From Amphiscolops sp. MND2022 (taxonomy: Eukaryota): DNA of 64,000 nucleotides. The stretch spans positions 51,648,001 through 51,712,000 of the forward strand of contig OZ076409.1 of NCBI GenBank assembly GCA_964187785.1, read 5' to 3'. The first letter of the stretch is position 1. Every line of letters begins with the position of its first letter. The notes below the pieces were generated by a model. The model ran no database searches and was not told the origin of the DNA. It was given only the letters and a program-made list of their open reading frames with translations. Below are positions 1 to 64,000 of this stretch, piece by piece. The position numbers were made by a program, and so were the translations under genes.

Positions 1-257
1 ACTTATATCTTCTGAATGCTGCTTTTCTTTCACTTTTATTGTTCCATTTGTTAGCCCAGCGTAATCTCTTTCGGAATATAGAGCGTTTCGATTGACAGTC
101 TCTATCGAACCACCCGTTATTAGACGTAAAAGTAGTTTTTCCCTTACTTTCCCTCAAGGCACCTGCTCTACTTGCACTCTCGCATATAAGTTTCCTCATA
201 GTACTGTTGAATTCATTCAGAGTATTCGGGGTATTAACTTCATTATCTACCAATATT

Positions 258-1110
258 TCAAGTGCGGTCAAATTTTTTTGTTAATTTCCTGATAGAACTT
301 TCTTGCGTTTGCTTATTCCATCTCCGCGTCTTCTGGTTCATTTCATAAATCTCTACCGGAACGTATTTTAGATTTTTGAGTTCCATAGCAACGGGGCAGT
401 GAACATCGGACAGACATGGATCGAATTCAAGTACTGATAGCTTACTGACATCGTCGAAACCATCGTAATCAATGACGAAATAGTCTATTACACGTTCCCC
501 ATTATGCGTTATGCAGTTGTGATCGCCTGAGTTCCGAATATTTAGCCTTCCATTTACCAGCACCATTTCTGCGGTTTTACATAGATCGATCAGTAGCCTA
601 CCGTTCGTATTAACTTTTAAATCCCCATTTAATCTTGGTGGCTTTTGTTCATCTTCGTCATAGATATCAATATAATCAATCAAATTGCCGGTGCGGGCAT
701 TGAAATCTCCCATTAAAATCAATTTTTGCCCGGGTTTTTATATTGTAGTATATCCTTTTGTATTTTCTCAAAAGCTGAACTATCCCAGTACCTTGAGTTT
801 TCACAAAGCATATAGTATAAACCAATAGAGTAAGTATTGGCATTTAGTCTCATTTCAAGCCACAAACCTAGAGGGCTTTCTTTGTAATTGTGACATTTTG
901 TTCTGCGGACTAACAAGGCCAGACCTCTATGCCCTTGAGACACAACTTATCCATTCCCGTAGACACTTCGTGTTCTTCGATTTCATTATAGTCGAATGCG
1001 TTGGTGAGTGTTTCAGTCAGGCCTATTACATCAAATTCTTTGACTATTTTTTGAATATCTTTCAAGTTTAGTTCACTTACAATTCCACGAACGTTCAAGA
1101 CAAGTAGTTT
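258..1110 (-). pseudogene. LINE ORF2 apurinic-like endonuclease (APE) domain, frameshifted
   Basis: Motifs LVLNVRGI, DVIGLTET, ILMGDFNARTG, VNTNGRLLIDLC, VIDYF and SDVHCPV are spread over ORFs 910..1908, 719..943 and 258..722. Confidence 0.9.
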
Positions 1111-1149
1111 ATTTTGATTCTCTTGGTTTAAAGTTAACGGCTTTCTTCG

Positions 1150-2287
1150 AACTTCTTCGACAAAGTTTGATTGCAACTTCTTCACTACTTCAATTAACTT
1201 TTCATCATCCCAGCCAAGTTTTGATTGGAGTTCTTCAAGAGAATTTATTGTTCCATGTAATTCCCCTTTCGTGTATTCAAGATGGCATTCATTTGTGAAC
1301 ACTCTGAAACCTTCTTTCATCAGTTGATACAGCGCTGTAGATCTCTCTCGGGTCAATTGTTCTTGCACGTATACGTTGTAATGGTTGTCAGAATGTTTAA
1401 GGTGGTGCTTGGATTTGAGGATATCGTTTTTCACAGTTCGTTTGGTGAATTTAGCAATGATTGGCTCTGATTCACCTCGCTTTCGGTTTCTTGTTTGCAG
1501 CCGGTGACTGATCAACACATCAGTGTATGAAATGTTGACGCACATTGCCCTAGCAGTCTCCACTACTTTCTCAGTCGTGTTTTGCTCTTCAGTCTCGTAC
1601 AGCCCGAAAAATATGAGACAGTCTGGCCTGTTGTACTGTTCGATTGCTTCCAAACGACATACCGTCATAATTTCCAATTTTGCTTGCGTTGATACGTTTT
1701 GCCTTTCTGCCAATGTCTCTGGTGGGGGTGGCATTGATCTGTTGTGCTGCTGAAGCGCTTCTTGTACTTTCTGGTTAACCAATTCAGCGAAATTCTCTTT
1801 AACTGAATTCATGTCCTGTTCCATTATTTGCTTGGTCTCAGTCAAGTCTCCGATACTGTTCTGCATTTCAGCCATGTCCAATGTATTTCGTTCCACAGCG
1901 TTTTTCAAAGTAGCACCTTTTTCGTTTGTGTCCTTCTAAGTTCCTTGTAAATTAACGACAGATTGTGCAATCGAAGTGAGTTCCGATTCAATCCTTCCAT
2001 GTCTTTTTCCAATCACATCTATTTGTTCATTAATTTTCGAGAGGTTCATTGCTATACATTCATTCACTTTTTTGAATTCTTCATTCATATTCGTCGTTAA
2101 TGCTTCATGAATTTTCTCGCTAAGGATGGGGATCAAGGACTCTACGAACTCATTTGTGGTCAAGCTTTCAGCTCCATGTTGGCGTGGCGTTGACATTAGT
2201 GGTGACACTTCTACGCGAGTTGGTGTTTTCGTAGTTTTAGGAGTTGTTTTCCCAGAGTTTTGGCTACTTTGCGATCTTAGCATCATA
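1150..2287 (-). pseudogene. LINE ORF1 (coiled coil plus RRM-like domain) with one premature stop
   Basis: ORFs 1936..2313 and 910..1908 share a frame, separated by a TAG at 1936-1938. EQYNR..CLIFFGL.E, SHRL, PIIAKF and VYVQEQLT are typical LINE ORF1 motifs. Confidence 0.8.
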
Positions 2288-2374
2288 TCCGATATACAGC
2301 TCCCTTCCAGCAAGCCAGCAAGAAATTAATCTCCGAAGGCCCACCAGAAAGGAGATGCTAACCGGTTAACTTAC

Positions 2375-2970
2375 CTATTTGGATCGCTGCTTGGCTCGTC
2401 GTTTCTTCTGCGAGGGAGGCGTCTTCTTCGAACGGGTATTTTTGGTTAGTTCTTCCAGATTTTCAGCGTGATTAAGTACGATATTCAAGGACTTCAGCTC
2501 GAGACGGTGTTCCTGGTGGATTGCAGAGTATTTGGTGTGCAGAATACTGCCGTGTTGCTTTCGTTTTAATATCAGGTTTTTTCTGACACTTATAACCGGA
2601 ATTCCCGTTTTCTTCAGCTCTTTATAGACGTCCTGCGTTTCAAAGCGACGGCAGTAGACGATAGCTTGAATTCGTTCCTGTGTTCTTTGAGAAGTTTTAC
2701 TAGTGTTTCAGGAGATGAGGCAAGTGTATTACTTTTCCAATGAGTCGAAAGTGTGTTGTTTATTAAATCATGCCAAATTACTAAATCACACTTTCTAGCA
2801 AGATTTCCGTTTTTGAGAAGATTTCCAAGGTTCTTTAGAGGGTTTTTATTCAAAGGGTTGAGACTAAGTCCAGGTATCGCTGTAACACAGGTATAATAAA
2901 ACTTTCTAACCTTGTATTGGACCGAGCTCACTGCTTTTTCGAGCGAACTTGCGCCGATTACATGAACCAT
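2375..2970 (-). pseudogene. SGNH/GDSL-hydrolase-like ORF (~200 aa, one frameshift near 2675) immediately upstream of LINE ORF1
   Basis: VHVIGASSL, AIPGLS and DLVIWHDLINN, then after the frameshift IQAIVYC...YSAIHQ, follow the order of SGNH blocks I, II, III and V. Stop TAG at 2375-2377. Confidence 0.5.
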
Positions 2971-3719
2971 GAATCAGGAATACTGATACCGGAGATCCAA
3001 CTGTCCAGGATTCTAAGGGATCTTTTCCACACTTTCTCCGGGGGTGCCGTTGCTGTTCACAATCAATGGGGTGTCCAGTGTTCACCTATTTAATAGTTTA
3101 TCACAACAATTAGGCTGTGAAATAGGAAATAGGCCTCTTTGAAGATCTTATCTGGCCGACTCATTCTAAGCCCTTTGGGTGCAGGGTCACATACCCCAAC
3201 GGTTCTTGTAGATTTAACCCCTCCCTTGACATGAGAGTCCTCACTGTCCAAAAATAGGCTGCCAAGTATGGCAGTGTTGGAAGAGGTAGGTGGATCAGCA
3301 TCAGGAACAGTTGTACGGGGATTCTCAGCCTAGGCTGTAGGACATTAGTTGTGACCTTGGCAGACGTTGGAACGTCGCCTGACTTTGCCAACTCCTCTTG
3401 AGACGAAGTGAGCCCGGTTGGAGAAATTGATCAATCTCTGCTTCAACCTGGGTAACATAATCGTGAGCATATTGGTTCACGTCCACTTCCGAGCTTCCAC
3501 GGCACGGGAATGGAACAATGGTGTCCAGAGCATCAGCCTCGGTAATGACGTCATCAGGGTTATCAGCAGAACTTTCCGTTTTTTTAGTTTCCTCCTTGAA
3601 AAGAATACCTAAACAAAAAAGAATAAGTTTACGCGGAACACTTCCTCAGAAGAAATCCATTTTCCCGCCTTAAGAGCTTCCTTTTAAACGTGTATTTTTG
3701 ATGGAGGAAGTATCTAGTG

Positions 3720-4752
3720 TGGAAAAACCCTGATCAAGTAGTCTCTACACAACAGGAAAAGTCGTTTCTCACATTTGTTGTCCTGTCGTAATTTGAGTTT
3801 GACTTTTTCTTTTGGATTTGTTTTTATCTGTGTCAAAAAACCCGCTGCGGTTTTTTGCACACCAGCTACGTTAAAAATATGGTAATTGAGTAGCAGCACG
3901 TAGTCACACGCCATCTTTGCGTAGGTAGTATTGCTCTCGTTTGGAACAAACGTGTAACTGACCTGGTACTGGTTAAATCGAGTGTCATTAGTGTCGTTCC
4001 CCACAAGACATTGCTGTATTTTATAATAGCGTGGTAGATTGCAAGAATTCTGCGCAATAGAAAGATGTTTTTGACTTCGCTGGGGAAAACACTTCTAATC
4101 GACATGCGACTGGCGCGAAAGTTCTTTTTTGAATTGAGTTTTTTTCTCGTCGTTTTACTTGTTCATTAGCACATATCTCTATGCACGAAAGATGGCTATC
4201 GCCATCAGGACTTATTGAGGTTCTGTGATTGGCTGTTTTAGAGCCAATCCGCACGCTCCGGCTAACGTTGCGTTGATCGCCTTGTAATTGTCTACCAAAT
4301 CTTCAATTATTTGCATCTGTTTGTTTTATTTTGAAAAGCTCCTAAAATCCCAGTTTTTTGGACAGACTAGGATTATAGTTGCGAAAAAAGTTTACAAAAC
4401 AAAAGTTGTTATTATGCCATAACCGTGCATTAGAGCTAGTTCGACTTTTAAGTCTTCCTCCAGAATGATTGGGACGGGCACGCTTTGCATGTAGACTAGG
4501 CTTTCGCCTTTGGGTTAGAGTTTCACTTTGAAGCTGTTGTTAATTCCTGTGTTTGAGCAGCGCCGGGCAAAGATGTCGTTGTACTCAACTATAGTTTGTT
4601 CTAGTTGTCATTTTCCTTTTTTGCATTCTATTAGTGATCCTTCCCCACTTGAACATGTCAAGAAAACTCCTTGATTCTTCAGCTTCCTTTGGGTAAGTTT
4701 TCATCTATTTGTTGGCCTTCTTTTGTTTTCATGACGTACATGTGTGTGTCGA
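3720..4752 (-). pseudogene. Copy A pol fragments (RT N-terminus and RNase H, with internal deletions)
   Basis: LEQTIVEYNDIFAR, KRTFAPVA, FSPA and HIFNVAGVQKTAAGFL align with copy B pol. Confidence 0.85.
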
Positions 4753-4930
4753 ATCGTCTGGGGTTGGCGACAGAAAGTCAGAAACTGATTTAAACGTATT
4801 ACCTACTTGAAATCTTGACGTCCAAAACACTCGAAACTCCGAAGCGTATATCACTTACTTGTGTTCCTGCGAACATTTGATGTCAAATGATCAATTTGGT
4901 AATGACGTTTGTTATTTGTTTCAATGTTCA

Positions 4931-5374
4931 TTGTACTTTGATCCCATCCGAACGAAAACGATGTCGTGACTTGTGTCAAATGCCAGCTATTCTATCTATT
5001 GGTCAAATTGGCGGCCCTATTGCAATTCCATTGATCGATTTACCTCTTGTTGGGAAATTTGGAAAGAAATTCCAAACGGGGGATATGAGAAGTACAAAAC
5101 GTGATAGAAAAGCAAAATTGTGCTGTTTTTGGTATTTGAATATCCTGCGATTGTAAAGCATATTGTTTGTACATCCGCTGAGAAGAGTTAAAATTCGGCT
5201 GATTTTGATATCATATTCGGAACACTAATAAAAAATTTTGGGTGTTGTAGCTACCTCGGTTTCGGTTTAGACAGGATGTGACTGGAAGAGTATCAGTGCA
5301 CTTCTCAACAATCAAAAAAATTTTTTGGCATTTTTAGGCGTAGTGGGTCTGAGATCTAGGAAGGCCTTCTATAA
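4931..5374 (+). repeat. BEL 5' LTR (alignable part)
   Basis: Aligns with 11317-11827 (e.g. TTGTACTTTGA, TTTGGTATTTGAATA, TTTGTACATCCGCT, TAGGCGTAGT...GATCTAGG...TTCTATAA) with many mismatches. Confidence 0.75.
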
Positions 5375-5449
5375 TCGTTCATCGTAGTAGCGAGATTAAA
5401 AGCTCGTTTTAAGACCTATAGAAAAAAATTACAACCCTTTTTGTAGGTT

Positions 5450-8400
5450 TTGATGGAAACAATTGGAGGACGGTCAATCGCAGTTTTTGAGCGTACAATC
5501 TCCGGACAGCAAGGAGCCTGCTCATTGAAAGTTTCCTGCTGAAAGAAAATGGGTTGGAACGTGATACTAAAAGTCAATTTATTGTTTTTCAGAGACGACA
5601 AGAAGTTGAAGGACCTGGAGAAGTCATGTGATCTAGCCAAATGGAAAGCAGACGTTGAGGCCCCAAATGATTGTTTGAAAAACTTGAAAGAAATTGTCTG
5701 AACAAACCCCTTCAACAAGAACACTGACAGGACTCCTGATATCAAACTCATCCTCATGGGCAACTTCTACAGTGAATTCTCTACTGCGAAGCAGATCGAG
5801 AACTTGTTGACATCGATCACATCAATGTCGGAAGCGAAGGTACAGAAAGAACTTTTAGCTCACCAGAACCAATGTCTCTATGAATTGGACAATTCGGTGG
5901 CGCTATGGACGACAAACAACAGAGCCTTTAAATTGATAATGAAAAAGTCAGAGCTCCTTTCAAGAAAATTTTCTGCTGCGGAATATGGGATGCTGGAAGA
6001 CAACCAGCGGGGCATTCTTCAGTCTCAAGTGGAGTTAGAACGAGAGATGAATGAGAGAGAGAGAGAGTGCCAGAGATAAGTCAACTTTTTTAACAGCTTA
6101 CTAGGAGAGTAGAAGAAGATAGGATGCTTCATGAACAGAAGCGATGCCAATCAAACTTCTTTAGCTCATATTGCAACTTGAGAAAAATGATGAGCGTGCG
6201 AAGTAGAAAGATCTACACAACTGGCTGAGCTACTTGAAGGAACGCGAGTAGAAAAGTTCTGGAGATGGACAAAATCAATTGGCTCATCAAAGTGCTGAAA
6301 ATCACTCACTTGTGGCAATGGGGGAAGGTGAAAACGCGTCGAAGACGTGAAGACAACAATTATATTGTCAGATAATGAAGTGGAAAACACTGAGCCCGAT
6401 GCAGGGCAAGAAAATGCTGTCACCATTGGAGGCACTCCAGCAGCGGACCCTCCCGCAGAGGATACCAACTCTAAAGTAGGTTCAGCTGAAGTCAGCGTAG
6501 TATCCCCTCAAAGCGAACTCCTGATCATAGATAAGCCAGAGGACATCATGTGCAGCACTAGAAAAAAGTTGGGATCAATTCGTTTGACTCGATCGTCTCG
6601 GAGACGTGCGGGTCATGAAACACGAGTCTTCGAAGAATAAACGGAGGAAGCTGAGATCAGGAACAAGGAGGTGGAGGTGGACCTTAGACGAATGCAACGC
6701 GAGACTGACCATGATCGATGAGCACCAAAACTAACCTAAAACGCACCAAAGTGCTCGAGCTCAAAAGGAAAAAATAATTGAAGATACTGGAATAAGCATC
6801 GTCAAGATCATGGGTATCGAGTGCGGATCGTTTAGATTTGGGGAAAATGACATCAACTGCAGATTGGCTTGAATTGTCTAGAAATTGTTACAGCTATCAA
6901 ACGGAGGAATAAAAAGAAAGTAAACCGGACTTCAACACCACACGAGAGGATTCGACTCAATTTCCACAGACCAAACGAAACAGGATAAAAAAATTGGAGA
7001 CTGAATGTACAATTTCGTTTGATCCACGAAAAGTATTTGTTCCGCCAACAGCACTGGAGCCAGCATTGACCATACCGCAGAAAACACCGACACAATCATG
7101 GGCATCGCAACCGTGGCGAAGCCATCAAACGATATCATCATCACCGTTAACAACTCCTCCTGCAGTAATGTCACCAATGAAACTACCAAAACTGATTTTC
7201 GACAAAGTCGCAGGAGACCTTATCGAGTGGCCTGACTGGTCTGGACAGTTTCTAGCAGCTGTGGATCAAGCAGGAGTACCGGACAGTCTCATGATGAACT
7301 ACTTGAAAACTCTTGTCACGAAACCATCAATAGACGAAATGTGCTACTCTGGTGGCATTAAGCAAGTGGCTTGGCAAACACTCTAGCAAGATTTCGGTCG
7401 ACCAGAGTTCGTTGTCAACAACGACCCACTCTTACGGATTCATCACATTCCACGATCCACTGGACATCATAAATACTTCGTTGGTGGTTTCTGGATATGT
7501 CAATGTCTTCCTTCAGTGTAGGCATTGAAGTTAAAGTATTTCGTCGTCAGCACTTAACAGTGAAGTTAGGAAAATACCTTTGAAACTGGAAAAGAAATGG
7601 TTCTTTTACCTGCTACGATTTGACTCGACATACAAGAGCGAGAGGGTGTTCAGTGTCTTGTTAAAAAACACTTCTCAGATACAAAAGAACATTCGTTTAC
7701 AGTTCGCAAATGCTAGTGACAAGACGAAAACAACCTCAAACAGAGACAAACCGAAGACAATCAGTTTCGCTGCTACAACGGACATCCCAACGAGAAGCAA
7801 ACCCTTGTCGCTAGCTACTGAAAGATGTGAAACACAAGTTGTGACAATATGAATCTTCCAAAACCATGAAACTTGTTGAATGATACGAAACGGTTAAGTA
7901 ACGCAACTTGTGCTTTCCTTGTCTCAAATCCGTTCATCGATTTTCACAATACAAAAGCAACAGAGTTTGTGGGAGGAATGGGTGCAGTAAACACCAGAAT
8001 CGCCTGTTGCACTGTCAAGAAAACCCAACTAGCTCGAAAACGGAATCAAAAGGAGCGGAAGGAAAGCAAGCGATTCCAATAGCCATCGCAAACTCCTGCA
8101 GTGGGAGTCTGCTGATGGTAGCTTTGAGTTTGTCCAATTGAATCAAATCGTGTGATACGGGTTTTACGCTATCCTTCGTTGACGCAACCCTGGAGAAAAA
8201 CTTCCAGGACACGGTACTGGCTTGACTCTCAACATTGCAGGAGTCAATGGGCGGACACGAAACGAATGCAAAGCGAGAGAGTTGAATTGGAAGTCACAAC
8301 TCCTAGAGCTCTAGAACTGTTTTCTTTTCACGTGCCTCCGAGAAAATTTCTGGGCGACAAGTGCGACCAATATCTCTCTATCAAACAAGGATACATATAT

Positions 8401-11280
8401 CTAGATGTCCTACCCAATGCTGTTTTCTTGAACAAAGTCAAGGCGGTACTTGGACAAGAAAACAAACCTTTGCTCTCCGCAGTGGAATACAAGAAAGGGC
8501 ACAAAAATGAACTGGCGGTCAGAAACAAAGTGGGATTGAAGCTCAATATACCACTTTCGAAACTTGAAGTGGCAAATGTTATGTTGCAACAGCTACGAGT
8601 CATCTGGCATCAATAGATGGTGAGTGAACTCAGCGCAAACCTGAAGTCCTGGTTCAGTATGGAATCATACGCGACGAGAGTGAATGTCAGTGGACAGTCA
8701 AAGGAAGATAAAAGAGCTCTAGCGCAATTTCAACAAACAACTAAATTTGTCGATGGTAGATATGAAGTCGGCCTACCAAGGGCAGAAGACAACCCAGCGA
8801 TCGGAAGCAACTACTTCTCGGCCCATTCACAGTTTTGCATTGTGGAAAAAAGCTTGGAAAAGAATCTATCATTGAAAGCCTGATATCAAGAGAGAAATAA
8901 AGTAGAACTGTAGAACGATAGTGTCAGGAAACTGGATGAAGAACTTAGAGGAACGAACGATGAGACTCAATGGTATGTGCCTCAACATCGAATGATAAAG
9001 TCTCTCAAACAACAGAAAATTCGAAGGATTTGTAATGCTGCAGCGAAATTTCGAGGCACTTCTCTGAACGATTTGCTTCTTTGTGAGGATCATCATCAGA
9101 TTCCAATAGCATCCAATTGCCCTTACGGTTGACATAGAAGCGATGTTCTTGCAAGTGAAAGTGCAAGCACAAGACTGCTAGGAGTAACATTTCTTATGGA
9201 GGAATCACCCGAATGATTCGAGCTCTGTGTATGAGTAGTAAACCTGGCGCATTTTTGGAGCAAAAAGTAGCCCAACGTGTGCTAGTCTTGCGCTGCAGAG
9301 AAATGCGGACAACAACGAAAACGACCACCCGGTAGCAGCAACATTCATCCGAAGGAACTTTTACGTCGACGATTTTGGGAAATCAGCAAAATACCTTTGT
9401 CACAAGTGCCAATTTCACTAAGTGGTATTTGACCTGCACATCTTTTCAAACGCGTCCTTGGTATCAATGCGTTTTTTTGCGTACATGCGAGCTCTGAGTG
9501 CAAACAGAACAGAGGTTTTTTCGTAACTGTAAAGTGCCGAATAGCCCCAATGAAACACCGAATACACAAACTGGAGCTTTAAGCAGCATTGTACTCGGTG
9601 AATTAGTGGATTAGGCATCCATAAGGAACACGACATCCAAATTGATACAGTGACACGTAGGAGGGACTCTGACAGTGTTGTGGGTGGCTTCATGCGGCAA
9701 ATAAGAAACAACATGTGTTGTCGCAGACACAGTTGGAGAAATACTTGATCGATCTCACCCTTGATCAATTACGAGAAAGTCTGCCTGGTTGAATGATGAA
9801 CCTGAGAAGTGGCCAGAACCGCAGCAGTTAGTCGGAAACGAGGACAAACAAGTTTGGACCAGAGACCCTAGGGAACGTATTCTTGATTGGTCTAGGTTCT
9901 GCCAGTTCAGGCGAATACTCATTATGCTTTAGTACTGTTGAAGAATCAAAACAAAACAAAGCGGACCCTTGATGCCGTTGAGCTAAACTCGGCAGAAGTG
10001 ACGGTCCTGCACTTCGAGCAGTGCGAGAACTACACTGCGTTTAATGGGAAGTTCATCAAAACTAGTGGGAAGGCCGCCAAGAAAGACTTGGCTAGATTGT
10101 GTCCATTTCTAGACAAGCAGGTACGATGAGACTGAAGGGATGGCGGAACAAGTCAATGCTTCCTTATGAGATGAAGCACTCAGTTCTCCCCTTCAGCCAA
10201 GCATCCTGCGATTATTCTGTTTTCGATACAAGCTCACGTGGACAATCACAATCAATGGACTGAGCATGTCAGAAACATACTCCATCAACAAAACTGGATA
10301 CCTTGTCTCGGAAACGCTTTGACACGTATCAAGTACAGCTGTTGACGGAAAACTGCTTCGCAACTGTTTCAACCTCGCATGACAGACTTCCCTAGGGAGC
10401 GAGTACAACAGAACCCGGGTCGACTACTTCGGACCAATCAAAATGATATTCTTCACTAGTGTTGTACTCTTCACACAAACACTAGTGTTGTCTCTTAACT
10501 TGCCTAGTCACCAGGGCACTTCATCACGAAGTCGTAAACAGCTTGGACACAGAGGCGTGCATGATGGCAATCACGGGGTTCACGGCAATGAGAGGCAGGC
10601 CATTGCATATATCAGTAATAACGGTACCAACTTTTTTGGAGCTGCACGTGAGTTCAAAGAAAGCTCCAGTGAATGGAATCCGGTTGCTATTTCAGAAAGT
10701 CTTGCAAAACAGCGCGTCGTTTGGCAATTCAATCCCGCGGCGCGACCCATTTGGTGGTATATGAGACCGATTTGTGAGAAGTGGCAAAAGGTCTAGGATT
10801 GTAAAAATATGTCGCTGTTTGGTTCTACAAGTACTCACCACCATGATGTGCCTGGTTGAACAGATGCTAAATTCAAGACCTTTGACGCCAGTAAGTGATG
10901 ATCATGAGTATCTGGAGGCATCAACGCCTAGCCATATTCTACTGGACAGGCCTACAATTTCTGGGCCAATTTTGCTAGATGTAGCAAGATAAGTGAACTG
11001 TCAAAAGCTGTACAGAGTGTCTCAGGTTATGAAATGACATGGTAAAGATGGGCTCGAAATTATCTGCCGAAAAAAACGTGCGACTAAAATGGGAGAGCGA
11101 TGATGGGCGAGCCCCAAGAGTAGGTGACTGGTGTGGGTCATTGATGAGTCAGTCAAGCGGTACAGAATTCAAATGACTAGAGTTTTGGATGTTTTCCCGT
11201 CAAGTGATGGAGTGGTTCGATCAGCAAATATCCAGTCTTCAATTGGGATACTCGTTCCACCCCGATGGCGTCACTAATTG
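5450..11280 (+). pseudogene. BEL/Pao gag-pol, heavily disrupted
   Basis: DUF1759-like KLPKL...WPDWSGQF (~7160), Cys/His knuckles (7908), protease DTG (~8154), RT FGAKSSP and FYVDDF (~9255-9375), RNase H KCRIAPMK, integrase SNNGTNF and LNSRPLT, DUF5641-like tail. Confidence 0.85.
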
Positions 11281-11316
11281 ACGATTGTTTTCAGCGAAAC
11301 TCCTGGGCTGGCGCAA

Positions 11317-11827
11317 TTGTACTTTGATTTCATTCGAATGAAAACAGTGGCGTGACTTGAGTCAAATGTCAGCTATACAACCTATAGTCAAATTGCAAGT
11401 CAAATTGCGGTTTCATAGATTGAATTACCGCATGATGGAAATTTTGCAAAGTTCTTCAGAACTGGAGGTGTGGAAGTCCGAAAACGTGATTGAAAAGCAG
11501 TCTTGTGCTTTTTTGGTATTTGAATACCCTGTGATTGTAAAGGTTTTCGTTTGTACATCCGCTAAGAAAATAACTATGGCTGATTTTTTAAATCAAATTC
11601 AGAACTCTAATGAAACCTTTCTTGAAACTTGACTGACTTTGACAGCTGTTGGGTAGCTACCACGATTCCGATTTACACAAGTTGTAACTGCGAGGGTAGC
11701 ATTACTCTACTCAACAATCAAAAAATAAACGATCAGCTGTCTCAGGTGTCCAAATCAATCATAAATTATCTCCTGAAATAGCATTATTAGGCGTAGTAGG
11801 TCTAAGATCTAGGGAAGCGTTCTATAA
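11317..11827 (+). repeat. BEL 3' LTR (alignable part)
   Basis: Diverged direct repeat of 4931-5374. Confidence 0.75.
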
Positions 11828-11828
11828 T

Positions 11829-12800
11829 GGATCGTACCGTGGGTCAGTTTAGTTTAGTTTCTTCCGGTTTGAGGATTCGGAGCCCCGCTATTTTGGTTTG
11901 GTTCTTTGTGGTGCAATTGAACTCTGTTAAGGTGGCCATTCTGATGTTTGATCGTTTGTTATGTGCTGTTTCTCATGAGGGTGCGACGATGATATTCGCA
12001 GTTCCAACGAATTGGGGCAGTGATTGTACTGCTCATGTGATGTCATTGGTGCTGGTTGTGATGACTATTGCTGATACCGTTGTAGTTTGCTGCGGAGGTA
12101 TTGTTTCGTTTCCTTCAGCTCATGTTTGGACCCGTTTTGGGTTGCAGGTTTTCATCTCGTCAGTCATTGCTATCGTTATGACGACATGCGGGAAATTGTT
12201 TGTGTTGCTCCATTGCTTGTGTCTGGCACGGCTTGGAGGTTTCTCATGATTTTCGGTTCTATTGATTGGACGAATATTTTGGATAGAAGTCTGTGAATGT
12301 GTAGGACCCAATGTAGAACTGCATATCTGCAGTGGCAACGGATTGTTCTAAGTGGGAGTTAGCGCACTCAATTTTGAATGGCGGATGCGGATATTTTTTG
12401 ATGACGTAACTGTCACTATTGACTTTCAGCATTGTGTAGTCTGACAAAGACATGGCGTTGTTGGTTGCTCTCGAGTCTGCTTACCCGTTCATTGTTGTTT
12501 CTCAAAACTCGAGTAGATAGAGCATTCTTCATCGTTTTTCCAACGGAAATGTCGGGTGAAGTGGTTGAAAGCTGTCTCCCTTTTCCTTCTATGTGTTCCT
12601 TATTAGAATTAGGGGACGTTGGAAAATCGTTCGGGATGATTGTTTTTGTGTCGTTGATGGAGGTTCGACTTCCTTGGACGTTTGTTGTGTGGTTTGCTCC
12701 TGGGAAACGTTTTCTTTCTGAGGTCTTGGGAAAGAGTCAGAGTGGACTTTGAAGGTGAGGATGAACTGGTCATACATGTCTCGCCTGTCCCAAGGGTCGC
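11829..12800 (-). pseudogene. Copy A protease-region fragment
   Basis: YPHPPFKIECANSHLEQSVATADMQFYIGSYTFTD and AMTDEMKTCNPK match copy B ORF 29833..31074. Confidence 0.85.
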
Positions 12801-12994
12801 ATCTGTAGTCTTACAGTTTTAAAAGATGAGTTCCTGGTTTGAGTCTAGTAGTGGTCTTTTGGTAGTGATTCACTGGTCTTCAGGTTCAGCAATCCGAAGT
12901 GATTTTCCTGCTCTTTATGTTTGGATTTCTATATTGACGCGACTCTTCGTCGTCGCCTCTAGGCTTCCGCTGGGATTCCGTTACAGGATGTAGT

Positions 12995-14951
12995 TGAGTT
13001 TTGAGTGTATTTGGATCATCTTTGGTGAATACCCTTGCGTCCGCAAATACGGCGTATCTTTGGGTCTTCGTTATTTGGGTTATTTGGGTCTTCGATTGGG
13101 ACTTATGTCAATGGTTTGACATTATGTTCTGCTTGCAGCTCTGTTTGATAATTGAGCTGCGGTCTGGGATCGTTGACTGCGTTGGCTCAGTTCCAACAAA
13201 TTTTCGTTTTCTGAGGTTGCCGCAAGTATGGCATCTTAGCTTGTCGCCTGCATCGTCATTGTTCGGGCCATTGTTTTTCAGTGTTTGTTGCACTTTATGC
13301 TTTTTTATTTTTCGACATTCTGCTCTAAATTGCCCGAACTTCTTGCAGCAGAAACAATACTTCTTTTTTATCTCTTCACTTCTGTCTGCCGTGTTTTTGA
13401 TTCGCTTGGACGGTGGGCTACTTGGACAAGTGATACTTCTTCTATTGCACCTAGTCCGTTGAGTCTCATTTCGCGCTCCATGTGGAGTACGATGTCGTTA
13501 TAGACTTTGTCCTTCAAGTACGCGCTACTAAAAATCTTTTTGGCATCATCAGACATGTTTGCAGATATTGATATAAATTTGTGGGTCAACGCTCCGAATG
13601 TGTTCGTGGCAGTTTTCTGTAGGACGTCTAAAAATTCGTACAACATCTGGGTAATAGTGTAGAGCCTGAGCGCGTCCCATTCGCAACGTACCCTTGCCAA
13701 TGACAGAGTCGCCAAAACGACGCTAAAAGGCCGTCATTTTTAGTCGGCGCTTCACGAAGTGAAACGCGACTATTATAGTGACTCTTTTTTTTCTCTCTCC
13801 ACACGAACTGACCAAAATAGTTCTTAACCGTTCTACAGAATATTATGGTGTCAAATTGCACCATTTGGCCTAGCGAACTGGACCAAAGTGGTTTTACCTG
13901 TTTTTCCGCGTAACATACCATACCGGGCGAGATCCAAAGAGTCCCCCCTTTCAATTTTTTTCGGCACTGCGAGACATTTTTTTCGGGAATTTTTTTCCTC
14001 AGAGGGTCCCCTCTGCATTTTTTGATGTTTTGCAACAGAATGGATGTTGGAAAATCCCAAAGGGTTCCTCCTTTCAGTTTTCTTCGGCATTGTGAGACGT
14101 TAGCGCGCCAGGGGCTCGCGCCAGCGGGCCCCGGCGCGCCACTCGGTCCATTTTTTTAGTATGTAATTTTTTCAAAACAAATTTCGAAGAAAATTCGATG
14201 TTCGAGTACTGTAAAAGAATACTTGACACTTGGAAGTCTTTTTGCTACTTTTGAGCCTTGGATATGGCGCCGACTTGGGCCGGTCCCGGCTTGTTTCTTC
14301 TATGGAATCTTTTCTGGTGTCGTCCAGATTGCGGAACGCTTGTAGGGCGTCACTGCGGAGTAGCGAGATGAAGTAGTTATATTTTTGTATCTCCTCAAGA
14401 TGTGGGTACATTTATATTTTGTTACGGAAACGGGTTATCACTCTTGTCTATGGCAAAAGTGTTCTTGCTGCCGTGGGACGTTGTTTCGACGCACACTGAC
14501 TCTGCGATCGTACTTTTGACTTTTTTGCTGGTTTCTGGAGTCGTTTAAAACTCCTGTCACCGTGTTATGACTTGGGTTAGTGTCGTTGTTTGAACGCCAT
14601 TTTTAACAGATCTATTCGGAGTATAGAAGTTTCTAGATCCGTTTTATAGAATCGGTTCACTTTATTCGTTCTCATTTTCTCTGGTGGTTTTAGGTTTAAT
14701 CAACTCCAACAGCTCTTTCTGGGATTCGAACAAATGTCGTTTGATATCGGATGTTAACCCCTTCAAAGAAGCTCTCAATCTTTGTAAGGCACCATTCTCA
14801 ATTCCTGGTGAATTGGCACGAGAAAGTCCAGCTATCATGACGCCTTGTTCACCTAAATCTACAATTAATCAAACATGGAGAAATTAGAGTTTCACTTAAG
14901 TTTCCGGTGTTTTCCTGATGGTTGTTTCTTCTTTTGACTTCGTGTTGACAT
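12995..14951 (-). pseudogene. Copy A gag, disrupted
   Basis: ATG at 14951 (MSTRSQK...); MYPHLEEIQKYNYF, ARVRCEWDAL, YNDIVLHMEREMRLNGLGA and knuckle remnants match copy B gag. Confidence 0.85.
13738..14296 (-). mobile_element. Non-autonomous DINE-1/HINE-like (Helentron-associated) element inserted in copy A gag
   Basis: Interrupts KDSIEE|MTAF. Subterminal inverted repeats AGTCGGCGC (13742-13750) and GCGCCGACT (14267-14275), terminal hairpin at 13741-13772, T-rich junctions and no clear TSD. Confidence 0.65.
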
Positions 14952-16863
14952 CTTGAAGATAAGATTCAATTTTTTATTGTTTTGAATTTCTTTTTCACAT
15001 TCACGGAGTTATATTTTCTGAACGAAAGACAAAGTTTGACTGAATAAAGTACAAACTTTTTTCATTTCCTTCGAACACTCTGTCACTTCCTGTTTTTTTG
15101 AAACAAATCCTCCTGGATCTTCAATATACGTCAAGTTTTCGTGAAACTTCAAGACACGGCGGAATTACTTTGTTTTTGGTCATTGCGCATGATCACATTA
15201 TTTCACTTCGGCGTCTTTGTATTTCCTCTCAGCAAGAAGTAGGTTTTACGTCAGTCCGTCAAAATACTGGAAACTTTTTCTTGACGTTGAGATGACGCTG
15301 GCGTGAACAACTGATATTTGATTTTCGAATACTAGACTAGGAAAATTATTTCTATTTCATAAAAATGGATATTTGATAGTTGCTAGGTAAGCGAAAGTCC
15401 ACCACATTCGACAAGCACTCAATTACTTCAATCCTATTAATGAGTACAATCATGGATATGCTAATTAACACAAGAAACAAAATAATGAACAACGAGCGAC
15501 AACGTCAACTAATTTGTAAACACATTAGTAACATCAATTACCAACGACCTCAAAACTAAACCACATCAACAAAAACTTCAACATCACATCAAGTTGAAGT
15601 ACTTGTTATGAACAAAACTAAAACAGCAGTATTGCATACCGAGTGAAAATATCGTATTCACACCAACTAGAAAATCAGACGTCCTTGATTAACAACGTGA
15701 TAATGTCAATTAAATGACATCAAGATAAGAAAGCAACATGGGTGGTAACGATGGAAAGCACTTATATAAAACATTCCCGTCGCAAAGCATTTGTCACCTT
15801 CTAACATTGTTTTGGAACTTATTAAAGACGTCAAAAATTTTTTGAATGCTTTGGTTCAGATTGAATAGACATATAAGTTAACTGTGCTTTCATTCGGGAG
15901 TTTTTCACATACTCACATGTTAGGATAAACCTATGAAAGATAGATATAAAAGCATATTCTGGCGAATTCAACGTCAGGCGAAGTGCGTTAGACGCAAAAT
16001 TTTATACTCGTACATTCCGGTCGATAATTGACGTAGCATTGACGTAAAATCAAACTAAACTCGAAAGCAATCCTTTTTTATGAGATTTATTAAAACGCTT
16101 CAGATTTTAGAATACACCTGTTCAAAATAGTCCTAAATTTTATCTCGGCTATTCTATTTCGGTTATTTTGGCTAATCCTATTTTCAATTACCGCAATTCA
16201 GGCGTAGAGATGTGAACCTCCTACAATCCCTTTAACAGTTGACGTAAAGGTGACGTAAATTCAAACAGTTTTTTTTCTGGTATTTCATTACTAAAATAGC
16301 AGTTCTTTTAGATTTAATACCAGATAAAACGCCTATTTCCATAAACTTGCGATGTAGTGTTGAAGAGTCTTTGATGTCAAGCTTAGATGGCTTCCTTGTC
16401 TGACGCACTGCTGACGTAGACTTGAAATGATTTCTATCTAGCAGCCAAGACAGTGACGTATTCACGACGTAAAATTGAAAGGTCTAGCTACGCTTTGACA
16501 TTACTGTGACGTAACAGAGTAATCGTTCAGTACCGTCTACGTTTTGATATCGTTACATTTATAGTTTTATCAGACGGCGCAGCCATATTTGTTTTCTTAA
16601 CGACGTTTCATTGTCCTAATCCGCATTGATTGCCTTTCAAAGTGCAATCAAGCTGCCTTTCTCAGAAAAGCGTATTGCTTATTTGTCTATCTTCTGATAA
16701 ACTTTTGTTTTAAATTTGACTAAGATATGTTCAAAAAGGCAAATTCCAGTTAAGTATTCAGGTGGAGACAGTTCTTTTTTCCAGCGTAGCTCAAACGTAT
16801 TGGCTTAAGTATGTGAAATCATTTTGAATTGATCTTTTTGGTAGTAATTTTTAATTTAGATTC

Positions 16864-18354
16864 TGTTACGACTACCTAACGGAGTGTTATTTTGTATTAA
16901 TTGTTTATAGATGTTGATGCAGGTGCAATGAATATATTTTAAGGCTTTTCTGACTTCGAGTTTTCATATTTGAGTTGAGACAAGGAGATTGAAAGAATTT
17001 GAATTTCCAAAATCGTTTCAACAACGGAGTAAAACAATGCAACAATGATCACTATTAACTTTTAACTAACTGATTCAATTTACAAAACCAACATATTTAT
17101 ACTTTCCTAGCATCATTTGTTCCTCGCCTAAAAATTCCTATGTATCATAAAAATTTGGTTTGTTCATGCAAAAACCCAGTTGATTCATATTATTCCAGTC
17201 CCGCGTCACAAAATCAGGTATCGAAATTCTTAGTTACGTCGCCCATCCGTAACATTTGTTGAAATCATTTTTGTTCAAACGATACACTTCCTGTTTGGAC
17301 GTCAAAATGGCGGCAAAATGAGAGCCTGCGTGATATTTTCAACAACGGAGGCACGCCGGCGTGATTGATTAGTCAATTTCCAAGTTAGGAATCCAAATAT
17401 TCAATATAAAAGTATGACTAGCAAAAATGGCAACGCAACTGAAACGGAGCAAATAATTTTGAGAGCGGAAACATTTGAACACTGATGAAAAGGAACAGAT
17501 GATACCGGAATAACAGTTTCAAGTTGTTGCCATTATTATTAGCACGAACATAAAACGACGTAAATATATCTAAGCTAAGCATACAATCACATAAATACTA
17601 AAACAACGGAGACTATTCGGTCAACAACAAATTCCACACTTGAGAAAACGCTAATCAGAACATCGATTAGTGACAATAACACGTTATTACATCGATTGAC
17701 AATTTCGATTTCATAGTATAAATGCAGAACACTCAATGAAAATTTTAGCATAAACTTCATTCAAAAGAAAACATCCAATAAAATGACGTTGCCCTTACGT
17801 TGCATTCTATTCACAAAATCTTTGAAATTCATCAATTCCTGAGAAAATTTCCTACTAAATTGTTTTTAAGACCCTAGTTTGATAGTTACAATCTTACAAT
17901 TGCTCCGTAAGCGCTCCGTACGTAGTATTAAAATTAGGTATAGCTTTACAGTTTTACAAATTGCTCCGTAAGCCCTCCGTACGTATTAAAATTAGGTATA
18001 GCTTTACAGTTTTACAATTTGCTCTGTAAGCGCTCCGTACGTATTAAGATTAGGTATAGCTTTAGAACTTTACAATTTGCTCCGTAAGCGCTCCGTACGT
18101 AATAAAATTAGCTATAGCTGACCAGCGGTTTACGGAGACGTTACGTTGCGCATTAGAAAATCATTCCAATTGTCTAATTAGTGACGTCACAAAATCATTC
18201 CAAACAATTAAGTACTGCTAGCGTAGCTGTGTAGATGACGTCACAAACATAGTAATCACACCAGTATTCTCCAATTAGTTCACACCAGTACACCAGTATA
18301 TTTAACCGAAACAATCGCGTTTAAAGCGATAACAGCCGGGCGCGGGCTGTGACA
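16864..18354 (-). repeat. Element D 3' LTR (1491 bp)
   Basis: Termini TGTCACA...CGTAACA on the minus strand; near-identical to 19912-21394. Confidence 0.92.
17886..18115. repeat. Tandem array of four ~56-59 bp units in the D LTR
   Basis: Repeated TTACAATT(T)GCTCCGTAAGCGCTCCGTACGTATTAAAATTAGGTATAGCTT; also present at ~20934-21163. Confidence 0.9.
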
Positions 18355-19911
18355 GGACCACTCGGGAAGGAAAGAAGACAATATGCGGGTTTTTGTCGAA
18401 TCACTTCTTTCTTACGTCAGCGAGAATTCTCAATTTCCGACTGATATTTGTAGTCTATTGGGGTCAGTAATTTCACAGAATTCATGTTTGTTGTTTTTCT
18501 TCCTTCGTTGCGATTCGCCTGAATTTTTGAAAGCGTTTTGCTTCCGTCTGCGCTGTTATTGGCCGAAACGTGAATAAACACTTTACTGATTTTCATTTTC
18601 CGTTTCTTATTCAGCTACGTCGTCATGACGTTGTCAATCCTTTCCGAAGCAATTACGTCTATGTGACGTCACTGTTTTCAAAGTGCTTTTCTTGATTTTT
18701 TCTTTCAGTTGTTCTTTTCTTTTATGTTGTTTCGAAGAAACTTCTGCTGTTTTCAATGGGAAACGCCGAAATTGTTCGTTCTACTGCTGTTCCTGTGGCA
18801 GCTTTGTTAGTGGAAACGGGATAAACTACAACTACTCCGACGATGACGTTGTTCTCTCGGAAGTGAAAATTGCGTTCGTTGCTTCAGGTTGGTAAAATCT
18901 TTCTGACTTCCATGGGTTGTTGGACTTTTGTTTTGGTGATCAGCCTTTGAGTCCTACCCGATTACCTGACGCGTCTGAATCCAGATCTTGATTTTCAGTA
19001 ACTCAACCTGACACTTCGGCAGTCGTTCCTTTTGGGATTTCGGACGTGTTTCGTCCGTCCGGCACAACAACGTCGCCTTCCGTTTCCACCATCTTGGGTA
19101 CCAACCTCGGCCAAATTGTAAGTGAAGTAGCTCCCAATGTCATTTCTCTCAGTTCAATTTCTTTTACTGTTGCTGTCGAAAGAGAAGAATTCATAGTCCC
19201 ATGTCATGGATTCTGTCCCAGTCGCCCCACGTCAGCCTTCCGTCCATGAAGATGTTCTTTCTGTCGCTGCTCAGTGTTATACTGATCCGGGTAAAATTTG
19301 CTACATCTCGTTCGAGCGAGATGTTTCCCCCCTCGTTTGAAAAAACTGACAGCGATATAGTCTTTCATTTCAGTCTGTACTGGCTCAATGATCTGTGAGT
19401 GTATTACGGAACGTTTTCGGAGAGTTGTGTAACGTAGGAAACACGGTAACAAGGATTGCTTGTGATTGCTAGGAGGCATTCCTGAATTTATCAGTCGACA
19501 ATAAATATAGTTTCAGGGAGTTTTTCCACTGTCTTGATTATCACGTCATGCAGTCGTTGGCTTGGAGTCTTCAGTCGGGGACGAATTAGGTGAAAAAAAA
19601 TTGAAGGTTCTTTGTTCCTTTTTTCTGGAGAAAGTGATAATTACACGAGTCCTTTTCGACCACAATCACATGTTCAATGCTGACACATTTTTTGAAGGTG
19701 AATTTCTGTAACTGACTGCTCATTTTCGAGGTCAAAACATAACTCTATTTGTTCCATTCTAGAGTAATCACTTACGATTTCACTTCGTAATCTCTTCGCA
19801 ATCCGAGTTCCAATTGATTTCGGCTGTCGTCCTTGCTTTTGTTCTGTTCCTGTTGCGCATCTCTTGATGTTGATTTGGTCGTTCGTGGAATCGTTTTAAC
19901 TCCTGTCACCA

Positions 19912-21394
19912 TGTTACGACTACCTAACGGAGTGTTATTTTGTATTAATTGTTTATAGATGTTGATGCAGGTGCAATGAATATATTTTAAGGCTTTTCTG
20001 ACTTCGAGTTTTCATATTTGAGTTGAGACAAGGAGATTGAAAGAATTTGAATTTCCAAAATCGTTTCAACAACGGAGTAAAACAATGCAACAATGATCAC
20101 TATTAACTTTTAACTAACTGATTCAATTTACAAAACCAACATAATTATACTTTCCTAGCATCATTTGTTCCTCGCCTAAAAATTCCTAGGTATCATAAAA
20201 ATTGGGTTTGTTCATGCAAAAACCCAGTTGATTCATATTATTCCAGTCCCGCGTCACAAAATCAGGTATCGAAATTCTTAGTTGCGTCGCCCTTCCGTAA
20301 CATTTGTTGAAATCATTTTTGTTCAAACGATACACTTCCTGTTTGGACGTCAAAATGGCGGCAAAATGAGAGCCTGCGTGATATTTTCAACAACGGAGGC
20401 ACGCCGGCGTGATTGATTAGTCAATTTCCAAGTTGGGAATCCAAATATTCAAGATAAAAGTATGACTAGCAAAAATGGCAACGCAACTGAAACGGAGCAA
20501 ATAATTTTGAGAGCGGAAACATTTGAATACTGATGAAAAGGAACAGATGATACCGGAATAACAGTTTCAAGTTGTTGCCATTATTATTAGCACGAACATA
20601 AAACGACGTAAATATATCTAAGCTAAGGATACAATCACATAAATACTAAAACAACGGAAACTATTCGGTCAACAACAAATTCCACACTTGAGAAAACGCT
20701 AATCAGAACATCGATTAGTGACAATAACACGTTATTACATCGATTGACAATTTCGATTTCATAGTATAAATGCAGAACACTCAATGAAATTTTCAGCATA
20801 AACTTCATTCAAAAGAAAGCATCCAATAAAATGACGTTGCCCTTACGTTGCATTCTATTCACAAAATCTTTGAAATTCATCAATTCCTGAGAAAATTTCC
20901 TACTAAATTGTTTTTAAGACCCTAGTTTGATAATTACAATCTTACAATTGCTCCGTAAGCGCTCCGTACGTAGTATTAAAATTAGGTATAGCTTTACAGT
21001 TTTACAATTTGCTCCGTAAGCGCTCCGTACGTATTAAAATTAGGTATAGCTTCACAGTTTTACAATTTGCTCCGTAAGCGCTCCGTACGTATTAAGATTA
21101 GGTATAGCTTTAGAACTTTACAATTTGCTCCGTAAGCGCTCCGTACGTAATAAAATTAGCTATAGCTGACCAGCGGTTTACGGAGACGTTACGTTGCGCA
21201 TCAGAAAATCATTCCAATTGTCTAATCAGTGACGTCACAAAATCATTCCAAATAGTTAAGTACTGCTAGCGTGGCTGTGTAGATGACGTCACAAACTTAG
21301 TAATCACACCAGTATTCTCCAATTAGTTCACACCAGTATATTTAACCGAAACAATCGCGTTTAAAGCGATAACAGCCGGGAGCGGGCTGTGACA
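19912..21394 (-). repeat. Element D 5' LTR (1483 bp)
   Basis: Direct repeat of 16864-18354, followed on the minus strand by the PBS. Confidence 0.92.
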
Positions 21395-22361
21395 GATTCT
21401 CTGTAGTTTGGTGTATAATTCCTACTAAGTCACTGCCTATTTATTGAAAAGAGTTAACATCCAAAGTAGCTTTTTGCCATTTTAGCTTTACAGCCATATC
21501 CCCTGCCAAACAAAACTTTCCTGCATCCTCAATCCAGTCCGGGCGCGGACTGTGACAATAAAGACTTTCAATTGTCCTCGAGGCCCCTGTTAACTAACAA
21601 TTTCCATCTTGAGGTAATCTGTCAGTAAGGGATATCAGTAGACCTATTTTCAAAATTTCAATACATTCCGATTTGTATTCTCAGCTGATGGAGTGATTCA
21701 TTCTTTTTAAACTTGGCATCTCTACTCCGTAACCTTAGCTGGAACACTACAATACAACAACAACTAAGTGTCACTATTTAAGTTTTTTAAAGTTCACTTT
21801 TTTGTCTAAGGCATGTTCAACTATTAATGCACCTTCGAAATTTCCGACTGCAATGCTATCTGTAATCATTTTTTGTACCATAGTGTCATTCAAGAGCTTT
21901 CATGAACGCTCTACTGGATTCGTTTTTCCTTCAATTGTTTGGGCTCAATGTTTCGGGTTCAATGTTTTTGTGTTTTTATCTAGATTCGCAGGTTTTGTCA
22001 GTTCAAAGAATAGTTGCCGAAACAAATGGCAAAAGTTGTGGCTTTTTTCACCCAAATTTCCGTCGATTAGAATCATGTTGTTAAGAGATGCATAATAGAT
22101 TTCTTCTTGCTAGTTCAAAAGATTTTGAGTGAAATGTTTTTTCGAGAATGATTGAAATTGCTGATGATACAAAACAAATTTTGGGTTTCAAATAACTTTA
22201 TTCAATTTACAGCTTGAATTTTTTTCTATTTATTATAATCTTATATTATGAACAGAAAGGATAAAATCAGCAATGATTCAGCAGTAACTTTAGTTTCGAT
22301 TGTTGAGCTGAAATTTGGAACGACATTGTTGAGACAAGTATTCTTATAAAAACATTCTTAT

Positions 22362-23357
22362 TCAAGTTATTTTATAAAAGCTCGTAAGAGCATCTTTAAC
22401 TTTTCTCCAGAATTCCCCAGACGAAGTAATATTCCAGTTTCCGATCCAGTTGGAACCCCAAGCATGTAGATTTCCCCAGCAAACCACTAGCCAAACATAA
22501 TTTTCTTTCCACCAAGTGAAGAATTTATCGCAGGTTAGAACAGTATTCATGACGAAGGAAACTATTCCTATAAGTATAAACAATATTGTGATGTTAAGGA
22601 AAAAGCAAAGCCACGCAGATTGACAAATTCTCCTGATCCATCCAGTTTTGTGATATATCCGTCGACATTTGCGGGAGTTTTTGTAACAGTACAAGAAGAA
22701 CCATTTGATCCATATACCAATGTAAGACACCACTAAATTACTTGGAAAATGTTGATTTAGTTCATGAAGACAATTCTTATTTACAAGGACTCGTCTATAG
22801 ATGAGCTCTATTTCATTTAATACATCCGTAGGCGAATCATCTCTGATCATCCAAGAAACTTTGACCCAGAAAATGACAAGGAGGCTTGCAATTATTCGCT
22901 GGAGTTCCTTTTTCGATGTGATCTCTTCCATTTGTTTTGCAAAGCTGTGAACTTCATTTTCACTGTATTTATTCTGAAGATTTTTCAGAAACTTGAAATA
23001 ACTATACTTCGAATTGTGCGATGAACATGAGTTCATTTGCAAAACAGACGATTTGAACAAAATATCCACATTGCAGTCAGCCACATTTTGAATTTGATAA
23101 ACAATTTTTTCCGCATCATCCGCCAAAGCTGCCAGGTCCAGAGTTTTATTTGGGCGCTCATCTAAATGCAAGGCTTCTTGGAGCTCTTCTGAACGTCCTG
23201 GCTGATCTCCGTAGTCCATTGTGTCATCAGCGATATATGTTTGAGCATTTACGTGTTGCCTGTTGACGTCAAATGGTTGTGAAATCTCAGCGCCCTCTTC
23301 AGGTCTGATCTCGCTACCATGGTTCCTCCTACGCACTGAGTTTATTTCTGGTTGCAT
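22362..23357 (-). CDS. Orphan single-exon ORF (331 aa from ATG 23357): acidic N-terminus, hydrophobic and Trp-rich C-terminus with putative transmembrane helices
   Basis: Uninterrupted ~1 kb ORF in AT-rich DNA; hydrophobic stretch AWLCFFLNITILFILIGIVSFVM; AATAAA downstream on the minus strand (22197-22202). No family recognised. Confidence 0.55.
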   Translation of the reverse strand: MQPEINSVRRRNHGSEIRPEEGAEISQPFDVNRQHVNAQTYIADDTMDYGDQPGRSEELQEALHLDERPNKTLDLAALADDAEKIVYQIQNVADCNVDILFKSSVLQMNSCSSHNSKYSYFKFLKNLQNKYSENEVHSFAKQMEEITSKKELQRIIASLLVIFWVKVSWMIRDDSPTDVLNEIELIYRRVLVNKNCLHELNQHFPSNLVVSYIGIWIKWFFLYCYKNSRKCRRIYHKTGWIRRICQSAWLCFFLNITILFILIGIVSFVMNTVLTCDKFFTWWKENYVWLVVCWGNLHAWGSNWIGNWNITSSGEFWRKVKDALTSFYKIT

Positions 23358-24213
23358 CCCAGTGTTCAAATACGAATCGTAACTACAAAAAACAAGTTAC
23401 CAAAATACGATGCAACAGTGTATGTGTGTACAGCACCAATGTTTGAGTTATCATTAAAATTCAATGAGAGCGTCCATTTTTTTGTTTACACGAAATGTAC
23501 AGCGCCCGAAAAATGGCTTGCTGGGAAATCGAAACCAACGGAACAGTCGGTTTTCGAAGCGGGACGAAACAGCTGACAGCGTAAAACTCAATGCTGATAA
23601 AGTATAGTATTAAAATATGTGCATCGTGAAAGAAACATTTCCTAAACTGAATATTTGAAAATTGGTTACGATGTTTATGGATACTTTCCTTTGGATAAAA
23701 TAACCTTTAGATGTGTCCTGTCGTAAATAAAGTACCTTTGGTGTCCTTTGGATAAAAGTCACGCAGGGTGCATTTGAAAAACGAATCTCTGATTTTTTTT
23801 AGGAAACGGCAGGTGTATTCTGCTCATGAAATAGGCTGTTTTGGACCACTTGAAAACGGACGGAGTTTTGTTTAGTTGAAAATCGACTGCATCTCACCCT
23901 TGAGGCAAATGAACCACGCAAATCCCTTTTTCTACATTTCTTGAAATTTGGAGTACCATAGCTTAAATTTGACAAAAAAATATGCTCCGAAGATCATGTT
24001 CTCCAGGAAAAATCTACCATCTTTTTTGAATTTCGAGATGAGTTATATTCCATTTCAAACACTTCCGGCAGTTCTTGTTCAGGGTAAGCTCTTCACTATT
24101 TTTATGTACCTGCCAATTGAGCGCAGAAGAAGCACTGTTTAGAAAAAGATCGAACTAGAGTACAATTGTGTTTAATGATCTTATCTCCATTCATTCGTGG
24201 GATAGAATACAAC

Positions 24214-24375
24214 ATGGCACAGACAGCATAACCTTTAAGGCTATCTGTAACTACCATAAACTCAAAAAACGATATGAAAAAAAAACAGAAGCAACCCCAA
24301 GAAGCAAGGGATAACAATGACGTCGGCGAAACCTCGGCTACCAAACGACACACTGAATAGAACGGTAGACTGGAC
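24214..24375 (+). pseudogene. 5' part of a degenerate gag of a different Gypsy-like family (target site of copy B)
   Basis: The reading ...NRTVDW|TSTQKLTIP continues across the TGGAC TSD into 42450 onward. Confidence 0.55.
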
Positions 24376-24696
24376 TGTCGCAGTCCGCTCCCGGACTGGT
24401 TTGCGGCTGCAGACGAGTAGGATACGGACGTGGGCACGGCTGTACAACAAAATTGGCAAACAGGTATTTCAGATACTGACTCAAACTGTAGGTAATGATT
24501 AAAATAAACTGTGACTGAAAATGAAAATAGGTCTAGTGTGCGCAAATCTAAAAATGAAAATGGAAACAGAGAAACACTTAGCCAAAATGATTTCATACAT
24601 TTCCGGCAGGACGTTCCCATAACGCTGAATTAAACATTTTCCACCTGAAAATTAAATTAAAAGATGTCTTAGGAAAAGATCATAGACTAAACTAAA

Positions 24697-26594
24697 TGTC
24701 GCGACCCCAGAGGCGTCACGGGACACATACAACGGGAGGAACGCCTGAAGAAGAGAGTGAGGAAGTCAATCAGAACTGACCAGAATTACCATAAACAAAT
24801 CTAAAATAAAAAGGACAACAAACAGCTTGATATTATTTGAATAACACACAATCGTACATTCCCCTCCTCTGTGCTGTAGCTAAAATACATACATATGTAA
24901 ATAATTAAATAATAATAGTGAATGCAGTATTTGTTTAGTCAACCTAGCCAGTGCGCTGACTGAAATTAATTCAATCAACGCGTTGACTGGGGATTCGCCT
25001 CAGCTGAAGTAGCAAATTTCATTAAGCCAATTCATATTGACCAATCAGAATCGAGCGCAGTTGTTACAAATTGAATAATTGAGTCAACGTCCCAGGCAAC
25101 TTACCAGTCGACTGAAGCTGGGACGCTCGCTCAGTCGCACTACCTGAGTACTCAAATTATAATTAATCGATGCAATTTTCAAATGAGTTTGTCACAGCTT
25201 AAAAGAAGCTAAGTACCAAAAGAACACCTAATAAACGCCAATCAACGATATTTGAAGTATCATAATATGTTTAATCCACTTTCCATCTGAGTCAATCTCC
25301 CAGGCAAGGCGCTATTTTTCCTTAATGAAACAACAGCCTGGACAGATGATTAAAAATAGTTAATTGAAATGCAACTTCCAACCACCTAAATTGCAAAGCC
25401 GTCCTTGTTGATTATAATATATAATAATATTGTGATAAAATAACCCCCCCGTGCTAACGTTCACCTTCACATGTATTGTTCTGTTCATGTATAATTGAGT
25501 CAACCGCCTGGTCAACCGGCTAGGCTACTCGAAATGAAACATGTTACCTGGCGTTCATCCAGGATTTTTATTGTTCGGTTCAACTTAAAATGCCATTTGA
25601 CAGCCATAATTATCTGATTTAATGTAAATCAGTGCTGTTGATTTATTCATTTGAAGCTTTTCCCTTAATTTATTGGCAGTAAAATTTGGGATTATTCGAT
25701 GACAATTTCACTTTCCTTTCCCGCTTTAGTAGCTAGGTTCATGAAATTCAGTGCCGACTTTGGTTCGGCGTCTTGAATTGGCGGGAAGCTGAGAAGAAAG
25801 CGAAGCGGAATTGGGACTTCGGCAGGAAGTTGATTCCCACTTTTCCTTAAAAGTGAGATGACGCCGAGAGCCGAGTCCCGAGGATGTGGACCTGATTCAA
25901 AGTTTCCCGCCTCGGAAGGACGCCGAGCTGAACAAGGTGTGAATTCACGCGCGGGATTTATTCCGCGTGTCTAGCGTAAAGTATAAATACCTGAAGCGGG
26001 ATAAGGAAAGGACCAGAAGTAATTTCATGATTGTACGAACTACTTTGATCGTCTTTTCAAGTATTGTTTTGTAATTCTCTACTTTTGATAATTGTTGATT
26101 TCACCCGTTTGTTCAAAACCATTCGTCCGTAATCTTTGAACTTTTGGATATTATTTCGTGATCAACCAGCGTTGCTTGGGAATAGTTTACCTATAACTAT
26201 TATCAAGAAAATACTCAATTCAATTTTCCAAGCAGGAATACTTTCTTGAAAATGCCCGAAAAGTCACAGAAAAGAAAGCTAAGGAGTGACCAAGGGACTA
26301 GCCAAGAGGAAATTGAGAATTGTAACGCCTCAAATGACGAAAATGTTAGCCTCTCTGAACAAGATTTCGAAGATATCTCCAATAAAATCGAGAATCGTCT
26401 GTCCAAGCGTTTAAGAGACACTGAATTCGGACAGAGAGAAATTCTGAGATTGATCGAGAACTTAGCATCAAAAGTGGACAATCTGTCCAATTCTGTCTCA
26501 GAACAGTGTAGTTCTGCCGTACATTTCGAACTGGAAACGGACCCGATAGAAAATACAGGAAACGAAAGTATTAATAGGAACGCGAGTTCCAACA
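24697..26594 (+). mobile_element. Solo LTR E (1898 bp) of a related family
   Basis: Termini TGTCGCG...TCCAACA, TSD CTAAA (24692-24696 and 26595-26599), absent from B's 3' LTR. Contains TATA-like GTATAAATA (25981) and a gag-leader-like ORF. Confidence 0.9.
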
Positions 26595-26641
26595 CTAAAC
26601 AAGAATACAGGCACAAATTATCTCCAAACAGAGTACATTAG
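26252..26641 (+). CDS. LTR-encoded Gag N-terminal-like ORF of solo LTR E, reading out through the LTR end
   Basis: The MPEKSQKRK start parallels MSTTRSQKRK; coiled-coil-like segment; frame open across 26594. Confidence 0.5.
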   Translation: MPEKSQKRKLRSDQGTSQEEIENCNASNDENVSLSEQDFEDISNKIENRLSKRLRDTEFGQREILRLIENLASKVDNLSNSVSEQCSSAVHFELETDPIENTGNESINRNASSNTKQEYRHKLSPNRVH

Positions 26642-28077
26642 CTGAATCTAAAATGGAAAAACACTTTGAAATATATATAGAGAGATTACGCCTCGTCAAA
26701 ATAAGGCGATTTATTTGCGTTTGAACAGCATTTAAAGTGGTTTAGGACGCACGGATTGCGCAAAGCAAACAATACGGCAGTGAGAACTTGGCTACATGTA
26801 TATTTGTCGTCTATAGGGCGCAGACAAGTTTTGAAGGTATACTAAGTGACGTCACTGCCTCGTCTATGCATACCAAAATTCATTCCAATTATCCTCCTAT
26901 ATCACCCACTATGCTAGAAAATCAATCCGATTTACCGCCTGCGTGACGTCACAATACTCGTAACTAGCTGTTAACTTGTCTCAAAATATGCGTCAACGAT
27001 GCGGCAAACTTGGCAGAGTTCAGTATTGCCAAGAAAATGCGTCACAGTGACGATGACAAGTTTATGAAATTAGTTGGAAATAGGTAAATCTGTCAAAATA
27101 ACCGGTTTTATCCTCATGTTTAATTCGCAGCTTCATAAGGAAAATGATAATGGCTTTTCTTAATCCGCAATGCAGACGTTTCGTCAATGTTAAGCTATCT
27201 GAAATTTCACACTTAAAACATATCTGATATAGGTGTAGTATAAAATCCAGTTAGTGCGTTAGTTAGTCGTCATGCATTTTTTGACAATAGAGGATTCCTA
27301 CCCGGATATCTTTTAAATGAGATTTCACATGAAGTTAAGCAAAAGTCACAGTTTATACTCACGTTCAGTGCGGGTAAAATATATTTTGTACCCAGAAATG
27401 TATTTTCATAAGTTTGTACCTTTTACTTTCAATTTGGCAAATATGTACATGATAATTGTTGATGCAATCATCTTCTTATCTACGTTCCCCTAATGGGCTT
27501 GGGAAATGTTGTGCTGATGACGAAATTATAGTTGTGAAAGTGCTAATTGTTGTTATACTATTGGTTTTGTAAAATATGACGCAATTGGTGCGACAAACCA
27601 AGTTTTGTATCTGTTTTATTCTTTATTTTGTTGGAAATTCATGAATGTTAACTTTATTTCTATACTTGTGTTAATCGTCCAAAATATTCTCCTAGCATCG
27701 ATTAAATAATCCTAGTTTGGAATTAGTCATTGCATTTTTATCAAGTTGAAATTCAAAATCAGGTATTAGTTGTTCACGTCAGCGTCATCTCACGTCAATT
27801 TCCCGCGAACCAAAGCAGCAAAGCAGGGAACTATTTCCGGTTTGATAGACTGAAGTAATATCTACTTCCTGCTCGGGAGGAAGCAAAAGGACGCCGGAAT
27901 GAAATGATATGAATATGTGTGATGACTAATACTAAAAGTAGAACATCGTGTCTCAAATTTTGTCGAATTGTCGACGCACTTTTGGGATTTTGATGATTTT
28001 TTCACCGAAAAAACAGGAAATGACTAATCATTTTAAAGAATTTGGGAATATGTACGTGATCAAATGATGCTAGGAGG

Positions 28078-28090
28078 GTATATATAGGAA
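28078..28090 (+). promoter_or_regulatory. Putative TATA box of the LTR promoter
   Basis: GTATATATAGGAA ~160 nt upstream of the gag ATG; counterpart GTATAAATAT in copy C LTR (~57140, minus strand). Confidence 0.5.
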
Positions 28091-28243
28091 GTGCACATTT
28101 TTCTAAGGGACTCAGTCTTTTGCCAGTGCTACAACTTAGTTGTTTCAAACTTGCTGTTCTCAAACTATTCTCATCCTTCTAACCCTGTTGAAAATCAGAA
28201 AGTGAAAATTGAATTCTTCAAGAATAAATCTTTCTTCAACATC

Positions 28244-29686
28244 ATGTCTACAACACGAAGCCAAAAGAGAAAGAATACCCAGCGAGAAGCTGATGATAAT
28301 GTAAGTGAAGGCTTTGTATCGTCAATAAATACGGAAAATTCTCATCCTTTAGATCAAAACGTAGAATTAGCAGGTCCTTCGAGACCCAAGTCCCCAAGAG
28401 TAGAAAATAGTTTCTTGGAAAGCATAAGGCCCTCTCTGAAGGAGGAAATAACGTCCGAGATTAGGACTCTTTTGCTTGAGTCCCAAAAGGAAATGTTGAA
28501 ACTCTTGAGATCTGAAACGAAAGAAAACGTAAGGGATCACGTATCAGAAGAGCTAGAAAATGAAACAAGAAGCTTCTATACTCCGACGAAAACAGTGCGA
28601 ATTAATTCTACCCAAAACGAAGATCATAGCATAATTCGTAACATGGTGACAGGAGTTTTAAACGACTCCACCAATCAACCCAAGAGAACAAAGGTCCGAT
28701 CTCAAAGCCAACCCCCGTCAAAAGAACGCCCAGCAATAACGCGAACTTTGTTCGCCCCAGACCAAAATAACACCACGATGCTACCCATGCCAAAAGCTCT
28801 AACGGCATCACTCCCAACTTTTGACGGGAAATCCGAAAAATTCGAGCTCTTTGAAGACCTCTTCAGGAACAATATCAAAATGTATCGGCACCTTACAGAA
28901 ATACAAAAGATAAACTACTTCCACTCCCTGCTCCGGGGAGACGCCTTACAAGCTTTTTGCAACATTGAAGACTCGAAGAAAGACTCACTAGACGAAATTA
29001 TAACGATATTCGAACGACGATTTGGGGACTACCTGTCGATGGCAAAGGCTAGATGCGAATGGGACGCACTAAAATTTGACCCCTCGACACAAAAACTCCA
29101 CGAATTCCTGGATGTACTACAGAGAACTGCAAAAGAAGCCTTTGGAACAGAGGCACAGCAATTCATAGACAAGGCTATATACGCCAAAATGCCAGACCAC
29201 GTCAAGAAAATACTAAACCGCGCATACCTCGAAGACAAACCCTATAACGACATAGTACTTCACCTGGAAAGGGAAATGCGTCTCAATGGACTAGGAGCGC
29301 CAGACGAGGTAAGGTTAGTGCCCTTAAACAAAATTGAACCTGCCCAAACAAAAACTGAACCTAAACCAGTGGAAACTACCGCTCAAACCACTAAAAAAGG
29401 GTACTGTTTCTATTGTAACAAATTCGGACGTCATAAAGCTGAATGTCGTAAAATGAAGAGAGACAAATGGATGCAAACCCGAAGAAACAACGGACCAACC
29501 AACCACAGTGCAGGTAAACCACCCAAATGCGATACCTGCGGCAAACCCCACAAAACAGAGGATTGTTGGAACGGAGCCAATGCTGCCAACGACCCACGAC
29601 CTAAGCGTCACAACACACAAGAAAGTAAAAGGGACATCAACGTCACTCAATCAACAAACCAACCCGATGATGAATCAAAAAACTAA
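28244..29686 (+). CDS. gag: Gag (480 aa); the first 133 codons lie inside the 5' LTR
   Basis: Intact ORF with LPTFDGKSEKFELFEDLF, YFHSLLRGDAL and zinc knuckles CFYCNKFGRHKAEC and CDTCGKPHKTEDC. Confidence 0.92.
   Translation: MSTTRSQKRKNTQREADDNVSEGFVSSINTENSHPLDQNVELAGPSRPKSPRVENSFLESIRPSLKEEITSEIRTLLLESQKEMLKLLRSETKENVRDHVSEELENETRSFYTPTKTVRINSTQNEDHSIIRNMVTGVLNDSTNQPKRTKVRSQSQPPSKERPAITRTLFAPDQNNTTMLPMPKALTASLPTFDGKSEKFELFEDLFRNNIKMYRHLTEIQKINYFHSLLRGDALQAFCNIEDSKKDSLDEIITIFERRFGDYLSMAKARCEWDALKFDPSTQKLHEFLDVLQRTAKEAFGTEAQQFIDKAIYAKMPDHVKKILNRAYLEDKPYNDIVLHLEREMRLNGLGAPDEVRLVPLNKIEPAQTKTEPKPVETTAQTTKKGYCFYCNKFGRHKAECRKMKRDKWMQTRRNNGPTNHSAGKPPKCDTCGKPHKTEDCWNGANAANDPRPKRHNTQESKRDINVTQSTNQPDDESKN
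28644..28656 (+). promoter_or_regulatory. Primer-binding site TGGTGACAGGAGT (possibly tRNA-Leu type)
   Basis: Directly follows the LTR end ...TAACA; same motif in A, D and the 51-kb fragment. The tRNA identity is inferred. Confidence 0.8.
29677..29683 (+). promoter_or_regulatory. -1 ribosomal frameshift slippery heptamer A_AAA_AAC at the gag-pol junction
   Basis: Immediately before the gag TAA; the -1 frame is open (KLITPRLRFGETVD...) into ORF 29833. Confidence 0.8.
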
Positions 29687-32600
29687 TTACGCCGCGCCTG
29701 CGCTTTGGGGAAACAGTAGACGCGAGGGCATATTCTCCACAAGAACCCCCATTAACGTATACCAACGACACGACTGTAGAGTGCTCAGGCAGCCCATCAG
29801 AAGCATGGCTGAGACAACAAGCAATCGCATCTATGAAACGACACCCGCCACAAGAGGATCAAAAAGTAACACCTCCAAACGATCAGGATTACAGAAACGA
29901 TTGCCGACATCACGAAAAAACACCCTCTCAACCAATCATCACCACCAAAGAACCCGCTGCTCAGACCCAAGGAAACCCAGTTGAAAACGTCCACGACGCC
30001 TGCACTTCGTCACAAATGTCCGAGAAAGATACATACGGCTCCACCGGGTCACCTATCCTCCACGACAACTTCCCCACCTTCCTCAACTCAATTAAAGAAT
30101 ACGTAACTGAAAAAGATGGTAACACTTATATACCACTCCACTCAACAATAGTCCTCAAGAACAGAAGACGAATGCTTTACTTGCCATTGGAATTTGGGGA
30201 ATTAACAATGGACGGCCTTGTCGACTCAGGAGCGTTTATCAATGCCATGTCATGGTCCGATTACAACGCCATTAAAATGAACAGCGATAATTGTGTCATA
30301 AAGGAGTATCCACAACCTCCTTTCAAGGTCGAATGTGCAAACGCACAACTAGAGCAACCTATCGCCACTGCAGACATTCAATTCAATATTGGAACATACA
30401 CGTTCACTGACACCTTTGTCATACTATCAAAGACGTCATTCCCCATAATCGGACTGAACTTCATGAGAAACCACCAAGCAGTAATCGACACAGCCAATGG
30501 GACCATCACCTTCCCTCACGTCGAAATGACACTAGCCATGACAGATGAAAAGAAAAATTGTAACCCCAAACCACTCCAAATTATGGCTGAAGGATATCAG
30601 ACGTTGCCACCACAACAAACAACAACCGTTAATGCAATAGTCATAACCACCAATACAATCGACATCACAGGAGCAGTACAACCGCTCCCACAGTTCGATG
30701 AAACAGCCACCATCATCGTTGCACCAGCACTAGCCACAGCTCACAACAAACGAATCAACCTCCGAATAGCCAACTTGACAGATTTCCCGCACACCATAAA
30801 AAACCACACCAAATTGGCAGAATTACAAATCCTGAGACCAGAGGACACTAAACAAATACGACCTGTAGACGTCGCAACGCTGACCACCTTACAAGATCCA
30901 GATGACACGCACATGTATGTAAATGAGCTCATGAAATCCTCAAACGATGAACGAAACGATGAAAACCTCTGGTTCCTAACACCCGAAAACCCGGGAAATG
31001 AAGATGAACACACACCAATACAAAAACGAATATTTAAGGAAATCAGAGAACTCATAAAAAAAAGAACAACTTGATCCCACCAAAGACCCAGAATCAAGGA
31101 AAGAATTCCTCGACATGTTCAAATGGGAAGGATCACAGATTGAGGGAAACGACAAGAAACAGCTGGAGCAAACGATAGTTGAATACAACGACATCTTTGC
31201 ACGTCACAGACTCGACATCGGCATCAATAAAAGCTTCAAAGTAAAACTGACGCCAAAAGATGAACGACCCATATACACACAGAGCCTGCCAGTGCCGATC
31301 AACCTCAAGGAAGACCTAACAGTCGAATTGGCACTCATGCATAGATATGGCATAATCACGACACTACCATTTTCAAAATAAGCCAGTCCGAGTTTTGCAC
31401 AACGCAAACCAAACGGTAAACTACGTTTACTGGTCGACCTGCGAAAAATCAACGCACTGATATCTGACGATTACATCAACAACAACCACCCAGTCAGCAC
31501 CCTGTCAGACGCAGCCCAACACTTAGCTGGGAAAAGGCTGTTCTGTAAACTAGATTGCTCCCAAGCATACCACTGTCTGCAAATGGCTGACCAGAGATCA
31601 ATCGAAATGCTGGCATTCAACTTCGCAAGCAGAACGTTTGCATATAAACGCCTGGCACAAGGACTGAGCAGAGCATTGTCAGCATTCTCCAGCTTCTTGA
31701 GAGAATACTTGGACAAAGTAATCAAAGCTGACCAGTGCGCGCAATATGTGGACGACATTGGAATAGCCGCCAACTCCGTGACGCAACTGATACGGAACAT
31801 TCGAGCCGTCTTCGAATGCATCAGACAAGCAGGACTTAAACTATCTATCGACAAATGCCACTTTGGAGTGACTGAAGTTGAATTCCTCGGAAGAACAATC
31901 ACTCCGCAAGGAATCGCCCCCCACGACCATTAAATACAAAAATTCTTGGCAAATGTACGATTTCCGAAAACAAAAAAACAAGTACAAAGATACATCGGCT
32001 TTGTCAAATATTATCGCAACTACATCCCGCGATTATCTGAAAAACTACTCGGATTCTATGAGCTACTGAAAGCAGATAAACAGATCAAAATCACTGAAGA
32101 ACTACTCGACCATTACAAGGCGATCAACGCAGCGCTGTCGCAAGCCTGTGGATTGGCTCTCAAACAACCAATTACAGGACGACAATACGTCTTAATGACG
32201 GATGCCAGTTTTCCAGCTTCTGGCTACGCATTAATGATCGAAGAGGACAATGACAAAAAAATCAATTCCAAAAAGAAAACATTTGCCCCAGTTGCATTCG
32301 GATCGAAAGTATTTTCCCCAGCTCAACTGAAAATGTCTATCTATTGCAAAGAATTCTTGGCAATTTCTCATGCCTTCCTAGAATACAGCCACATCCTATG
32401 GGAAGCAACCCTACCGACCCTAGTGATGACAGACAACAGATCAGTAACAAGATTTTTTCAAACAAAAGCGATTCCACCCACACTGTGGAACGCATGTGAC
32501 TACATCCTACAATTCAATTTCCATATCATGCACGTAGCGGGAACGCAAAATACTGCGGCAGACTTCCTCTCAAGAATTGACCTCAATCCCAAGGAACGAG

Positions 32601-34627
32601 TCGAACTGAAGATCCGCGATGATATCACAATACGACCAATACAAGCCAACCTCCAATCGACAGACGTCGCAGATGAAGAACAACTATTTTTTCTTCCCGA
32701 TGAGACCATCGAAACTGAAGAGGAAATCCTACTACGAAAAGAACAAGCTAGATAAAACGCGCACGATGAAGCGCCGGCGAAAATAAAAATGGCCATGCAA
32801 GAAACCACCCCAATACCAATAAACAAAGCCTCATATACCTTTGGCGCAATTAAAGAAGATGCACGCATTAGAGTCGAACAAGACTCAAACTTAGTCTTCA
32901 AGGCAATCAAAAGGAAACTGATTTGCGAAGAATACGACAAACATCTTCTACAAACTGACCCGACAGCTAAACGTCTTCTAGTCCACGAAAACAGACTAAT
33001 AGTCAAAGATGGCATCCTAATGCGTAAATATTACGGTGAATGTGGCCAAGTTACGCACCATCAAATACTCATCCCTGAACACTTGATCACAGAACTTCTG
33101 AAAGCAATCCACGGACAAATGGGAAAACACCCAGGAATCACAAAGATGATCCAAGAGTGTAGATCTAAATACTACTACCCAGGGCTAGCGAAACGCATCA
33201 AACAATAGGTACAACAATGTGAAGACTGCATCAGATATAAACGAATCAGTAACGCTCAAATCAAACCGAAAATGATCAACAACACAGATTACGTCCTAGG
33301 ACCGGAAGACATCCTAGAGATTGACATATTACCTAACCTACCAAACTCTGCGGGATACCAGAATATCGTCACAATGATAGACGTGTTTTCGTTTTCGCGA
33401 TATCTATTTGCCTACCCAACACAGAACGCCACAGCGAGGACGATTGGCCGATGTATTGTCGATGTCATGACAAGGCACGCATATCTGCCGACATTAATCC
33501 TATCGGATAAAGGCTCCCAATTCCGATCAGAAGTTGTTGCAGAAATAATGCAAATACTGGAAATACAAATCAGTCATGCTTCCACTAAACAGGCTCAAAC
33601 AATCGGAATACTGGAAAGAACTCACGCCTCAATCAAAACGGCACTGAAAATATCGACGGGTAAACGACGCTCAATGTGGCATAAATATGTCCAAATCGCA
33701 GTGATGAACTATAACACAACCTACCATGAAACGCTAGGCTGCGAACCTTCCACAGTATTCCATGGACGAATACCGTACAATATACTGGACCTAAAATTGG
33801 GCATCAGACCAAAATGGAAAACTTCATCTAATTCCGACCTAGTCGAACAACTACAAAAACAGATTGACGAAGTGCGTGCCACGGCAAAGGACAATATTAT
33901 GTTGTCTTATCTCAAATACAAAAAGTACTATGACCGCAAAGCATCTGCAGCCCCACTGAAAACAAACGATTATTGCTACATACTCAACCCGAAAGCCGAC
34001 AACCAATCGACAAAATTCGCATTCCAAGATTGCATCTGGACAGGACCGTATATAGTGATAAAAGTACTTCCAAATAACAACTATACGATCCGAAAAATCG
34101 GCACGAGATACACAAAAACGCTACATCGCATTAGAATACGACCTTACATGCCAGAAAAACGATTGCCTGACGTCACAGTACGGGCAAACGAATATCTTCC
34201 AGATCCGGACGTCAAAGTGTCGCACAACGAATGGTACGCTGTATCGTGGGAAATGGATTTTGGCAAACAAATAGACGAACACGAAGCGACAAGAAGTTCA
34301 GAAAACAATCAGCAGATAATCACACAAGAAGTGGCGAACACGAATGACGACACGATGACGCAACAATTATCAGACAATCAAAATGACGACACACATGACG
34401 TGGCACCGACGTCTCCAGATTTTTCAAACCTCACTACTGACGTAGGGGATAATCCATATATACGACGTCCCCCACCCACTGAAAGTCCACCTATTCCCCC
34501 AAAATCACCGCCTACAGTTGTCGGTTATAATCCGAGGCAAACAGCAAAATACAATTTACGACCTAATCCTAAACCTAACGCTAATCCTGACTTCAGAAGA
34601 CTTGACGCTATCACTATGACTCAATAG
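29680..34627 (+). pseudogene. pol: Pol (protease, RT, RNase H, integrase) with one frameshift and four premature stops
   Basis: LVDSGA, LDCSQAY, QYVDDIGI, VLMTDAS, HHCC, EIDIL/SDKGSQF/ILERTH and WTGPYIV. Lesions: A-run near 31060 and stops at 31379, 31931, 32753 and 33206. Confidence 0.95.
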
Positions 34628-34864
34628 AAAAGCAAATATCAGGAGTCCAGACCGAATCGATCTGACTATTTTCAATTCATAGCATACTACGACCATTCTT
34701 TTTTCTCCTTTGATTACCAATATTTTGATTCTCCAAGACAAATTACTTTTAATCAAGAAAATAATATCTAACAAACTGATAAGAACAACATAACAAAACG
34801 CCCGAAGACGCAAAGAAATTATACAAAAATCAACAAACAGTTTACAAATCGAGTACGGCAAATT

Positions 34865-37800
34865 CTATTGTTTCTTTGTGGCGGCATCAGAACTCTTCCG
34901 GGTGGCCCTCTTCGCAGACACTTTAGATGAATCAACAGCTCGCTTCGACCCAGATCCAGTGTTTTTCTTTCGACCCAATAATGAGCCAACACTGCTATAT
35001 AAATGTCCCTTCTCAGGAGTTGCAGCAACAGAAGAACCCACAACAGATGATGATGGACTCTCCGAACATGACACAGTTGACACGTCGCCCCCCTCACCAG
35101 CTAGCATTTTTCGCCCCCGCTTATTGGCATGACGCAGATTAGAATACGACTCCCCTTTCTTGCGACTAAGGAAGGCATTAAACAATTCAAGATATCGTGT
35201 AACAAATGACTCCTGACCACCGCAGCAGATACGCTCCCAAGGATCATAGGAAGCCAAGTTCATGAAATCCTGAGCCCCATTTATAGCATTTCGGACGCTA
35301 TCCATCGTATGTTTCGTAAAGAAGGCTTTCTGCTTGTAATTTGATGACAAAACACAACTCTGCACTCCACGAATACACGAAGTAACAGTCCAATACGGCA
35401 CAGCACAACCCGAAAGGTTAATGTCTACGTCAGGGTATTTCTGTCGAGGTTTCAGGACAACTAAACAGCACAATTCAAACACCCGGCACAGTTTCTTGCG
35501 GGCCAGAAATGAGTAATCTCCCAGCAGATAAGAGACGACATCAGGAATATTCTCAGCGACCTCATCACTGGTGGCATGACGACCTCGGACGTCCACAACA
35601 AATGTACGCAACTCTTCAACAGCTGACTTGCACTCTACGTCTGAAATAACTCCGCAACGCTCCAAACGTCGAGCCAATTGATTAAACAAGTCAAACACAT
35701 ACTTGTCATCCCCTTCCAACAGGAGTCCGGGGCAGAAACAAAATAAGCCACTCGTAAACTCAGACGACGCTGCCTGTTGTGCCAAGATCAGTTCCACAAA
35801 ACGATCGATAAATTCACGACAACGATCTTGAAAGTCACGACCCTCACTCCCTTTAAATTCACGCAGCATTGCACCAAAATCATAGTTTTGCAAGAATTCG
35901 GCTGTTGGTATTACCTCAAACTGAGACAACTTGGACACGTCCATATACTCTTCCCATGCATTGACATTTAGCAGCGACGAAACATGACGACTACGTGACA
36001 ACAGACAATACACTAGTTGACATAGTTCCATATACGCATGGAAGCCATAATCTGCGCGTCTTTGCTGCTGCTTCTTGAAACAAACTGCGTCTAAACACAT
36101 CAACCCTACTACATCTGCCTTTCAACAAAACGAGACGAAACGCAGACGACAACTTACAAAGTTCTAGGACATGTTTGAGCAGACCCAGACGGAACACATT
36201 CGTAGTTTCGGTGAAAACCAGCCAGTCCACACCTCGCATCTGAAACAAACCCAACTACCTCAAATCTCACTACCAAAATAACCCAACTTTGCCAACCCCA
36301 ACAGACCTCAAAGAAAAAACAAAAAGAGGGAAGGATACAAAAAAAGAGAAAAAACAAAACTTACTCTGTCAGAAGAGCTCTTCAGGTGCCGAGCCCCAGT
36401 GTAGCGAACATATTCTTTGACGAATTTCCACACAAGAATCAGTTCCGAGACGAAGCCACACAAGTCAGCAAAGGGTACCCGCCCAGCAACACTACAACGA
36501 CGAACGACGGTCACGTCCTCCGTCCACGGCTCTTGGAGTGCCCCGCGCAGACGTAACACCAGAAAGTCAACCATTGAAGTCACCTCGAGCATGCCGAAGA
36601 CCTCTCGATGAGCCTCTCGGAAACATTGCAGAAAGGCCTCCTCAGAGAATTCCTGACCCAAAACGAACTGCCGACCATCAACTCGATTGTCACTAAGTAC
36701 ACGCAACAAAGACGCACTCCCTCCTTGACACGACATGGGCAATTGGCATGACACAATACTGTCAACCACACGAGACAAACCAGCCAGCTCTGAGTTGGGG
36801 ATTTTCTGTCAGACGCCTCAACATGGACACAGACACAAAACAGCTCATGACCATCCCAAGTCTGTACATAACAGCTATGCGACGTCCCATCATCTACGAA
36901 AAACACACTGTAGTCGCGGAAAGCAGTCACACGTGCGATCATTGATCGAAGTACACGAGGGAACAGGGCTTGACAGATCAGCGACTAAAACAACAAATTA
37001 CCAACGCTCAACACACGGAAATCCCAATACCTACAGACTCATTCAAACACTAGAATCTGCTTCAAGCCAACGATACAACTACGATACACCCCCCCTAAAA
37101 AGCATGATAAAACATACGAAAATACTAACCAACGACTCTTCTCGACTCCACTTTAGACTGTACAGAGGATTTTCCGGCCCCAAAGTAGCACGAAAACAGC
37201 CCCACAACTTTCGCAATAAAGTGTAGCTGCCACCACTGCGCAGGAGTTCCAGTGAACAAGTCACTAGTGTCAACAAAGGAACCGATGAATCGACCTGAGT
37301 GCATGCGGGCAACAGATCCTCCGGGAAGCTGAATCCCTCGGCTTTCCCCTTGCAGGGACGACTTCGATAATCCTCCAATTGCGTATCTGTCAGCTCCATT
37401 GGATCCATCAGCCGATTGAACACAGGCAAATTATTTTGAACGCGATAAGTGACGTCCAATTGCCAATGCCGCTTGCCAAAGAAATGTCGACTGAACTCCA
37501 ATGCACCACGAGACTACATTGAAACGTCACGGTGACAAATCATACAGAAGAAATGTTTGTCACAGCCAGTACTGGACCCGCTGACAAACAACTGGTAGAT
37601 GGGGTTATCACCTATCATGTCGCGACGAAGACGTTTCCGCATACTGTACACTCGTTTTCGTTGCCGCTGAGGTGACGAATTCTCCTCTAAACTGGCCTCG
37701 ACACGACTCACGACCTCCTGAAACCCTATAAACACAAAACTTCCTTTAATCAAAAGAAATCACGTCGTACGTGGACCACCAGCATACAATCCCAAGATCA

Positions 37801-38980
37801 CGACTCGGGATATAAAACTACCCGGAATTTCCCTCAATTCAACTACTAACAGAGAGGATGAACAAGACAAAAATTCGCAATCGAAACTACTCAAATACAA
37901 CAATACTCACGAGCAACAAAAGGCTCCACTGTCCGACTCTCCAATTCAGAAGCCACAATCTCTCCCAATCTAGCAGCCTGCTGTGGCGTACAAGGCAAGG
38001 ATGCATCAGGAACAGCCTCTTCATCAGACGTCTCAAGCTGGAAATCACTCCGCTGCAGTACTGTTCCACTCTTGTCCACCCGACGTTGTTTAGAAGTCGA
38101 CTGGACCATCGCATCATCACTGGGTGACACCACAGTAACTATAAACACAACACCCAAAGCCCAATTACAAAGAACGTCAACATGACACAACCCCACCCAA
38201 ATACACATACACCATAAATACTATCAATCTACACACAAGAACTTACCATGTTTAATGACAGGCGATGCAGTCTGACTCCCAAATGTTGGCTCAAACCCAG
38301 GCAAATATGCAGTAAATCGTGGGGAAGGCGTTTGTTGGGCACTGCGGGAATTTCCCCCTCTCCAGTTTTTCCCGGCCGGGGGGAGGAGCCTCACCTACGT
38401 GAGTCGGAGGGGTACAGACACCGACAACAGGAGACTCTGGTGTTGGCAGCCTCGCTGTTTCTTCAGGAGCCCCAGTAACTTTATCCTCGACTCTGCCAGA
38501 AACCAATTTAGACAAAGGGACATCAAGATCAGCTTGCGGTGACGCAGGCGGATTGAGCATCCCAGAAACAGTCTCCAAAGGAACAATCGTACCACTCTCT
38601 AGGGGTATAACCCCAACGGAAGAAAGATCAGCTGGTAGCGGAGCAGTTTCAAGACCAGAAAGAGTGTGAAGGGAGGCAGGAGTGACGTGAACAGCACCCT
38701 CTAGGGAAGAAACAAGAGCCGATCCTGGCACTAAAACGAAATCCCACATTCGACGCGTCAGAAAAACTAAGCTATGAAAATACAAAACAGAAAAGGCCTA
38801 TCTGTCAAAAGTATATTTCATGGAAGCTTAAAGGAAAGTAGGGATAGCAAACCAACCAGGTGCCGGCCGGACAATTCGATTATCACTCTCACTGTCACGA
38901 ACATCTCCTTCCGAAAATGCAAACTGCGTCTCGTTGCCACTCACAGCTCCTGGATCAATACGACCACGGGACGTAGACAT
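34865..38980 (-). pseudogene. Antisense 7-exon cargo gene of copy B (~1120 aa, degenerate hAT-transposase-like); exons 38980-38857, 38730-38247, 38138-37911, 37725-37130, 36984-36365, 36239-36158, 36090-34865
   Basis: All introns are GT-AG with phases matching copy C. Three lesions: frameshift near 38360, TAG at 37514, and a 1-nt deletion near 36803. Confidence 0.88.
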
Positions 38981-38999
38981 TGCAAAGCGATGAATCTGA

Positions 39000-39420
39000 A
39001 AAGTCAGAGGTGAAAACAACAACCGAAAATTTGATGTCATCAAAACGGTGACAAAACATAAAGTTGTCTAATAACCAACGAAAATGGCGTCGACATAACG
39101 TCGACAAAAAAGGTTATCAGGATTAGGAAATTAATCCCATTTCCTAAAATGACGTCATCAAAACGGTGACAAAATCAGAAGTTAGCTAAGCTAACAAAAT
39201 GACTTCAGCATAACGTTGACAAATTTGACTAAACGAATTATTTTAATTTGCAGCCAATAAAAACTCGACGTCGTCATAGCGACAATAATAAAGACTGAAA
39301 ACGATTAAAATGATTGTTTAACCAATCAGAATAGAGGGATTTATCCCAATATTCGCCTTAATCCCTAATAATCCTAAATTCATTGTGGAACAATCAAAAC
39401 GAAGAAATCAGCTGATAAAG
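39000..39420. promoter_or_regulatory. Putative bidirectional promoter between the antisense gene and ORF3
   Basis: Head-to-head ORFs; TGACGTCA and GACGTC palindromes, CCAAT boxes (~39254, ~39322) and an internal duplication; motifs conserved in copy C. Confidence 0.6.
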
Positions 39421-39427
39421 AAAGAAG

Positions 39428-40186
39428 ATGAGCAATCTCCTTGACATTTATGAATTAATCGACATATCCTCGTCAAGTGAGGAAGAAGGTGAAATTGAAA
39501 GGGGATCCACCCCGCTACCAAGAGACAGTCAGGTGAACCCCAGGATAATATTTGAAATTCCCCACTCGTCAGCAGAGGCGACGGCAGACGATGGAGAATA
39601 CCTCGATTTGTCATTAGACTCACTGGAAACTGACTGTAAAAGAATGAAGCTGAGCGATTCTTATACCAGCTTCGAATCGGTGGAATCTGGGGAGTATCCT
39701 CATTCAACTGACTCTGGAGAAGCACCAGCCGACTCTCCTGAAAGCCTTGATGAACAAGAAAAGGGGGAAGATAACAGCAGCCTAAGTTCCGGAGTGTTCG
39801 TTGTGGAAAGACATTATGCTCACAGCTCTAAATCAGTAACGAGCACGAACGTTGCGGACTATTTAGAACATGTTGTCCGAGAAGATGCAAGTTCTTTTTT
39901 CGTCACTCCTCCGGGACCATTAAGAAGGGTCAATCTTCGATTGATAAGCCCACTGAACGACCTAGAAGAAAAAGGGACAGCAGCAACAAGTTCTAAAAGG
40001 AATAACAACTACAAACAGTTCCAGCATCAGCCGTTCCAGTTCTGCCAACCCGGGAGAGCCTTTCGCCCCATGACAGTGGCCCTGTCACAGTCCGCTCCCG
40101 GACTGGTTTGCGGCTGCAGACGAGTAGGATACGGACGTGGGCACGGCTGTACAGCAAAATTGGCAAACAGGTATTTCAGATACTGA
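39428..40186 (+). CDS. ORF3: 252-aa acidic, Ser-rich protein with a CGC..GxGRGHGC tail encoded by the first 104 nt of the 3' LTR
   Basis: Intact; colinear homolog at 59022..59753 in copy C. Confidence 0.85.
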   Translation: MSNLLDIYELIDISSSSEEEGEIERGSTPLPRDSQVNPRIIFEIPHSSAEATADDGEYLDLSLDSLETDCKRMKLSDSYTSFESVESGEYPHSTDSGEAPADSPESLDEQEKGEDNSSLSSGVFVVERHYAHSSKSVTSTNVADYLEHVVREDASSFFVTPPGPLRRVNLRLISPLNDLEEKGTAATSSKRNNNYKQFQHQPFQFCQPGRAFRPMTVALSQSAPGLVCGCRRVGYGRGHGCTAKLANRYFRY

Positions 40187-42444
40187 CTCAAACTGTAGTT
40201 AATGATTAAAATAAACTGTGACTGAAAATGAAAATACGTCTAGTGTGCGCAAATCTAAAAATGAAAATGGAAACAGAGAAACACAGCCAAAATGATTTCA
40301 TACATTTCCGGCAGGACGTTCCCATAACGCTGAATTAAACATTTTCCACCTGAAAATTAAATTAAAAGATGTCTTAGGAAAAGATCATAGACTAAACTAA
40401 ACAAGAATACAGGCACAAATTATCTCCAAACAGAGTACATTAGCTGGATCTAAAATGGAAAAACACTTTGAAATATATAGAGAGATTACGCCTCGTCAAA
40501 ATAAGGCAATTTAATTGCGTTTGAACAGCAATTAAAGTGGTTTAGGACGCACGGATTGCGCAAAGCAAACAATACGGCAGTGAGAACTTGGCTACATGTA
40601 TATTTGTCGTCTATAGGGCGCAGACAAGTTTTGAAGGTATACTAAGTGACGTCACTGCCTCGTCTATGCATACCAAAATTCATTCCAATTATCCTCCTAT
40701 ATCACCCACTATGCTAGAAAATCAATCCGATTTACCGCCTGCGTGACGTCACAATACTCGTAACTAGCTGTTAACTTGTCTCAAAATATGCGTCAACGAT
40801 GCGGCAAACTTGGCAGAGTTCAGTATTGCCAAGAAAATGCGTCACAGTGACGACGACAAGTTTATGAAATTAGTTGGAAATAGGTAAATCTGTCAAAATA
40901 ACCGGTTTTATCCTCATGTTTAATTCGCAGTTTCATAAGGAAAATGATAATGGCTTTTCTTAATCCGCAATGCAGACGTTTCGTCAATGTTAAGCTATCT
41001 GAAATTTCACACTTAAAACATATCTGATATAGGTGTAGTATAAAATCCAGTTAGTGCGTTAGTTAGTCGTCATGCATTTTTTGACAATAGAGGAAACCTA
41101 CCCGGATATCTTTTAAATGAGATTTCACATGAAGTTAAGCAAAGGTCACAGTTTATACTCACGTTCAGTGCGGGTAAAATATATTTTGTACCCAGAAATG
41201 TATTTTCATAAGTTTGTACCTTTTACTTTCAATTTGGCAAATATGTACATGATAATTGTTGATGCAATCATTTTCTTATCTACGTTCCCCTAATGGGTTT
41301 GGAAAATGTTGTGCTGATGACGAAATTACAGTTGTGAAAGTGCTAATTGTTGTTATACTATTGGTTTTGTAAAATGTGACGCAATTGATGCGACAAACCA
41401 AGTTTTGTATCTGTTTTATTCTTTATTTTGTTGGAAATTCATGAATGTTAACTTTATTTCTATACTTGTGTTAATCGTCCAAAATATTCTCCGAGCATCG
41501 ATTAAATAATCCTAGTTTGGAATTTGTCATTGCATTTTTATCAAGTTGAAATTCAAAATCAGGTATTAGTTGTTCACGTCAGCGTCATCTCAGCGTCAAT
41601 TTCCCGCGAACCGAAGCAGCAAAACAGGGAATTATTTCCGGTTTGATAAACTGAAGTAATATCTACTTCCTGCTCGGGAGGAAGCAAAAGGACGCCGGAA
41701 TGAAATGATATGAATATGTGTGATGACTAATACTAAAAGTAGAACATCGTGTCTCAAATTTTGTCGAATTGTCGACGCACTTTTGGGATTTTGATGATTT
41801 TTTCACCGAAAAAACAGGAAATGACTAATCATTTTAAAGAATTTGGGAATATGTACGTGATCAAATGATGCTAGGAGGGTATATATAGGAAGTGCACATT
41901 TTTCTAAGGGACTCAGTCTTTTGCCAGTGCTACAACTTAGTTGTTTCAAACTTGCTGTTCTCAAACTATTCTCATCCTTCTAACCCTGTTGAAAATCAGA
42001 AAGTGAAAATTGAATTCTTCAAGAATAAATCTTTCTTCAACAACATGTCTACAACACGAAGCCAAAAGAGAAAGAATTCCCAGCGAGAAGCTGATGATAA
42101 TGTAAGTGAAGGCTTTGTATCGTCAATAAATACGGAAAATTCTCATCCTTTAGATCAAAACGTAGAATTAGCAGGTCCTTCGAGACCCAAGTCCCCAAGA
42201 GTAGAAAATAGTTTCTTGGAAAGCATAAGGCCCTCTCTGAAGGAGGAAATAACGTCCGAGATTAGGACTCTTTTGCTCGAGTCCCAAAAGGAAATGTTGA
42301 AACTCTTGAAATCTGAAACGAAAGAAAACGTAAGGGATCACGTATCAGAAGAGCTAGAAAATGAAACAAGAAGCTTCTATACTCCCACGAAAACAGTGCG
42401 AATTAATTCTACCCAAAACGAAGATCATAGCATAATTCGTAACA
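40083..42444 (+). repeat. Copy B 3' LTR (2362 bp)
   Basis: TGTCACAG...CGTAACA, followed by TSD TGGAC. Confidence 0.95.
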
Positions 42445-42449
42445 TGGAC

Positions 42450-43010
42450 CTCTACCCAAAAGCTTACCATTCCTACACTGCCATACCAAAAGAAACAACA
42501 CCAAACCAATGCGAACATGTGGTGGCGAAATTTGTCCAATACAAAAAATGACAAAAGACATCCACCTGTCAACTATGACGAACCGCAAGGAAATATTACC
42601 ACAATACCGTGATCAACTCGAAACAGAAATAAAAGACATTATCTTAACAATCTTTAGGCAATCGGACAGAATGCTATCACAGAGATGACAAAAACGGTCA
42701 GAGACAAATAATCGAGTTCTCTTCCACTATGTTAATTTTACACGCTGTCCTGTTTACACTTCACACCAGAAAAAAAGTACACCATAGCACGGCCGATTTC
42801 TTTGGCCTGAAGCGAGAAGACGGTGAATCCGCAACAGACGTCTGTAAAGAGATCTTAGAAGTAGTGAAGAATTCGAGACAATACCCGCGGCTGACCTCCT
42901 GGGACTAAAATTCCTCTCACTCATTAGCAAGTCTATCGGCGACTACGACCTGAAAAAAAATTAGAAAAAACGATCTGTCCATAGAAGCCATAACCGAAGC
43001 TAAATCACGG
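42450..43010 (+). pseudogene. Remainder of the degenerate gag interrupted by copy B
   Basis: Fragments NANMWWR, FVQYKK, EILPQYRDQLETEIKD, ADFFGLKREDGES and SKSIGDYDLKK in shifting frames. Confidence 0.55.
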
Positions 43011-44195
43011 TAAAGAATGACAAATCGCTAAAATATTGTTGGATCCACGTAAATTGAACGAAATTACTGTGAAATGAAAAGCTCAAATGCCAAATATGGG
43101 AGAATTGATCTCAATAATTTCAACCTTGAAGCGGCAGATGGTAGAATCATCCGCTGAGACAACCGAATTGATTAGACGGTGGAGAGAAATAGTAAAACAA
43201 GGTATTTACCGAAAGTCCGGGGAAGGTGGAAACGTTACCATGAACGAAAGTTCCGATGGAACGAAAGAAAAGATATCGAAGAACGACTACAACAGATAAT
43301 ACATGCCCCGTAACTAAGGAGAGCTACGACAACGGATCGGCTCACAACACAGAGGAGGCTTCCAACTTCAAAAAAGACGCGTAGAACAGTGGACAGTTAA
43401 CCCATTCTGGGAGATGGACCGACCAACTCCGGACCGAACAGGACAAAATCACAGACCGGGACCATCATCAGCACCAACAAACCAGGACAGCAACATACCG
43501 GTTGCCTTGGAAGTAATAGTAACAGTGGAGAAAAAGAGATTGATTCAGAAATCGATCAAGATCCCTCAGTACTCGAAGCGAAGGTGCTTAACTGGGTACG
43601 GAACGTTGGAGTGAAAAGTGCCCATTAAGTCAAATTGAGACACGCACCGAGAGTCGCAGCAGAGGATCCCAATGACTGCAATTTAGAATACGCTTCCCGC
43701 GAGACAGAGAAAAGTTTTTTAAACGGATTTAAAATATCTGATGACCGAAAAAAAACGACTCAACATTTTTAAATGAAGAAAAAAACACTGAATTTTGTTT
43801 ATTCAAGAAAAAACCAAGGCTTTCCTTATAAAAGGTCGTGTACAAGTTCTTAATAAAAAAATCTTATAACTCACACAGAAATTATGAACTATAATTAAAG
43901 ATGAAACTAGAGAAATTAAAGAAGGTTAAGAAACTGGTAGTCCGTCCAACATTTTTCTATCAAAGTCTGGTGTGCCAGTTTGATGTTTATATTTGTCATG
44001 GAAAAAGTCTTCGAATTTAATTTTGATTGTATCATATGTCCATTTCTTCCTCTTTATTCAGAAGGAAAACTGTTCCACAGGTGAACAATATTTTGAAAAA
44101 GCAGTTGCTCAAGTAACTGCTTTTAGCCTTTGAGTCATAAACCAAACGACTTGTCCTTTTGAGTACTTTAAGTTTTGCCGTTGTCATTATCTGAT

Positions 44196-44905
44196 TGTAA
44201 CGGCTGCTTGCCCTTTTCCTGCGCTGAGGCTTGACAAGCTTTACGCCGCCCTGATCCGTTGCTTAGTACTGTGGACCGTTACTAAACAAATCCTGGTTTT
44301 CTTGTTTTAAAGGACTGTATCTTTTAGCTTGATGGGTCCGATGTGACCCGTGGAATCTCCTGCGATCCCTCTTTGCACTGAATTGGATCCGATGTGATCC
44401 TGCACACACTTCCCTCACAGTATCTTCACGCGCTCCGGCTCTCCAACTATGAGAGTAGCTACTTAGTCGCTCTAACTCTAGCGAAAAGTTGTGAAGATTG
44501 AGAAGTAGATTAATTAGTCTCGCGGTCCTGAGACCCAACTTGACCATAGCTATACAGTGGAGAAAATCTCATAATAATTAATACATCAAATTTGGGTAAT
44601 TCATGGGGTCCGACCTAGGTCACTTTGGGTGTTAATTGCTCTGAACCCAGGGGCGATACGGGGTAGGGTGTTCAGAGTGAAAAGTTAGGGGAACACCACC
44701 ACTATATGTGTGCCAAGTTTCAAGGTTGTTGAATGAGTGGTTCGTCGGGACGGGGGGTGGTGTTTTATTGGGATGCCCCATTTCTGGTGAGACTTGTAAT
44801 TTTCAAACTAAAATCTTGACAAAATTTCTAAGAGTTTTGAGTTATAAGTTTCATCAGTCACGTTCGAATTTGAGTTTCTGATCTCGCAATTGACTGGCGC
44901 CAACA
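44196..44905 (-). repeat. BEL derivative 3' LTR
   Basis: Direct repeat of 47898-48608 with TG...CA ends. Confidence 0.95.
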
Positions 44906-47229
44906 TTGCCGGCCCTGTTTTTCTCCTGAAAAACACTTTCGTAGAACTTGGGTGCCAGTTTCACTACTTGTCTTTTGAGTTTTCCATCTTCAGTTCTCAC
45001 CAGCGCTGATCTCACTCGCCCATCGCTTCCATGATAGACTTCTAACACTCTAGCCATCTTGTAGCGAGCTCTTTTTACATTTTCATCTACTTTCCAAACC
45101 AAATCATTGACTTCTAGTTGTCTAACTTCTTCTTTATTCCATTTTCCAAATAATTCAAGTTGCATCATCATTTCTTCCCATGATACAGCCGGCCCTATGA
45201 AAGGCCCATTTTCCGAATTTGTTGTTGTTTGTGCTTTTGAAGAACCCAATTGCGTTTCCATTAGCGATATTTCATCTGCGAATTCATCTATCACAATCTT
45301 TGCATATAGGATGCCAGTTGTCAATTGAACACTTTCAACCATTCCATGTAATAGGTTTGAGGTGTGTTCAAACTTCCAAGCTTGTTTCTTCGGTCGCTTG
45401 CGGTGGCTTTTGCTCAACTGAGTTTTATCCATGCCGTTAGCCTGTGCCACCGCGTCCATCCCAGAGTTTCCATTACCAATCCGAGGGTTCCACTCATTGC
45501 TATTACTCGGGATAGTTTCTTCTACAAGGCTTACTTTGAAGTCAACATCAAATTTCTCTCCAAAGGTTGCAATCACGGTACGTGTTTCACATTTAGCATT
45601 GCATTCAACGGGTTTGTCATGTTTCGCTGCAACATGACATAGCTTTCGATACATTGCTTGTTCACTACAATCATCAAGCAGTGCAAATTGTTGCTCATGC
45701 ACAAATCCATAACTTTTGTCGAATTCAAAACATTTGTTTCCTTCTTCAAGAAGTAGAGTACTGTCATGAAGCATCGTCACTTCAAATATTTTCCCTTGCT
45801 GTACATCCTGTTGAACGGTGAAAACTTCTGCACTCTCTTGCAGCAGTTCACGTTGGACACTCGATTCTCCCAAAGTTTGCTTGCTAGATGCGAATGATGT
45901 TGGAGATTTTGAGTCTCTCCTAAGCGCGGAGAATTTTCCTTCGTGAACTAATTTCACTGCATTCTCTGATTTCAAATGAACTGATAGTGCAATATTGGAC
46001 TTAGCGCCGTCTTCGACTGTTTCTGTCTCAGCCATGCATCTTGAGTCTTCCGTGAAACTGTCGACTGATGAGACACTTGGGAAGCTAGTCCCCTGACTGC
46101 TCGACACTCCCGCTATTTCTCTTTCTTTTTCAGCTATTCTCGCTTTGCGGGCAAGCTGTTTATGCAAGTCAGCTATTTCCATTTGTATTGCTTCACGCTT
46201 CAGTTTCTCGAGTCGGGTTTGCAGTTCTTCTTGCTCTTTCTGAGCTTTTACTTTCAAATAAAGAACTCGTCTATCAATTGAACTTTTCGAAATCACTGAG
46301 CTTCTGTTGCTTCTGGTTTCAACCAGTTTTGGATGTTTGCCCAGTTCCTCTATTTCCAATTGTCCAGTCTCGCTTCTTTGGCCTTGGACTTCATCCGATT
46401 TCTGATCTTCCGCTTTCTCTAATGCTAGAGGAAACAGTCGATCTCCATTAGACCACTTCGTGCTAACTGTTGGTCTATTGTCCATCAGGATTGTTACGTC
46501 AGACACCTTACTGTTTTCTTCGAGTAGTGATGTCACATTGTTGATTGAGTTTTCCACTTCAGATATGCTGTCTCTCATACCACCGCAACTTTCTTGGTCC
46601 TTGGTCTTTCTTGACCGTGTCAGTGATTCCTTTTCACTGGCTGTTTTCTTTACACAATTAGGTTTTGCCTGATGGACACGTTTTTGCCTCAACTTTCTTG
46701 TGCGAGGGCATCTCATAGCTGAGTCTGCAGATGTTCCATTTGTCATCTGACTCAGTTTCAACTCTTTTGTCCCATCAATTGGACACTTCAACATTTGCTG
46801 CACATCGGGGAACCAATATCCCCAACTCGATTCCATTTTCGCAAAGAAATTGTCCCATTCAGTCACACTTCGACTGAGCTGTCTTTGCGTTTCTTCATTT
46901 GTAAGACTCAACATAAAGTCTACACAGAACAGCAATGCCTGTCTTCTCTCGCGGTATTCAATTACCCAATCAATCAAGTTTCTTTTGGATACAACAGCTG
47001 TTTCCTCATCGAGCTTGTCATCCAAGTCTTTTACTAACGTATGGATCTTTTCCACATGTAGGGGTACAGTATTCCAATAGAGGCTCCATGCGTACCAATC
47101 TGACACATTTTCCAACTCTTTTGGTCTGATTTCCATCAGTTGTTGGCTCTGCTTTGTGTTTCTTCCTTCAAACACATTTGTCATTCGAGGGTGCTGCATC
47201 ACTTGCCTTTCTTTCTTTTTGGCTTTCAT
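44854..47229 (-). CDS. 791-aa ORF: Gag-like helical/coiled-coil region fused to a BEL integrase C-terminal (DUF5641-like) tail; no PR, RT, RH or IN core
   Basis: KWNKEEVRQLEVNDLVW...MARVLEVYHGSDGRVRSALVRT..G.LKRQVVKLAP at the C-terminus; no YVDD or protease-context DS/TG motif. Confidence 0.8.
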   Translation of the reverse strand: MKAKKKERQVMQHPRMTNVFEGRNTKQSQQLMEIRPKELENVSDWYAWSLYWNTVPLHVEKIHTLVKDLDDKLDEETAVVSKRNLIDWVIEYRERRQALLFCVDFMLSLTNEETQRQLSRSVTEWDNFFAKMESSWGYWFPDVQQMLKCPIDGTKELKLSQMTNGTSADSAMRCPRTRKLRQKRVHQAKPNCVKKTASEKESLTRSRKTKDQESCGGMRDSISEVENSINNVTSLLEENSKVSDVTILMDNRPTVSTKWSNGDRLFPLALEKAEDQKSDEVQGQRSETGQLEIEELGKHPKLVETRSNRSSVISKSSIDRRVLYLKVKAQKEQEELQTRLEKLKREAIQMEIADLHKQLARKARIAEKEREIAGVSSSQGTSFPSVSSVDSFTEDSRCMAETETVEDGAKSNIALSVHLKSENAVKLVHEGKFSALRRDSKSPTSFASSKQTLGESSVQRELLQESAEVFTVQQDVQQGKIFEVTMLHDSTLLLEEGNKCFEFDKSYGFVHEQQFALLDDCSEQAMYRKLCHVAAKHDKPVECNAKCETRTVIATFGEKFDVDFKVSLVEETIPSNSNEWNPRIGNGNSGMDAVAQANGMDKTQLSKSHRKRPKKQAWKFEHTSNLLHGMVESVQLTTGILYAKIVIDEFADEISLMETQLGSSKAQTTTNSENGPFIGPAVSWEEMMMQLELFGKWNKEEVRQLEVNDLVWKVDENVKRARYKMARVLEVYHGSDGRVRSALVRTEDGKLKRQVVKLAPKFYESVFQEKNRAGNVGASQLRDQKLKFERD

Positions 47230-47574
47230 TTGTTCATATGACTCTTTTGTTCCACTGAGGGCTTTCGAACTTCACAATTGTTTCTTGTAGGTTTTGTCAC
47301 TTATCCCAACTTTGCAATTTCTCAGAAACAAAGTGTCAACTGCTCAATCCGGTAATCAATCGCCAATTCTTGAAGAATCAACCCAATACTGTCGATTATA
47401 CTTGCCTTCTTTGACGAACTTGATTTTTTCAGTGGATCGTGTCCCTCTGACTTGATCCCTTTGCTTTACCTGGTGGATTTACTTGCAATGACGTCTTACA
47501 CCAGATCTTTGCTTCAATCAGGAATACGTTCCCAAAGAATACAATTCGTCTCAAAACTAGAAATGATGCACAAA

Positions 47575-47760
47575 TACCTCCAGAGTGCCGCTAAAGCCCA
47601 ACTCCCAGAGTACACAATAGTTCAATCTCCCAGAGACACAGTAGCCCAATCTCCCAGAGACACAGTAGCCCAATCTCCCAGAGTCACAATAGCCCAATCT
47701 CCCAGAGTCACAATAGCCCAATCTCCCAGAGTCACAATAGCCCAATCTCCCAGAGACACG
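47575..47760. repeat. 24-bp tandem repeat (~7 units) in the leader of the BEL derivative
   Basis: GCCCAATCTCCCAGAG(A/T)CACA(G/A)TA units; a second short array of GTTGTCCGGGTCGTCCACCA units lies at ~47830-47888. Confidence 0.9.
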
Positions 47761-47897
47761 AAATCAGATACTCCAAGACCCAGTTCTTGGGCAATCTTCT
47801 GTTGTCTACCAACGAGTCGTCTTCTTCTAGTCCGGGTCGTCCACCAACGAGTTGTCCGGGTCGTCCACCATTGAGTTGTCCGGGTCGGCGGACCAAA

Positions 47898-48608
47898 TGT
47901 AACGGCTGCTTGCCCTTATCCTGCGCTGAGGCTTGACAAGCTTTACGCCGCCCTGATCCGTTGCTTAGTACTGTGGACCGTTACTAAACAAATCCTGGTT
48001 TTCTTGTTTTAAAGGACTGTATCTTTTAGCTTGATGGGTCCGATGTGACCCGTGGAATCTCCTGCGATCCCTCTTTGCACTGAATTGGATCCGATGTGAT
48101 CCTGCACACACTTCCCTCACAGTATCTTCACGCGCTCCGGCTCTCCAACTATGAGAGTAGCTACTTAGTCGCTCTAACTCTAGCGAAAAGTTGTGAAGAT
48201 TGAGAAGTAGATTAATTAGTCTCGCGGTCCTGAGACCCAACTTGACTATAGCTATACAGTGGAGAAAATCTCATAATAATTAATACATCAAATTTGGGTA
48301 ATTCATGGGGTCCGACCTAGGTCACTTTGGGTGTTAATTGCTCTGAACCCAGGGGCGATACGGGGTAGGGTGTTCAGAGTGAAAAGTTAGGGGAACACCA
48401 CCACTATTTGTGTGCCAAGTTTCAAGGTTGTTGAATGAGTGGTTCGTCGGGACGGGGGGGTGGTGTTTTATTGGGATGCCCCATTTCTGGTGAGACTTGT
48501 AATTTTCAAACTAAAATCTTGACAAAATTTCTAAGAGTTTTGAGTTATAAGTTTCATCAGTCACGTTCGAATTTGAGTTTCTGATCTCGCAATTGACTGG
48601 CGCCAACA
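47898..48608 (-). repeat. BEL derivative 5' LTR
   Basis: Direct repeat of 44196-44905, followed by the PBS on the minus strand. Confidence 0.95.
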
Positions 48609-50831
48609 CTGATGTTGGAAGGCCGGTAATAAAAAAGATTTGATTTTTCCAGAAATAAAAAACAGATTTCAAATCCAAAAAGAACCCACAGGTGAAATTT
48701 TGTATTGTAGCTTGAGATCTCTCGATGAGTCGTATTTCCTCTTGTGAAAGCAAGCTTCAACAGCCCAGCCTAATTGTTTCCCTAAAGTTATGCGGAGATT
48801 CTACGAAGTACCATTTATCAGAACAGAAGAGTAATGAAGATGACTTAGAAATATAGAATTCAGCCGTAGACCACGTGTTTTTTCAGGTAGGATGTTGCGG
48901 ATAGAATATAAAACTTTTATACTTGTAGCCATTTTGCGGAGGATGTTTTGCACTTCCATTAGGTTTTAGTCTAGATCAAACCCTGAAATTTTTGCAGATT
49001 TGGGTTGTTCAATGAACTCATTTTTTACCTTCAATTGAAGTTGTCGATTCTGCGACTTTTTACAAAAGATCATAAATTCTGTTCTGACATTGTTTATGTT
49101 GGGCGGCGTTTTTCAAAGAAAAGTATCACGTTTTTTATTTTGGTTTCAAGGTCTTTCATGGAATGTTCCAGCTTTCCACTTGCTGAATAGCGGGAGGGAT
49201 CGTCAGCAAACTGTACAAACTGCGTTGGTCTCTACACAGAGGAACTTAAAAAGTAAACAGAAATGTTGAATAGAAAAGGACCGTTAGTGTTCCTTGTGGT
49301 ACACCTTGATAGAGTTTTATCTTGTCGGAAGAAGATGATTGAGGAAAACCTTCTGTATCCGATTTGTAAGATACTTTTTTACCATTGAGATGGCTTGAGA
49401 TTCGTTTTTATCACCGAAGCTCTGTCATTTTAATTTCTCTTTAAGAACTTTTTGAAACGTGGTGTCAAATGCTTATGCTTTGGAGAAACCAATGAAAACA
49501 GCAGAGACAATTTATTTGAGTCGATGGCACTTTGTATGTGTTCAGTAGCACATAATGAAGCATCAGTTGTTGAAAACCTTTCCCGGAAACCAAAATGTGA
49601 AGGACCTGTAAGATTGTGTTTTTCTAAGAAACGATGTATTTGTTCCTCCAAAACATTTTCAAAGATCTTCGATAAAACACAAGTAATCAAAATCGGTGTG
49701 TGATTGTTGGGGTCTTCTGATTTACCTTTTCTCAAAATTTGGGTGACATGAACTCGTTTCAATTGCTCGGGGAAAAGTCCTTCAGAGATGAAAGCGATGA
49801 TGAGGAAGCAGAGAGGTTCTGAGATGGTCTTCAATTAGTCTCTCAGAGCCCAAGCCGGGATGTTGGACGGAACCAGAGGCTTGCGTATGTTGAGCTGCTT
49901 TAGCAATTTTGTACACGTAATGAGACTGATGGTTGAAAAACGAAAACTTCATCATTAAACAGTATTTCGTACACTTTTTCGTTTATAGACGGTTTCCCTA
50001 AATAGCCTCCTAACCTTGAAAATTGATAGAATAATAGATTTGCAATTCGTTTCTGATCCTCAATAATATCACAGAAAATGTTTCGGAGAGTGTCTATATC
50101 TGTGTTTGTTCGCTTGGTAATTCTGACCTCATTGATGAAATTACACTCCTCCCTTGCAGTTTGCAGCTTAGAAAACGCGAGTTGAAAATGGTTTTTTCAG
50201 TCATGGTTTATTTGTTCTAAACAATTTAGTTGCAATACTTCATAACTATCATCTGTTGGTTTCATTCGTTTGTTCAACCATTTTTGATGAATTGTTATAT
50301 CACTTTTATCATTTCGTATGAAAACTTTTATTTGGAACACATTTGTTCAAGGCTGTCTCGATTATAATCACAAACGCTGTCAAAAGTCTTTCGACTCAAG
50401 TTTGTTTGTAAAAATCACCCTAATTGCTACTAGCAGATGAAATTTTTTTTGATTTTTCTATGGTGGTTGTTGCAAAACAATCAATTGTTTATTTTTTAGT
50501 GTTCTGAGAGGTGTATCGGAAATGATTTTGCTGAAGTTTTCAGAATTCTTTAGATCAGTTATGACGTTATCAATCATTTTTTTGGAGTTGTCTTCCACTC
50601 TCGTATATAAATTGGTATTCAGTATTTTGAGTCCGTGAGGCAGAATGATTGTATCCAGACAATTTCTTGCATTGTTGATTTCTTCAAGGTGCGGTTACTT
50701 GTCGACAATTATGTCTTTGATGTGACCTAAAGGTCATGATGTCACAGCTATAAATAGTTGACGCTTTTCTTAGAAAAATTGTAGTTTTTTTATAACGTGA
50801 CATTCATAATTATGGTAGTCATGCAATCAAC

Positions 50832-50835
<4 letters not shown>

Positions 50836-50871
<36 letters not shown>
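50836..50871. repeat. (TA)18 microsatellite
   Basis: Read directly from the sequence. Confidence 0.95.
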
Positions 50872-50874
<3 letters not shown>

Positions 50875-50994
50875 GGGACTTAAAGTTAACAACAATTGAC
50901 TTCTAATTTCACCTGATACGATTGTGTAAATTGAAACAAACGTTAATTTACGAGATAAAGAATTTCATTTAATTTCTCCTTGTACACGTCTCTT

Positions 50995-51838
50995 ATGCCT
51001 TCTACTAGAAGACAGAAATCAAATAGGCACTCTGAGGCTAGTGTGTCACCAATTAAACAAGAAATAGGGACACTGAGGCTAGTTCGTCTCCAAATAGTCA
51101 GAAATCTATTGAGAGCAATACTGGGTTGAAAACAAAAATTAGAAAAAGGTCTCTCGGTCCAGCAACACGGAGGACATTGGTCCTTACACGGTGACAGGAG
51201 CTACCGACACCCAATGGCAAATACCTGATTTTCTGACTGGATGAATCCTCTCAATTCCGACCCTTAACCGACAGGAATCAGCTCATAATATTTCCTTGAA
51301 AACTACTCTACCAGAACAAGAGTCTGAAGCACCTGATGTACCACAAGACCCAATTAACAGATTGGCTGACGTACTAGCCAATCTGCAAAACAAACTCCAA
51401 TCAATGACATTTCCACCGGTCACAACAATCCCCATGAAATTTGATGGCAAGAGCGAAACATTTGAGCTCTTTGAAGACTAGTTCCATACGAAGATGAAAA
51501 GGCAACCCTTGATGACAGAGCAAATGAAACTTAACCATTTTCATTCCTTGCTGCGAAAAGGGGCACTGCAGACATTTCGGAACATAAACTCCATCAACCG
51601 TCGAACTCTTGAGGTCGTACTGGTCATATTCCGGAGAAAAAATGGTAAACGGGAATCCCAAGCTACGGAAAAGTACGAACGTCACAGGCTCATTTTTGAC
51701 CCTAGTTCCATGAAATTGTCGGATTTTCTTGAAGAACTCAATCATGGAGCTGAAAAAGCCTCTGATGAAAACGCAAAAAGTATGATTGACAGCTTGTTGT
51801 ACGCTAAGCTGCCGCCAAAGTTGAAACATATTAGATAA
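50995..51838 (+). pseudogene. Gag fragment of a related Gypsy family, including the LTR end and PBS-like site
   Basis: MPSTRRQK start at 50995, TACA|CGGTGACAGGAG at 51189, KFDGKSETFELFED and HFHSLLRKGALQTF. Confidence 0.8.
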
Positions 51839-54800
51839 CGTTTCAATTTGTGGTCTTCCCTAAAAAAAGTTATACACTGGTTCAATTCGACATCACACCT
51901 AATTTTTAGTTAGGATATAACGTCAAAAAAATGTCACGTTTTGTTGGAAAATGGTATTGATGTATTCAATTTTGAAAAGATTCCAAATCTCGAAACTGGT
52001 CGGAGTCGATCTCACTTTGTCCCTGCTCGCTGTTATTGCTCGCTGTTCAATGTTATATTTCTTCCACAGGAAATGATCTTAGAAACGTTCAAATTGAGAA
52101 CAGGCAACGTGTTTAGCCTCGAGCGGAAGGCGAACCAACGTTCGAGACAGGAATCGTCAGAAATTAATTACACATGCAACCGCTCTAAAACTAGTTATTT
52201 GATGTGAGGTAACGAGAAATGAAAATTGAAAAGTGGGGTGAAGTGATGTGGCATAAACAGCTATGAGGTGAGATAAATGTGGAGTGAAATAAGTGTTGTA
52301 TGAAGTGAAAATTAGATGAAATAATTACGGGGCGAAATGAACGTGGTATGATATTATTACGGTGTGAAATGAACGTATGGGAAAAGATATTAATTAGTTT
52401 AAACCAATTTCGTGCAAAACTAACCTGTGTGGTTGAAATTTTTTCGGTACGAGTAGATGTTTCGGATAAATGAGGGCGTTTCAGATCGTGGAACAAAACC
52501 CGTAGTGCCAAAACGTAACCTGTAAACTGTAGTTGTAAAAAAAGCTAACCGTACACATTTCTGAGAAAAACAAGCGAATTGTTTTATACATTTAACAGCA
52601 GTTTGTCTGAGAAAAAGACACGCGACACCCAAAACCACGCAAACTGTACGTTTCTCAGAAATACACGTACATTTCTTTTCAGATTTTCGTTTTATGCTAT
52701 ACAGTGGTGTGAAGAAAGAATGCGACTTAGCTGCACAAAAAGGCTAATTTTGCAGTCTCTTATCTCCAAAACTATTCGAAATGGTTCAATTTGGTGAAAA
52801 CAAAAATTTCTGGAAATTTTGCTATGAATACAATTGTTTTTGTTCAAAATTTCAACCATCATTGTTTCCGAAGTTAGGAACATGTGATTTTGGGAGGAAA
52901 TGATTTAAATTTGGTAATTTTTGAAAAATATCAGTGATCAAATGAATATTTTTTGATAATTTTTGCCTTGGATATACACTCAAACCTCTGGAAGACGAAG
53001 ATGAAATTTGATTTTGGATATATTTGGAAAATGTATACTGGTGGGAGCTTTACCAAGTGTAAGTCTGAAATTCCTATCTTGATACATGTATTTTCAATTT
53101 TACTGGACAAAAAAGTGCTCCCATTTTTGTTTTCTTGGTGGCTTCAACAAACAAAAACTATCATGGGATTGAGAAAAATCAGAGAAATTTTTTGGTATAA
53201 CTTTTAATGTATAAATTATCCCCGAAAAACGGTAAAATATTGAAAATACTGCATTTTGCGAGCGATCGAGGGTCGTTAAACCAATGAGATTTGAGCAGCG
53301 AGGCTTTGTGAACCAACAAGATCACAGAATTCATTGCATTCTCAGCAACTAAGTTGCATTCTTTCTTCAAACCACCGTAACTTGCAGAGGGCCTTCTCTC
53401 AAAATTTTTAAGGCTAGCAAGTTGAGTGCTTTGATAACATAACAACAAAGATTGTGATGAAGAAATTTAAATATTTCTGAAGCAAACGTGTTTTTCCAAA
53501 CCATACCCTGAAACCGTACACCGTAAACGTTAACCCATAAACCGTAATTTAAATTCAACCCCTAAGGTTTTGCACCCCAGCTAATAACTGATCAGATGTT
53601 TTTCCTAAAAGCAATACAGAGTTCATAAGTACCGTAAATGATGGTTTCTAAGGCCTGCAAGGTTCGAATTACATAACGAAAAAGCCTTTCATACTTTTTT
53701 TAAAAAATGAAGTAAGTTTTTGTAACGTCAGGCAGCCGAAACAAATTTTTGTTGAAATTCAAAAAGTGTGCGATATCCAGTATGCCAATTCAAAATGGCA
53801 GACCTGGCAGGTACAGAAAATCAAAAAAGGAGCAGACAAACGCACACACGACACCCCCACCCCACCACTATGCGCAAACAACAAACAGAAAAGAACCCCA
53901 GAAGAAGGAGATGGCAGAGAATTCCAGTGTTATGCGATCTCAACCCGAAAAATACTTCGGAAGACTCGAGAAAGACGTACAACCCATCAATGGACTTTAT
54001 CGAGAACTACGAAACCCTGGAGACCGTTTTGGGACAAAAACTGATGTCTAGACCTGTAGTTAGACAACGGTCTCCTGTTTAAGCATCCTAGGCATTATTC
54101 CATTTCTGTGATGTACTCTGCCAGGTGGACTTTACATCTAGAACAATTTTTATGACAACCACAGAAGGTTTTTTCACTTTTTCGTCAAACTAGGAGTTTT
54201 TCCTGCTTTCCGGCCCTGTTAGGTTTGGATCTACGAATACTTATTGAAGAGTCCTAGATTATTTTTATTGCGTTAGTCAAGCCTAATAGGCTTTCTTGTT
54301 ACAGAATTCCTGCGTTTCTTGCATGTTTCCGAGGTCTGGAACGAAAAAGATGCGTTTTTATAGCAAAGTACTCCTTTTGTTCCCTTTGTACCATTCGAAA
54401 TTGCTCGTCCGGCTTGACCGGATCTTGTTTCGAAGGGTTTCCAGTCTCATTTCAGCTTTTTTTCATGTATGAGAACAGTGAGGACACGGAGTGAAGGTTA
54501 CCACAAGCTGTGACGAAGAAGTGACGTCCTTCGCAGCTCTACCTCCCGACACCCATAGATTGCAGCACCGAGGACAACTGCTGTTACTTCGTCCTATTTG
54601 TATTTAAAAGCTTTAAAAGCGTATTCCCCGGCCTACCTGTAACCATACTTAATGAAAAAATACCCAGCGGGTATTCCGATGATTTTCTGAAAAAATATAC
54701 CGAGCAAGCTATAGCACCTGATGCAGCACGATTTTCGATTTTGTCACTTTCGAAAACCAAAATTTTTCAGAAGAAGGTACGGCCAGTGGGAATACAATCT

Positions 54801-56542
54801 AAACGAAGCACTGGGTGTTTCCTCCAGAGCTTTTTGAGCAGCCGCAAAACCTTGTTCCGGAACTTGGTAGTACTAAACACTACTGCCAAGACGTTGCATT
54901 AGCCTTCCCCAATAGAAATTGAAAAATTATCAGTGTCTTTTTTTGATATACATAGATCTGAGTAGGGACCCCCAGAGACCTGAGAAATACAACATCAAAA
55001 ATGATATCTGAAATTACTCCAGTCCCTTGAATAAAGTCGTCACACTTTCTCACGCAACGGTTAAAATTATTCGGAACGTCTGGATGCTGAGAAAGAAAAA
55101 TTTTTTGTTGAAATTACGTTATTTCAGTACCGTTCCGAGAGTATGAAAAATTTAATCTGTAACTTTTTTCAGAAACCTTATTCGGAACCTTATACGTTTC
55201 GCGTGCTATTTTCTGTTAGCATAGAGTATAATGTTGCTAACACAGAAAACTGCGAGCAGTTCCAACCAGTGGTTGCCGAGAAAAAGCCAAAAACGTTGTT
55301 ATGTTTTGCAAATTTTTCGGAACATTGGGGTACCGTCTATGAGAACAGTCGAAATCTCTCCCAGTAGAAGCAGCTCAAAACGGAATGCACCAAAGTTACG
55401 TTGGTGGTGTATTTTTTGTAGCGCTAGCATTACTGGTGATTGAGAAATCTTAGCCGCAGTTTTGCTCGGAAATCGTATGAAATTGTCTGAAAAATCAAAT
55501 TTTAGTTGAGCATAGTGCAATACCTTGGAGGTACCCCAGCACTGAAATTCTTGCATTTTTGCACACACGACACTAGATGCCGACGAAATGTGCATTTTGA
55601 AAAGCTTGCGACTGTCCAACTTGGAGAAATTGACAGTTTTGTACATCATAGTTCTGTCACCTCGGACTGCCGAATATCACTCAAGGCACTCTGCAGTCTT
55701 TTTTTCTATTACGTGGGCGTAATGTACTCTCGCATACGAAAATTTAGGTAGCTAGGACGCCTAGAAGGCGAGTTTGACGAACATTTGTGAATTCCACAAC
55801 ATTGCTGCGTTTTTTCTAACAACATTGCTGAGCCTCCGCAAGTCACATAAAATCATTCTTAGCGCAAACAGTGGTAACTTTTCAATGATTCAGCCAGTGT
55901 AGCACACCGTGTGAAGATTTCAGGTCGCTAGCACCGCTAGAATTGATTTTCGCTATCCTCAGACATGCGTATTGACGGAAAAACAGCTGATTTTATCATT
56001 TCGTTCACAAAAATTACTCGATTGTCGCTGTTTCAGCATCAAAAAGTGCTCTAATGGCCTCACTTTTACCTTATACACACGTGTTATGGGTCACTGAAGA
56101 GCTTCGCGCAATGGTTGGACCATTTTAACATCTGTGGTCTGCTGAAAAACAGTCTACAAGACGTACTAGTGAAAAACATAAAAAATGTGTTTGTCCTCTC
56201 ATTAGCTATCAGTGTCACTTGAGTGCATCTATTCATTGAGATTACGCATATTCAGCGCCGTGTGGGTGCTGGAGCGCGTTCATGGGCTTTTTTAGATGTT
56301 AGACTTTGTACGCTGTGCGTCTCAAAACAGAACAACGAGCACACTTGTGACTACCATTGTAGAAAAGGAACGCTTTTTCTGGTCGTACTACAATTGTATG
56401 GCTAGATATTACTCCCAACTCAGTGTCCCCCTTCCTACTCACCCCCAAAGGTCTATTTATCAGTCCCTGGTTACATTTACAGTCTTACTTGTGCTCTCCA
56501 GAAACAGGGCAGCACGATTGACAAAAAGACTTTTCAGACAAT

Positions 56543-56995
56543 CTAACATCCGTAGACAAGCAAGCCTCTAAAAAATCCGTGTTCGTCTCTCCATTGACTG
56601 TTACGACATACTATTGGGTCGTTTTGAGTAGAACTTATTCTCACTGATTTTGTGGGAGTATAGAAACTTCTGGTTTCCTCTTCTACCTCTTCATCGGTAT
56701 TTTCCCTAATAATCCCTCTTGTTTCAGGTTTGAGGAGTTTTAACATCTCTTTTTGAGATTCAATAAAAAGATTCTTAATCTCTGACGTTATTTCTTCCTT
56801 CAATGAGGTTCTCAAGCTTTCAAAGAGATTATTTTCAATCCGGGGGGATTTAGGTCTGGAAGGCCCCGCTACTTCATCGTCCTGATTCAAAGAACAAGGA
56901 TTTCCTACTACTATGGGTGAAATCAAGCCTTCACTTACGTTCTCACTGGTGCTTTGCTGATCGTTCTTTCTTTTTTGGCTTCTTGTTGTTGACAT
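56543..56995 (-). CDS. LTR-encoded Gag N-terminus of copy C 3' LTR, reading out into flanking DNA
   Basis: MSTTRSQKRK...AGPSRPKSPR...SLKEEITSEI...ETRSFYTPTK is homologous to B gag residues 1-133; it diverges after the LTR end at 56599. Confidence 0.7.
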   Translation of the reverse strand: MSTTRSQKRKNDQQSTSENVSEGLISPIVVGNPCSLNQDDEVAGPSRPKSPRIENNLFESLRTSLKEEITSEIKNLFIESQKEMLKLLKPETRGIIRENTDEEVEEETRSFYTPTKSVRISSTQNDPIVCRNSQWRDEHGFFRGLLVYGC

Positions 56996-59125
56996 TTTGT
57001 AGAAAAGTTTGATCTTGAAGAATTGTATTCCTTTCAAAGATTTTTCTGACAAAGTAGAACAAGGTGAGAGTGAAATTGAAAATTCAACTGAATTATACAA
57101 TTGCAAAAGACTGAGTCCCTTAATCATCAAATCCTATCATATTTATACCCTCCCAGCATCATTTGATCACGAACAAAACCCTAATTTCCCTTGAACAATT
57201 AGTCATTTCCTGTATTTTCGATGAAAAAATCATTTTGTTCCCAACTTTACGTCGACATTTCGTCAATTTTTGAGACACGATGATCTTCATTTAGTGTTAG
57301 TCATCAAATCTGATCATATCATTTCATCTCGGCGTCCTTTTGCTTCCTCCCAAGCAGGAAGTAGATATTACTTCAGTCTGTCAAACCGGAAATGCTTCCC
57401 TGTTTTACTGCTTTGGTTCGCGGGAAATTGACGCTGAGATGACGCTGACGTGAACAACAAATACCTGATTTTGAACTTCGCTTTGATAAAAATGCTATGA
57501 CTAATTCCAAAATAGGAATATTTGAACGATGCTAGGACGATATTTTATGAATTTGGACTCAATCCTATGCTAGAGATGAGAATGAAATCATGATATGAAA
57601 ATAATATTTGTTAGCGACTTTGTCATGTCGTGTCAAACACGACAAGATTTACAAAATTAACAGCAACGTTTGTTAAATGACAACACCAACATGACGTAAA
57701 TAACTGGACAGCAACGAATGGATTAATATAGAAAACGTGATTACAGCCACAAATACAGCGCTCAATGTTGTAGAATACGAAAATGCAAAATACATGAAAA
57801 ATACATTTCTGGTACATAATAAGCTTCTAGTTGGAGAGAATAAACTGTGACTTCCTAATTAATCTACTGTGGAATCTTGTAATAAGATGGTTTATGCACG
57901 GAAGTTCTCTTCTTGTTAAGAATACATGATTGTTACTTAACGTGAGGTTGAAATTATCCTACATGTGTCAAAACGCATCCTAAATTGGGACCTTAAACCA
58001 TGGAAAATCGACAATACGTTCATTATACAATTTGCAACAGTCTGCAATTTTCTTTCCTTAAGAAATAACGGCTTTTATGCGATGAAAACTTGACTAAATT
58101 CAGCAGATTCATTCACTTTATTCAATTTCATAAACTTGTCAACGTCATGTTGACGAGTTTTCTTGACAGAGTTGAATTTCATAAACTTGTCAACGTCATG
58201 TTGACGAGTTTTCTTGGCAGAGTTGAATTTCATAAACTTGTCAACGTCATGTTGACGAGTTTTCTTGGCAGGGCAGAGATTTTGACTAGTTTGACGCAAT
58301 GCTGCCGAGTACTTTAGAAATGAGTCTCTCGCTAGCTACCGGAGCAGTGACGTCACAGTGGCGGTAAATTGGAATGGTTTCTAGCAATGCTATTAGTATA
58401 GGCGGATAATTGGAATGATTTCCTGGTACGCTTATGCGAGGCAGTGACGTCAATTGGTATGCCTTCAAACTCGTCTGCGTCTTACTGACGACAAATATAC
58501 ATGTACTCTTGTTTCTTTCGCCGCTTTGTTTACTCAGCGCAGTATTGACGTCCTAAATCACTTTAATTGCTGTTCAAAAGAGTAATTAAGCTGTCTTTCT
58601 AAGAAAAGGCTTAACTACCACGGTGTGTTGTCTCACTGTAATTTCCTGATTTAGGTCCGAATGAAATGTAATTTCTCGGGATTAGTTTTGATGTATTTTC
58701 ATTTAGATTAGCTTATGGTCTCTTTATTCTTGGGATAGTTTTATTCTGATTTTCAGGTTGTGAATGTTTCATTTGTCGTGGTTGACTCGTCCAGCCAAAC
58801 ATGCGTGAAATCATTTTGGATTATTTTGCTTCCTTATTTCATTTCCGCCCAAATTTGCGCGCGGTAAATGTGTATTTTACATTTCCGGTACTATTTTATT
58901 CGATTTTGTGAGAGCATGAAAAATTTAGAACGCGTTCACTAGTTTTATTTGGGATTTTTGCTAGGCAAAAGTATTATTGCGTTTCAAGTCACAGTTTATT
59001 TAAATTTAGTTAGAGTTTGAGTTAATAGCCAAAATACCTTTTCGTGAGTCTTGCGGTGCACCCATGTCCACGCCCAAAACCAACTCTCCTGCATCCGCAA
59101 TCCAGTCCGGGAGCGGACTGTGACA
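56599..59125 (-). repeat. Copy C 3' LTR (2527 bp)
   Basis: TGTCACAGTCCGCTCCCGGAC start at 59125, CGTAACA end at 56599, no PBS after it. Confidence 0.9.
58127..58272. repeat. 51-bp tandem repeat (~3 units) in copy C LTR
   Basis: TTCATAAACTTGTCAACGTCATGTTGACGAGTTTTCTTG(A/G)CAGAGTTGAAT units. Confidence 0.9.
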
Positions 59126-59753
59126 GGGCCACTGTCATGGGGCGAACGGCTTTACCGGGTTGATAGAAGTCGAACGCCTGTTGCAGGTGATTTTCGCGAG
59201 TGTAGTTTTCCTTGGCTTCGTCTAGCGCTAATTTCGGCTCCTCCAGATCGTTTAGAGGACTAGTTGTCAGCAGATTTATTCTTCTCAGCGGACCAGGGGG
59301 CGTGACAAAGTATGAAGAGGCGTCTTCTTGCTGCACCTTCTCCAGATATTCGGCTACTTTGCTACTTGTTACTGATTCGGTTTGTACAGCTGGGGCTTCT
59401 ACTATGAATATGTCCGAAGACAAGCTTTCATCGGGGCTTTCCGGGGAGTCAGCAATAACTTCTTCGGTCGACTCAGAGTGGGGGTATTGTCCCGATTCTA
59501 CTGTTTCAAAACTAGAGAACGACTCACTCAGCTTCATTTTCTTGCATTCTGTTTCTAGTGAATTTACCGATAGGTCGAGGCATTCCTCTTCATCTGCGTT
59601 CGCCTCTGCTGATGAGTTCAGAATTTCGATGACCAACCCCGGATAGGCTCTGCTGTCACTAGGTATTGGGGTAGACGATCTTGTTATTTCGCCCTCCTCC
59701 TCGCTTGATGACGAGATGTCGATCAGTTCGTAGATATCTAACAAGTTGTTCAT
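59022..59753 (-). CDS. ORF3 homolog in copy C (243 aa)
   Basis: LLDIYELIDISSSSEEEGEI, LETECKKMKLS, YFVTPPGPLRR and RPMTVALSQSAPGLDCGCRRVGFGRGHGC are conserved with 39428..40186. Confidence 0.85.
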   Translation of the reverse strand: MNNLLDIYELIDISSSSEEEGEITRSSTPIPSDSRAYPGLVIEILNSSAEANADEEECLDLSVNSLETECKKMKLSESFSSFETVESGQYPHSESTEEVIADSPESPDESLSSDIFIVEAPAVQTESVTSSKVAEYLEKVQQEDASSYFVTPPGPLRRINLLTTSPLNDLEEPKLALDEAKENYTRENHLQQAFDFYQPGKAVRPMTVALSQSAPGLDCGCRRVGFGRGHGCTARLTKRYFGY

Positions 59754-59759
59754 TCTGTG

Positions 59760-60270
59760 ACGAAATTTCTTGGCTGCTATGTTTCGAGTTTGATTGTTTC
59801 ACAATGAATTTCCTCGGATATTTAGGATTACTGAGAATGTTGGGATAATTCCTTCATTCTGATTGGTTAATCAATCTTTTTAATCCTTTCGATCTGCAGT
59901 TGTTGACGTTATGTCGACAGCTCTTTTTATTGGCCAAGAAATTGAAGTAATTCTTTTAACCAAACTTGTCAACGTTATGCTGACGTCATTTTCGCTAGCT
60001 TAGCTAACTTTTGTGATTTGTCACCGTTATGATGACGTCATTTTAGATTACAGGATTAATCTCTTAATCTCTATAACCTTTTTGTCGACGTTATGCCGAC
60101 GTCAATTTCGTTGGTAATTAGCCAACTTTCATTTTTGTCACCGTTATGATGACGTCATTTTAGGGTATTGGATTAATTTCTTAACCCAGATAACCTTTTG
60201 TCGACGTTATGCCGACGTCAATTTCACTGTTGTTTCCACGTCTCCTCTTTTTCAGATTGCTGTTGAAAAA
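59760..60270. promoter_or_regulatory. Putative bidirectional promoter of copy C
   Basis: ATTGG boxes (~59862, ~59929), TGACGTCA at ~59981, ~60033 and ~60150, and a tandem duplication of a ~117-bp block. Confidence 0.6.
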
Positions 60271-60277
60271 GAAAAGA

Positions 60278-63200
60278 ATGTCGTCTCGCCGAGTTGAATC
60301 TGGTTTCCAGAGTGGCCACGAGACTCAATTTGTCTTCTCTGAAGGAGATATTCATGAGAGCGATGCGGATCTCGATCGTCGACCAGCCCTTGGTAGGATT
60401 TTTATTCCCGCTTTCCATTAAGCTTTTGCGAAATATACTTTTGATAGTTAGGCCTTTTCTATTTTGTACTTTCGCAGCTTAGATTTTCTGACGCGTCGAA
60501 TTTGGGAATGTTGTTTCAGGGACTGTTCTGCCTGGTTCTCTTGTCGAGGATCCTGCAATCTCTCCCGGGGTTCCTTTGCCCGGCGATCTCTCCACAGTAG
60601 TGCCTGCGTCTTTCTCTGTTCCTGCCGCTCCTGCTGGTACTGGCGATTCCTCCATCACTTGTCAGGATGATCTTGATGTCCCGTTGTCGAAGCTGCTTTC
60701 CCGGTCTGAACTCCCTCATGTAGGTGAGGGTGATCCCCTCGCCAAGGAGAGGAAGGAGACTGCTGGGCAGACTTCGGAGTCTGCGTTACACAAGACGCCT
60801 TCGCCACGGTTTTCGTCATTCCTCGGTGGTTTCAGGGATGGACGAGAGCTTCAAACGGGGGGTCCAGGAATTGGACATGGTTAGTGACTGTTACGTGGCT
60901 TTCTTTCCTCTTTTCCTTCTCTTTTTTTTCATCTGGGTGTTGCTAGGTTTGTTGTGTATTTGCAGTCGTGTAAATTGGGTAATTTGTATAGGGTCTACAT
61001 CAGTTTGTGAGGAGGAGCCTGTTGTGCAGAGCTCGTCGCGGTGTCTGCGCTCCCAAAGTCGCAGTGAGGTCCTCGCTTCCAAGGGTACCCGTCGAGTTCT
61101 ACGATTTGAGCTTGACAGTGACGGTGACGTTACTGATGCGCCAGCATTGCCTTGTACCCCCCAGCAGGCAGTGCGTCTGGGAGAGATGTTGGCTTCGGAA
61201 TTGGAGCATCGAACAATGGAACCTCTTGTCACCCGTTAGTTTGTTTGTTCATCATTTCATTATCATTTTTTGTTGTGTTTTTTTTCTTTTTTCTTTTTTT
61301 TTTTGAAGAGCTTGGAGTTTTTGGTGGTGTTCGTCTGGTATTCAAGTGCTCTTTGTTGTTACACTATAGTTGTCTGGTGTTTCTAGGGTTCCAGGAACTT
61401 GTGGCTCGAGTGGAGACGAGTTTGGAAGGCACTCTGAGGCCTCAACGCCAGCGTAGGCGAGTGTATAGTCCACGCAACCGTCTTCGCCGAGATATGATTG
61501 GTGACAATCCGATCTATCAGTTGTTCGTCAGCGGCTCGAGCACTGGATCAGACAAGCTGTTCTTTTGTAAGATTTGTCATCGGGACGTGTCTATGGAGTC
61601 GCGTGGGGCGTCAGAGTTTGCCCGACATTTCTTTGGGAAGCGACATTGGCAATTGGACGTGACGTACCGAGTGCAGCACGATCTCCCAATTTTCAATCGT
61701 CTGATGGACCCAATGGAGCTGAGTGATGCTCAGGTGTCGGATTATATGAGTCGCCCGAGCAAAGGTCTGGCAGAAGGTTTTAGTTTCCCCAAGGATCTTC
61801 TTCCTGCCTGTACCCGTGTGGACTCATCCGTTCCCTTGATGACAATGATCAATAGTGTGCTAGAGCTGTTCCGCTGTGGGGGGAGCTACACACTGTTGAG
61901 GAAGTTGTGGGGGAGCTTCCGAGCTACTCTGGGCCCTGAAGAACCTCTGTTCAGTTTGAAATGGGATCGAGCTGAAACTTTGGTAAGATGTCTTATATTC
62001 TGTAACATCATATATAGTTTATTTGTATTTGAACGTGTGGTTCTTTGATTGTAGGATTTGTCGTCGATTCCTTGGTTTTGGAGGTCTTGTTTCGTTTTAG
62101 TCGTTAATCTGCCAAGCTCTGTTTCCCCGAGTATTGCGGTCACTCGTGTCATGGATCTCGTCTTTCCGAGAGTATAGTGTCTTCTTCGTCGACACAGCTA
62201 CAACGCAGGAGTGTTTTGTCCATACCTGGGATGACAATGCGCTATTCTCTGTTTGCATTCGCGTGGAGCCTGCTGGTCAGCGTGTACCCGTGAGTGAGTT
62301 GGCTGGGCTATCCCGTATCATGGACAGTGTGCCTTCATGTCAGTTGCCTCTGTCGTGTCAGGGTGGTAGTGTGTCATTATTGCGTGTCCTGAACGACAAC
62401 CGCATCGATGGGCGACAGTTTTTGTATTGCCAAGAATTTACAGATGACAGTTTCCTGCGGGGGTATCGTCTAGCAGAGCAGGAGATCTTCGGAAGGCTTG
62501 ATGTTGCCTCTGTGATCGACTTTGTGACGTTGCGCTTGCGGGGTGCGCTTCAAGAGGCATGGATGGAGGGAACGCCTGCTCTACGACGTTGTGTGCTGTC
62601 TGGTCACGTTGCTTTTGCTGATTTGTGTTCAGTAGCATCAGAACTTGTGGCTAATTGGAAGATTGTGCGTGAGTTCGTACGATTCACGGGTCCCGGTCAT
62701 GCCAGATGTGAAGTCGATAAGGTGAGTTCCACGTGATTTGTTATAGTTAGGGCAAGAGGGGTGGAAATCGTACTCTTTGCAATTTGTCATGTTGTTTCGA
62801 ATAATAGGGAAGGGAGGGGGTGTCCTATATTAAATATTATCATACAGTTGGGGTTTTGTTTCGTTGCAGATGCGAGGATTGGATTGGCTGATTAGCAGTG
62901 ACACCACGATCGTCTTGCGTCTTGGACTACTTTGCCACGTCCTTGATCTCTGTAAGTTTTTGTCGTCTTTCGTGAGGCAGTTGTTATAGTGTTGTTTTGA
63001 TGCTTATAGTTGCTCCTAGTCACCAAGACTTCATTATAGTGTTTGGTAGGGGGTTGTTCTGATATGGTGTTGGGTTTTAGATGCAGTTTCCTTCAAAAAG
63101 CGACGTGTCGGACGTGCTGACTATGGTTTCCACTACTACATGGAGTTGAGTCAGTTCATCTATGGGTTGTTATCCCGTAGTCGTAAGAGTGTGTCACTGC

Positions 63201-64000
63201 CTTCATTGAACTCGTGGGATGACTACATGGACTCTTCGAAGCTTGCTGCCTTGGAGAAAATATCTGCCGACGATTTCCTCGCAAATTACGAGTTTGGGGC
63301 GACTTTGCGTGATTTCAAAGGTGGTGAGTCGCGTGAGTTTCGTCGTCAGTGTCCCAATTTTATTGACCGCTTTGTGGATGCTATTTTTACCCGATGTCCT
63401 GTAGCCGCAGATCTTTTGCGTTATGCCTATTGTTTCTGTCCCGAGTTGTTGCTGGAAGGCGGGGATGAATATATCTTTGGCCTGTTCAATGACCTCGTCG
63501 CGTTATTGGGACGATGCAAGGTGATGAGCGATGCTGAAGTTAGTGGTGCCACAGAAGAGTTTTTGTCGTTCGTAGTGGATGTTCGTTCTCGGCATAGTAG
63601 TGGTGACCAGATTGCTGAAGATATCCCCGATGTAGTTTCGTTTTTGTTGGCTGATTACAGTTTCCTGGCCCGCAAAAATTTGTGTCGAGCATTTAAGTTA
63701 TGCTGCCTGGTTATTCTGAGACCACAAAAGAGTTTCCCTGCTGTTGACATCGATTTATCCAATTGTGCCGTGCCTGAGCCTGTGGTGTCGTCTTGTGTCC
63801 GCGGTGTACAGAGCTGTGTGTTGTCGGCAAATTACAGTCAGAAATCGTTTTATACGAAGCATACCATGGAATCGATCCGCGATGCTATTGTCAATTCACG
63901 TGCTTTTATGTCTCGGGTTGATTTTGATCCATGGGAGAGAATTTGCAGTGGTGGGCATGGCGGCTTTGTAAATCGATATACTGCATTGTTCAAAGCTTAT
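60278..64000 (+). CDS. Antisense 7-exon cargo gene of copy C, intact up to the window edge; exons 60278-60392, 60520-60879, 60992-61234, 61387-61982, 62101-62721, 62870-62951, 63081->64000
   Basis: Manual splicing at GT-AG sites gives one open frame with no stop. Zinc finger CKICHRDVSMESRGASEFARHFFGKRH. Exon 4 (596 nt) and exon 6 (82 nt) are the same length as in copy B. Confidence 0.9.

Follow-up and report, generated by a model that had tools for sequence, protein, structure and literature searches.

How does a gene with six introns come to lie against the direction of transcription of a retrotransposon, and does it belong to the element that carries it? The question arises from two related elements, copy B and copy C, in the window analyzed here (the whole stretch of DNA under study, 64,000 nucleotides). 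We consider it probable that they represent a Ty3/Gypsy clade in which the stretch from pol to the 3' LTR houses accessory genes belonging to the element itself.

The element and the genes between pol and the 3' LTR

As a Ty3/Gypsy element, copy B is complete: its LTRs measure 2.36 kb, its ends are TG..CA, and a 5-bp target duplication flanks it. Its features, together with the 3' LTR of copy C, are the following.

24371..24375, no strand: left target-site duplication TGGAC, directly outside the TG..CA LTR end
24376..28643, plus strand: 5' LTR of copy B, 98.1-98.6% identity to 40083-42444
28088..29686, plus strand: gag-holding open frame, stop-to-stop (Pfam DUF1759, E 6e-9)
29674..34627, plus strand: pol of copy B with protease, reverse transcriptase, RNase H and integrase (Pfam RVT_1, RT_RNaseH, Integrase_H2C2, rve)
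40083..42444, plus strand: 3' LTR of copy B, 2362 bp, from the LTR-pair comparison
42445..42449, no strand: right target-site duplication TGGAC, the same 5 bases as on the left side
56596..59125, minus strand: 3' LTR of copy C, with approximate bounds transferred from copy B

A 1.9-kb insertion with TG..CA ends and CTAAA on its flanks splits the 5' LTR of copy B at about 24697-26594, and the LTR contains a TATA-like box near 28075. Right after it, at 28644, starts the primer-binding-like site TGGTGACAGGAG, which we take to resemble the 3' end of a tRNA-Leu. The stretch before the 3' LTR, inspected for a polypurine tract, is not clearly purine-rich in copy B. With a length of 2.36 kb, the LTR repeat covers the start of the gag-holding stop-to-stop frame, so that the first 556 nt of this frame (28088-28643) lie within it. 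The pol gene of copy B is damaged by three in-frame stops and one frame change; the best solved matches for the pol of a sister copy are the Ty3 Gag-Pol (7q5b, E 7e-46) and the Ty3 reverse transcriptase (4ol8, E 4e-29). Given the direct LTRs, the TG..CA ends, the 5-bp duplication and the domain order PR-RT-RH-IN obtained from Pfam, copy B and its relatives are Ty3/Gypsy LTR retrotransposons. The C-type copies are young, judged by the identity of their LTR pairs (99.76-99.9%), and the gag and pol frames are open in two out of four of them. Across many copies, the LTR pairs are 96-99.9% identical.

According to the first-pass annotation, copy B has, on the minus strand between pol and its 3' LTR, a gene of seven exons lying head-to-head with a sense ORF, and copy C has the same module in the same place. 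Both descriptions hold (exons 38980-34865 and ORF 39428-40186 in copy B; gene from 60278 onward and sense ORF 59753-59022 in copy C), as does the presence of six GT-AG introns.

34865..36090, minus strand: exon 7 of the antisense gene, copy B, 1226 nt, 408 codons and a TAG stop; colinear with P0171, an intronless relative, over its residues 473-883
36158..36239, minus strand: exon 6, copy B, 82 nt, AG/GT borders; length equal in 24 of 24 C-type copies and in the B types
36365..36984, minus strand: exon 5, copy B, 620 nt (621 in intact copies); predicted RNase H-like core
37130..37725, minus strand: exon 4, copy B, 596 nt; CxxC..H..H zinc-finger-like motif; colinear with P0171 residues 57-249
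37911..38138, minus strand: exon 3, copy B, 228 nt; acceptor AG in 30 of 30 loci
38247..38730, minus strand: exon 2, copy B, 484 nt, frameshifted; 486 nt in two sister copies
38731..38856, minus strand: intron 1, copy B, unusually conserved; predicted hairpin
38857..38980, minus strand: exon 1 with the ATG, copy B, 124 nt
38981..39427, no strand: intergenic region of the divergent genes, with repeats of about 118 bp, ATTGG/CCAAT motifs and the TGACGTCA palindrome
39428..40186, plus strand: sense ORF of copy B, 252 aa, acidic, Ser-rich; last 104 nt within the 3' LTR
59022..59753, minus strand: sense ORF of copy C, 243 aa, the counterpart in copy C
60278..64000 and on beyond the window, plus strand: antisense gene of copy C, exons 60278-60392 (115 nt), 60520-60879 (360), 60992-61234 (243), 61387-61982 (596), 62101-62721 (621), 62870-62951 (82) and 63081 onward

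Exon 7 of copy B faces pol tail-to-tail at a distance of 237 nt from the pol stop; that of copy C measures 1253 nt in all, 333 nt of them past the window end (locus L047). The copy C gene is free of stops and frameshifts. Copy B's own gene is dead, with two frameshifts and one stop, i.e. an exon 2 of 484 instead of 486 nt, an in-frame TAG at 37514-37516 in exon 4 and a 1-nt deletion in exon 5. In agreement with the first description, all 12 donors in copies B and C are GT and all 12 acceptors AG, the intron phases are 1,1,1,0,0,1 in either copy, and exons 4, 5 and 6 measure 596/596, 620/621 and 82/82 nt. Among 24 C-type loci, 144/144 donors and 143/144 acceptors are kept (287/288 dinucleotides overall). 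Every subfamily examined preserves the splice sites, the phases and the lengths of the exons, and the GC content is 0.51 in exons versus 0.36 in introns. An open frame over exons 1-6 plus the first 408 nt of exon 7 is found in 16 of the 24 C-type loci and in 2 of the 6 D-type loci. From this evidence we infer that the seven blocks form one gene with spliceosomal introns.

It had also been stated that the exons are conserved while the introns have largely diverged. This applies to the exons and to introns 2-6, which are 55-72% identical between C and D type, with indels; however, it fails for intron 1, whose identity is 92-93% between C and D type and 85% between C and B. The hairpin predicted for intron 1 has 31 pairs, four of which stay paired through changes on both sides.

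The sense ORF is constrained as well (pN 0.21-0.24 versus pS 0.80 between subfamilies), and it is open in 7 of the 11 copies examined. In the intronless element described below, the search for a relative of this ORF yielded nothing significant (E 0.53); hence, the notion of a conserved two-gene module stands for the intron-bearing lineages and not beyond them. The palindrome TGACGTCA occurs 18 times within the window, compared with 1.29 expected occurrences. CRE and CCAAT motifs lie in the short, repeat-bearing stretch that separates the two start codons; this intergenic region is a putative bidirectional promoter.

Copies, relatives and selection

The layout with the antisense gene between pol and the 3' LTR was found in copies B and C and in nine further copies, and the gene itself in subfamilies B, C, D and E and in a fifth type. 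A first look at exon 4 gave 355 C-type and 377 B-type candidates; copies with introns number in the hundreds in the genome and fall into at least five subfamilies. Every one of the 26 C-type exon-7 matches adjoins an integrase-end match at the expected offset of about 1.25 kb. Conversely, 14 of 40 integrase-end matches are without a listed C-type exon 7. Two of these 14 were examined, and both copies, with an integrase end 98% identical to the C type, contain an open 426-aa homologue of exon 7 whose protein is only about 50% identical.

Exon 7 has 45 database relatives. Intronless relatives of 860-920 aa are far commoner in the genome than the intron-bearing copies: the search produced 11,115 first-look candidates, and all 51 that were scored are contiguous frames, 28 of them stop-free. 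The one intronless copy that was fetched (locus L051) has a 905-aa ORF in antisense position, tail-to-tail with an integrase 44% identical to that of copy B. The antisense layout between pol and LTR is therefore not special to the intron-bearing family, as this single intronless relative shares it. The intronless proteins also read through the exon joins. P0171 (890 aa) is unbroken across joins 4/5, 5/6 and 6/7, with exon 4 ending at residue 249 and exon 5 starting at residue 250; P0157 and P0128 are unbroken across the joins that they cover, 5/6 and 6/7.

Selection on the antisense gene was assessed by the Nei-Gojobori method on pairs of single genomic copies. Between C and D type, dN/dS is 0.108-0.111 at a dS of 1.03 (800-803 codons), far from the value near 1 that would be expected for unconstrained sequence. 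Comparing C- with B-type exons, as the first-pass annotation had proposed, gave a pN of 0.28 and a pS of 0.77 over 1068 codons, where the synonymous sites are saturated and the B-type sequence set combines exons from four copies. As a control of the frame, only the annotated one is stop-free between C and D type, with pN/pS of 0.06 in exon 4 and 0.15 in exon 5, whereas each of the other five frames contains 7-18 codons with stops, and pN/pS exceeds 1 in four of the five. Differences between C and D type amount to 0.03-0.135 at codon positions 1-2 versus 0.38-0.41 at position 3. By these substitution patterns, the antisense gene is under purifying selection family-wide. The earlier view that the gene is part of a selected, element-encoded accessory system fits every test run, namely the dN/dS of 0.11, the kept splice sites, the constraint on the sense ORF and the linkage to the integrase.

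The antisense protein and its possible role

The antisense protein has about 1,090-1,120 aa. Its N-terminal part (exons 1-3) evolves fast. Exon 4 encodes a CxxC..H..H zinc-finger-like motif recognized by eye and exon 5 a predicted RNase H-like domain; then come a lengthy helical stretch and a tail that is basic and Ser-rich (exon 7). Neither module protein nor any of 82 relatives matches a Pfam family. In particular, exon translations, P0171 and P0227 gave no Pfam match with E up to 10, including none to hAT dimerisation, DUF4371 or zf-BED. Feature-based leads are weak (zf-BED, DUF4371 and FAM200-ZBED5 score only 0.79-0.89), and those for exon 4 point weakly to zf-BED or zf-C2H2_12. For exon 5 of copy C, an AlphaFold2 model reached a pLDDT of 86.2 and shows a helix, three strands, a helix, a strand, a helix, a strand and helices; the model of exon 7 is poor (pLDDT 48.6). 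Four Hermes entries align to the exon-5 model over 177-184 residues (Z 5.8-6.0, rmsd 5.2-5.9). Hermes (residues 152-350) is the only match over the whole length, all others being confined to a core of 75-95 residues. Because these scores stay below Z 8, where according to the tool a match may reflect merely a common arrangement, the modeled kinship of the exon-5 domain with hAT proteins is suggestive only. At the catalytic positions, placed from the same predicted model, acidic residues are not conserved: of 47 sequences, 16 end strand 1 with E, 12 with D and 8 with K, and after strand 4 stand G/G/S, with D in 2 of 80.

If the gene belongs to the element, it would be transcribed opposite to the genomic RNA from an internal promoter and then spliced. 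On the genomic RNA its six introns read CT..AC and would hence remain unspliced, which would explain how they outlast retrotransposition. The first-pass annotation had argued along these lines, and we judge the logic sound; it is the principle behind the antisense-intron reporters his3AI and mneoI, in which a reverse-oriented intron passes the RNA intermediate unspliced. Those are engineered markers, and here the same logic meets a natural arrangement with six introns. The protein presumably no longer cleaves DNA. We tentatively propose, by analogy and with some reserve, that it may be a sequence-specific nucleic-acid-binding factor that acts on the LTR of its own element or on the internal promoter, or else in target choice; this role is modeled on that proposed for the Retand antisense genes and on that known for deltaretroviral HBZ. 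The module would pass between lineages through recombination, in line with the two copies that combine a C-type-like integrase end with a diverged exon 7.

A different role for the same gene seems unlikely, namely that of a self-limiting or host-serving repressor, in which the element is dampened by the protein, or by the transcript through antisense RNA and small RNAs, and selection favors restrained elements because they persist longer. The constraint would fit this equally, an antisense transcript over the pol-LTR interval would pair with genomic RNA, and the conserved hairpin in intron 1 may be added; yet the constraint acts on the protein frame and not merely on transcription, and hundreds to thousands of copies do not look restrained.

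More distant from our reading is the view that the module is a DNA transposon of hAT-like kind, once inserted into an ancestral element and still self-mobile, its link with the LTR element being incidental. Both the nearest whole-length fold, a Hermes transposase, and the weak leads toward hAT-derived families could be so explained. We hold this for very improbable, because no convincing terminal inverted repeats were found at the module borders, the 26 C-type exon-7 matches keep a fixed offset from the integrase, the acidic positions are not conserved and the hAT-related Pfam families are not matched.

Hardly tenable is the idea of a passive hitchhiker, a host gene captured once in reverse and copied without serving the element, its conservation reflecting recent copying. 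Many copies are indeed young, and copy B and several others are broken, but subfamilies at a dS of about 1 or more retain frame, splice sites and the low dN/dS, which already contradicts this view, and the gene also occurs in the lineage with the distant integrase. Finally, the view that seven unconnected short ORFs or relics merely happen to have GT-AG borders can practically be dismissed, since intronless relatives join the blocks gaplessly at the predicted borders, a single splice dinucleotide is lost in 24 copies, the phases are consistent, and GC and divergence contrast as expected for real exons and introns.

Known counterparts

An accessory gene of the element, as we read it, has its nearest counterpart in the plant Retand/Tat Ty3/Gypsy elements, whose extra antisense ORFs the first-pass annotation had correctly named: antisense coding regions (TRP28 proteins) lie lineage-wide in a pol-to-3' LTR interval of 2.9-6.6 kb (PMC11963269). 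Both systems share, as a lineage-wide feature, a long interval (5.45 kb here) with antisense genes and tandem repeats. The antisense coding region there has a transposase-related, probably DNA-binding domain, and here one is suggested. They differ in that the host here is an animal, that no Pfam match is obtained, including none to Transposase_28, and that a constrained sense ORF is present; furthermore, seven exons with six introns make up the gene described here, and a count of the word "intron" in the main text of PMC11963269 gives 0. In Boty-like Ty3/Gypsy elements of the fungus Botrytis cinerea, brtn is likewise reported as an additional opposite-strand gene between pol and the 3' LTR (Zhao et al. 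2011, via PMC8365987). It is reportedly a small gene, in contrast to the approximately 1,100 aa with a predicted RNase H-like domain found here. Among animals, LTR retrotransposons of bdelloid rotifers have captured extra ORF3s between pol and the 3' LTR (PMC5408684). Those, however, are treated as further element ORFs; in the text available from that source "intron" occurs 0 times and "antisense" refers to small RNAs only.

With hAT transposases and derived host proteins (Hermes; ZBED, FAM200 and GTF2IRD2-like), the antisense protein would share the succession of a zinc finger, an RNase H-like core and helices, but it differs in the absence of a sequence-family match, of conserved acidic positions, of a detected hAT C-terminal domain and of inverted repeats at its borders. 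HBZ of HTLV-1 is a spliced antisense transcript that encodes a small bZIP protein and is driven from the 3' LTR. Retroviral antisense genes are also taken up in the discussion of PMC11963269. The likeness would lie in a regulatory protein encoded antisense to the genomic RNA at the 3' end of an element that moves by reverse transcription, the regulatory role being a proposal in our case; unlike that of HBZ, the apparent promoter here would be internal and common to the divergent sense ORF.

In agreement with the first-pass annotation, which knew of no animal Gypsy lineage of this architecture, full-text literature searches found no animal example of such an antisense accessory gene in an LTR retrotransposon. 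The antisense accessory layout was previously known from plants and fungi, and its occurrence in an animal host is, as far as we found, apparently new.

Structure of copy B and its antisense gene

At the level of the whole element, repeat and BLAST analysis delimits copy B as a complete LTR retrotransposon. Its LTRs end in TG..CA, a TGGAC target duplication flanks the element on both sides, and a TGG-initial primer-binding-like site directly follows the 5' LTR. The internal region codes for gag (DUF1759), protease, reverse transcriptase (RT), RNase H and integrase; pol is interrupted by three in-frame stops. The assignment to Gypsy in the first-pass annotation is correct at the superfamily level, because the pol of a sister copy (1641 aa) finds its top solved-structure match in Ty3 Gag-Pol (E 7e-46). 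The interval that holds the module, i.e. an antisense gene of seven predicted exons and a divergent sense ORF, coincides exactly with the stretch that separates pol from the 3' LTR, together with the initial 104 nt of that LTR. Tandem LTR-internal-LTR arrays were rejected, since the LTR itself measures 2.36 kb; identity with Troyka was also rejected, for which the relevant passages of PMC12440569 give CG..CG ends and 3-bp duplications. A tRNA scan across the window found none, and an Rfam search of 34500-42500 returned no match.

Features of copies B and C
24376-28643 (+): 5' LTR of copy B, 98.1-98.6% identical to the 3' LTR
40083-42444 (+): 3' LTR of copy B, 2362 bp
34865-40186: module interval of copy B
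38980-34865 (-): antisense gene of copy B
60278-64000 (+), plus 333 nt beyond the window: antisense gene of copy C
38731-38856 (-) and 60393-60519 (+): intron 1 of B and C
26847, 26944, 40647, 40744, 58348, 58445, 39150, 59981, 60033, 60150: TGACGTCA sites, in the intergenic space and in U3 of the LTRs of B and C

Several neighboring repeats were also observed. Inside the 5' LTR lies a 1.9-kb insertion (24697-26594) with TG..CA ends and a CTAAA duplication, which has the appearance of a solo LTR from a different element. A pair of direct repeats (44196-44908 and 47898-48611; 99-100% identity, 3.7 kb apart) follows shortly after copy B and points to another LTR-bounded element, small and very young, at 44196-48611. 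A duplication of about 3 kb at 16864-21225 (99% identical, spacing 3048 nt) includes TGACGTCA sites as well as tandem arrays with a 58-nt unit. Copy A (3844-15330, minus strand) is a more distant third relative in reverse orientation, whose gag and pol are 64-72% identical to those of B; it has a large interruption at about 4.7-11.8 kb, and its module side would fall before the window start.

Six-frame comparison and global alignment of the antisense genes of B and C give seven blocks of protein similarity, separated by diverging, indel-bearing stretches. Exon borders were set by motif, with the exon-3 acceptor placed where AG occurs in 30 of 30 loci. Every donor is then GT and every acceptor AG, the phases are 1,1,1,0,0,1, and exons 4, 5 and 6 measure 596/596, 620/621 and 82/82 nt in B and C, all in agreement with the first description of this gene. 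The antisense module is hence confirmed as an observation. In copy C the gene is open from end to end (3270 nt, 1089 codons), ending 333 nt past the window; in copy B it is dead: exon 2 is frameshifted, exon 4 contains a TAG, and exon 5 has lost 1 nt. GC content is 0.51 in exons and 0.36 in introns. The six introns show no similarity among themselves or to the rest of the window, intron 1 of B excepted, which gives no indication that they derive from transposons. Both B (38985-39005) and C (60250-60277) retain a TTTTCAG acceptor-like site some 25 nt before the antisense ATG; the gene may have an extra non-coding 5' exon and hence a seventh intron.

Constraint, age and the encoded proteins

A search of the 1.07-Gb genome with C-type exon 4 gave 355 first-look candidates; of 40 candidates that were scored, 24 show 96-100% identity, and the remaining 16, at 83-85%, define the D type. 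The B-type exon 4 has 377 candidates. Splice sites and frames were surveyed in 30 loci of 3.6 kb (24 C-type, six D-type). In the C-type copies, donors are kept in 144 of 144 cases and acceptors in 143 of 144; the coding frame is uninterrupted from exon 1 through the initial 408 nt of exon 7 in 16 of the 24 C-type and two of the six D-type copies.

Divergence and LTR pair identity by subfamily
Antisense gene, C versus D type (800-803 codons): dS 1.03, dN 0.11, dN/dS 0.108-0.111
Antisense gene, C versus B type (1068 codons, B exons drawn from four copies): pS 0.77 (saturated), pN 0.28
pol, same lineages: dN/dS 0.036-0.058 at dS 1.0-1.3
Introns 2-6, C versus D type: identity 55-72%, with indels
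LTR pairs, C type (three pairs, one partial): 99.76-99.9%
LTR pairs, B type: 97.9-98.7%
LTR pairs, D type: 96.3%

The reading of the module as selected and encoded by the element is supported by the C-D ratio and by a six-frame control on exons 4 and 5: the annotated frame alone is stop-free, its ratio (0.06 and 0.15) is below that of every other frame, and in four frames the ratio is above 1. The reverse frame with which it shares wobble positions reaches 0.18-0.22, yet carries 7-9 stop-bearing codons. The comparison of B- and C-type exons proposed by the first-pass annotation also indicates constraint, although pS is saturated there. The claimed divergence of the introns holds for introns 2-6, but not for intron 1, whose identity lies above that of the exons (92-93% C versus D, 85% C versus B). 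Intron 1 has a common predicted hairpin, in which four of 31 predicted pairs are retained through changes on both sides and G-U pairs favor the transcript strand of the antisense gene; fold z-scores are just -1.8 to -2.2, and the hairpin has no Rfam match. Gag and pol frames are uninterrupted in two of the four C-type copies examined.

What is more difficult is the identity of the antisense protein. Pfam gives no match among the exon translations, both ORFs, the homologue P0171, the protein P0227 and 82 relatives, and sequence searches of solved structures with two profiles and P0227 returned chance-level rows only. Exon 4 contains a CxxC..H..H motif. A feature-based atlas offers weak leads (scores 0.79-0.89) to zf-BED, zf-C2H2_12 and hAT-derived families, among them DUF4371, FAM200-ZBED5_RNase-like and DUF659, and points weakly to Mollusca. 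Exon 5, folded by itself from an 82-sequence alignment, yields a confident model (pLDDT 86.2) with the predicted order helix, three strands, helix, strand, helix, strand, helices, i.e. an RNase H-like fold. Structure searches with this model retrieve many RNase H-like and ASKHA cores at Z 5-6.8, confined to residues ~21-112; the only whole-model match is the Hermes hAT transposase (four entries; 177-184 residues, Z 5.8-6.0, rmsd 5.2-5.9, Hermes residues 152-350), and all these matches fall under the tool's caution line of Z 8. According to the model, the first two DDE acidic positions are not conserved in the family: the end of strand 1 has E in 16, D in 12 and K in 8 of 47 sequences, and the position after strand 4 reads G/G/S, with D in two of 80. 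The exon-7 model is helical and of low confidence (pLDDT 48.6), and Foldseek found no match for it at E <=0.001. No convincing inverted repeats flank the module. We describe the protein as transposase-like and, judging from alignment and predicted fold, probably non-catalytic; membership in hAT is not assigned, given the unconserved acidic positions, the Z values below 8 and the lack of flanking inverted repeats.

The sense ORF (252 aa in B, 243 aa in C) is open in seven of 11 copies examined; between subfamilies, pN is 0.21-0.24 against a pS of ~0.80. Its N-terminus is nearly invariant (MxNLLDIYELIDISSSSEEEGEI) and, as we presume from its sequence, resembles a SUMO-interaction motif. The C-terminus is a Cys/Gly/Arg-rich tail coded by the first 104 nt of the LTR. 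The start codons of the two genes lie 450-525 nt apart, and the interval contains repeats of ~118 bp, ATTGG/CCAAT motifs and palindromes of the CRE type, TGACGTCA. The window holds 18 of these palindromes versus 1.29 expected, a 14-fold enrichment; besides other places, they lie in this intergenic space and in U3 of the B and C LTRs. That the space acts as a bidirectional promoter would be a reasonable inference, nothing more.

Intronless relatives and probable exchange of the module

A search with the exon-5 profile against 1.84 billion representatives retrieved 285 clusters at E <=0.001, mostly exon-sized ORFs from unannotated assemblies. Three longer proteins among the matches read unbroken across the exon joins. 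One of them, P0171 (890 aa, on a 4-kb contig), aligns with exon 4 at 57-249, with exon 5 at 250/251-449 and with exon 7 at 473-883, exon 6 being too short to align alone. The homologous-protein search returned 45 unnamed, ORF-sized matches for exon 7, and none of greater length for exon 7 or exon 4. A search of the genome of the window with P0171 gave 11,115 first-look candidates, and all 51 scored matches are contiguous frames of ~860-920 aa that are 47-53% identical to P0171, 28 of them stop-free. In many intronless copies there is a single in-frame stop, a TAG in the 873-aa class or a TGA in the 897-aa class, which could be a subfamily-inherited mutation or a read-through site.

In the one intronless copy fetched (L051), a 905-aa ORF lies tail-to-tail with an integrase 44% identical to that of B. 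The presence of an antisense gene in the pol-3' LTR interval thus characterizes a broad clade, of which the window family is the variant with six introns and ~240 additional N-terminal residues (exons 1-3). If introns were lost via recombination with reverse-transcribed spliced antisense mRNA, this alone would prove splicing at these sites. L051 has no significant counterpart of the sense ORF; a DIYE[IL]I[ND] heptad in the intronless element was rejected as a relative (E 0.53).

An 800-nt probe from the integrase end gave 1888 candidates, and 40 scored matches have at least 95% identity. C-type exon 7 (>=97%) stands at the expected offset of ~1.25 kb in 26 of these; the other 14 have none among the matches listed. 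Two of the 14 were fetched (L052 and L053); their integrase ends are 98% DNA-identical to the C type, and each has an open 426-aa exon-7 homologue with ~50% protein identity to both C and B types. Furthermore, pol differs by a dS of 0.106 between two C-type copies whose exon 4 is 99% identical. Because of these two discrepancies, the simplest reading of the sequences is that pol and module have been shuffled by recombination between lineages. Recombination is common among co-packaged retroelement RNAs.

Relation to known antisense genes

Most discussion of extra antisense genes has concerned the Retand/Tat elements of plants, along with one fungal family and a few retroviruses. Retand elements have pol-3' LTR regions of 2.9-6.6 kb, with antisense ORFs carrying a TRP28 (Transposase_28) domain in 97% of clusters; the relevant passages propose a regulatory role and do not mention introns (PMC11963269). 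For fungal Boty elements, an extra antisense gene, brtn, is cited in PMC8365987, and the relevant passages of PMC5408684 describe no rotifer ORF3 as antisense or intron-bearing. In line with the initial statement, which knew of no described animal Gypsy lineage with this architecture, we found no animal LTR element with an intron-bearing antisense gene in literature searches that covered main texts, including the relevant parts of PMC10294476 and PMC13524379.

The general kind of system is already known from plants and fungi. What is new is that the host is an animal, that the gene is of this size and has this many exons, that its product has a predicted RNase H-like fold, that intron-bearing and intronless lineages occur together, and that the module is apparently exchanged like a cassette. 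As a speculative and rather doubtful scenario, an animal clade with thousands of copies would have taken in a catalytically dead DNA-transposase-like protein as its own antisense regulator or targeting factor. An intronless form would exist beside one with six introns and three added N-terminal exons, the introns either having been gained in the riding gene or erased where the RT of the element copied spliced antisense mRNA back. The module would be a cassette traded between lineages, and the conserved RNA hairpin of intron 1 would serve a separate function.

Annotation is affected as well: gene predictors will take the antisense exons for host genes, and repeat libraries without the module will leave ~5 kb per copy unmasked. 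Extra genes reveal how retrotransposons acquire functions beyond gag and pol, and a clade of this kind, present in hundreds to thousands of copies, would add animals to the hosts in which antisense extra genes occur. Combining in one genome a strongly constrained seven-exon gene, a few copies of very recent origin and sister lineages that lack introns, this clade is an unusually good natural system for asking how such genes benefit the element, how introns arise and are lost under reverse transcription, and how accessory modules recombine between retroelement lineages.

Follow-up and report, generated by a model that had tools for sequence, protein, structure and literature searches.

In plant Ty3/gypsy retrotransposons, extra open reading frames lie between pol and the 3′ LTR, some in sense orientation and env-like and others antisense, as in Grande (gene23), RIRE2 and Retand (TRP28) (PMC7264820, PMC11963269). 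Neither SUMO nor SUMO-interacting motifs (SIMs) are mentioned in the accessible text of these papers, and the main text of an Arabidopsis atlas of transposon products (PMC13547354) likewise contains no occurrence of SUMO. Among animal LTR retrotransposons, Cer1 of C. elegans encodes CERV, a nuclear, phosphorylated accessory protein (PMC10309623). Few transposon-encoded anti-silencing proteins are known; the VANC proteins of VANDAL DNA transposons are proven examples (PMC6719617, PMC13547354), and, as far as the accessible text of the former goes, no transposon anti-silencer acting against the piRNA or KRAB pathways was known in 2019. In both pathways the last step is that SetDB1 is recruited in a SUMO-dependent way and, in the fly, transposon silencing proceeds through SUMO and the SIM-dependent recruitment of SetDB1/Wde (10.1101/533091). 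SIMs are carried by host proteins such as PIAS, RNF4, MCAF1 and Daxx (PMC3901395, PMC3395311). Titles and the opening lines of abstracts, in a search whose coverage left out supplements and most subscription journals, described no SIM-bearing accessory protein of a retrotransposon.

The window analysed here, a 64-kb stretch of a 1.07-Gb animal genome, contains two related elements, B and C, each with an open frame that we call ORF3 (Table 1). Element C runs outward from 59125 on the minus strand, and the window ends before it is complete. The LTR pair and target duplication of B, a PBS-like TGG start and a pol order of PR-RT-RH-IN identify it as Ty3/gypsy, and ORF3 belongs to a Ty3/gypsy LTR retrotransposon family of hundreds of copies. 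As the initial annotation had noted, pol and the antisense gene of B are broken, the former by four stops and one frameshift and the latter, in its exons, by one stop and one frameshift; gag has no breaks.

Table 1. Coordinates of the features discussed, as positions within the window
Feature	Position	Strand	Remarks
Element B	24376-42444	+	LTR pair, 5-bp target duplication
5′ LTR, element B	24376..28643	+	carries 1.9-kb insertion; 98.1-98.6% identical to 3′ LTR
gag and pol, element B	28244..34627	+	order protease, RT, RNase H, integrase; pol broken here
Spliced antisense gene, element B	34865..38980	-	first conserved ATG 38980; exon blocks ~37729-37118, 36984-36362, 36100-34865; broken
Conserved non-coding region between ORF3 and antisense gene	39028..39427		CRE 39150, CCAAT 39252 and 39320, TCATT 39380
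ORF3, element B	39428..40186	+	252 aa; net charge -24 over residues 1-130 (acidic N-half) and +8 over 201-252 (basic tail)
SIM-like block	39455..39487	+	residues 10-20; LIDISSS, a SIMa match, followed by EEE
R-x-S-T-P	39500..39514	+	residues 25-29; both clades; likely phospho-site
KRMK, NLS-type basic cluster	39638..39649	+	residues 71-74; 65/68 clade I
VFVVE, second hydrophobic-acidic block	39794..39808	+	residues 123-127; F-x-V-E kept in both clades
FFVTPPG...SPLNDLEE	39896..39970	+	residues 157-181; proline-directed sites, L-x-D-L core
3′ LTR, element B	40083..42444	+	2362 bp; target duplication directly after
C-x-C...G-R-G-H-G-C tail	40109..40150	+	residues 228-241, inside 3′ LTR; G[RK]GHG in both clades, last Cys not
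AATAAA	40210..40215	+	just past ORF3 stop; 18/22 clade I copies, 2/24 clade II
ORF3, element C	59022..59753	-	243 aa; element C 3′ LTR starts at 59125

Further features of the elements and their surroundings were observed. The gag gene starts 400 nt inside the LTR (28244-28643, 42045-42444) and its frame continues through the LTR end and the PBS, and of the 11 5′ halves retrieved, 8 have a single open frame across the PBS; the LTR-encoded part of gag is under selection (pN 0.125, pS 0.59). The insertion in the 5′ LTR of B (24697-26593) has TGT...ACA ends and is likely to be a solo LTR of a related family. Ahead of the 3′ LTR (40060-40082 in B) no clear polypurine tract is seen in B or C, and other subfamilies have a short purine run. 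Elements of the family are often inserted within the antisense gene region of other copies (loci L077, L082, L087 and L091). Elsewhere in the window there are a pair of 1.5-kb repeats on the minus strand (16864-18355 and 19912-21395), 98% identical and with LTR-like ends, accompanied by a tandem array of 58 bp; the broken tail of an ORF3 adjoining this pair (21451-21557); a 331-aa ORF whose C-terminal part is hydrophobic and which has no real Pfam match (22362-23357, minus strand); and a BEL/Pao-like remnant in which 713-bp direct repeats flank a 791-aa ORF with DUF5641 (44196-48611 and 44854-47229, minus strand), with a 24-bp tandem array.

The ORF3 frames of B and C are both open, as had been claimed, and their products are 64% identical. 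The 3′ LTR of B begins within codon 219, so that residues 219-252 (34 codons) are encoded by the LTR. Although ORF3 occupies the env position, an env or env-like reading is rejected: the N-terminus is acidic and hydropathy over 19 residues peaks at 0.79 in B and 0.65 in C and does not exceed 1.42 among 20 clade I representatives or 1.05 among 24 clade II proteins, in keeping with the reported lack of a signal peptide or transmembrane segment. An AlphaFold2 model built on 28 sequences gives a mean pLDDT of 49 with a single helix at 140-153 and a pLDDT of about 50 in the SIM region, and the protein is predicted to be disordered. ORF3 of B and C found no match in Pfam (best E 0.049 over 28 family members and 0.099 over 12 clade II members), searches of PDB sequences gave a best E of 0.15 and, in the second, nothing, and neither the model nor Pfam gave a RING, a protease domain or an RNA-binding fold. 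The conserved islands listed in the initial annotation are present in the B and C proteins, but LDLS is not well kept among relatives, being exact in 32/68 full-length proteins and 6/20 representatives.

That ORF3 of B is intact beside a broken pol had been offered as evidence of function, a point that does not hold: with seven breaks in about 8.6 kb of aligned gag, pol and antisense coding DNA, a stretch of 756 bp should carry 0.62 on average, and an unbroken frame of that length is therefore about 54% likely by chance. Since intactness in B is no evidence, the case for a real gene rests on dN/dS. This ratio is 0.20 in the B subfamily (24 of 27 copies, three having been dropped by the frame filter), 0.17 in another subfamily (16/16 copies), 0.11 in 11 clade II copies and 0.07-0.33 in six of seven cross-lineage pairs, the seventh being saturated; before the LTR, nine subfamilies give a pooled pS of 0.79 vs a pN of 0.32. 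Compared across six elements, ORF3 has a pN of 0.30 and the last antisense exon one of 0.34, whereas that of pol is 0.04. The frame might instead be kept open by constraint on the DNA or by chance, without encoding a functional protein, and the chance-level intactness of B, as well as codons 219-227, fixed by the LTR end with synonymous variation of only 14% in clade I and 0% in clade II, would fit this; those codons barely vary, and the ALSQSAPG block that they encode is held as the DNA end of the LTR. In every subfamily tested, however, synonymous sites are saturated while the amino acids hold, and Rfam has no match within 38700-42500. For most of the frame this explanation is already refuted by dN/dS, and we regard it as scarcely credible overall, whereas ORF3 is almost certainly, on this comparison of copies, a real functional gene under purifying selection. 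Found in the interval between pol and the 3′ LTR in most copies and conserved under selection, it is an additional ORF in the sense used for such elements.

A genome search for ORF3 gave 3559 first-look candidates, and 139 of the 150 that were scored were free of stops, a figure biased toward copies with the highest scores and not to be read as a rate of intactness. A protein database gave 117 relatives at 31-94% identity, all of them ENA entries; a profile search of 1.84 billion proteins returned 130 matches, all of at most 244 aa, and the ten clusters looked up were again all ENA. The source genome contains a locus that matches P0211 at 100% identity. Because all kin fall within one genome or ENA assemblies, these homologues do not represent independent origins. 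A second, divergent form, clade II, was found by synteny. From 150 matches to the antisense exon 20 were picked, unfamiliar lengths being favoured, and in 18 of these loci ORF3-like DNA adjoins the exon (in one as a tail fragment only); nine have a form that the profile of the first form, clade I, barely sees. Clade II has at least 150 copies in the source genome, outside which it was sought by exact look-up only, and is homologous to clade I (hhalign 98%) at a mean identity of 27%. As the profile search missed it, still more distant relatives may be missed too. The motif counts below refer to 68 of 122 clade I proteins that passed a full-length filter, to 20 representatives of these at <75% identity and to 24 clade II proteins chosen mostly from stop-free rows. 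The two clades have in common I11-D12-I13-S14-S15, E18-E19, R25-x-S27-T28-P29, F124-x-V126-E127, the block at the LTR end, G236-x-G238-H239-G240 and scattered sites, and at identical residues in the motif blocks the codons differ in 49-72% of cases. The N- and C-halves have been exchanged in frame between subfamilies, P0013 and P0046 being 92% identical in one comparison vs 51% in the other, which suggests that the protein behaves as modules. Such half chimeras (P0013/P0046 and P0034/P0079) were later multiplied.

Over the 400 nt upstream of the ORF3 ATG, nine subfamilies are 76-88% identical, with 60% over the last 50 nt and at most 49% beyond -700. Within this region the proximal CCAAT box is present in 22/22 copies and the distal one in 21/22, both occur in 20/24 clade II copies, CRE-like sites are likewise conserved, and a TCATT-type element lies at -37 to -70 in 21/22 copies; a TATA box is absent. 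No conserved splice acceptor was found on the sense strand before ORF3, the pyrimidine share of the last 25 nt being 0.20-0.56. On the opposite strand, the first conserved ATG of the antisense gene lies 448 nt from that of ORF3 and heads a homologous peptide in 16/22 copies. The antisense exons have GT/AG-type ends and adjoin ORF3 in 19/20 loci, so the linkage of the two genes, which stand head-to-head, is tight; on the simplest reading the region between them is likely a promoter common to both. A TTTTCAG before the antisense ATG resembles a splice acceptor and a conserved donor was not found for it, and the antisense gene may therefore start at another place; TTCAGATT is read as a likely acceptor rather than as an antisense initiator.

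The antisense gene is also present in element C, from 60201 upward on the plus strand. It has a Cys/His zinc-finger-like exon and, by eye, a likeness to hAT proteins. Its last exon gave a model with a pLDDT of 51, no fold match (Z ≤5.4), Atlas scores below 0.9 and no match in PDB or Pfam, and these fold and profile searches neither confirm nor exclude a hAT origin. A 17-bp motif, GTC-N11-GAC, is repeated in the intergenic regions of B and C and in the LTR of C (39089-39220, 58138-58256 and 59902-60216), with 11 matches vs 0.16 expected for a pattern chosen after the copies had been seen, and it is a candidate binding site for the antisense protein.

We turn now to what the ORF3 protein may bind. 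Published patterns distinguish SIMa, SIMb ([PILVM][ILVM]DLT) and SIMr motifs, the last written as [DSE]{3}[ILVM]x[ILVMF]{2} (PMC3395311). A SIMa motif at residue 10 is found in B, in C, in 52/68 full-length clade I proteins and in 12/20 representatives, compared with 4-7% of shuffled sequences and 0/31 antisense exon proteins, and in 23/24 clade II proteins vs 3.4% of shuffles. Codons under the block vary at 58% (clade I) and 47% (clade II) of identical residues, and IDISS is the longest block common to both clades outside the LTR end. Some caution attaches to these figures, since about 20 patterns were tried overall and either SIM pattern arises in 11% of shuffles; eight of the 20 representatives miss SIMa, including a distant subfamily with a proline after the core, and strict SIMb occurs in 0/68. 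Of the two SIM-like segments previously proposed, the N-terminal one thus fits SIMa in both clades, but the second, at VFVVE, fits SIMr in C and in only 28/68 clade I proteins, in none of the 24 clade II proteins and not in B. A lack of family-wide conservation had been named as grounds for rejecting the idea, which the SIM survives because IDISS/SIMa is kept across two clades that are about 27% identical. By these counts it is the best-conserved protein motif of ORF3. Acidic flanks raise SIM affinity and the ORF3 core is close to the VIDLT of PIAS (PMC3901395). A SUMO attachment site is not conserved in ORF3 (2/20 representatives), and the host genome has a SUMO gene whose nearest named relatives are from acoels (83% and 80%), which makes an acoel the likely host. 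Judging from the motif, ORF3 probably binds SUMO through its N-terminus.

The presence of a SIM is equally compatible with a co-repressor and with an anti-repressor. Many SIM proteins, Daxx for example, are co-repressors, and it may be that ORF3 binds SUMO in order to recruit repressors and damp the element outside permissive cells. The same SIM evidence would serve, and elements are considered to tend toward self-control over blocking host defence (PMC6719617). On the other hand, the family reached a very high copy number, and the PxDLS motif for the co-repressor CtBP, named earlier as a candidate partner, occurs in 0/68 proteins and is rejected. We judge such self-restraint unlikely.

Proline-directed sites raise a further possibility, namely that ORF3 is a phospho-regulated, degradable protein that ties the element to dividing stem cells, with the SIM serving only to localise it. 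S/T-P sites number 5.8 per protein vs 3.3 in shuffles, S-T-P is found in both clades and F-x-T-P in 19/20 representatives, and a promoter with tandem CCAAT boxes and no TATA would suit this role. The pattern [ST]P[RK][KRM][IV]xF occurs in 14/24 clade II and 35/122 clade I proteins at differing positions, but B and C are without a full CDK site. The NLS, Polo-box (at R-x-S-T-P), Cks1, Fbw7, RVxF, CtBP (PxDLS) and SHP readings of ORF3 all follow generic patterns, which weakens Cks1, Polo-box, Fbw7 and RVxF as arguments for a timer; Fbw7 and RVxF moreover appear in only about half of the proteins. The basic cluster of clade II lies further down the protein, and the clade I pattern is seen in only 3/24. 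The APC/C D-box has Arg at P1, Leu at P4, an acid at P6, a hydrophobic residue at P7 and Asn at P9 (PMC5717348). L-x-D-[IV]-T-N in 15/24 clade II proteins and S-P-L-N-D-L in clade I fit P4, P6 and P7, yet the Arg at P1 is missing (0/24), as is the Asn at P9 in clade I. Given these gaps, we think a cell-cycle timer improbable.

The C-terminal tail is LTR-encoded, as the initial annotation stated, but a fixed Cys/His metal site is not supported. Residues 228-242 are held at the protein level, with 62% codon variation at identical residues, and the constant part is G[RK]GHG in 23/24 clade II proteins and GR[GR]HG in 61/68 clade I proteins. All four candidate ligands are kept in 48/68 clade I and 0/24 clade II proteins; the last Cys is lost in the lineage with the 173-member cluster (P0035) and in all 24 clade II proteins, whose tail instead has CC. 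A fixed zinc knuckle is therefore unlikely, and a CCHC-type zinc site, for which no fold is predicted, was rejected; metal binding by three tail ligands, or between chains, would still be compatible with the counts. A basic tail conserved in both clades could instead bind the RNA of the element and, in the manner of CERV or Rev, aid its export or poly(A) read-through, for which CERV provides a precedent (PMC10309623). The AATAAA, which lies about 130 nt inside the LTR, would shorten the full-length RNA of 18/22 clade I copies, although it is present in only 2/24 clade II copies. With no RNA-binding fold predicted and the SIM block left unexplained, RNA handling seems a poor prospect. With a SIM near its start and, at the opposite end, a G-x-G-H tail that may resemble an SHP box, ORF3 could also be an adaptor that couples SUMO-marked proteins to removal by p97 or a ubiquitin ligase. 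This we consider very unlikely, because the residue after the tail glycines is not hydrophobic and there is no RING or protease domain. Wss1, the model for such an activity, combines SIMs with an SHP box (PMC4559962).

Our preferred, if tentative, reading, for which we would put the chances a little short of even, is that ORF3 is a SUMO-binding nuclear adaptor that protects transcription of the element from SUMO-dependent silencing. ORF3 would be made from its own short mRNA, whose start would lie in the CRE/CCAAT region, itself likely the driver of the antisense gene too, and its basic cluster would bring it into the nucleus. There the hydrophobic core and Ser/acidic tract would dock on SUMO, an interaction that phosphorylation would strengthen, and activity or turnover may be timed by the numerous S/T-P sites. 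By occupying SUMO on chromatin proteins, ORF3 might keep away a SIM-bearing silencer of the SetDB1/Wde type that these would otherwise recruit; the silencing pathway in this model is that of the fly, of which the SUMO gene has been found in this host. The antisense protein, which probably binds DNA, could confer family specificity. That the two proteins work together, as the initial annotation had also suggested, is possible but on the unlikely side, and we are more doubtful still about a full two-gene counter-silencing cassette under one bidirectional promoter, in which a disarmed DNA-transposon protein would find the repeated motif of the element and ORF3 would supply a SIM decoy. Even without anti-silencing, ORF3 is an old and unnamed accessory protein, assembled from motifs, of an animal retrotransposon with no env gene. 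As it is a small protein with a five-residue motif and hundreds of natural variants, the question is testable in ordinary cell assays.

SIM proteins are also made by viruses, ICP0 and IE2 being examples. Compared with SIM-bearing host proteins, ORF3 shares a hydrophobic core followed by Ser/acidic residues within a disordered region, but the likeness is one of motif only, with no ligase domain and no homology found (PMC3901395, PMC3395311). The last 34 codons of ORF3 overlap the LTR. Retroviral nef and the sag gene of MMTV are accessory frames that run into the U3 of the 3′ LTR, and the likeness of ORF3 to these is confined to the position of the frame. The extra ORFs of plant elements occupy the same interval, are family-wide as ORF3 is and, according to the accessible text, have a function that is open there too, and Grande gene23 is driven by a promoter of its own, with a product that is nuclear (PMC7264820, PMC11963269). 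ORF3 differs from them in its animal host, in being a sense frame without a membrane segment that stands head-to-head with a spliced antisense gene, in overlapping the LTR, and in being built of short motifs without a Pfam match. CERV resembles ORF3 by description; its mRNA is spliced and it serves to export genomic RNA, whereas ORF3 likely has its own promoter (PMC10309623). VANC, like ORF3, is a transposon accessory protein that evolves faster than the core genes (for ORF3, pN 0.30 vs 0.04 for pol), and the repeated DNA motif in the element of ORF3 is a further likeness to the VANC system; VANC, however, is a folded DNA binder that acts on DNA methylation in plants, while ORF3 is predicted to be disordered and its effect is putative (PMC6719617, PMC13547354). 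If the two-gene cassette outlined above is real, it would represent an antagonist, encoded by a transposon, of the SUMO/SetDB1 step in piRNA and KRAB silencing, a class that, on the accessible text of that survey, was undescribed as of 2019 (PMC6719617).

Follow-up and report, generated by a model that had tools for sequence, protein, structure and literature searches.

An antisense gene of a gypsy retrotransposon in Amphiscolops sp. is very probably a captured hAT transposase

It looks as though a mobile element of one kind has taken over an enzyme from a different kind and tamed it as a helper. In Amphiscolops sp. MND2022, a gypsy retrotransposon carries, on the strand opposite to its gag-pol, an open gene whose product resembles hAT DNA transposases along most of its length and, judging from the aligned residues, no longer has their active site. 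The gene begins near the end of the stretch analysed here (GCA_964187785.1 OZ076409.1:51648001-51712000; 64,000 nucleotides, hereafter the window) and belongs to an element that we call B; a related full-length copy, element A, lies at 24376..42444 on the plus strand. The gene is real, and its origin is an unexpected one.

The antisense gene of element B consists of seven exons joined across GT-AG introns of 112-152 bases, and its 1089 codons contain no internal stop. An earlier sequence-only reading had proposed a spliced protein of about 1,100 amino acids (aa), and all of the motifs it quoted do occur in order in this one frame: FCKIC at aa 299, GKRH at 323, GGSYTLL.. at 404, FSLKWDRAETL/SLICQ.. 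at 428 (spanning an exon join), YSVFFVD at 463, LSCQGGSVSL at 522, GLDWL at 648, FRRQCPNFI at 759, CFCP at 790, LCRAFK.. at 873 and YTKHTMES at 930. All exons are on the plus strand. Coding exon 1 (60278..60392) encodes aa 1-38; exon 2 (60520..60879, aa 39-158) is variable and of low complexity, and exon 3 (60992..61234, aa 159-239) is likewise variable. Exon 4 (61387..61982, aa 240-438), the most conserved part, contains a C2H2 zinc finger (C300, C303, H320 and H326; 61566-61646), a linker and the beginning of a hAT-type dimerisation/DNA-binding region. The RNase-H-derived core is encoded by exon 5 (62101..62721, aa 439-645), which is followed by exon 6 (62870..62951, aa 646-672). Exon 7 (aa 673-1089) starts at 63081, passes the window's last position (64000) and ends 333 bases further on, at window-relative 64333; it holds a helical insertion domain, a PxVD string (63737-63748) and a basic, Ser-rich tail.

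Three core intron positions recur in copies ranging from 99% down to ~40% identity, with the same phases wherever phases were read out, and intron lengths across copies range from 66 to 174 bases. Eight of the 22 first-round gene models outside the B group were left out for several stops, and one mid-clade locus has no model. The six introns occur in two clades. Another clade has none in its core, and this intronless-core branch has single open frames of 838-923 codons that are collinear with exons 4-7, and the exon joins are therefore independently confirmed. Because the genomic RNA of a retrotransposon is the opposite strand to these antisense introns, the introns survive retrotransposition. 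A membrane segment was absent from the three proteins examined, in which the maximum 19-residue hydropathy was only 1.55-1.75; this result and the antisense orientation ruled out an env reading.

Element B is a full-length gypsy element with a gag interrupted by a large insertion. Its 3′ LTR (56599..59125, minus strand; 2527 bp, TG...CA) adjoins one copy of the 5-bp target-site duplication (TSD) TTGAC (56594-56598), the second copy of which adjoins the far LTR. The 5′ LTR, L187:4234-6760, lies outside the window, ~41.6 kb from the 3′ LTR, and the two are 99.565% identical over 2527 bp; the counterparts of element A's gag-pol are also outside the window. The antisense gene is located between pol and the 3′ LTR, and it and the gypsy integrase end tail-to-tail beyond the window. 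Element A has LTRs at 24376-28643 and 40083-42444 (98.1-98.6% identical), the first of them containing a nested solo LTR (24697-26594), and is flanked by the TSD TGGAC. Its PBS is at 28644 and its gag-PR-RT-RH-INT, identified with Pfam, at 28247-34627 on the plus strand. The antisense gene of A (34865..38980, minus strand) has the same exon plan as that of B and has decayed: exon 4 is interrupted by a stop, and exons 2 and 5 have shifted frame. Between A and B, the gag-pol DNA is 81% identical and the core of the antisense genes 64-72%.

A pair of TG...CA LTRs with a short TSD in A, B and a third element (L106+107; LTRs 99.5% identical, TSD CTCAG), as well as Pfam matches to gag and then PR-RT-RH-INT in that order in element A, identify the carrier as Ty3/gypsy. 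A TGGTGACAGGAG PBS lies next to 13 of 30 LTR ends, the remaining 17 being host-side. No clear purine run was seen ahead of the 3′ LTR in the three copies inspected (A, B and L106). LTR pairs that are 98.1-99.6% identical indicate that the carrier was recently active. The source genome measures 1.07 Gb.

The association of gene and carrier, claimed beforehand, proved stable. Among loci picked by integrase likeness, the antisense gene was found on the opposite strand in 30/30, and among loci picked by the gene itself, which were drawn from the best-scoring candidates only, it faced the integrase in 46/47, 20/20 and 18/18 (overlapping sets), locus L154 being the one exception. A first look at the genome gave 5,900-11,100 candidates, which are candidate tallies and not copy numbers.

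A pattern search with one motif of the sequence-only reading found four places in the genome, one of which is a 432-aa transposase fragment. With this fragment, 143 proteins were retrieved from many animal phyla; of the 120 taken as the donor family (P0001-P0120), 116 members were aligned after the four longer than 900 aa had been dropped. The motifs D211, D278, C310xxH313, R378W379 and E662 are kept in 111-116 of the 116. Compared with a profile of six canonical hATs of the same genome, the donor profile matched at 90.7%, each of the five motifs (D, D, CxxH, RW and E) falling in register, and the first member of the canonical profile matches Hermes (4D1Q) with an E-value of 2.5e-30. The nearest named Atlas clusters of the donor family are of hAT/Buster type (Buster/ZBED5/FAM200-like, 0.91-0.94). 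A sequence search with the donor family itself gave no Pfam hAT or Hermes match. On these comparisons, the metazoan donor family is hAT.

The hAT-like character of the antisense protein, suggested by the earlier reading, was recovered by profile comparison. The 116-member profile scored all 14 spliced antisense copies at 24-43 bits, compared with at most 5.0 bits in 294 shuffled or reversed sequences. In hhalign, an antisense alignment of 26 rows from three clades matched the donor family at 98.4% (E 4.7e-15, 529 columns), as one local alignment that extends from the zinc finger through the insertion domain, the latter giving the strongest donor-family match. A 49-row antisense alignment reached 98.5% locally and 99.6% globally, and natural unspliced pieces 97.4%. 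Controls with reversed profiles, gypsy integrase and unrelated profiles gave 0.1-0.3%, and the antisense profile did not match the canonical hATs directly (0.2%), indicating that the link to hATs runs specifically through the donor family. Spliced or full-length profiles were needed to see it: single-exon profiles gave nothing significant against 918 ORFs from hAT loci, and no longer protein came up in a word-indexed search with exon 7. A Pfam search gave no family for the exons or the full-length intronless members and no BED match for the zinc finger; a PDB sequence search with the antisense family returned 0 matches. One could argue that the likeness is partial or coincidental, the helical domain and zinc finger being of other origin, since antisense-to-donor identity is ~15%, the RNase-H part alone found no match with a small profile, and the Atlas hits for P0227 reached only 0.81-0.85. 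However, those Atlas hits too point to hAT-related families, the match is a single collinear alignment, and 10 bits are exceeded by 90 of the 116 donors, the reversed control peaking at 1.2. We consider coincidence highly improbable and a hAT origin of the antisense gene very probable.

Catalytic positions were counted in 32 full-length rows, 17 fragment rows having been dropped. The column of the first catalytic Asp (Asp1) contains Q in 10 rows, R in 8, E in 5, V in 3, L and K in 2 each, and M and H once each, and never Asp; in element B it is Val468 (62188-62190; posterior 0.96-0.97). The Asp of 'FFVD', a motif quoted in the reading from sequence alone, is the next residue and aligns with the E of the donor 'FDE'. 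The replacement of the second Asp, noted in that reading, was recovered as Gln525 in B (62359-62361): DG is absent at this position from 32/32 rows, the residue that precedes a mostly conserved Gly being Q, R, L, V or another, in a weak register. The degeneration goes further than first described, Asp1 being lost as well. RW occurs in 0/32 rows and its Trp alone in 32/32; its equivalent is 'EAW' with Trp592 (62560-62562; posterior 0.77), not GLDWL as had been supposed. The reported absence of CxxH and ERxFS stands nearly throughout, with CxxH in 1/32 rows at a non-equivalent spot and an ExxFS-like string in 1/32, although a trace of the second may be left: PxV[D/E] at aa 892-895, after an 'L..V.K' helix, is acidic at column 895 in 28/32 rows and may be a relic of the catalytic Glu, with which it aligns at a posterior of only 0.2. 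The Asp2, CxxH and Glu regions as a whole were aligned at low posteriors (0.13-0.23). All four zinc ligands (C300, C303, H320, H326) persist in 31-32 of the 32 rows (H326 in 32/32), and the first three align with donor zinc ligands at posteriors of 0.98-1.0. H268 and W319 are described as essential in Hermes (PMC5225508). Could the protein be a live nuclease with a rearranged active site? The invariant Trp592, the acidic column 895 and the conservation of some other acidic columns in the family speak for it, but the Asp1 column is never D, DG and RW are gone, the sole CxxH is misplaced, and the donors keep the catalytic motifs almost without exception; we find this barely credible. In all likelihood the antisense protein is catalytically dead.

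Pairs of antisense genes were compared by the Nei-Gojobori method, and the gene is under strong purifying selection. Seven between-subfamily pairs (dS 0.97-2.3) gave dN/dS values of 0.07-0.10, and an eighth, more distant pair 0.18; near-identical pairs gave 0.19-0.51, and three pairs were saturated. Integrase dN/dS was 0.03-0.09. The zinc-finger/DNA-binding part yielded 0.01-0.02 in the three pairs where it was measurable, and the clades share 42-43% of residues across the zinc finger and dimer region, compared with 28-29% across the RNase-H-derived and other core and 14% along the tail. Both selection and conservation single out the DNA-binding part as the feature retained, and the gene almost certainly encodes a functional protein.

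The antisense family spans at least three deep clades, and integrase and antisense trees recover the same three, so the capture predates their split. Within clades the antisense cassette has been swapped; one pair has an integrase dS of 0.02 and an antisense dS of 2.3. In a quick tree with 14 sampled donors, the antisense family formed one group on a very long stem, and no root among the three clades, hence no intron polarity, was obtained. A profile search retrieved 647 proteins at E ≤ 0.001, some of which are 98-100% identical to copies in this genome; in the searches run, others are at most 36-53% identical to them, which hints at other host genomes. Scans of metagenome and viral contigs found no relative.

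A second extra ORF accompanies the antisense gene. In element B it occupies 59022..59753 on the minus strand (243 aa, acidic, low-complexity), co-oriented with gag-pol and divergent from the antisense gene; its N-terminus has the SIM-like string LIDISSSSEEE, and it ends inside the 3′ LTR. In element A, a SIM-like acidic ORF (39428..40186, plus strand) runs into the 3′ LTR. An ORF of 217-347 codons that points away from the antisense gene and heads towards or into the 3′ LTR was present at every locus examined. It starts with [LV]I[DN]ISS[SD]E, which we take to fit the phospho-SIM pattern, in 13 of 15 intron-branch copies, several of them near-copies of one another; the motif occurred in 119 of 4400 shuffles, and its strict form in 0/7 second ORFs of the intronless branch. 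The spacer between the divergent ORFs (59754..60277) contains repeated TGACGTCA/TGACG units, a CCAAT box common to B and A, and a conserved splice-acceptor-like site right before the ATG; we infer that it is a candidate bidirectional promoter. TGACG-rich repeats in the LTR and spacer number 21-34 per region in the B clade, compared with 7-18 in other clades. The TGACGTCA repeats are also ordinary CREB/ATF sites, and host factors could therefore explain them. LTR type and antisense type were not seen to travel strictly together: the B-type LTR occurs with three antisense types that are mutually only ~57% identical, which argues against a strict lock-and-key within the B clade.

The best reading of these data is a non-catalytic DNA-binding accessory factor that would act on its own element, possibly together with the second ORF. 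An ancestor of this gypsy lineage would have acquired a hAT gene, most simply through a hAT insertion in antisense between pol and the 3′ LTR; this inserted hAT would have lost its ends and active site, and its gene would have been retained for the DNA-binding parts and selected since as an accessory gene. The protein would be made from a spliced antisense RNA initiated in the spacer or the 3′ LTR, enter the nucleus and, as a dimer or oligomer, bind without cutting to the repeated motifs of its own LTR and spacer, in the manner of hAT transposases on subterminal repeats. Bound there, it would keep cognate elements transcribed in the face of host silencing, possibly with the help of the divergent SIM-bearing ORF. 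That the protein regulates the expression of its own element has, in our estimate, about an even chance. A more elaborate version, towards which we are sceptical, would be a two-gene counter-silencing module driven by a bidirectional promoter beside the 3′ LTR, in which the dead hAT protein recognises the repeats of its element, an acidic partner binds SUMO and so disables SUMO-dependent silencing at that place, and the cassette is swapped between subfamilies as in an arms race.

Other roles compatible with the same origin were weighed. The protein might serve integration by binding cDNA ends or chromatin and escorting or tethering the integrase complex: transposases bind element ends, the zinc finger and basic clusters are retained, and the gene was in every copy examined. 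Against this, the 17 host-side flanks of B-type LTRs shared 0 sequence matches and their TSDs are varied, a result that gives no support to sequence-specific integration targeting and with which a chromatin-type insertion preference would be compatible; moreover, the gene has been swapped between near-identical integrases. We regard an integration role as unlikely. Equally, a dead transposase that binds DNA can repress, so the protein could be a brake that holds down the copy number of its own element, or could poison host hATs in a dominant-negative way, and thereby spare the host. Members of the donor family occur in this genome, and some viral proteins encoded in antisense, HBZ among them, are regulators (PMC11963269), but the lineage is hugely amplified, to thousands of first-look candidates, and recently active, and the very long stem that separates the antisense protein from the donors makes co-assembly with donor transposases unlikely; a brake is distinctly doubtful. 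An action on RNA or in reverse transcription (RNA export, packaging, plus-strand priming) instead of at chromatin is improbable: zinc fingers can bind RNA, and priming may be atypical given the missing purine run, yet the gene is on the opposite strand, is not fused to Gag or Pol and is most conserved in the transposase DNA-binding region.

Compared with hAT transposases, the antisense protein of this preferred accessory-factor reading has a collinear zinc finger, dimer region, first RNase H strand, Trp and insertion domain, whereas it has lost Asp1, Asp2, CxxH and the Arg of RW and has an extra low-complexity N-terminus and a basic tail; it is not part of a TIR element, since an LTR element that makes 5-bp TSDs carries it along as cargo. 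Transposases have become non-cutting DNA or chromatin regulators in the host-domesticated hAT proteins ZBED1, ZBED6 and DAYSLEEPER; here, in contrast, another mobile element would have done the domesticating, and the gene exists in many copies that are diversifying. HBZ and APH-2 are bZIP-type proteins. These nuclear regulators, which HTLV-1 and HTLV-2, respectively, encode in antisense close to the 3′ LTR (PMC11963269, PMC7264820), are unrelated and belong to true retroviruses. VANC of VANDAL MULEs is presented as a TE accessory protein proposed to act on repeats of its own element (PMC6719617); its home is the DNA transposons of plants, and it is related to MAIN (PMC13547354). The parallel lies in an accessory protein that would act on own-element repeats, and clade-specific repeats are present in the antisense-gene carriers, but VANC activity is proven and that of the present protein only inferred.

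The closest counterparts in position are the aORFs of plant gypsy elements (Grande gene23, RIRE2 and Retand TRP28/PF04195), which are also antisense, located between pol and the 3′ LTR and nearly ubiquitous. In the accounts cited, they are present in nearly all copies and proposed to be nuclear or DNA-binding regulators, and their origin is called unknown, with no likeness to other TEs noted there (PMC7264820, PMC11963269). The present gene differs in its animal host, in its six introns in two clades and in an origin traceable to a whole hAT transposase; without TRP28 (PF04195) or any other Pfam domain, it is, unlike Retand-type aORFs, not a member of that group. Captured nucleases, esterases and host proteins, as well as VANC, have been described (PMC5408684, PMC6431247, PMC13547354, PMC6719617). 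The literature searched contained no report of a transposase captured by an LTR element, and an earlier annotation of one is possible.

The origin and role of the accessory ORFs that LTR retrotransposons carry in antisense are a persistent puzzle, and this case gives one such ORF a traceable origin, in which a class II transposase would have been domesticated by a class I element. With thousands of candidates, several clades and clear selection, the question of origin and role becomes testable. The antisense introns, present in two clades and missing from one core, provide a natural test case of intron gain and loss in retroelements. If it is true that the protein protects its own element, animals would here have an equivalent to VANC of plants.

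The start of gag was located within the LTR both in the full-length gypsy element A (window 28247-28643) and in gypsy element B (window 56599-57000). Because the gag reading frame begins inside the LTR and continues through the PBS, both LTRs hold ~130 gag codons. None of three copies (A, window 40065-40082; B, window 59126-59140; and a copy at another locus, L106:2091-2115) has a clear polypurine tract in front of its 3' LTR, and in these copies coding sequence of the second accessory ORF lies at or near this position. The LTR of B also carries 51-bp tandem repeats (window 58111-58273), and the repeats of the spacer (59941-60230) have a core in common with them.

The branches of the antisense gene with an intron-free core (loci L104-L113, L090-L095 and L154-L156) sit in a separate gypsy clade, the integrase of which is 41-54% identical to that of A. 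A 1.9-kb solo LTR (TG...CA, with a CTAAA duplication) is nested inside the 5' LTR of A at window 24697-26594, and its end matches the end of the intronless-clade LTR. The hAT donor family of the antisense gene (P0001-P0120) is widespread among animals, and a Pfam hAT match was absent in all 16 of the members tested. The same genome holds a decayed copy of this family at L079:1030-2325 (-) and further decayed copies at L076-L078. At L033-L034 (G000:C11:36.97 Mb), a tandem duplication of ~3.2 kb takes in the integrase together with the final exon of the antisense gene.

A third related gypsy is present as fragments at window 3780-15330. At window 16864-21395 lies a pair of direct repeats of 1.5 kb (97.8%), which contain 58-bp tandem arrays and terminate in the LTR-terminus sequence of the lineage to which A and B belong. 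A 344-codon ORF (window 22362-23396, (-)), hydrophobic in its C-terminal half, gave only a weak Pfam lead. In a small element at window 44196-48611, 714-bp direct repeats (99.3%) flank an ORF of 805 codons that encodes a Bel/Pao-like DUF5641 domain; no RT was found in this element, and a 24-bp tandem array is also present in the region.

The second accessory ORF is acidic in both A (window 39428-40186, (+)) and B (window 59022-59753, (-)). A SIM-like motif was present at its N-terminus in 13 of the 15 intron-branch copies, and the middle-clade ORF has a basic NLS-like stretch. This ORF is exchanged independently of the antisense gene: some copies match B at 97% identity in the second ORF, yet at only ~50% in the last exon of the antisense gene.
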